Origin: a virus
IMG/VR virus record: IMGVR_UViG_3300035488_000130
Coordinates: 1 to 22,291 of that record
DNA length: 22,291 bases
Strand: one strand, 5' to 3'
How positions within the stretch are numbered: the first letter of the stretch is position 1; each line of letters opens with the position of its first letter. This document shows, piece by piece, positions 1-22,291 of this stretch. Position numbers and translations under genes: made by a program. The notes under the pieces were generated by a model. It saw only the letters and a list, made by a program, of their open reading frames with translations, was not told where the DNA came from and made no database searches.

Positions 1-267
1 CTCTACGAGGCTGCCGAGGGCGAACTTTTCAGGCTCCGGCATTCTTCGTACGCTGTGGCATCCAACGGCCTCCAGGAGCCTTCTGAGCGGCTCGTGGACG
101 CACTGCAGGCGGCCGCCAGGCCCATGAGCAACCAAGAGCTTTTGAGATCGTTGAACGTCGATGTAAGGGACATCGAGGCCATGAAGGCCTTGCTGGGCCA
201 GCTCCAGGCCCTGCGGGACATAGGCCTCCTGGAGGAAACGCCCATGGGGTGGAGATGGGTCAAATAG
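1..267 (+). CDS. 5'-partial protein with C-terminal winged-helix-like domain
   Basis: Frame +1 is open from base 1 (LYEAAEGELFRL...) to TAG at 265-267; the C-terminus (MSNQELLRSL...LQALRDIGLLEETPMGWRWV) has a helix-turn-helix plus wing pattern. Confidence 0.6.
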   Translation, partial: LYEAAEGELFRLRHSSYAVASNGLQEPSERLVDALQAAARPMSNQELLRSLNVDVRDIEAMKALLGQLQALRDIGLLEETPMGWRWVK

Positions 268-308
268 AAAACTATAAATACTGGTGCGCACCTATAGGTA
301 TATGCGCA
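268..308 (+). promoter_or_regulatory. Archaeal promoter (BRE/TATA) followed by a palindromic operator-like site
   Basis: GAAAAC-TATAAATA with TATA at 273-280; TGCGCA(285-290)-12 bp-TGCGCA(303-308) with the nested palindrome ACCTATAGGT (290-299). Confidence 0.55.
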
Positions 309-329
309 AAAAGCACAGGACTGAGAAAA

Positions 330-752
330 ATGGAAAGCCTACAAAGTGTTGCAAAAGCCATTGTAAAGCCAACGAATGAAGCCCGCAAAGAGATAATGAG
401 AATCTTCAGAGGGCTCGATGAGAGAAGCCGAAATACAGTATTCGTCAGTATATGGACTGGAGAAATCCAGAGCTATGCGTATTACAGATCTGATAAGGGC
501 GAATATCTCCAAAATCAGCCAAGCGACTGCTACGAATTCCATGTGAATAGGCCAAAGGCATTCGCTACCTATGCAGATGTAGATGCCCAAATCGAAGAGC
601 AATATGCTCTGGCTAGAGAGGCCATCGCAGGAGAACTCAAGATCTTGCATAGCGAAATTGGCAGGGAGATGCAGATCTGGGAAAGCTCTCAAGAATTTAA
701 TCATAGCCAAACGGCCATGGTAGAGAGGCTTGCAAAGCTGGAGGGCAACTAA
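330..752 (+). CDS. Hypothetical protein, 140 aa; start re-called at ATG 330
   Basis: ATG 330 lies downstream of the TATA box and avoids overlap with the previous gene; its TAA overlaps the next ATG (TAATG). Confidence 0.7.
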   Translation: MESLQSVAKAIVKPTNEARKEIMRIFRGLDERSRNTVFVSIWTGEIQSYAYYRSDKGEYLQNQPSDCYEFHVNRPKAFATYADVDAQIEEQYALAREAIAGELKILHSEIGREMQIWESSQEFNHSQTAMVERLAKLEGN

Positions 753-1135
753 TGCCCTCTCTTTATCGCGCCAATGTGGGCCTTGATGGCAACTCTTGGG
801 AATGGCATAAGCGCAATCCTGGCCGGCTCAGTCGACTTGCTCAGAAAGCGGTGCATTTTGAGATCGCCCTAGATGCCTTGCCAGATAGCGTAAAGGACGA
901 TTGCTTTGAAGCTGTAGCTGCAGCATTCTTCGATGGTATGGCTCTGAATGGTGCCTATGGCATCACGAATCTGGATATCGTCCGGCATGAGGCCACGGAT
1001 GAGGAGATGAGCTTGGATGCTAAGGCACTGGGCGTTCCTGTTGAGAAGCTTCTGGATGTACTACAGGATCTCTTTGATATCGAGCTGGAGGCTGCCCTAA
1101 GGCGAAAGGTGGTTCTGCGAAATGCCCGGGCCTGA
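752..1135 (+). CDS. Hypothetical protein, 127 aa
   Basis: TAATG coupling to the previous gene; 14-nt overlap with the recombinase start. Confidence 0.7.
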   Translation: MPSLYRANVGLDGNSWEWHKRNPGRLSRLAQKAVHFEIALDALPDSVKDDCFEAVAAAFFDGMALNGAYGITNLDIVRHEATDEEMSLDAKALGVPVEKLLDVLQDLFDIELEAALRRKVVLRNARA

Positions 1136-2030
1136 CATCCTCGCCCGGTTCCGCCAGGACCTCCGGCTCAGGGGTCGCGGTGCATGTGCCCTCCGGACCT
1201 ATTCCGTCCAGCTCGAGCTCTTCCGGGCCTGGCACGGGGATGCCCTTACGCACATCAGCCAAGACGACCTCAAGGCCTACCTGAGCCATCTCAGGACCAA
1301 GCGGCTCAAGACTGCCAGCATAGCAGGGGCATTTTCTGCTCTGTCGGCCTTCTGCGACTTCCTGGAGGCAGAGGGAGAGATCGATGTTAATCCCGTCCCA
1401 GCTTTCAAGAAACGCTACCTCAAGCAGTACAAGGCCGGTGTAGATAGAGATGAGAGACGCTGCATTTCGGTGGACGAGGCGGCAAGGATCATCATCACCG
1501 CCCTGGACTCCAGGAAACAGGCCATCATCATCCTGCTGGCGAAAACAGGCATGAGAGTCAATGAGCTTGCGGCACTAGACGTAGGGGATGTAGATATCGG
1601 AAAAAAGGAGATCCTCCTGAAGCCCACTCCCAAGAGGAGCAACCGGGCCCTGTTCTTCGATGATGAGGCCTCCAGGGTCCTGGCCCGGTGGCTTTCAGCC
1701 AGAGAATCCCAGGGCTATCCACCGGACAGCGGCCCGCTCTGGACGGCCATAAAGTATACCCGCCTCCACAGCAGAGGTATCGAGGATATTGTCTCTGGGA
1801 GCTCCCGCCTGGCAGGGGTAGGCGATCCGGCTCTAGGGAAGGACCATATCACGCCGCATTATTTCCGGGTCTTCTTCACCACGCACCTGTTGAGGGCTGG
1901 CATGCCCAGGCACTATGTGCAGGAGCTTAGGGGGGATTCTGGAGGCGCGGCGATCGACATATATACTAGGGTGGATCGCGAGGAGCTACGGTGCAGCTAC
2001 CTGGCCCACGTCCCGAGGCTTGGGGTTTAG
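1122..2030 (+). CDS. Tyrosine recombinase/integrase (XerC/D-like fold, archaeal 'LRGD' variant)
   Basis: N-terminal SAM-like core-binding region; catalytic motifs TGMRVNEL (R), PHYFR (HxxR) and DIYT (Y); ELRGD at the usual H/W position. Confidence 0.93.
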   Translation: MPGPDILARFRQDLRLRGRGACALRTYSVQLELFRAWHGDALTHISQDDLKAYLSHLRTKRLKTASIAGAFSALSAFCDFLEAEGEIDVNPVPAFKKRYLKQYKAGVDRDERRCISVDEAARIIITALDSRKQAIIILLAKTGMRVNELAALDVGDVDIGKKEILLKPTPKRSNRALFFDDEASRVLARWLSARESQGYPPDSGPLWTAIKYTRLHSRGIEDIVSGSSRLAGVGDPALGKDHITPHYFRVFFTTHLLRAGMPRHYVQELRGDSGGAAIDIYTRVDREELRCSYLAHVPRLGV

Positions 2031-3448
2031 GTTTCCGAAAAGGTAGATCCGGCTTGTAGAGCTGTCTTCTTCCCGGACCAGGTGCATTGCTCTGCTATGA
2101 TCGTGCTCTGCACTGGATCGGGATCCGTGGTGCAGAAGCAACCGCCAGGAGCGGTGATATTGCATCTTCTGGCAGTTGCCTTCGACTTGCCTATCGCGTG
2201 GACTCCGAACCAACCTTCCAGCTGGCAATCCTCCAGCTCGATCTCCGTTCCCTCGCCCCCATAGAAGTAAGTCGCTCCCCCGAGAGAGCTCTGTTTCTTT
2301 GTGTCACTCTTCAGGCTGGATTTTCTCACCGTGCCCCTGGCATCCCGGCAGTTGAGGCCATAGGCCTCCTTCGACTTGGAGCAGTCCATAGTCAGGCCTT
2401 CCAGCACAAAGCCTGACACATACCAGCAGTTCACCTGGCTGTCCGTCTTGCAGTTCCGCACCAAGAGATCGTTCGGCCCACGGCTTTCCCAATCGGTGTT
2501 GCCATGCAGATAGAACCCTTCTCTGCAGGTATAGGCTTCGCAATCCAGTACCTTGCTGCTTCGACAAGTGTCGAGCATGATGCCCGCAGCCACGCAATTC
2601 CTGGCCACCGTGCCCTGCACCAGCTCGTTGGTTCCCGAGTCGGAGCCATTATTCCCGAGGTATAGCCCGGCACCAGGCGAATTGATCAGCCTGACCTTAT
2701 ATCGCCCATTCGACCGCTTTGATCCCACCAGGATCAAAGCTTCGCCGTCTTCAGGCTTTTTTGAGACATACTGATACCGGCTGTTCCCGTCGATCGTCAG
2801 GCCCTCGATCGAGAAGTCCGAGTATCCCGGATTTATAGGGCCGGTGCCTCTGACCAGGACCATAGCCACATGCCGCGAAGCGCTTCGCTGCCAGGGCATC
2901 AGTCGGAGGGTCACCAGATCCTCGCCAGCGCCTAGGATATGGAACTTTTGCCGGTCCAATATCTGGATAGCCGAATAGAAGACATTGCTGCCATCCGGAT
3001 TCAGGCCGAAGGAATACGGCGCTGACAGGTCATATGTGCCCTCACCGATCCACAGGGTGCCTCCCTCCGGCACATTGTCCACAGCGGTCTTGAAGAGGGC
3101 TGCAGCGTCCGCTCGGGTGGGGATAGATGCCAGTTGCTTAGTTCCGGCCCTGGCAATGATGTTCTTTTCATTTTGCGTGACTTCGACATCATATTTGGTC
3201 GCTGGCGTGGGCTCAGGTTCTGGCTCGGGCTCAGGAACAGGCTCGGGGTCTGGGACTGGAACCGGGCAGGGCGTAGGTTCGGGCACAGGCACCGGTTCTG
3301 GGGTGGGCGACGGCACGGGAGCAAGTCCCCCAAACTCGCGGATGAGCTGGTTGAGGGCGTCGTCCCTGTTCCTGATCTTGTTTCTGACCTGATAGGCCTG
3401 CCAAATCATGACGGCCTCATCGCCGAGAGTCACCAATAGTCTTTTCAT
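2027..3448 (-). CDS. Ribbon-helix-helix-like N-terminus, Pro/Glu linker, right-handed beta-helix (pectin-lyase-like) domain; 473 aa
   Basis: Start re-called at ATG 3448 (MKRLLVTLGDEAV), which removes the overlap with the upstream gene; GGTLWIGEGTY, IEGLTIDGN and GIMLDTC are typical beta-helix motifs. Confidence 0.8.
   Translation of the reverse strand: MKRLLVTLGDEAVMIWQAYQVRNKIRNRDDALNQLIREFGGLAPVPSPTPEPVPVPEPTPCPVPVPDPEPVPEPEPEPEPTPATKYDVEVTQNEKNIIARAGTKQLASIPTRADAAALFKTAVDNVPEGGTLWIGEGTYDLSAPYSFGLNPDGSNVFYSAIQILDRQKFHILGAGEDLVTLRLMPWQRSASRHVAMVLVRGTGPINPGYSDFSIEGLTIDGNSRYQYVSKKPEDGEALILVGSKRSNGRYKVRLINSPGAGLYLGNNGSDSGTNELVQGTVARNCVAAGIMLDTCRSSKVLDCEAYTCREGFYLHGNTDWESRGPNDLLVRNCKTDSQVNCWYVSGFVLEGLTMDCSKSKEAYGLNCRDARGTVRKSSLKSDTKKQSSLGGATYFYGGEGTEIELEDCQLEGWFGVHAIGKSKATARRCNITAPGGCFCTTDPDPVQSTIIAEQCTWSGKKTALQAGSTFSET
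3200..3320 (-). repeat. Imperfect 6-nt-period repeat encoding a (P-E/V/T)n linker
   Basis: PVPSPTPEPVPVPEPTPCPVPVPDPEPVPEPEPEPEPTP; codons are synonymously varied. Confidence 0.8.
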
Positions 3449-3467
3449 TTCAATCAATTCCAGGAAT

Positions 3468-5015
3468 TTATTCGGCGTATGTCGATCCGTTACCCGCGAT
3501 GACGCGCGCAGGCAAGATCGCAGCCGGTGCATATATGGTGTTTTTTTCGATCACGTTGGATTTCGCATATCCTCCCGCGCTATCCACTTCTTTGATCCCC
3601 CACAGGAGATAATGCCGAAGGTCCACGATGATATTGTTTTTCACGATGTTATTTTCGGTATCACCCTCATCAGAGCCTTGCAGCTTGATGCCGGACCTGT
3701 GATCCCCACCGCGAGCACAATCGTATAGCTCGTTCTCTTCCACCGTGAAACCAGAGCACGCGTCTAGTGTGATGCCCTCGCTATAGCTGTAGTACCCCAC
3801 ATTCCGGGCAATGCTGCCATTTGTGGCCGCGCAGATATAGACACAATAGCCATAATCGGCCCTAGTACTGTATGCAGTATTATCCTCGATCTTCAGAGTA
3901 CCGTTCATGTTTTGGAGATTGATCCATTCGGCCCGCGTGTTCCTGATGGTGTTATGATGGATATTGATGCCGGTTGGGGTATCACCATACCCAAACCCCG
4001 AGATCCCGAAGTTCGCATAAACGCCATCCACGTCGACATAGCTGACCTCGCCCCCATCACAATCACAGAACTGGATACCATGCAGCCCTGAGCGCTTCAC
4101 GCTGCAGTAAGTCACATAGTTGCCGGTATAACTCGATCCGAGCCCGCCGTACCCCCAGAACAGGATGCCTACGCCGACCTTTTGAACCGGATCGGTATCC
4201 TCTGAGTACATGTCTTCTACATCTATCCACTTCACGAATGAGTTGACCGGATCGTCCAGCACGATGCCCGAATGCCGGTTCCCTTTGATCGTCCCTCTGG
4301 CGGTGTTTGAGGCCCCTTGCACGCTGTTTCCAGTGCCCACCAGCCAGATTAATGGTGAATCCCCGCTATCACAGTTCTCCCGGTTCCCGTCAATAGTTCC
4401 ATAGCAGTAAATGGTGTTCCCGCCAGACGGCCCATAGATGAGCGTATCCTCCAGCCCAGGATCTCTTGTCAGTGTCACCCCGCTGTTGATAGTCAGGGTC
4501 TTGCCTGCTCCGAGGATGTACTTCGCCGTTGCAGTAGTATCGCTGCTGATAGTGATATTGTCGGCGGTATAGGTCACTTCCAGGTAGCATTGGGTGACTC
4601 TTCCGCTGGTGTTGTAGATCCCTATACCGAACTCAGTTGCTGCTAGTTTGGCGGGCGTCCACCCCCCGCCAGGTGCGGTCAGTGTGGTCGAATAGTTGGC
4701 ATAGCTGGTTGTCAGGGTCTGCTCAGACCCGCTCTGCCAGCTCCCGTCAACCTTGCAGTAGGTCCGAGCCTTGGTGCTGCTGGTGACATACTTGCCCCTC
4801 CACCGGAGCACCACGCTACTAATGGTGCCTGCTGGAACGGACCGGACGTAGAATGTATTGTATTTATAGCTCGATATTCCGCCACCTGCGAGATATGTGG
4901 TATCGTCGTCGGGCGTACCGGCTGGATCGTCCACCGCCGCCCATGCGGTACCGGTGTTGGGCGAATTTTCAGCCAGCGACCCATTTTCAACCGGATAGAT
5001 TGTCAATGTTGCCAT
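3468..5015 (-). CDS. Tail spike/receptor-binding-like protein: N-terminal beta-sandwich plus parallel beta-helix repeats; 515 aa
   Basis: GGAGG precedes ATG 5015 (MATLTIYP); PbH1-type repeats (GINIHHNTIRNT, GSIARNVGY, FTVEENELY, NNIVKNNII); lies downstream of Dit. Confidence 0.75.
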   Translation of the reverse strand: MATLTIYPVENGSLAENSPNTGTAWAAVDDPAGTPDDDTTYLAGGGISSYKYNTFYVRSVPAGTISSVVLRWRGKYVTSSTKARTYCKVDGSWQSGSEQTLTTSYANYSTTLTAPGGGWTPAKLAATEFGIGIYNTSGRVTQCYLEVTYTADNITISSDTTATAKYILGAGKTLTINSGVTLTRDPGLEDTLIYGPSGGNTIYCYGTIDGNRENCDSGDSPLIWLVGTGNSVQGASNTARGTIKGNRHSGIVLDDPVNSFVKWIDVEDMYSEDTDPVQKVGVGILFWGYGGLGSSYTGNYVTYCSVKRSGLHGIQFCDCDGGEVSYVDVDGVYANFGISGFGYGDTPTGINIHHNTIRNTRAEWINLQNMNGTLKIEDNTAYSTRADYGYCVYICAATNGSIARNVGYYSYSEGITLDACSGFTVEENELYDCARGGDHRSGIKLQGSDEGDTENNIVKNNIIVDLRHYLLWGIKEVDSAGGYAKSNVIEKNTIYAPAAILPARVIAGNGSTYAE

Positions 5016-5075
5016 TTCAGATCCTCCGGCGATAGTCGACAGCAACAACAGAACGAAAAAATAATATGTGTCTCA

Positions 5076-6218
5076 TCAGCTCCTCACATAAAGATCATGA
5101 TACCTTCCAGCCATATGCAATGCGGTGCCCGCGGCCACTTCCACCGTCCACGATCCGGAATATCCGGGCTCGATCACCGGGATATCATCATCCGGCACCC
5201 AGCGACGCAACGTGATATCGATGCCGTAAAGGTACAAATCGACACCGGCAGAACCGCTCTGGAAGATCATCGTAAATTCCTTCGCCCCGGCTGCGCCATC
5301 GAAATAATAATCAGTGAGGATATCAGGCTGTATGGGTGGTCCTGCTTTCCAGTCACCCAGCTCTTCGGTCTGATACCATATCTGTGCGTCCCCGCCGACG
5401 GGGTTAAGACGCGCGTGGAGCTTGGGCGGTTCGTTGAGTGGATAGTCGCTCTGGAATGAGTACGCTATCCACTCGTTCGTCAACTTAGTGTAGCCGTTCC
5501 CATATGTAGGGGTCCCAGCGAAGTCCGCGATATCTCGTTGGGTTTTGGCGTCGTCTGTCATCAAATCGGTATATTTTTGGGTGATTCTGTTACGCAGGGG
5601 TTCAAAAATTATATTTTCGTCTGTATGAATCTCAGTGACCAGACAGATCGATCCTATTCTCGTTGAGTGGTCCGACTCGTACAGCGAATAGTTGGGGCTG
5701 GCTATCAGATGTGAGCCGTCCCACCGCCCGCCTACATAGACGATCACTGGTGCCGTGGCTAGGTCTCCCGCATTTTCGACGTCCGAAAAATCGCCCAGCG
5801 TCTCAGAATCAAATGCGGTGAACGCGTCCGAATAGAAGAAAGGATCTAGGCAATACACCTCAGCATCCGCCTGATAAAGATAATCTTCGGTGCCCATCGC
5901 AACTGCTGGGATATCGTCAGTTCCATACGCATCCGCCAGGGCAACCAGAGCATAGCGATCGTCTTTGACCGGATAGAACCGGTCGCCTTCTGTGGCGGTC
6001 TTTATGGCCCGGATTGCCGAATTCATGTCATCCCGGCTTTCGCTCGCCATTGAAAAACGATATACAAACGGGTTTTGACCAGCAAACCTCAGTTTTGTGT
6101 GGTTTCTGTTGCTTGGTAACAGCATTTTGTATGTATTTATGTCTGTAACAAGCTTCATCGTGCCCACTACCATCGATGACGCTAGATCGGTGTTGGCTAT
6201 TTTGCAGACTCTTGTCAT
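5076..6218 (-). CDS. Distal tail protein (Dit)-like with an inserted domain; 380 aa
   Basis: Dit-type motifs YCLDPFFYS, VENAGDLATAPVI and C-terminal PVIEPG...YHDLY; GGAG upstream of the ATG. Confidence 0.7.
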   Translation of the reverse strand: MTRVCKIANTDLASSMVVGTMKLVTDINTYKMLLPSNRNHTKLRFAGQNPFVYRFSMASESRDDMNSAIRAIKTATEGDRFYPVKDDRYALVALADAYGTDDIPAVAMGTEDYLYQADAEVYCLDPFFYSDAFTAFDSETLGDFSDVENAGDLATAPVIVYVGGRWDGSHLIASPNYSLYESDHSTRIGSICLVTEIHTDENIIFEPLRNRITQKYTDLMTDDAKTQRDIADFAGTPTYGNGYTKLTNEWIAYSFQSDYPLNEPPKLHARLNPVGGDAQIWYQTEELGDWKAGPPIQPDILTDYYFDGAAGAKEFTMIFQSGSAGVDLYLYGIDITLRRWVPDDDIPVIEPGYSGSWTVEVAAGTALHMAGRYHDLYVRS

Positions 6219-6227
6219 ATTTTCTCC

Positions 6228-8024
6228 TTACAACACGTCCGCTGGCAGGCGGTGCCGCCGGACTATTCTACAGTTTGCATATACCATGCATTGAGGATGG
6301 CCGGTGCAATCCGAATGGGCTCCTTCCCACTCGCCGTATTTCCTTATGAAGACTGAAATGGTAACATCTGTGCCATACGACATGTATTCTGTAATATCGA
6401 TATCATTCACTGCCGAAAATAACTGCCAATCCGTGATCCAAAGATTTTTTCCGGTGACGGCACCCACGTAGACGATGAGCATCGCCTTTTGGGGTGTCAC
6501 CGCCTGCCCCTCTGCTTGTGTAAATGACAGGCTCAGAAGAACACGATGGTTATAGTCAGCGACTGTAAGCGCAGCCGGGAAATTGACAGTCAGACCGTAG
6601 CCACTACACGATCCATGAGCATCATCCAGCATCGTGGTTGGACCGGACCCCGATTTGGTGTCCAAGTCCTCAATATAATTCTGGGACCACGCCGAGTTGA
6701 GACGGTCGAGCGAGAGCAATGCCTCTCTAGCCCATGGTTTTCTCGCGCCGAACTCGTAGGTATCCACGAACTGACCGCCCTTGATGTCCATGTCAATTGC
6801 GTGGACTTGGACAATCTCGGGCGAATGGTCCCACACTTTTACCCAGTTTCGGGGCACGGCATAATGATCTAGGGCGGTGGTTATGTTCCTGGCTTTTGTG
6901 TTTCGGCGAACTGCATACTCTTCGTCAACAAAATGTTGCATCGTCCCATTGGCGTCAACAAAACCGTCTGTAATATCCAATGTGGAAAAAAAGTGGCGAC
7001 CCTTTTTCAGCCACAAATCTTGCTTAGTGTATTCCTGCCGGGAGGTACCGGGCGAACCTGCGCCGAGGCCAACGACGGCTGTAACCTCCATATCGTCGCC
7101 ATAGGATATTTCTCGTTCAAGGATATCCGAATTTTTGATATCGAACAGTCCATAAGTCTGGCCTTTCCCATTGTTTGAAAGTACATCTAGATATGTGTAC
7201 TCTGATTCGTATCTCCAAACGGGGTATCTACCATGCCCAATCGCAAACGTAAGTAGCGTTTCGCCGATCAGCTTCTCAGTATCGACGATGAAGTCTCCTG
7301 ATAACTCGATCTCCGGATGATCGATCGAGCCCGCCCTGATGTTCGTGTCGAACGCATTTTCTACGTAGATACGAGCATAATAATCTTCTACAAAACCATC
7401 AGACAGATGGATCCAGAGTTTGTTGTCCTCATAAAAATATGAGCTCTGGTTGGACACGAGCGCGACTTTGCTGGTCCGCTCAGTCAGAGCCGTGCCATTG
7501 GCATAAACGGGTTTGTCATAGAGACAGCTCCTGGTTCCGCCCTCGTCTAAATACCATATGTGGTCCCCGAGATTGAGAGGATCTTCGACCCATGCCCTTG
7601 GGGGAATAAGCGAATTTGCTGCCCACAACAGGCCTTCATTATTGGCAACTCCGTATGTGTCAGGCGTGCCCGATGGCACGTCGTCCGAAAAGGGATGGAT
7701 GAAACAATGGTCGGCATGCTTGTAAATGAGATTTGGACATACTCGCCAGTTGAGCATATCCTCCTCTCCTTGCAGGGATATCTTCCATTTGCCTTCGATC
7801 CTATTTTCGACCAGCCTGTTAACATATCCTCGAAAAACGCATCCTCCCGCGCGATTGATCGTCAGTCCTGCGCCCATCCTAACCGGACATTCGCTGGGGA
7901 CTTCCAAGACGGCACTGCTGGGGGTGACCGGATCTATGACCCGCGAAACTCGTCCGGACACTATCGGTACCGGGTCCCACGTATCTGAGCCGGGATTCTG
8001 GATTTTGGCGGTTGCGTCGGCCAT
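6228..8024 (-). CDS. Baseplate hub/Tal-like tail tip protein; 598 aa
   Basis: Start at ATG 8024 via TGATG overlap with tape measure; hub-type motifs TINRAGGCVFRGYV...ISLQGEEDMLNWR and EVTAVVGLGAG. Confidence 0.7.
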   Translation of the reverse strand: MADATAKIQNPGSDTWDPVPIVSGRVSRVIDPVTPSSAVLEVPSECPVRMGAGLTINRAGGCVFRGYVNRLVENRIEGKWKISLQGEEDMLNWRVCPNLIYKHADHCFIHPFSDDVPSGTPDTYGVANNEGLLWAANSLIPPRAWVEDPLNLGDHIWYLDEGGTRSCLYDKPVYANGTALTERTSKVALVSNQSSYFYEDNKLWIHLSDGFVEDYYARIYVENAFDTNIRAGSIDHPEIELSGDFIVDTEKLIGETLLTFAIGHGRYPVWRYESEYTYLDVLSNNGKGQTYGLFDIKNSDILEREISYGDDMEVTAVVGLGAGSPGTSRQEYTKQDLWLKKGRHFFSTLDITDGFVDANGTMQHFVDEEYAVRRNTKARNITTALDHYAVPRNWVKVWDHSPEIVQVHAIDMDIKGGQFVDTYEFGARKPWAREALLSLDRLNSAWSQNYIEDLDTKSGSGPTTMLDDAHGSCSGYGLTVNFPAALTVADYNHRVLLSLSFTQAEGQAVTPQKAMLIVYVGAVTGKNLWITDWQLFSAVNDIDITEYMSYGTDVTISVFIRKYGEWEGAHSDCTGHPQCMVYANCRIVRRHRLPADVL

Positions 8025-11000
8025 CAGTAATGCCCCCCGAACCTGGCCTGTCTCAGTATCCTGACCAACTCGTCCCTCTCTTCCTTCCACTCTCTTTTTA
8101 GCTGTTCCATCATCTCCCGTATCTGAGGCCGGGCGACGTCACCGTAAACCGACAGGTTGATATCGCCCCGACTGACCAGCGACCCGTCGCTGTGCGTTGC
8201 GTATTGATTCGAAGCTTCACCATTTATGATCGTCTGCCCCAGCGTGCTGGATACCGCGCCGGATCCAGACACCGATTGGCTTTGGACTATGCCCCCCTGG
8301 GCGAAGGTCGCTACTCCCAGTTCCTGCATTACCCTGGGGAGTATCCGGAGGCCTGCAGCTCTGTCAGAGATAGGCACAAAGGCCTCCCGACCAGCTTCGC
8401 CGAAAACGCCGAACACTGGATGATCAGTTATGCCGCCTTCCGCCCACTGGATGGCCCCGGACCCGCCTACTGCTCGAGCTCCGGCATTCATCCAGGCAGC
8501 AGTTGAAGAGCCTGACGCCGGACCGGGGCTGGCGGCAATCCAACCACCACCGCCGGATATGGAAGTTCCGCCCCAGTATGCGGCGCCTCCCCGGTTGGCT
8601 AGGCCCAGGATACTAGATCCTCCATATCCGCCGTACCCTCCATAGCCTGAACTGGCCATGACCAGGCCGTCAGCTACCCTCTGAGTCTGAATTAGGTTCT
8701 GTCTGGTGTTCTCGACTACCTTTTCCGTTGCCGTGGCGGTGTCCCTGGTGGATTCGGCCACAGAATCCCAGGTCGAAATCTCTTGATCCCCGAGGCTCGT
8801 ATAGCCTCCGCCCATGTTGCCCAATCCCTTACCACCCGGCAGGTAATCTACGCCAGGAGTAAAATTGAGGCTCGGGTCGGGCTCAACGAAAGCTATACAG
8901 GTGCCGTTGTTGTCGTATATGGCATTCCAGGCAGTCCTCCTAGTGAGGGCGTCGCTTGTGTTGATGCCGCCGGGCATAACCAGAGCATCAGAAGGCGCGG
9001 TAATCGCAGATGTGACCGGAGTCGAGCTTTTGCCTGAAAGCCAACCGCCTGGCGTGGTGGCGGCTACACCCCCTCCATAGAATGAGCTGCTTCCGCCGTA
9101 ATACGATCCAAGCGGCAGATCGAGGTTGCCCCACCGCTTGCCTCCGGGCATATAGTCAGCTCCGGGGGTGAAGTTCAGGCTTGGATCAGGCTCTACAAAG
9201 GCGATGCATGTACCATCATTGTCATAGATCGCGTTCCACACGTCGCGGTTGGTGAGTGCTTGCGCTACCTTCGGAGTCTTCAGGACGTTCTCCTCAGTCA
9301 GTCCCATAGCCACCAACTGAGCCGCCCGGATCTCTCCGCTGATCCATTCATTCCCGGTAGTCTGAGGATCGGACAGCCACGATACGGGCATGTCGCCGGT
9401 GGTGAGCACTGGTGGAGCATTCGGGAAAGAGCCCCGCTTATAGGATTCGCTTCTGATCTCGTATGGATAGTCTTCGAAATATCGCCCACTGGTTAGATAG
9501 CTCATTGAACCCTTGTCGACATTTGCCGATTGTGGGTAGAGGCCCTTGATATCTTCCTCGGGGATCACGATCTCGGGACCGGCTTCTCCGATCCAGGCCA
9601 GGCCGCCCTGAGTGACTTTGCCGCCTTCGGCCAGCTTGGGTATATTGAGCTTGCCTGGAAACTGAGATATTTTATAGCTGGTATCGGTTTTTGCTGCGGT
9701 CAGACCGGCAGGAACATTCAGCTTGCGGGCGGAGCTGTTCACCTGGGAAACAGTCTGCTTCCAGCTTGCCATGCCCGTCGTAGCTCGGGCCTCCGAAAGT
9801 AGCGACATGAGCCTGCCGTTCACGGCTTCCATAGTCGAGGCCACATCCAGGAACTTGCCCCCCAGCGTTTCTGCTGAATCGCCCGCGGTCATCATCTTTT
9901 GGGCGATGGAAGTTCCGGCTTCGCCCAATTGGGTGAACCACTTTTGGTTTGCTAGGTCAGGATCATAATCCAGCAGAGTTTCGTATATTGGAACCAGGCT
10001 CGATACGTCATTGCTTTCAAGCGCAGAATCGAACTCCTCCAGCCAGCGCAAGATGGATTGAGAGCGTTCGCTACCTTCTTCGGCCAGCTTCTGCTCATAC
10101 TTGTACCGCTCTTCCTGCTCTGTGCTGGTCGGGATCTGGCCGGTGGCGGCGTAGATCTGCTCATAGACGGCGGCGTTGCTCTTTTTCCAGAGGGCGAAGT
10201 TAGCCACGAACTCATCAACTTCCGGCTTTACGTCCACGGAGAAAGCCCGCCCGTCGAGCGTGGCCTGGATATCTGATGCGAGCTTGTCTAATCCGGATGC
10301 AGCGAACTCAACCTTATACTCTTTCTCAAGATCTTTTAGAGTCTCAAGATACCCTTCCAGAAGAGGCTTTTCGGACAGCGGAGTAACAACACCATCTTCA
10401 ACAATGTCTTCCAGAACACCGCTCATCTCGGACGATACCGATTTGAGATATTTCGGCATATCGAGTATGACCGGCTTGACCATCTCCTCCATCTCGCGTT
10501 CTGCCTCAGCGGAATCTGAATAGCCGTATTTGGCACCAAACGCTAAGCGCTTGATCTCTTCGCCTGCTTCATCCAGCAGAGCCAGGTATCCAGAAGATTG
10601 GCCGGTGGTTTTGACCATCTTCTGCATAGAGTAGGTTTCGGGGAAGGTGGTCAGTGTCCGGTTCCAAGACTCCTTGTATTTCTTTTCAAAGTCGTCGTTC
10701 CCCCCTATGATCTTGCCATTAACGACGGACATCCCGCCCGGATGAGACTTTATATAGGCATCCTGGGCAGCCGAGAACTCTTCGGCCACTTTCTCTGCTA
10801 TACCAGACGTCAGGTTATCGGCCACCGCATCAGACGCGCTCGCGGCCCCTTGTTTTGCCCCTGCGGCTATCTCTTCAGCCGTTTTTTTGCGGATGCCCGA
10901 CAGAGAGACGTTATACCATTCGCCATTGAGGGCGAAATCCCCGACATTGCCCTGAGACAGGTTCTCCATCATCCCCTGGCCCGCCTTCCATATCTCGGAA

Positions 11001-12400
11001 CCAGCTACGTTCATGCCCTGCCAGGAATCGGCAATAGCGTTGGCTATGTCGGTCACTATGGGCAGTATGACCCCACCAAGCTGCTCAAAGCTCACTTGGG
11101 CGGCCTGACCAATACGGGCAAAAGCGGTGTTTGCATCGTCCGCGACTTTCTCAAAGCCTTCGGTGATGTTGGATGGGTCCAATTCTATTGCTTTGTTCAA
11201 CTTACCGACACCGCTTTTGATGTCGGCTATCATCTTGTCCATAGCCCCGGAGCCTTCTATGCCGAGGAGCTTGATCATGTCGGGCCGGTCGCCCTCGGGC
11301 ATGGCGGCCAGCTCTTCGGCGATGGCCTGGAAAGTTCCAACAAAATCAGTTTTTAGGGATTCTTGGAACTGGGCATTGTCCATTCCAATGATCTGAGCCA
11401 GTTCAGCGCCATGCTGTTTTGCGCCTTTTGCCATCCTCTCGATCTGAGTTCCTGCTTCGCCAGCGCTCGCTCCGGTGTCGATCAGAAATGATGTGAGGGC
11501 TAGCCACTTGCCATAAGTATCTTCTGTTGGGGCAAAGGACGCGACCGCGCTGGATGCGTTCCTCATGGCGGTAACTATCTCCTCTTCGGAAGAGCCCATC
11601 GTGTTGGCCAGAGAGTCCACCTTGCCGCCTACTGATTCGGCATAATCAGACCATGAAAGCTCCTGTTCACCCATCGCCCGGCGCTGGGCATTCCATGCTC
11701 CTATGGTCACCGATCCCATTTTGCCTATGCCCGCGCTGGTAGCTTCGGCTGACATCCCCCAGGCACCTTGAAGCATGGCGGTGGATCGTGCGAAATCAAG
11801 CAGCTCTTTCTTATATCCTTGGACGTCGCCAACGTCGAGTTTGGCTTGGCCCACGCCAATAGATCCTGCCTGCTCTATCAGCCCGGCAGCGGCCTCTCGT
11901 GTGATCCCCATCTCCATCCGGAGATCCTGCAGGGAGTCCATGAGGTCAGTAAGGTTCTTCCCATCCAGCCCGGTGGTCCGCCCTATGGATGTGGCCATGC
12001 TCTCCCAGGCCGCGGCGGCTTGGACAGACTTAGCTGCCAGGAGGCCCACGCCAGCCGCCGCTACTCCAGCAGCCAGGCCGATCGGGCCAATGGCCATCGC
12101 AATATCCGATGCCGCCCCGCCTATAGGCCCCAGGCCGGCCATGAAAGATGTAGCATACTGGCCGCCAGCCTGCCGTCCTATCCCTCCAAAATCTACCCCA
12201 GAGAACAGCTTGCTCATCCGGCCTTTGGTGGCATAAGAAGCGGAAGCATCCATCTGGTTGAAAAAACCAGACATGTCCACTTGTGGGGCAATCTTGGGGG
12301 CCTTGAGCGAGTTTAGCTGCTGCTGGAGGTTCTTTAGGCCTTGCTCGATCTGCGAGCCGTTATAAGTTCCTGAAATTTCGAATGCTGCTATAAAGATCAC
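8024..12400 (-). CDS. Tail tape measure protein; 1458 aa
   Basis: Long Ala/Gly-rich helical protein with a TP901-like core (AAAWESMATSIGRTTGL...); AEGG...GEAGPE motifs near the C-terminus; follows the tail chaperones; GTG start in a GTGA overlap. Confidence 0.93.
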   Translation of the reverse strand: MIFIAAFEISGTYNGSQIEQGLKNLQQQLNSLKAPKIAPQVDMSGFFNQMDASASYATKGRMSKLFSGVDFGGIGRQAGGQYATSFMAGLGPIGGAASDIAMAIGPIGLAAGVAAAGVGLLAAKSVQAAAAWESMATSIGRTTGLDGKNLTDLMDSLQDLRMEMGITREAAAGLIEQAGSIGVGQAKLDVGDVQGYKKELLDFARSTAMLQGAWGMSAEATSAGIGKMGSVTIGAWNAQRRAMGEQELSWSDYAESVGGKVDSLANTMGSSEEEIVTAMRNASSAVASFAPTEDTYGKWLALTSFLIDTGASAGEAGTQIERMAKGAKQHGAELAQIIGMDNAQFQESLKTDFVGTFQAIAEELAAMPEGDRPDMIKLLGIEGSGAMDKMIADIKSGVGKLNKAIELDPSNITEGFEKVADDANTAFARIGQAAQVSFEQLGGVILPIVTDIANAIADSWQGMNVAGSEIWKAGQGMMENLSQGNVGDFALNGEWYNVSLSGIRKKTAEEIAAGAKQGAASASDAVADNLTSGIAEKVAEEFSAAQDAYIKSHPGGMSVVNGKIIGGNDDFEKKYKESWNRTLTTFPETYSMQKMVKTTGQSSGYLALLDEAGEEIKRLAFGAKYGYSDSAEAEREMEEMVKPVILDMPKYLKSVSSEMSGVLEDIVEDGVVTPLSEKPLLEGYLETLKDLEKEYKVEFAASGLDKLASDIQATLDGRAFSVDVKPEVDEFVANFALWKKSNAAVYEQIYAATGQIPTSTEQEERYKYEQKLAEEGSERSQSILRWLEEFDSALESNDVSSLVPIYETLLDYDPDLANQKWFTQLGEAGTSIAQKMMTAGDSAETLGGKFLDVASTMEAVNGRLMSLLSEARATTGMASWKQTVSQVNSSARKLNVPAGLTAAKTDTSYKISQFPGKLNIPKLAEGGKVTQGGLAWIGEAGPEIVIPEEDIKGLYPQSANVDKGSMSYLTSGRYFEDYPYEIRSESYKRGSFPNAPPVLTTGDMPVSWLSDPQTTGNEWISGEIRAAQLVAMGLTEENVLKTPKVAQALTNRDVWNAIYDNDGTCIAFVEPDPSLNFTPGADYMPGGKRWGNLDLPLGSYYGGSSSFYGGGVAATTPGGWLSGKSSTPVTSAITAPSDALVMPGGINTSDALTRRTAWNAIYDNNGTCIAFVEPDPSLNFTPGVDYLPGGKGLGNMGGGYTSLGDQEISTWDSVAESTRDTATATEKVVENTRQNLIQTQRVADGLVMASSGYGGYGGYGGSSILGLANRGGAAYWGGTSISGGGGWIAASPGPASGSSTAAWMNAGARAVGGSGAIQWAEGGITDHPVFGVFGEAGREAFVPISDRAAGLRILPRVMQELGVATFAQGGIVQSQSVSGSGAVSSTLGQTIINGEASNQYATHSDGSLVSRGDINLSVYGDVARPQIREMMEQLKREWKEERDELVRILRQARFGGHY
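8813..9259 (-). repeat. Two 138-nt (46-codon) paralogous segments within tape measure: 9122-9259 and 8813-8950
   Basis: ALTNRDVWNAIYDNDGTCIAFVEPDPSLNFTPGADYMPGGKRWGNL versus ALTRRTAWNAIYDNNGTCIAFVEPDPSLNFTPGVDYLPGGKGLGNM. Confidence 0.95.
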
Positions 12401-12897
12401 CCCATACGCATCTTATGCTTTTCAAATTCGGCTTTGAGTTCTTCTGTTGTGTATTTCTTCTTAGGCGGTGCTTGCGGTATGGCCGGGAAAATGTCGTTGA
12501 ACCCCTTGTTGCCTTCGCTATGCAAATGCGACATGGCCACGAGATTATGGAATGCCGCGACCTTTGACAGATAGATCTCTTCTTCTATCCTCTGCCGGTG
12601 GAAATGGAGTTTTGCCAGAAGTTCATTGTAAGTATAATCTGTCCAAAGTTCTTTAGGGCTCAGTCCTAGGGAATAGCCGAGGCGGGCGGTGCTTCGCCAG
12701 AATCGATCTCTTGAAGTTGCTTCTCCAGTCGGGCTATAGCTTCCGCTACCTTCTTGCTGCTCACTTTCTCCCTCTTCTCCTGGATCTTCTGCTCCGTCGC
12801 CTTCATCGTTTTGAAGGCCTTCCACCTCTCTTCTTGAGAGGCAAGAGAAGAAGGGTGATTGCTCAGGAGGTAAGCCCGCTGGATTGCAACAATCAGC
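12397..12897 (-). CDS. Tail assembly chaperone extension (gpT-like), probably expressed by -1 frameshift from the upstream chaperone
   Basis: Open in the -1 frame from 12897; LGYSLGLSPKELWTDYTYNEL fits the gpT-like LG..P.E.W..T..EL pattern; the only ATG/GTG/TTG start before this motif is GTG 12825, deep inside the upstream gene; stop overlaps the tape measure start. Confidence 0.65.
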   Translation of the reverse strand, partial: ADCCNPAGLPPEQSPFFSCLSRREVEGLQNDEGDGAEDPGEEGESEQQEGSGSYSPTGEATSRDRFWRSTARLGYSLGLSPKELWTDYTYNELLAKLHFHRQRIEEEIYLSKVAAFHNLVAMSHLHSEGNKGFNDIFPAIPQAPPKKKYTTEELKAEFEKHKMRMG

Positions 12898-13220
12898 TCA
12901 TCATAATCTTTCCCGGACTCTTTGTAGGCGCTAATCATCTCATCGACTTGCTCGATAGTGATCTTGGGATCTTCATGCTTTAACGCGAACAGCAATGCAT
13001 ACGACTGCATGGTAGCGGTTGTGAGGGCCTGCATGATGATATCTTGTGCACTGAATACCACCCGTTTGCCATCGTTGTCTACGCCTACACCGGTCTTGGG
13101 CAGACCGACATATTCCAGAGCCCACTCTTCGAATTCACGAGTGGCGCCATTTGGCCATCTCAGAGTCCGAGGTTTATCTAAAGTTATTACTACCGATGAT
13201 AATCCTTTCTTGGTTGCCAT
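12666..13220 (-). CDS. Tail assembly chaperone (gpG-like); 184 aa
   Basis: Located between tail tube and tape measure; N-terminal ITLDKPRTLRW motif; GGAG upstream. Confidence 0.75.
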   Translation of the reverse strand: MATKKGLSSVVITLDKPRTLRWPNGATREFEEWALEYVGLPKTGVGVDNDGKRVVFSAQDIIMQALTTATMQSYALLFALKHEDPKITIEQVDEMISAYKESGKDYDELIVAIQRAYLLSNHPSSLASQEERWKAFKTMKATEQKIQEKREKVSSKKVAEAIARLEKQLQEIDSGEAPPASAIP

Positions 13221-13249
13221 AATTTGTTCATCTCCTGTAATGATATTCC

Positions 13250-13346
13250 TGAAAAACTGGCCAAAACCAGCCGCTCAGGAGGACGGTTTTTGGGTGCGCA
13301 ACCTAGGGGTTGGCCACTAAATAGCTATCTATAAAAATGTAGCTAT
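13250..13346 (-). promoter_or_regulatory. Intergenic control region: TATA-like box inside an inverted repeat, plus hairpins and a T-tract
   Basis: ATAGCTA(13321-27)...TAGCTAT(13340-46) flank TATAAAAA; minus-strand CCAAAAACC...GGTTTTGG stem, then CTGG/CCAG followed by TTTTT. Confidence 0.4.
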
Positions 13347-14350
13347 TGTTTTCTCAGGAACGGACCGCAATTGGGGCCGCCCCGAGATTCGAAGCGCAGT
13401 TTCACGCCGTTGATGCCATCGCCCGGAATGGTGATATTGGCTTGAGGGATCTGGCAGTAGTCCACCCAACGGATATCGTTGTCTTCATCCGCATAGAAGA
13501 TAGCTATGGCCGTGTCACCGCCGCTTGCGCCTGTAACATCCGTCCAGTCCGTAGGTTCCAGGCCGCCAGCCAGATGGGTATGAGCCATCACGGCAAGAGT
13601 TCCGACACCCGTTTCGCCAGATTTCAGCTCTGCCCGGACCTTGAGATCCTGGCATTGGCCGTTCTTGTTGAATGCTTCGACCAGCTGGGCGGCGGTTGTG
13701 GCGGTGTTAGGGGTGATGACGATATCGGTTCCCGTGACGACTATTGCCAGGGCACCCGCGCCAGGAGTGACATATTCTATCGATATGTTGTTTCCAGAGG
13801 TACCTCCTTCCACATGGGTATAGACTATATCGTTGTCCAACCCAGTTATTGCGGTCGTCAGAGTAGCACAGGTCTTGACCATCACGGTATCTGCCGAAGC
13901 CGACCATTCTTTCTGCTTGAGAACGGTCCTCTTTGCGGTGTCCCTGAGGAACATGATCTTTTCAGTGTCCCATCCGGCATCGAAAGAGACGTTTTTCACG
14001 CCGGAAACTGACACCGGCGTAAGACACTTCCCTGAGAGGCATCTCACGGTATCGGCTGACCCGAGTGCCGTGGCTAGATAGATGCGGCAGTCCGGATACT
14101 CTACCTTCTGAGTAGTCAGAGTCGTCCATGTGCCCGTGCCCCCGGCGGAATACTGGAATACGGGAACAGTGCCATCATCCAGGTTCCTCTTTGCGGGATC
14201 GGTGATCTCATAGACCGTGTAGCGAGGCCTGTAAGAGGATGGATCTGCAGAGAGATCCACCTCGTTCATGGCTTCGTTCGTCAGGTCTTGGGGCGTGCCA
14301 CTGCATATTTTCAGTGCTGCCACTCTGCCGACTGTAATATTAAGAGCCAT
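13343..14350 (-). CDS. Tail tube protein paralog with two inserted domains; 335 aa
   Basis: Shares MALNITVGRVAALK and GVKNVSFDAGWDTEKIMFLRDTAKRTV..KEWS with the adjacent 140-aa tube protein. Confidence 0.75.
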   Translation of the reverse strand: MALNITVGRVAALKICSGTPQDLTNEAMNEVDLSADPSSYRPRYTVYEITDPAKRNLDDGTVPVFQYSAGGTGTWTTLTTQKVEYPDCRIYLATALGSADTVRCLSGKCLTPVSVSGVKNVSFDAGWDTEKIMFLRDTAKRTVLKQKEWSASADTVMVKTCATLTTAITGLDNDIVYTHVEGGTSGNNISIEYVTPGAGALAIVVTGTDIVITPNTATTAAQLVEAFNKNGQCQDLKVRAELKSGETGVGTLAVMAHTHLAGGLEPTDWTDVTGASGGDTAIAIFYADEDNDIRWVDYCQIPQANITIPGDGINGVKLRFESRGGPNCGPFLRKQ

Positions 14351-14359
14351 TTGGCCCCC

Positions 14360-14782
14360 CTATGCAGGCACGGTCATAGCCACACCGTTCTCCTCGATAG
14401 TGAACGATGCGTTGTTCTCGTTCATCGGGTCGAAACCAGGAGAGTACTTTGTGACCTTTCCAGTCGTGCACATGAAAGTGGTCGTGGTTGCGGTTGCCGT
14501 TCCAGGATAGAGCATGAAAGCTATATCGCTGCCCGCGTTGTATGCGGTCCGGATGATGTCCTGGCCGGGGTCCGCGAAATCTTCCGTCAGTGTGCCCGTA
14601 AGGGTCCAATTCTTCAGAAGCATGACAGTGGTTCGGGCCGTGTCCTGAAGATGCATGATCTTCTTCGTTTCCCAGTTCGCATCTATGGAAACGTTCTGTG
14701 CTCCCAGAACGGTGGTTGTGGCCGTCCCGGATGTGGCTACACAAAGCTTTGCGTTCCTTCCTAATGTTATTGTCAGTACCAT
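14360..14782 (-). CDS. Major tail tube protein (TP901-1-like family); 140 aa, Thr-rich
   Basis: GAQNVSIDANWETKKIMHLQD...KNWTLTG...SFTIEENG tube pattern; GGAGG upstream. Confidence 0.8.
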   Translation of the reverse strand: MVLTITLGRNAKLCVATSGTATTTVLGAQNVSIDANWETKKIMHLQDTARTTVMLLKNWTLTGTLTEDFADPGQDIIRTAYNAGSDIAFMLYPGTATATTTTFMCTTGKVTKYSPGFDPMNENNASFTIEENGVAMTVPA

Positions 14783-14831
14783 ATTTTTCCTCCAAAGTAG
14801 CTACCTTTTCTCTGTGGCTCAGTCTAGAACT

Positions 14832-15509
14832 TCATCGCCGCTGTACGGCATACATCTTAGAGCCCATGTGCCCCAAGATAATGCGAGTGTCCAAAAATAT
14901 CTTGAAACCGGCGTCCCTCACCCTCTGGCTGAACGCAAAATCGAGAGTGAGGTACATCGGCGTCCCGTCGTGATCCTTCTGGATCATTGGCATGAAGAAC
15001 GGATAGATCCATGTCCCCTCCTCGTACCTCACCAGTTCCATACTGTCAGCCAGCTTCTGCAGAATCTCTCTGGAGATCATGGTGCATCCGGTGGGCAGGT
15101 ATCGGACTTCCGTGATCCCTCCACCAGGCCCTATGAGCACGTTCCCCTCTTTTAGAGGCACGACGCATAGCTGGTCTTCTTTCCCCCGTTTCAGGTAGGG
15201 GCCGCCGACCATCCCGCCGGTTTCCTTACACGAGTCCACAAGACGCTTGATCTCATAGCCAGGTGGATAAGCGGGATCGCCGTGCGGGTTGAAGATGATA
15301 TCATAGTCGAGCGAAAAGAAATAGTCGAAGTCGGTCTTGAGGAAATCAGTTGCAGCGATTGATAACCCAACGTCAATCACCGAAGTCTGAGTAAAATTAT
15401 AACCGATCTGAATTCCTTCGGGCTGTTCTGCCAGAGAGCGGATGAGCTGGTTGATAAACCGCATATCCGCCCCGGCATAAGCCTGAGAAGATAAGAGAAC
15501 TTTCGTTAT
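14832..15509 (-). CDS. GT-A fold (GT2-like) glycosyltransferase; first ATG at 15464, but the frame extends to ATA 15509
   Basis: DxD motif (FSLDYDII), GGPY, PTGCTMISREIL, TLDFAFSQR and GHMG; the beta1-like segment TKVLLSSQAY lies upstream of the ATG. Confidence 0.8.
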   Translation of the reverse strand: MTKVLLSSQAYAGADMRFINQLIRSLAEQPEGIQIGYNFTQTSVIDVGLSIAATDFLKTDFDYFFSLDYDIIFNPHGDPAYPPGYEIKRLVDSCKETGGMVGGPYLKRGKEDQLCVVPLKEGNVLIGPGGGITEVRYLPTGCTMISREILQKLADSMELVRYEEGTWIYPFFMPMIQKDHDGTPMYLTLDFAFSQRVRDAGFKIFLDTRIILGHMGSKMYAVQRR

Positions 15510-15929
15510 TTATTCCACCGCCTTAAAATCTATCGTGAGGATCTCGATCCACTGAAGGAGATCGTCGCTTGTGTCTGAATACAGGCTCCATCCCACCAGG
15601 CCGAAGGACAATTGCCCCCCGCTCCAGGGCAATGAGAATAGAGCTCTGATATGAGCTTTCACTGCCTCGATGAGGGCTTTCGCGGCGTCTTCGGATGATG
15701 CAGATATCGCCCGAACCTCGAGCTGGCCTGAGACGCGGTCGTTATCACCGCCAATATACGGAACTCCCCGAGACGGCAGATCAGCAACCATCAAGCAGGC
15801 GTACGGCGAATTGCTCACCATCTCATCCTGGAGTGAAAAGTTCCTGCCGGAGATAACACCAGTAATGAGCGGCCCTATGGTGTCCGAGTTCTGGAGGGAG
15901 GCAGCCAATGCTGAGGAGAGAGTAGACAT
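15510..15929 (-). CDS. Tail terminator-like protein (gp17/gpU-like); 139 aa
   Basis: Position between the gp10-like gene and the tail tube; PYACLMV, GQLEVRAIS...AAKALIEAVK and terminal LTIDF pattern. Confidence 0.65.
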   Translation of the reverse strand: MSTLSSALAASLQNSDTIGPLITGVISGRNFSLQDEMVSNSPYACLMVADLPSRGVPYIGGDNDRVSGQLEVRAISASSEDAAKALIEAVKAHIRALFSLPWSGGQLSFGLVGWSLYSDTSDDLLQWIEILTIDFKAVE

Positions 15930-15962
15930 AATTATTTATCCTTGAAAACTCATTATTTTGGT

Positions 15963-16265
15963 ATGCTGAAAATTCTAATAGCTATCATGCTGGTAGTGGG
16001 GGTCGGATGTGGTGACATTTGGGGTATGACCCCGGCAACACGAAACGACATGGCAATTAAGAGTGGTCTCACCAACCATGGTACATCGGATTTGCCGATG
16101 ATAGATGATCCCGATGTACTGAAAGTTTACATCGTCCGGGACGGTACAGCGCTTGCGATCGTTGCCCTCCAGAACGAGGATGGTCAGTGGGTCGTGGGAT
16201 TTACCGATATAAAGTCACAAAGCTATTATCTAGGGAATGAAACTGGGGCAGTAAAAATAACCTAG
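15963..16265 (+). CDS. Small secreted or membrane-anchored protein, antisense to the late operon (moron-like); 100 aa
   Basis: MLKILIAIMLVVGVGCG signal-like N-terminus; TTTATC at 15935-15940, about 25 nt before the ATG (leaderless promoter spacing); fills the gap between two minus-strand genes. Confidence 0.65.
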   Translation: MLKILIAIMLVVGVGCGDIWGMTPATRNDMAIKSGLTNHGTSDLPMIDDPDVLKVYIVRDGTALAIVALQNEDGQWVVGFTDIKSQSYYLGNETGAVKIT

Positions 16266-16630
16266 CCCTCATACACCCTATCGATACATTCCCGCGCCTT
16301 CGCCTGCATGATGGCCGATCCGGGCCGGATGAAAGGCCGAAATCGCCACACTCTTTTTCCAGATTTGGGTCCAAATTCCTGATGCGACGTGTAATCGGCA
16401 TCTGACCCCAGCGTCATCTCATATATGCAGGGAGCAAGCCGTTTCACGCCGCTTGCTCTCTCTATGCCGTCGTCCATGAAGTTGGTGTCCTTCAGGGAGA
16501 GAGCATGGGCCACGTTCTTGCCTTCGATTAGCATCTGTTCGGCGACTTGCTTGCTGAGACCGTCCTGGCGGGCGATCTCCCTGGCGATCTCAGCCCGGAG
16601 CTTGGAGGTATCTATTTTCAGGTCAATCAT
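16262..16630 (-). CDS. HK97 gp10-like tail completion protein (copy 2); 122 aa
   Basis: DADYTSHQEFG...RPFIRPG motif. Confidence 0.75.
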   Translation of the reverse strand: MIDLKIDTSKLRAEIAREIARQDGLSKQVAEQMLIEGKNVAHALSLKDTNFMDDGIERASGVKRLAPCIYEMTLGSDADYTSHQEFGPKSGKRVWRFRPFIRPGSAIMQAKARECIDRVYEG

Positions 16631-17384
16631 ATAGTTCTCCTAGTTGGGCATCAGATAGGCCTACAAAAGACTCTTTAGACTTCTTCCCAAACCCGTATTC
16701 AAGATGGCAACGGCAGTTGATATCATGTTCCCCAGGGTATTGCTCACCGTCTGAGAAGGCTTCATCTATGCCCACAACTTCGCCGTTGAGCTTCTGGTGA
16801 GCGGGCCTAACCCGGCCATCTCCGACCGTCACCCATTCTTTGGTCTGCGATCCTGCCCTTTTGGCGAACTCAAGAGAGCTGCCCCAGGTCATGCGGTGCC
16901 GTTCTGTCCGGATGATCCGCCGCGCCCTGAATCCCGAATTGTCCACGATAGATGAAAGGTTAGGCTGTTTCAGGATTGCTCTGGCAAGAGGCCGCTCGTT
17001 CATCCCGGAATTGGAGAATATGAAGTTGGTTAGGAGCTTCTTGTCTGTAGATGTCATGAGCTTGATCGCGGTTCCTACGCGCGGGCGAAAGTACTTTTCC
17101 GCTATGTCGCCCACGTTCCAGACTTCGGTCAGGCCATAGGCGCTCGCGAACTCCGCGCTTGATAGCTCCATCTCCTTGAGCAGCGTGCCCTCCAGGAACT
17201 CCCAGACGGCCTTGTTCTTAGCTTTCGATGCCAATACATACTTTCGCATCGGGCCTGGCTGGATGAGGTCCATAGGCTTGTAGGGGCCGTCCACGTCGAA
17301 GAATTCCACCGATTCCAGGTAGGCTTTGATCTCGGGCCCGAACTTCTTCAGGATGTCTTGGATGACATGTTCTGGGAGAGTCAT
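16623..17384 (-). CDS. Phage Mu F / SPP1 gp7-like minor head protein; 253 aa
   Basis: RARRIIRTE, KEWVTVGDGRVRPAHQKLNG and HDINCRC are diagnostic motifs. Confidence 0.88.
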   Translation of the reverse strand: MTLPEHVIQDILKKFGPEIKAYLESVEFFDVDGPYKPMDLIQPGPMRKYVLASKAKNKAVWEFLEGTLLKEMELSSAEFASAYGLTEVWNVGDIAEKYFRPRVGTAIKLMTSTDKKLLTNFIFSNSGMNERPLARAILKQPNLSSIVDNSGFRARRIIRTERHRMTWGSSLEFAKRAGSQTKEWVTVGDGRVRPAHQKLNGEVVGIDEAFSDGEQYPGEHDINCRCHLEYGFGKKSKESFVGLSDAQLGELYD

Positions 17385-17785
17385 GCTACCAGGTAAGTGT
17401 AAAATTCGCTCGATCCATCCAGACCGGGATTGTCCTCAACCTTCAGGATCGTGTAATCGGTGCCGTTGAGCCTGATCTTGTCGCCCACTGCCATGACTGC
17501 CGTGCAATAGACCGCATCCCTCGTGGACGTCCACACTCCAGCGGCATTGAACTCCCGGAGAGAGTACTCATCAAGTACGATCCTGCTTATGGCCTGGTTC
17601 TTCGCCCCAGAGGCCTGCAGGACTTGGCGGTAGACTCGGCCACCGGGATTGAGGCCTATCTGGGCTATCATCTCCCTCTTGGTAGAATCTCTCGGAAGGT
17701 CGAAATAGCCAGCCTGGTCGAGGAGGCGGACGATTTCGGGCGCCCAGTCCCTGAGAAGCTGCAGGATCTCTTCGTCCGGGGTCAT
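17381..17785 (-). CDS. Putative head-closure (stopper)-like protein with an extra N-terminal helix; 134 aa
   Basis: C-terminal VGDKIRLNGTDYTILKVEDNPG pattern of gp16/gpFII-like proteins; ATGA overlaps on both sides. Confidence 0.55.
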   Translation of the reverse strand: MTPDEEILQLLRDWAPEIVRLLDQAGYFDLPRDSTKREMIAQIGLNPGGRVYRQVLQASGAKNQAISRIVLDEYSLREFNAAGVWTSTRDAVYCTAVMAVGDKIRLNGTDYTILKVEDNPGLDGSSEFYTYLVA

Positions 17786-18333
17786 TTCAAGAACAGCCGC
17801 CTGAATATTTCGGTTCCAGTCGGGCCGACAAAACAGCTTATCTGGCCTATGATGTAATCGATACCATCAAACCGGAACATACCACCGATACTGCAATTGC
17901 TATCTGTCGTATCGGCTATGGCCTGGCTCAGAGTCCATGCGCCGGATGCGTCCACGAAAGCCTTTTGGGAGTTCATGAACCGGCATCTAATGGCCGTTGC
18001 CGTCTCTTTTAGGATTGGAGCTCCACCCGAATTCAGAGCCTCAACCAGCACATTACAATCCAGGCCGGTACAGGCGATCACCGGGAGAGCTGATAGGCTC
18101 GTGGTGGTGGTCTTCTTCCCGACTGCCGTGAAGGTCAGCGTCTCAGAGCCTACTGTAATCGATCCGGCGCAATCGGTGTGGCCTGTGGCTACGGATACGG
18201 TCACAGCGCACCGGAAGGGCACGGACGGCAGGCCATCTCCATTCAATGTGCCCACGCCAGATGATAGACCGTTGTAGATCCTCCAGTTGGCCCGATCTAC
18301 CCGGGAAGCGTCCTGGCGGATGCCTATGACCAT
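17782..18333 (-). CDS. Head-closure (stopper)-like protein with an inserted beta-rich domain; 183 aa
   Basis: IRCRF...DASGAWTLSQA...IGGMFRFDGIDYIIGQI...GPTG; follows the adaptor. Confidence 0.6.
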   Translation of the reverse strand: MVIGIRQDASRVDRANWRIYNGLSSGVGTLNGDGLPSVPFRCAVTVSVATGHTDCAGSITVGSETLTFTAVGKKTTTTSLSALPVIACTGLDCNVLVEALNSGGAPILKETATAIRCRFMNSQKAFVDASGAWTLSQAIADTTDSNCSIGGMFRFDGIDYIIGQISCFVGPTGTEIFRRLFLK

Positions 18334-18854
18334 GTTGCCTCGATCGCCCCGGATATGTAGCCTTTCAGGAAATCGAATGCATCTGAGCTCAATAAGCCCT
18401 TGTGCTTTGCTTTTCCGGAAGAACCAAACGTCTCTGAATAGCCGCCCCCGAGAGTGTAGCTCTTAACCCCCTGGTTTTGGAGGGTCTCGCGTTCCTGGCC
18501 TTCAGTATCCGCATGATGCAGGTATATTGCCAGGGACTCCTCACAGCAGGCATCGAGCACTTCCTGTGGCACTTCGGGCAGCAGCGTATTGACGTTCCAG
18601 CCGTAGCACATCCCGTCTATCCAGCGAGGAAACTGACGATCCTGCTGCAGGCCCATGATCGGAGAGACGGTCACAAAATCATAATATGTCCGCCCCTTGA
18701 GCGGCAGATTATCGATTATTTTTGTAGCCCTCTGTAGGTACCAGGCCAGAGAGGAGAGGGCGAGGAAAGCGGTAGCCCTGGGGTCACCGGCGAAGTATGC
18801 CCGCGCCTCTTCTTCCGTGGCTATATAGCTGCCGGATACTGGTGTTTCTGTCAT
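18324..18854 (-). CDS. Head-tail adaptor (DnaT-like/gp15-like), copy 2; 176 aa
   Basis: SYIATEEEARAYF, QRATKIID, QFPR, VPQEVLDACCEES and GVKSYTLG motifs. Confidence 0.75.
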   Translation of the reverse strand: MTETPVSGSYIATEEEARAYFAGDPRATAFLALSSLAWYLQRATKIIDNLPLKGRTYYDFVTVSPIMGLQQDRQFPRWIDGMCYGWNVNTLLPEVPQEVLDACCEESLAIYLHHADTEGQERETLQNQGVKSYTLGGGYSETFGSSGKAKHKGLLSSDAFDFLKGYISGAIEATWS

Positions 18855-18991
18855 GTGTTACCCCAGTCGTTCTTTTCTCTTTCGTCCATGAAGGAAACTA
18901 TGACATCCGGGTAGCCCTGCGATTCGTCTATCCTGATCTCTCCGACCCATCCTTGCTCGTCCATCAGGTCAAAAATTTTGAGCCTCATCAT
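18851..18991 (-). CDS. Small hypothetical protein, 46 aa
   Basis: ATGA overlaps at both ends (18988-18991 and 18851-18854). Confidence 0.55.
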   Translation of the reverse strand: MMRLKIFDLMDEQGWVGEIRIDESQGYPDVIVSFMDEREKNDWGNT

Positions 18992-19305
18992 TTCCCCACA
19001 AAATGAAGATATGCCATGACAATAGCGAACGATGCGAACATAGTTACCGGCTGGTTCACAATCCGCCATATGGCGGTTAAGGTCGTTACTTTCGCGTCGC
19101 TCTTGATACTACAATATCGTAGATTGCTCACCTGTTCCTGGATGGCTATTAGGCGTTCTTTAATTTCTGGTAGAGTTGATGCATATATCTTCAGGGTAGA
19201 GACTTCGCTCCATATCTGGCTGATATCCGATTCATGCCGCTTGCTGTCTGATTCTAGCACGCATACTCGGGCGTGTAAGACCGCAGGATCGCAATCGTCG
19301 GCCAT
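18988..19305 (-). CDS. Coiled-coil protein with a C-terminal transmembrane helix (XhlA-like architecture); 105 aa
   Basis: Heptad-like region followed by VTMFASFAIVMAYLHF; adjacent to the holin-like gene. Confidence 0.65.
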   Translation of the reverse strand: MADDCDPAVLHARVCVLESDSKRHESDISQIWSEVSTLKIYASTLPEIKERLIAIQEQVSNLRYCSIKSDAKVTTLTAIWRIVNQPVTMFASFAIVMAYLHFVGK

Positions 19306-19311
19306 CCAGCC

Positions 19312-19506
19312 TCATTTTGGGAGAATGCTCTGGATCTTCTCAGAAGTCCACAATACCCGCACCATCGCCATAACGGCGATTCCCGTGGCAAATATCTGTT
19401 CAGGTGTGAGAGGAAAATCGATGCCTGTAGACTTTCCGAGAAGTACCAATGCATAGCTTATGATGGCGATAGCCACCTCTTTAGATCCAATTACGCTTTC
19501 TGCCAT
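19312..19506 (-). CDS. Holin-like two-TM membrane protein; 64 aa
   Basis: Two hydrophobic segments (VAIAIISYALVLLG; IFATGIAVMAMVRVLW) and a charged C-terminus; GGTGA upstream. Confidence 0.6.
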   Translation of the reverse strand: MAESVIGSKEVAIAIISYALVLLGKSTGIDFPLTPEQIFATGIAVMAMVRVLWTSEKIQSILPK

Positions 19507-19968
19507 TTATATCACCTTTCCAAGCTTTTTATATTTGTTTGAATCCAGGGACCGGACGCCGCCGCCCATGCCCTTCCACCAGAGTCGCATCATGAGGACC
19601 AGGGCTATGGGATCTGTCCCGTACTGCTCCTCCCATTCGGCCACTGTCATGAGCTGCTTTGGGCTGGCCGGGGAAGCGACCAGTATCCCTCTTCCGCCGT
19701 GCGCCTCCTGCAGGAAGTCGATCGTGAGCTGGTCCTTCACGAAGCCTATGATCTTTTCATCAGCGATTTTGCCGCTATATGGGACTTCTTTAGGGCCATC
19801 CTCGGTATCGACGATCAGCGATTTTATCAGGTCGCTGAAGCCTATGAAGGGGCTGGCAAACCTAATCTGGCTTGGCTTTGCGTTTACCTCATCAGGAAAA
19901 CAGCATATGCCATCCACCATCAGGTAGTCTTCCTCGGTTTCAATTTCATCTTCTGGCAAAATAATCAC
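19507..19968 (-). CDS. Hypothetical protein with an acidic N-terminus; 153 aa
   Basis: GTG start in a GTGA overlap; stop abuts the next ATG. Confidence 0.7.
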   Translation of the reverse strand: MIILPEDEIETEEDYLMVDGICCFPDEVNAKPSQIRFASPFIGFSDLIKSLIVDTEDGPKEVPYSGKIADEKIIGFVKDQLTIDFLQEAHGGRGILVASPASPKQLMTVAEWEEQYGTDPIALVLMMRLWWKGMGGGVRSLDSNKYKKLGKVI

Positions 19969-20258
19969 CTATCTATCGTTTGGAATGCCATAGGCGCGTA
20001 GCTGCCGTTCCAACTCCCAATGGCGCTTTGGCTTACATATGATAACCAGGATGAGCCGGGCACGATCACTGGGGCCGTCCGGTATACATTGTACCCGGTC
20101 TGAAGCCTTCCAATATCCGGATGGTCCCAGGAGTCCTTGATTGTGATCTTGGATTCCTCCACCACATTCTGGATGTGGATGGACTTCTCCCGGACAATGT
20201 CAACAGGCAAATCCTGGGCAAAAATGGGGATGCAGATGAGCAGCAGTGCGCTGATCAC
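19965..20258 (-). CDS. Small secreted protein, 97 aa; start re-called at GTG 20258
   Basis: GTGA overlap with the previous stop; signal-like MISALLLICIPIFA-Q. Confidence 0.6.
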   Translation of the reverse strand: MISALLLICIPIFAQDLPVDIVREKSIHIQNVVEESKITIKDSWDHPDIGRLQTGYNVYRTAPVIVPGSSWLSYVSQSAIGSWNGSYAPMAFQTIDR

Positions 20259-20977
20259 ATGCAGGGAAGCCAATCTACGCTGATAGCGCCGCATGTGGAG
20301 TTACCCCAGAGCTGGATGAACTTCTCAACTGCGAAGACGCCGGTCATATCGTCCACAGATCGGCCGTATTCAGCATGGCGGCCCTTGAGCAGCTTGTTGG
20401 GCTCGGGATCCCTGGAAAGCCAGCCTATGTGAGCTACGCCAATGACGTTGCTGTTCAGGTTAGCCTCAAGGACGCCGGTGCAACAGTTTTCGACACAAGA
20501 ATCGTCATAGCCCCGGGTCTTGATCTCGGTGGTCTTCTGCAGGTGTTCCGCATGGCTGTACATCTCGGTCAGCACAGCACCGATTCTGTAATTCTGCACG
20601 CACAGCTTGTCCACCCACTTTGCGTCATACTGGCCAGTCTGATAGGATATGGGCATGTACTCGAACTCAGCTTCCTTGGTGTAGTTGATGTAGTCCATGG
20701 CGCAGGTGTTCGGAAACTCGCAGGCCATCTTCGAGCCGGAACCGTTGAGCTGCCGCTCAGCCTCCAGCTCCGTCCTCAGCAGGACCACGTTGCCGGACCC
20801 GGCCACGTGCTCTACCAGCTTCTGGCCGCTGAAGCCCACCTGGGTCTGGACAATCTTCTCCTGCTCCAGGTAGCCTACGCCCTTTATCGAATTCTTTTCA
20901 TACATGTAGTTGGCAGCCTGGGCCTGGCTTAGCCAGACGATGGCCACCAATACCAAAAATGCAATTATCTTTCTCAT
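20255..20977 (-). CDS. Secreted Cys-rich beta-type protein resembling a Methanothrix host family; 240 aa
   Basis: AAGGAGGT before ATG 20977; signal peptide MRKIIAFLVLVAIVWLSQAQA; 8 Cys; strongly G/C-ending codons. Confidence 0.8.
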   Translation of the reverse strand: MRKIIAFLVLVAIVWLSQAQAANYMYEKNSIKGVGYLEQEKIVQTQVGFSGQKLVEHVAGSGNVVLLRTELEAERQLNGSGSKMACEFPNTCAMDYINYTKEAEFEYMPISYQTGQYDAKWVDKLCVQNYRIGAVLTEMYSHAEHLQKTTEIKTRGYDDSCVENCCTGVLEANLNSNVIGVAHIGWLSRDPEPNKLLKGRHAEYGRSVDDMTGVFAVEKFIQLWGNSTCGAISVDWLPCM

Positions 20978-20982
20978 AAAAT

Positions 20983-21075
20983 ACCTCCTTAATTTTTTTA
21001 AACTATTATTAAGAAGAGGTGGTTTCCCCGTAAGAAGGGAGCTGAAGCCCAAGACCGGGAAAACTATTATTTTTT
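20983..21075 (-). promoter_or_regulatory. AT-rich upstream region with SD, 11-bp direct repeats and a predicted stem
   Basis: AAACTATTATT at 21000-21010 and 21061-21071; arms 21022-21030 and 21056-21064 are complementary; GGAGGT SD. Confidence 0.45.
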
Positions 21076-21095
21076 CTGATAATGATTTTCCGTAT

Positions 21096-21440
21096 CTAAC
21101 CCCAGATCGCTTTCAGAGCCGCTGCTATATCCTGGTGGTATTGGTCCTCGGCTTCCAGGAGCGGGCCTCTAAGATAGTTGGGGCCCGTCCCCGCGTGGCT
21201 GGGAGTATAATTCTGGCTCTCGTGCATGACCAGCGCATAAGGTGTGTTGAAACTGATTTCGGCTCCCCTCTCCAGCACGGTGACCGTGGCAGAATTGCGG
21301 AGCGTTCCCTCTTCTAAAGGTGCTCTATTGACAGCTTCTCCTTTGACTGTCTCTGCGGTCATAATTGCCACCTCTTTGGCTGCTTGTTTGGCCGCTGCTA
21401 TCAGTCGTTCGCCATGCCACACAATAGTTGGGATCGCCAT
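21096..21440 (-). CDS. HK97 gp10-like/minor capsid-type tail completion protein (copy 1); 114 aa
   Basis: APLEEGTLRNS...FNTPYALVMHE...NYLRGP motif; GAGGTGA SD. Confidence 0.8.
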   Translation of the reverse strand: MAIPTIVWHGERLIAAAKQAAKEVAIMTAETVKGEAVNRAPLEEGTLRNSATVTVLERGAEISFNTPYALVMHESQNYTPSHAGTGPNYLRGPLLEAEDQYHQDIAAALKAIWG

Positions 21441-21449
21441 TCACCTCTA

Positions 21450-21764
21450 TTATGCCTGATTTTTGGACATATTCACGACTCGTAAGGACATTCCCAGATA
21501 GCCGTTCGTTGTGGCCACGTCGAGAACCGGCCAGGTAAAGCTACTTCGGGTGAGTGCGTCTCCTTCGGCTACTGTGGCATCCTTCGTCAGGCAAAAAGCA
21601 TCACAGATCACATCTTCTCGGCCTTCATGGTGGATGGTTCGCTTCTGATCAAACCAGATGACAGTGATTGAAGAATCTGAGTAAGTCGGCTCGTTGTATT
21701 CATTTGCGCCGGTCTTGTGCTTCAGGGTCACCGTCTCGCCCAGGCCAGGAGGTAAGAGGCTCAT
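21450..21764 (-). CDS. Head-closure (stopper) protein, copy 1; 104 aa; start re-called at ATG 21764
   Basis: ATGA overlap with the adaptor; ETVTLKHKTGANEYNEPTY...VAEGDALT...WPVLDV is a gp16-like pattern. Confidence 0.75.
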   Translation of the reverse strand: MSLLPPGLGETVTLKHKTGANEYNEPTYSDSSITVIWFDQKRTIHHEGREDVICDAFCLTKDATVAEGDALTRSSFTWPVLDVATTNGYLGMSLRVVNMSKNQA

Positions 21765-22291
21765 TTCAGTTCGGACCCCAAGTATCGCCGCAACAATCGC
21801 CGTGATGTGGCGCTCAGGAGAGAAGCCGACCCGACCCCGGCCGTGAATGTGTAGGAGAGTTTTCCACCAATAGACATGCTGGTAACTCCGTTCTCCTGTA
21901 GTGTCTTCAGGCCGCCATCGGTGCCTGCCGCGCATATGGCTATGGCTTCCTCCATGCAGGCCCGTTTCACGATCACGGGTACTGTGGGTAGCTGGGTGCC
22001 ATGGTCATAGTCGCAGATTTCGCCATCGATGATCCTGGGAAACTCCAGGACCTGGGCTAGGCCGTCACTGTTGGAGTCTTTCTGTATGCCGTTCTCGATG
22101 TACGGCTCTTCATATCTACGGCCCCTGAGAGGGAGCTGGTCGATGTGCTCCGTGGCCTGCTGGCAGTACCATTCTTGGTCAGTGGCAGAAGCGTTTTTCA
22201 GCTCGATGGCCGAGGCTCTCTTGTCGACGCCGATCAGGCTTTCAAGCTCGGCATCGGTGGCTATATAAGATTTGAGGAAAGAGACGTCGAC
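21761..22291 (-). CDS. Head-tail adaptor (DnaT-like), copy 1; 5'-partial
   Basis: Frame is open from the window edge (VDVSFLKSYIATDAEL...QQATEHIDQLPLRGR...EFPRIIDG...VPVIVKRACMEEA...GVTSMSIGG); the ORF track shows only the last 71 aa. Confidence 0.8.
   Translation of the reverse strand, partial: VDVSFLKSYIATDAELESLIGVDKRASAIELKNASATDQEWYCQQATEHIDQLPLRGRRYEEPYIENGIQKDSNSDGLAQVLEFPRIIDGEICDYDHGTQLPTVPVIVKRACMEEAIAICAAGTDGGLKTLQENGVTSMSIGGKLSYTFTAGVGSASLLSATSRRLLRRYLGSELK

Follow-up and report, generated by a model that had tools for sequence, protein, structure and literature searches.

RESULTS

The window carries two sets of head-tail joining genes

The window, that is, the whole stretch of 22,291 nucleotides analyzed (positions 1 to 22,291 of IMG/VR record IMGVR_UViG_3300035488_000130), is a contig of a siphovirus-like, temperate tailed virus of Methanothrix-type archaea. 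The element is called temperate because it carries an integrase gene (positions 1122 to 2030). A profile scan of genome contigs with the narrower adaptor alignment gave one match, a Methanotrichaceae MAG. All neck genes are intact and, like every feature described below, lie on the minus strand, at the positions originally predicted. They comprise two predicted adaptors (A and J), a stopper (B), two stopper-related open reading frames (K and L), two candidate Neck1/gp10-like genes (C and N), and one gene each for a MuF protein (M) and a tail terminator (O). ATGA overlaps couple A to B, I to J, K to L, and L to M, while J/K and M/N overlap briefly. This confirmed the original prediction of doubled head-tail joining genes with intact reading frames and coupled starts and stops.

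The adaptor gene of module 1, A (21761 to 22291), is truncated at its 5' end where the contig stops and shares 38% identity (E value, 1e-26) with that of module 2, J (18324 to 18854). J matched two PHROGs, phrog_541 (E value, 1e-5) and phrog_477 (3e-4); A matched phrog_541 weakly (0.0068), and a profile of the adaptor family weakly matched PDB "adaptor protein" chains (0.13 to 0.18). In relatives, the adaptor gene comes after the MCP gene. There is moderate support for the prediction of A and J as head-tail adaptors similar to SPP1 gp15 and HK97 gp6.

Directly after A lies B (21450 to 21764; 104 amino acids [aa]), whose AlphaFold model (pLDDT, 83) matched SPP1 gp16, lambda neck, T1 stopper, and GTA stopper chains in Foldseek, predicting a stopper, or head-closure, beta-barrel. 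K (17782 to 18333) has an extra N-terminal part of ~95 aa, and its homology to the B family is confined to the C-terminal ~85 aa (hhalign, 91.5%; E value, 9e-7; B residues 18 to 100 aligned with K residues 98 to 183). L (17381 to 17785) is a hybrid open reading frame. Its residues 1 to 83 are 95% identical to residues 1 to 83 of the MuF protein of a relative, L003, while its last ~50 aa align to the C terminus of the K homologues in two others, L006 and L007; identity between the window and L003 breaks at ~17540, within L. L is a fusion or recombination scar in which a MuF N terminus was joined to a foreign stopper C terminus, and the exact L protein is present on nine contigs. Of the three stopper-like genes originally claimed, B is supported by its predicted fold and K through its C-terminal domain, while L retains only some 50 aa of the domain.

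C (21096 to 21440) matched phrog_5 (Neck1; E value, 2.6e-5) and phrog_556 (1e-9), together with a match below the cut-off to Pfam HK97-gp10_like (0.01). The candidate of module 2, N (16262 to 16630), matched phrog_5 weakly (0.005) and scored 0.96 in Atlas to clusters that are partly HK97-gp10_like. No similarity was detected between the C and N profiles, and searches of PDB sequences with profiles of B, K, C, N, and O returned nothing useful. M (16623 to 17384) encodes a MuF-domain minor head protein within the neck module (Pfam Phage_Mu_F; E value, 8e-15); the MuF gene likewise comes after K in L003, L004, and L054. The AlphaFold model of O (15510 to 15929; pLDDT, 86) gave 56 Foldseek matches at an E value of ≤1e-3, with lambda gpU, T5 p142, HFTV1, and GTA terminators among the proteins matched, and O is thus the predicted gpU-fold terminator of module 2 only. 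Module 1 has no terminator within the window. In one relative with a module of this kind, L016, a 115-aa connector protein (phrog_2595) encoded before the tube gene is a candidate for the terminator role.

A roaming cassette and a shared identical stretch separate the two modules

Between the modules lie a cassette, D-E-F, and further small genes. D (20255 to 20977) is the first gene of the cassette and encodes a secreted, Cys-rich protein with more than 516 metagenome relatives. The place of D varies across relatives, where it can precede the adaptor, follow the stopper or Neck1, or lie between MuF and Neck1, and the cassette was found at four or more different positions. E (19965 to 20294) encodes a protein that recurs identically in at least four virus backbones. 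F, G, H, and I (18851 to 19968) are small genes that matched neither Pfam nor PHROGs families; in contigs of the L003 and L028 types, they stand ahead of adaptor J. Upstream of D, the C/D intergenic region (20978 to 21095) contains a conserved element (AATAATAGTTTTCCCGGTCTTGGG...) that precedes D in three different gene contexts. Here the window carries its own variant, with no sharp switch between known parents, which argues that the junction is genuine; neither a window-specific 37-mer at this junction nor a 31-mer from the D N terminus was found in IMG/VR.

Within the cassette, a stretch of 780 bp (20000 to 20782) is identical in both parental types described below and marks the zone of a crossover or a mis-join. 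More than 10 independent contigs break near its edges, among them L023, L027, L028, L030, and L145.

The window is a three-piece mosaic of single-neck relatives

The window is composed of three pieces. From 22291 to ~21050, it is 100% identical to L016, L017, L018, and L036; from 20978 to 20000 (D-E-F'), it is 100% identical to L027, in which the gene after D-E is the L016-type F'; and from 20782 to 7381, it is 99.98 to 100% identical to L028, L030, L045, and L023. The two flanking types differ in gene order. The L016 type reads DGR-A-B-C-D-E-F'-tail (in L016 itself, RT-97-94-A-B-C-D-E-F'-connector-tube-TAC-TMP), and the L028 type reads D'-E-F-G-H-I-J-K-L-M-N-O-tail; in L003, the order is portal-scaffold-MCP-220-Mtd-RT-89-D-E-F-G-H-I-J-K-MuF-Neck1. 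The exact D protein was found in L027 only, and the exact B protein was found on a 1.2-kb contig that ends at the C/D element; the exact C protein was not on record in any contig. No independent contig links the D N terminus of the window to an L028-type F. Outside the window, F is preceded either by a short D' (L023, L028, L030, and L045) or by an L003-type D (L003 and L142). The original prediction had named an interval, 18854 to 21096, in which a misassembly would undermine it, and the breakpoints do fall inside this interval.

The two adaptors have separate origins. In the adaptor tree, A grouped with the adaptor of L019 (88% identity), away from J, while J was sister to that of L004 (support, 99/98; 69% identity) within a group of L004, L051, and L009 that stands apart from A. 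A is 100% identical to the adaptor of L016, L017, and L018, where it is the sole adaptor on the contig. Both therefore cluster with adaptors from single-neck viruses and are not sisters. A tandem duplication in situ was ruled out, since by tree and by identity A and J are not each other's closest relatives; they are xenologues and not a maintained paralogue pair.

An HMM census of ~48 adaptor-bearing loci found two adaptors in the window only. Each locus was of either the A-B-C type or the J-K-MuF-N-O type, with both together only in the window, and an HMM scan likewise found B/C-type and K/N-type genes to be mutually exclusive outside it. In whole-record searches of 10 relatives, nine had one adaptor and a 16-kb fragment had none; the three that are at least 91% complete had one each. 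A conserved dual-neck architecture was ruled out by these searches, and co-occurrence of both modules in related genomes was not borne out: each relative carries one module. In relatives, the portal, scaffold, and MCP genes are each present once; the window itself stops within A, short of any upstream portal, capsid, or terminase genes. Extra portal- or capsid-sized genes in L003 and L016, considered as possible doubled head genes, proved to encode an Mtd-like DGR target and a reverse transcriptase. The paired tube genes, which had been associated with the doubled neck, are not linked to it: relatives with a single neck also have a small and a large tube gene as a pair.

Copies in single-neck contigs match both window modules at 100% identity (L030 has the same sequence from F through O), leaving zero divergence from which to calculate dN/dS for module 1 or module 2. 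Compared with L019, the A-B-C family gave dN/dS values of 0.10 to 0.42, indicating purifying selection.

Natural mosaicism in this group is documented independently. The block from J to R, with the L fusion, recurs in at least five independent assemblies from different studies, as does the linkage of J to K-L-M-N-O; the L003 structure was assembled twice, and E is the same in several backbones.

DISCUSSION

In the type-1 siphovirus neck, SPP1 has the gp15 adaptor, the gp16 stopper, and gp17, with HK97 gp6 and gp10 and lambda gpW, gpFII, and gpU as the corresponding proteins. Each module of the window resembles this arrangement in SPP1, HK97, lambda, and the archaeal Haloferax tailed virus 1 in having an adaptor, a beta-barrel stopper, and a candidate Neck1/gp10-like gene; in module 2, the tube genes are also preceded by a gpU-like terminator. 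The window differs from these systems in carrying two modules on one contig and in having its neck region interrupted by unrelated cargo, the D-to-I block. In addition, the J-K type has its MuF gene inside the neck module and not beside the portal gene.

The doubling is most probably a by-product of recombination or of assembly and not a two-neck design, because the relatives are single-neck viruses and the second set lies at a join between two virus types that share 780 identical bases. The original prediction had offered three options; a chimera of two proviruses, whether stable or not, is essentially borne out, while stacked rings and two particle types are unsupported. We give about an even chance to a very recent homologous crossover as the source of the doubled neck, its parents being two siphovirus-like viruses, both temperate and in circulation together. 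Parent 1, of the L016/L027 type, would have had the order capsid, DGR, A-B-C, D-E-F', and tail; parent 2, of the L003/L028/L045 type, would have had capsid, DGR, D-E-F-G-H-I, J-K-(L)-MuF-N-O, and tail. Both would thus have carried the mobile D-E-F cassette, on opposite sides of a single neck module, such that an exchange through the cassette either duplicates or would delete the whole structural module. We infer that the join occurred in vivo, with a crossover within the identical D/E bases (20000 to 20782) placing A-B-C upstream of J-K-L-M-N-O. A genome arising from the reciprocal exchange would lack neck genes altogether, so that only the doubled form could survive. One module would then be a redundant passenger, tolerated because the element is temperate and because decay would not yet have had time to set in; nothing indicates that a single particle incorporates both rings.

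A real possibility, somewhat short of an even chance, is that no two-neck genome exists and that the assembler crossed between two single-neck viruses through the shared 780 bases. As in chimeric viral metagenome contigs generally, relatives that occur together share a long identical segment, here bracketed by the ends of at least 10 independent contigs, and its 780 bp probably exceed short-read inserts, a setting in which assemblers can mis-join. The window alone links its D to F, while both parental linkages exist elsewhere (the window's D with E-F' in L027, and D'-E-F in L023, L028, L030, and L045), and contig-set membership suggests that both parental types come from one sample series (33000354xx-356xx). 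The zero or near-zero divergence of the pieces from their counterparts is also what a join in silico would give. Doubled neck modules are, to our knowledge, rare in isolate genomes. Assemblers, however, usually break at such repeats instead of joining across them, and a contig that spans three population breakpoints suggests an unbranched path in the source sample. Moreover, the group recombines at these very boundaries in nature, and the variant at the C/D junction is unlike both the clean parent-to-parent switch and the usual chimeric contig. In benchmarks, chimeric contigs made up <5% of contigs of ≥10 kb (PMC5610896).

A selected two-neck system, in which the modules act together (as a stacked or extended neck, or as a bridge from a type-1 head to a type-2 tail) or alternately (in two particle forms), is very improbable. 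The intact and coupled frames and the purifying selection on the A-B-C family would fit it, and module 2 is already a natural hybrid of two lineages, as its L scar shows, so that unusual neck combinations are tolerated. Yet no relative has both modules, A and J are not a maintained pair, and paired tubes are present without doubled necks; since the copies are identical to those of single-neck genomes, their intactness is uninformative on selection in the doubled context. Only slightly less doubtful is a real, viable hybrid in which a type-1 head would be completed by A-B-C and joined to a type-2 tail with N-O, leaving J-K to form an additional ring or to serve in a second kind of particle; if true, an archaeal tailed virus would provide a natural example of a neck that is doubled or extended. 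The collinearity of the parental types around the cassette (MCP, DGR, {A-B-C}, D-E-F, {..J-K..}) would also suit an ancestral double neck, with one module lost on the way to the L016 type and the other on the way to the L003 type. Neither L003 (a 234-nucleotide intergenic region from the 89-aa gene to D) nor L016 retains a remnant of the missing module, however, and the cassette roams among other relatives. No double-neck genome was seen among deeper-branching relatives in the loci examined. With pieces 100% identical to present-day single-neck genomes, an old retained state is untenable, and we consider this the most far-fetched of the readings.

The blocks of 100% identity stop at gene borders or close to them (the E/F border, the C/D element, and the A 5' end). 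This resembles the mosaicism of the lambdoid and HK97 groups, for which Hendrix and colleagues are said to have described exchange at gene borders and mobile "moron" cassettes. The D-E-F cassette, with its own conserved upstream element and its varied positions, is similar to a moron. The case differs from that mosaicism in that the cassette flanks the neck module on opposite sides in the two parents and that the viruses are archaeal.

The Methanothrix-associated group also has a DGR between head and neck, a MuF gene moved into the neck module, and a cassette encoding a host-like secreted protein. A two-neck virion program, as claimed, would be striking; the evidence points to an ordinary cause, and the case is a caution for interpreting uncultivated virus contigs from strain-rich samples. 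The tailed viruses associated with Methanothrix described here form a large, highly mosaic group.

Gene content of the neck region

All structural genes of the window (estimated completeness of the whole 22,291-bp IMG/VR record, ~40%) lie on the minus strand and are lettered here along transcription, from 22291 downward. Module 1 consists of an adaptor, A (21761-22291), whose 5' end is truncated by the contig end, followed by B (21450-21764) and C (21096-21440). D (20255-20977), which carries a signal peptide, and E to I (together 20294-18851) separate it from module 2, which comprises a second adaptor, J (18324-18854), K (17782-18333), L (17381-17785), M (16623-17384), N (16262-16630), and O (15510-15929). 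After O come a glycosyltransferase-like gene, two tube genes, a chaperone pair, a 1,458-aa tape measure, and distal tail genes; an integrase lies at 1122-2030. Between N and O, antisense to the structural operon, is a 107-aa ORF with a hydrophobic N terminus (15942-16265, plus strand) that matched no family; a gene of ~100 aa is called at the same site in loci L028-L031 and L033.

A and J share 38% identity (E value of 1e-26); J matches adaptor PHROGs 541 and 477, and A matches phrog_541 weakly. A structural model of B, predicted with 12 homologues (pLDDT, 83), matched stopper and neck chains, among them those of SPP1 (gp16), lambda, T1, and GTA. In a profile comparison, the last ~85 residues of the K family aligned to the B family (hhalign, 91.5%; E value of 9e-7); K is therefore a stopper domain plus ~95 extra residues. 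M contains Pfam Phage_Mu_F. Both C (2.6e-5) and N (0.005, weak) matched the Neck1/HK97-gp10 PHROG, and an Atlas lead for N also pointed to gp10-like clusters; the C and N profiles did not match each other. The O model (22 homologues; pLDDT, 86) had 56 PDB matches at an E value of ≤1e-3, tail terminators including lambda gpU, T5 p142, and HFTV1. The original prediction of a doubled head-tail joining machinery was thus borne out for the two adaptors, stoppers B and K, the MuF protein, the two putative gp10-like proteins, and the terminator, but not for L as a third stopper.

L has only a MuF-type N terminus and a K-type C terminus. In L003, K is followed by a MuF protein whose N terminus is 95% identical to residues 1 to 83 of L; the best alignment for the final ~50 residues of L was to the C terminus of K homologues in L006 and L007. 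Identity between the window and L003 ends at ~17540, codon 83 of L. L is therefore a hybrid ORF, the scar of an older nonhomologous join. This join is certainly natural, because the exact L protein is present on nine contigs and at least five independent assemblies, made in different studies, share the gene order K-L-M-N-O, which in several of them continues through the tube genes. In J-K-type viruses, the MuF gene follows the stopper within the neck module (window, 16623-17384; L003:11070-11807) and portal and scaffold have no gene between them; in B-C-type relatives, a MuF-like minor head gene adjoins the portal, as is usual (L011:5466-6353; L014:4628-5434).

Related loci carry a single neck

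Approximately 150 related loci were fetched, and these showed two alternative layouts. L016, L017, and L018, 100% identical to the window over A-B-C, read RT-97-94-A-B-C-D-E-F'-...-connector-tube-tube-TAC-TMP, where F' is their gene after E. L003, assembled twice, reads portal-scaffold-MCP-220-63-Mtd-RT-89-D-E-F-G-H-I-J-K-MuF-Neck1-.... All fetched loci were scanned with HMMs for the adaptor, the terminator, and the two types each of stopper and Neck1. Two adaptors were found in the window only, and nowhere outside it did B/C-type genes occur together with K/N-type genes. Whole records were searched for ten relatives, two of them complete with terminal repeats (54.7 and 64.3 kb) and a third 91% complete; nine had a single adaptor, and a 16-kb fragment had none. 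The adaptor of L008 (8574-9141) is split across two frames (matches at 8556-8753 and 8668-9138), either by a frameshift or by a sequencing error in that contig.

The adaptor tree places J as sister to L004 and A as sister to L019. The two adaptors, originally taken for paralogs, are thus xenologues, and duplication in situ was rejected as they are not sisters. A, B, and C are under purifying selection family-wide (dN/dS against L019 of 0.32, 0.42, and 0.10, respectively). Directly after A-B-C, L019 encodes a protein (5931-7115) 50% identical to residues 115 to 500 of the distal beta-helix protein of the window (2027-3532), which again points to module shuffling in this group; L043, L048, L086, and L099 have similar genes downstream of D-F, on the opposite strand. 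The only genome match of the adaptor family was one Methanotrichaceae MAG, and the samples were mostly anaerobic digesters, bioreactors, or tailings, which fits an archaeal virus.

Head genes were not found doubled upstream in L003: the apparent second portal and capsid genes proved to encode an Mtd-like protein (Pfam mtd_2nd) and a reverse transcriptase. In both parental types, a diversity-generating retroelement separates the capsid gene from the adaptor (L003:4386-7635, L016:172-1744, L019:1220-4745), with an Mtd-like target (mtd_2nd), a reverse transcriptase (~93% identical between the types), and small accessory genes. By extension from these relatives, it probably lies just beyond the right end of the window.

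Mosaic structure of the window

Sliding identity divided the window into three pieces. From 22291 to ~21050 it is 100% identical to L016, L017, L018, and L036; from 20978 to 20000, to L027, which then runs into F'. From 20782 to 7381 it is 99.98 to 100% identical to L028, L030, and L023, and L045 is 100% identical over the part covered, from D' to F. D' denotes the L028-type D, with a different, shorter signal-peptide N terminus; this segment is swapped between variants at position 20782. Upstream of D', L045 carries head genes, the retroelement, an 89-aa gene, and four cargo genes, with no A-B-C. Because the L027 and L028-type blocks both cover 20000-20782, the parental types overlap by 780 bases of perfect identity within D/E. 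Outside the window, its version of D is linked to F' (L027), and F follows D' on four contigs and an L003-type D on three.

Many independent contigs, including L023, L027, L028, L030, L036, and L145, end near the edges of the 780-bp zone or at the C/D intergenic element. The C/D junction looks genuine: it sits in a conserved element found upstream of D in three contexts, and the window has its own variant, with no clean switch between known sequences. At the 5' end of A, the ends of the window (~22270-22291) and of the independent Logan contig L036 (its start) lie no more than ~22 nt apart, which suggests a further population breakpoint.

D has >516 metagenome relatives (58 to 96% identity). 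With its companion genes, it precedes the adaptor in L003, L045, and L061, follows the stopper in L037 and L047, follows Neck1 in L016 and L053, and lies between MuF and Neck1 in L054. Tandem arrays of three to four D-family copies lie on long contigs (46 to 217 kb; L070, L072, L077-L079, L094, L097, L114, L134) that look cellular, and the virus copy therefore looks host derived.

Origin of the doubled neck

The doubled neck arose as a by-product when sequences were joined across the shared 780 bp. That two necks are maintained as a selected programme is very improbable: the modules do not co-occur in the relatives searched, and both are identical to copies in single-neck genomes, so that their intact frames are uninformative. 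The paired tube genes, invoked originally for a two-version virion, do not help, since the pair (127 to 156 aa and 307 to 335 aa; window 13343-14782, L012, L016, L052, L058) is kept across many single-neck relatives and is a family trait.

Whether the join arose in vivo or during assembly is more finely balanced. An assembly chimera has a substantial chance, if somewhat short of even: the linkage of the window's D to F is seen on this contig alone, the identical stretch probably exceeds short-read inserts, and both parents are present in one sample series. Assemblers usually break at such repeats, however, rather than join them, and chimeras made up <5% of contigs of ≥10 kb in benchmarks (PMC5610896). 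A real recombinant, for which we put the chances at about even, is further favored because the group demonstrably recombines at the same boundaries, because the scar in L shows that redundant neck fragments persist, and because the element is temperate. The cassette of D and its companions precedes the neck in one parental type and follows it in the other, and a crossover through it must therefore leave either two neck modules or none; only the product with two could be viable.

What the first reader, a model, noticed from the sequence alone, without database searches (positions are those of the whole stretch)
20255..20977. Virus carries a host-type secreted Cys-rich beta protein: candidate sheath (MspA-like) protein homolog
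Seen: a classical signal peptide, a strong SD, its own AT-rich upstream region, and markedly G/C-ending codons unlike the neighbouring 19-20 kb genes. The mature chain of alternating-pattern strands is punctuated by Gly turns (GVGY, GSG, GVAHIG, GVF), with 8 Cys and three N-x-S/T sequons. From memory, the sequence resembles a multi-copy secreted family of Methanothrix; I could not verify this. Established: Methanothrix filaments are enclosed in a proteinaceous amyloid-like sheath whose major subunit is MspA. Inference: if homologous, the virus encodes its own envelope subunit, which could remodel the sheath to exclude competitors, extend lysogen filaments, or weaken the sheath for exit together with the adjacent holin-like cassette. 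This would be the most novel system in the window.
Basis: partly seen in the sequence, partly recalled or inferred. Interest (0 to 1): 0.78.

Follow-up and report, generated by a model that had tools for sequence, protein, structure and literature searches.

The report
Methanothrix virus carries host sheath-subunit gene

Summary
The ORF is real: window 20255-20977 (-), 240 aa. It has a signal peptide, an AAGGAGG ribosome-binding site, a 34% GC upstream region, the highest GC3 in the window (0.75), 8 Cys and 3 sequons.

It belongs to a multi-copy family found in all 76 Methanotrichaceae genomes searched. It is 79% identical to tandem M. soehngenii copies and 69% identical to Mthe_0668 (ABK14458.1) of M. 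thermoacetophila.

It is not related to MspA (Mthe_1069): BLASTP E 0.42, and hhalign matches the signal peptide only.

Medvedeva, Borrel and Gribaldo (ISME J 2024, PMC11576556) call Mthe_0668 the most transcribed SH "sheath protein". They report SH-like genes in 75% of Methanothrix viruses and propose the sheath-weakening egress model. Their Table S7 lists a 22,291-bp, 39.52%-complete Methanothrix record with the value 0.970833. That equals the 233 positives over 240 residues I get for this protein against their marker vir375_00035.

So the sheath-subunit reading holds and the MspA link does not. Novelty: already known.

Added here:
- Viral copies are compatible with one clade and are under purifying selection (dN/dS 0.07-0.15).
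- The gene leads a virus-only module with two unknown proteins, p98 and p153.

No experiment yet shows this family in the Methanothrix sheath.

The parts
20255..20977 (-). SH-like (sheath-subunit family) gene, 240 aa. Ortholog group of Mthe_0668 and of the published viral marker vir375_00035.
   Evidence: Identity is 79% to M. soehngenii copies, 69% to ABK14458.1 and 89% to P0284 (= vir375_00035 as printed in PMC11576556 Data 1).
20915..20977 (-). Sec-type signal peptide (residues 1-21), with the predicted cut after AQA.
   Evidence: Hydrophobic window 3-23. The conserved mature N-terminus ANYMYEK appears in all copies.
20978..21095 (-). AT-rich upstream spacer with an AAGGAGG ribosome-binding site and TATA-like TTTAAAAAAA / TTAATAATA stretches.
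   Evidence: 34% GC. The proximal ~40 nt are conserved among viral copies (window, L005, L007) and differ from the host genes' upstream regions. Promoter function is inferred.
19965..20261 (-). p98: small protein with an N-terminal signal peptide or membrane anchor. Its GTG start overlaps the SH stop by 4 nt (ATGTGA), which suggests translational coupling.
   Evidence: The 97-101-aa frame and the GTG start are conserved directly after the SH gene in the close viral loci (TTG or ATG starts in the distant ones). It is absent from the host loci fetched. No Pfam or PHROG match.
19507..19968 (-). p153: conserved cytoplasmic-type protein of unknown fold, third gene of the virus-only module.
   Evidence: One strong hydrophobic segment (4-29), a weaker second one, and a charged C-terminus. 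No family match. Found only in the closest relatives L097 and L115. The role is inferred.
18988..19305 (-). p105: predicted coiled-coil protein with a C-terminal membrane anchor.
   Evidence: Hydrophobic segment 86-104. Only a weak DUF7491 coiled-coil hit, E 0.068. The role is unknown.

Best explanation
The gene is a virus-borne copy of the Methanothrix SH (sheath-forming) subunit family, in the same ortholog group as Mthe_0668, the most transcribed gene of M. thermoacetophila.

Shown:
- Family membership.
- A secretion signal.
- The core cysteines and two N-glycosylation sequons are kept.
- Purifying selection acts within a viral lineage.
- The position is conserved, at the head of a virus-only module (SH, p98, p153) inside the virion-gene block of a temperate tailed virus.

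Inferred:
- The product is exported by Sec.
- It is glycosylated and disulfide-bonded like host subunits.
- It joins the growing beta-sheet rings of the host sheath next to host subunits.
- Its few virus-specific substitutions, or its untimely dose, make hoops that are weaker or mis-assembled, which lets virions leave a sheath that otherwise survives cell lysis.

This is the model proposed by Medvedeva et al. 2024.
For: Family:
- 2089 homologs.
- 79% identity to tandem M. soehngenii copies.
- 69% identity to P0299 = ABK14458.1.
- That protein is Mthe_0668 by gene order Mthe_0665-0675 and by the paper's own table.

Abundance of the host protein:
- 104-265 times the median RPKM, at the level of mcr and cdh genes (PMC10470525 Table S3).
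- It tops the transcript list in PMC11576556.

Fold:
- Six long beta segments, each with a conserved Gly or Pro near the middle.
- This fits six beta-arches, but I could not inspect the coordinates.

Constraint:
- C86, C126, C165, C166, C229 and C239 are conserved in 91-100% of the viral copies and 99-100% of the host copies.
- The sequon at N98 is invariant. The one at N226 is kept in 86-100% of copies.
- dN/dS is 0.07-0.15 between viral copies.

Viral lineage:
- The window's copy sits in an all-viral clade of 11 (SH-aLRT 99).
- Holding all 22 viral copies as one clade is not rejected (AU p 0.63).
- dS against the host is about 0.8, so this is not a fresh capture.

Context:
- Virion genes lie on both sides and an integrase is present.
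- The same gene order occurs in other viral contigs.
- The upstream region is the virus's own, not the host's.

Published: SH-like genes occur in 13/16 Methanotrichales (pro)viruses and 75% of Methanothrix vOTUs, and AF2 models of virus-host SH contacts are reported (PMC11576556).
Against: - No experiment places Mthe_0668-type proteins in the Methanothrix sheath. The only MS/MS study of purified sheaths reported Mthe_1069 (as cited).
- The link to the experimentally validated M. hungatei SH protein rests on predicted structures in the 2024 paper. I could not reproduce it. No PDB or Atlas match was convincing. Profile comparison with the second Methanothrix SH type (Mthe_0667 family) found nothing (probability 1.4%).
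- A protein this close to the host's, under strong purifying selection, looks more like a working subunit than a poison.
- The virus is temperate and the gene has its own promoter-like region, which would also suit expression from the prophage.
- No lytic enzyme was recognised in the neighbouring genes.
Confidence: 0.55

Rival explanations
1. Lysogenic conversion. The prophage expresses a working sheath subunit as a moron. It is built into the lysogen's sheath and changes its surface, for example by masking or altering the receptor. That would exclude superinfecting viruses or episymbionts, or simply add to sheath supply. It would not serve exit.
For: - An integrase is in the window (PHROG 1, 3e-35).
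- The gene has its own AT-rich upstream region and a strong ribosome-binding site, distinct from the operon around it.
- GC3 is host-like or higher (0.75 against 0.70 for the host genes).
- All core Cys and two sequons are kept, and dN/dS is 0.07-0.19.
- Virus-specific changes at host-invariant positions are few and mild: S59A, I65V, F99Y, T116Q, Q119A, E209D.
Against: - The gene sits inside the late virion-gene block.
- It is coupled to two virus-only genes that are conserved with it.
- It lies next to small membrane proteins.
- The same kind of gene is reported in viruses classed as extrachromosomal as well as in proviruses.
Confidence: 0.2
2. The family is an abundant envelope protein but not the sheath ring subunit. 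It could belong to the spacer plug, the inner wall, or be a hoop linker. The viral copy would then tamper with that layer instead.
For: - MS/MS of purified M. thermophila sheaths reported Mthe_1069, not Mthe_0668 (as cited).
- Plug and assembly proteins are still unidentified.
- Many conserved cysteines would suit a cross-linker.
- My fold searches gave no link to any solved sheath or amyloid structure.
- No profile similarity to the Mthe_0667 type.
Against: - Expression is at or above MspA level.
- The family is present in all 76 Methanotrichaceae genomes searched, whereas Mthe_1069 homologs occur in only a few strains.
- The paper reports Foldseek and HMM links from Mhun_2271 to this family and AF2 ring models of Mthe_0668 with Mthe_0667.
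- Amyloid-like subunits resist the digestion needed for MS, which could explain their absence from the older data (inference).
Confidence: 0.15
3. The gene is host DNA on a mis-assembled or mis-called viral contig, or a functionless passenger.
For: Its GC3 stands out from its neighbours. IMG/VR holds some host fragments.
Against: - It is flanked on both sides by connector and tail genes.
- The same gene order occurs in independent contigs from other samples, including distant ones (L005, L007, L111, L113).
- The viral copies cluster apart from host copies.
- dN/dS is 0.07-0.15 between viral copies.
Confidence: 0.03
4. It is a homolog of MspA (Mthe_1069).
For: Only generic traits are shared: both are secreted, beta-rich and highly expressed in Methanothrix.
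Against: - BLASTP E 0.42 against Mthe_1069 and 0.32 against Mthe_1070.
- hhalign probability 2.5%, over the signal peptide only.
- 24 kDa mature size against 60.9 kDa.
- 8 Cys against 3.
Confidence: 0.01

Closest known systems
vir375_00035, the SH-like protein of Methanothrix provirus vir375 (Medvedeva et al. 2024, ISME J 18:wrae225, Supplementary Data 1 and Table S7)
   Same: - 214/241 identical and 233 positives.
- Same length class, signal peptide, cysteines and C-terminus.
- The paper used it as the marker that picked up a 22,291-bp Methanothrix IMG/VR record, with the value 0.970833 = 233/240.
   Different: - The signal peptide differs, as do about 15 mature-chain residues.
- The window is a 40% genome fragment, not the 36.8-kb provirus.
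Mthe_0668 (ABK14458.1) of M. thermoacetophila PT and the tandem copies in M. soehngenii (for example WP_013718915.1)
   Same: - 69% and 79% identity over the full length.
- All hallmark motifs are shared: ANYMYEK, GVGY, EFEYMPxSYQTG, AEHLQK, NSNVIGVAHIGW, DWLPC.
- The conserved Cys and sequons are shared.
   Different: - The viral copy is virus-encoded and has a different upstream region.
- It lacks the host's neighbours, which are the Mthe_0667 and Mthe_0666 types and, in M. soehngenii, AglB.
- It is followed instead by the virus-only p98 and p153.
- It carries lineage-specific changes at six host-invariant positions.
SH sheath protein of Methanospirillum hungatei (Mhun_2271, also published as 'MspA' in PMC6242892; cryoET model in PMC10593813)
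   Same: - Secreted, beta-rich subunit.
- Six beta-arch-like segments, with cysteines proposed to link rings.
- The 2024 paper derives the Methanothrix family from it by Foldseek and HMM searches.
   Different: - No helical cap domain in my model.
- 8 Cys against 2.
- No sequence similarity was detectable by my searches.
- I could not superpose the models, so the fold identity is taken from the paper and was not tested here.
MspA of Methanothrix thermoacetophila (Mthe_1069)
   Same: Same organism group, secreted, highly expressed, and reported from purified sheaths.
   Different: Unrelated sequence. It is 2.4 times longer, is found in only a few strains, and is now regarded by Medvedeva et al. 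as a secondary or misidentified component.

Membership tests
SH (sheath-forming) proteins sensu Medvedeva et al. 2024 | N-terminal signal peptide for export | tested here: met
   Hydrophobic segment 3-23 with an AQA|A cut site. The conserved mature N-terminus appears in all copies.
SH (sheath-forming) proteins sensu Medvedeva et al. 2024 | Length of 150-350 aa for forms without Ig-like domains (viral forms 159-288 aa) | tested here: met
   240 aa. The criterion is quoted.
SH (sheath-forming) proteins sensu Medvedeva et al. 2024 | Clear sequence homology to a protein that the authors list as SH | tested here: met
   69% identity, E 6e-114, to ABK14458.1 = Mthe_0668, labelled 'Sheath protein'. 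89% identity to vir375_00035.
SH (sheath-forming) proteins sensu Medvedeva et al. 2024 | Core of two beta-sheets, each of six antiparallel strands joined by beta-arches | tested here: inconclusive
SH (sheath-forming) proteins sensu Medvedeva et al. 2024 | Relationship to the experimentally validated M. hungatei SH protein (Mhun_2271) | not tested
The link is the paper's (Foldseek plus HMM).
SH (sheath-forming) proteins sensu Medvedeva et al. 2024 | Physical presence in the sheath, with amyloid-like properties | not testable with these tools
   This needs proteomics, cryoET, or ThT/FTIR assays.
MspA (Mthe_1069) family of Methanothrix thermoacetophila | Sequence similarity to Mthe_1069 or Mthe_1070 | tested here: not met
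   BLASTP E 0.42 and 0.32. hhalign probability 2.5%, over the signal peptide only. The identity of P0272 as Mthe_1069 was confirmed.
MspA (Mthe_1069) family of Methanothrix thermoacetophila | Size of about 60 kDa | tested here: not met
   The mature chain has 219 aa, against 553 aa for mature Mthe_1069.
Holin / lysis cassette (the neighbouring genes) | A small protein with one to three transmembrane segments and a charged C-terminus, next to a lytic enzyme | tested here: inconclusive
   p64 has one strong and one weak hydrophobic segment. p98 and p105 each have one. None matches Pfam or PHROGs. No enzyme was recognised in p153.

The most novel reading that the evidence does not exclude
The SH gene may not act alone. 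It could be the first gene of a dedicated, virus-only three-gene sheath-remodelling module: SH, then the translationally coupled secreted p98, then p153. In that reading p98 is a new kind of co-factor, for example an edge-capping or ring-terminating partner that turns an otherwise normal subunit into a weak point. Alternatively, the module could act in lysogens to re-surface the sheath against superinfection.

Neither p98 nor p153 has any known relative, and I did not find them mentioned in the parts of the 2024 paper that I read.
Probability: 0.2. Interest if true: 0.6.

Novelty: already known. Interest (0 to 1): 0.25.

Why it matters
Methanothrix is a major source of biogenic methane and lives inside an extremely resistant protein sheath. 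How viruses get out of that tube is an open question, and a virus that makes its own sheath subunit is an attractive answer.

Medvedeva et al. 2024 already proposed that answer, with SH-like genes used as markers for 580 vOTUs. This window adds a confirmed example rather than a discovery.

What still matters:
- Which protein builds the Methanothrix sheath (SH family or MspA) is unsettled experimentally.
- The conserved p98/p153 partners and the strong purifying selection on viral copies give concrete handles for testing the competing roles: egress, lysogenic conversion or assembly hijack.

Tried and rejected
- **Pfam, PHROGs and NCBIfam on the protein:** nothing found. The only hit was a signal-peptide-level Ail_Lom hit, E 0.036.
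- **Other structure and feature look-ups:** PDB sequence profile search, 0 hits. Protein atlas by features, no usable hit.
- **Complex prediction of host SH with viral SH:** no verdict (score 0.02, controls not run). This counts neither for nor against binding.
- **hhalign comparisons.** The Mthe_0668 family against the Mthe_0667 family gave probability 1.4%. p98 against SH gave nothing.
- **p153:** AF2 model with Foldseek and VIA searches, no match.
  - Recent capture from M. soehngenii. dS is about 0.8 and the viral copies cluster together.

Full report
**What is there**

The window is an IMG/VR virus record, linear and about 40% complete. It carries an integrase (1122-2030, PHROG 1, 3e-35) and a tape-measure protein (8024-12400). 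It also has tail genes, a MuF-like head protein and two sets of connector genes. Head-tail adaptor-like proteins lie at 18324-18854 and 21761-22291, and gp10/Neck1-like proteins at 16262-16630 and 21096-21440. It is therefore the structural half of a temperate head-tailed archaeal virus.

The finding's ORF lies between the two connector sets, at 20255-20977 on the minus strand, and encodes 240 aa.
- A signal peptide (MRKIIAFLVLVAIVWLSQAQA|ANYMYEK).
- AAGGAGG 7 nt before the ATG.
- A 118-nt upstream spacer of 34% GC.
- The highest GC3 of 24 genes measured (0.75).
- Eight cysteines in the mature chain.
- Three sequons, and the Gly-containing turns.

**What family it belongs to**

A word-indexed search found 2089 homologs. 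Copies at 92-96% identity sit on virus-like contigs in the same gene order (L005, L007). Copies at 78-79% identity are chromosomal genes of Methanothrix soehngenii.

In M. soehngenii four paralogs (240, 240, 260 and 236 aa) stand in a row with two other secreted proteins of 258 and 393 aa. The oligosaccharyltransferase AglB is next to them.

An exhaustive HMMER search found only 179 clusters at 50% identity, so the family is narrow. All 76 Methanotrichaceae genomes searched (at least 85% complete) have it, with 3-25 matches each.

**The MspA test**

I walked from fpoL/M/N to the two tandem secreted genes downstream. An exact look-up confirmed the 575-aa product as 'hypothetical protein Mthe_1069', ABK14853.1, which is MspA.

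The viral protein shows no similarity to it or to Mthe_1070. BLASTP gives E 0.42 and 0.32 for single comparisons. A family profile aligns only ten signal-peptide columns, at probability 2.5%. The literal 'MspA-like' claim fails.

**What the host homolog is**

The best M. thermoacetophila match (69% identity) is ABK14458.1. Gene order identifies it as Mthe_0668. The order is DUF1646 transporter, 379 aa, 271 aa, 243 aa, NrpR, S6e, GGR, SSF symporter, IlvD, ThpR. This fits the annotations of Mthe_0665, 0672, 0673 and 0674.

In the published transcriptomes Mthe_0668 runs at 104-265 times the median RPKM, against 182-206 for MspA (PMC10470525 Table S3).

**Prior publication**

A literature search for the locus tag led to Medvedeva, Borrel and Gribaldo, ISME J 2024 (PMC11576556). 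That paper makes the following points.
- It defines SH (sheath-forming) proteins from the experimentally validated Methanospirillum hungatei protein.
- It finds them in all Methanotrichales, in clusters and many copies.
- It names Mthe_0668 and Mthe_0667 as the two most transcribed SH proteins and likely main sheath components.
- It sets aside ABK14853.1 (MspA) as probably misidentified.
- It reports SH-like genes in 13 of 16 Methanotrichales (pro)viruses and in 75% of Methanothrix vOTUs from IMG/VR.
- It notes that some are 75-94% identical to host proteins.
- It proposes that secreted viral subunits enter the sheath and weaken it for egress, and lists other possibilities.

Its Table S7 lists IMGVR_UViG_3300035488_000130. 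That record is 22,291 bp, linear and 39.52% complete, with a Methanothrix host by CRISPR spacer. It carries sheath marker vir375_00035 and the value 0.970833 in a column headed 'identity'.

The printed vir375_00035 sequence equals database protein P0284. BLASTP of the window's protein against P0284 gives 214/241 identities and 233 positives, and 233/240 = 0.970833. Length, topology, completeness and this number all agree. The window is almost certainly that record, and this protein the one scored.

**What I could and could not confirm about the fold**

The AF2 model (pLDDT 78, pTM 0.74) is nearly all-beta. It has six long beta segments: 24-44, 52-76, 94-129 (broken), 134-157, 168-189 and 203-225. 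The Cys-rich loops between them have low confidence. Each segment has a conserved Gly or Pro near its middle. That is what six beta-arches would look like in a secondary-structure string.

I could not inspect or superpose coordinates, however. No library search gave more than generic antiparallel-sheet matches. A profile comparison with the Mthe_0667 family found nothing. The unity of the 'SH' class therefore rests on the paper's structural work, not on sequence.

Membership here rests on plain orthology to proteins the authors call SH. The step from 'SH-like fold and top expression' to 'is the Methanothrix sheath' has no experimental support yet.

**Evolution and constraint (added here)**

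- In a tree of 164 copies, 19 of the 21 labelled viral copies fall in one group. That group also holds one row counted as 'host', from a 2.5-kb contig binned as Acholeplasmataceae whose protein is identical to a viral copy.
- In an IQ-TREE analysis of 70 rows the window's copy sits in an all-viral clade of 11 (SH-aLRT 99).
- Forcing all 22 viral copies into one clade gives a higher likelihood than the free quick search and is not rejected (AU p 0.63).
- dS between the viral and M. soehngenii genes is about 0.8. dN/dS is 0.07-0.15 among viral copies and 0.17-0.19 against the host.
- Six cysteines and two sequons are conserved in at least 86% of copies on both sides. Only six host-invariant positions carry a different majority residue in viruses, and all the changes are mild.
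- This points to an old viral lineage of a well-preserved subunit. It does not look like a recent capture or a decaying passenger.

**Neighbourhood (added here)**

- The next gene starts at a GTG that overlaps the SH stop (ATGTGA). It encodes a 98-aa protein with an N-terminal signal or anchor.
- A 153-aa protein follows.
- Both accompany the SH gene in nearly all viral loci of this clade, including distant ones, and in none of the host loci fetched.
- Neither has a Pfam, PHROG or fold match.
- The proximal upstream region is shared among viral copies and unlike the host genes' upstream regions.
- The order p161, gp10-like, SH, p98, p153 recurs in L111 and L113, so the duplicated connector sets are not an assembly chimera.
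- The 'holin-like cassette' is a 64-aa membrane protein and a 105-aa tail-anchored coiled-coil protein without family support.

**Verdict**

The most likely mechanism is export and co-assembly with host subunits, remodelling the sheath. Egress is the leading purpose and lysogenic conversion a serious rival. None of this is new: the class, the model and apparently this very contig are in the 2024 paper. The residual interest lies in the uncharacterised p98/p153 partners and in the unresolved question of what the Methanothrix sheath is made of.

Noticed in passing
window 19507-20261 (-); also L005-L008, L095-L103, L105-L108, L110, L111, L113-L115: Two unknown genes travel with the viral SH gene and were not seen in the host loci fetched. 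One is a 98-aa secreted or anchored protein whose GTG start overlaps the SH stop (ATGTGA). The other is a 153-aa protein with invariant GIC.F..PS and GGV motifs. Neither has a family or fold match.
   Followed up: partly
window 15510-22291; L111/L113 2757-5736: Two sets of head-tail connector genes flank the SH cassette. The order p161, gp10-like, SH, p98, p153 recurs in distant viral contigs, so the arrangement is not an assembly chimera.
   Followed up: partly
L005 215-367: A 50-aa ORF just upstream of the full SH gene encodes an SH N-terminal piece (…SNYMYEKTAVNGVGYVETQK…). It looks like a remnant of a second viral SH copy.
   Followed up: no
L002-L004 8773-17749 (M. soehngenii); L094 3773-6635 (M. 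thermoacetophila): The host SH cluster keeps the same neighbours in two species (NrpR, S6e, GGR, SSF, IlvD, ThpR, CCA enzyme). In M. soehngenii it abuts the N-glycosylation enzyme AglB. The 2024 paper states that no conserved context was found.
   Followed up: partly
P0122 (303 aa, 996-bp JGI contig): A ubiquitin-like N-terminus is fused directly to an SH core without a signal peptide. The source annotates it as 'ubiquitin'. It could be a chimera or an odd fusion.
   Followed up: no
P0134 (1442 aa, 10 matched stretches), P0206 (724 aa): These are proteins made of several SH cores in tandem. They agree with the repeated-core forms mentioned in the 2024 paper.
   Followed up: no
L015, L026, L030; P0279: Short contigs carrying SH genes are binned into Acholeplasmataceae, Methanomethylophilaceae, Methylobacillus and Methanoregula MAGs. 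L015's protein is identical to a viral copy. This is most likely mis-binning of viral or Methanothrix DNA.
   Followed up: no
L087 9522-12806 (M. thermoacetophila Mthe_1069/1070): MspA and its neighbour are Ser/Thr/Gly/Ala-rich secreted proteins with no family match in NCBIfam. Published sources disagree on whether MspA or the SH family builds the sheath.
   Followed up: partly
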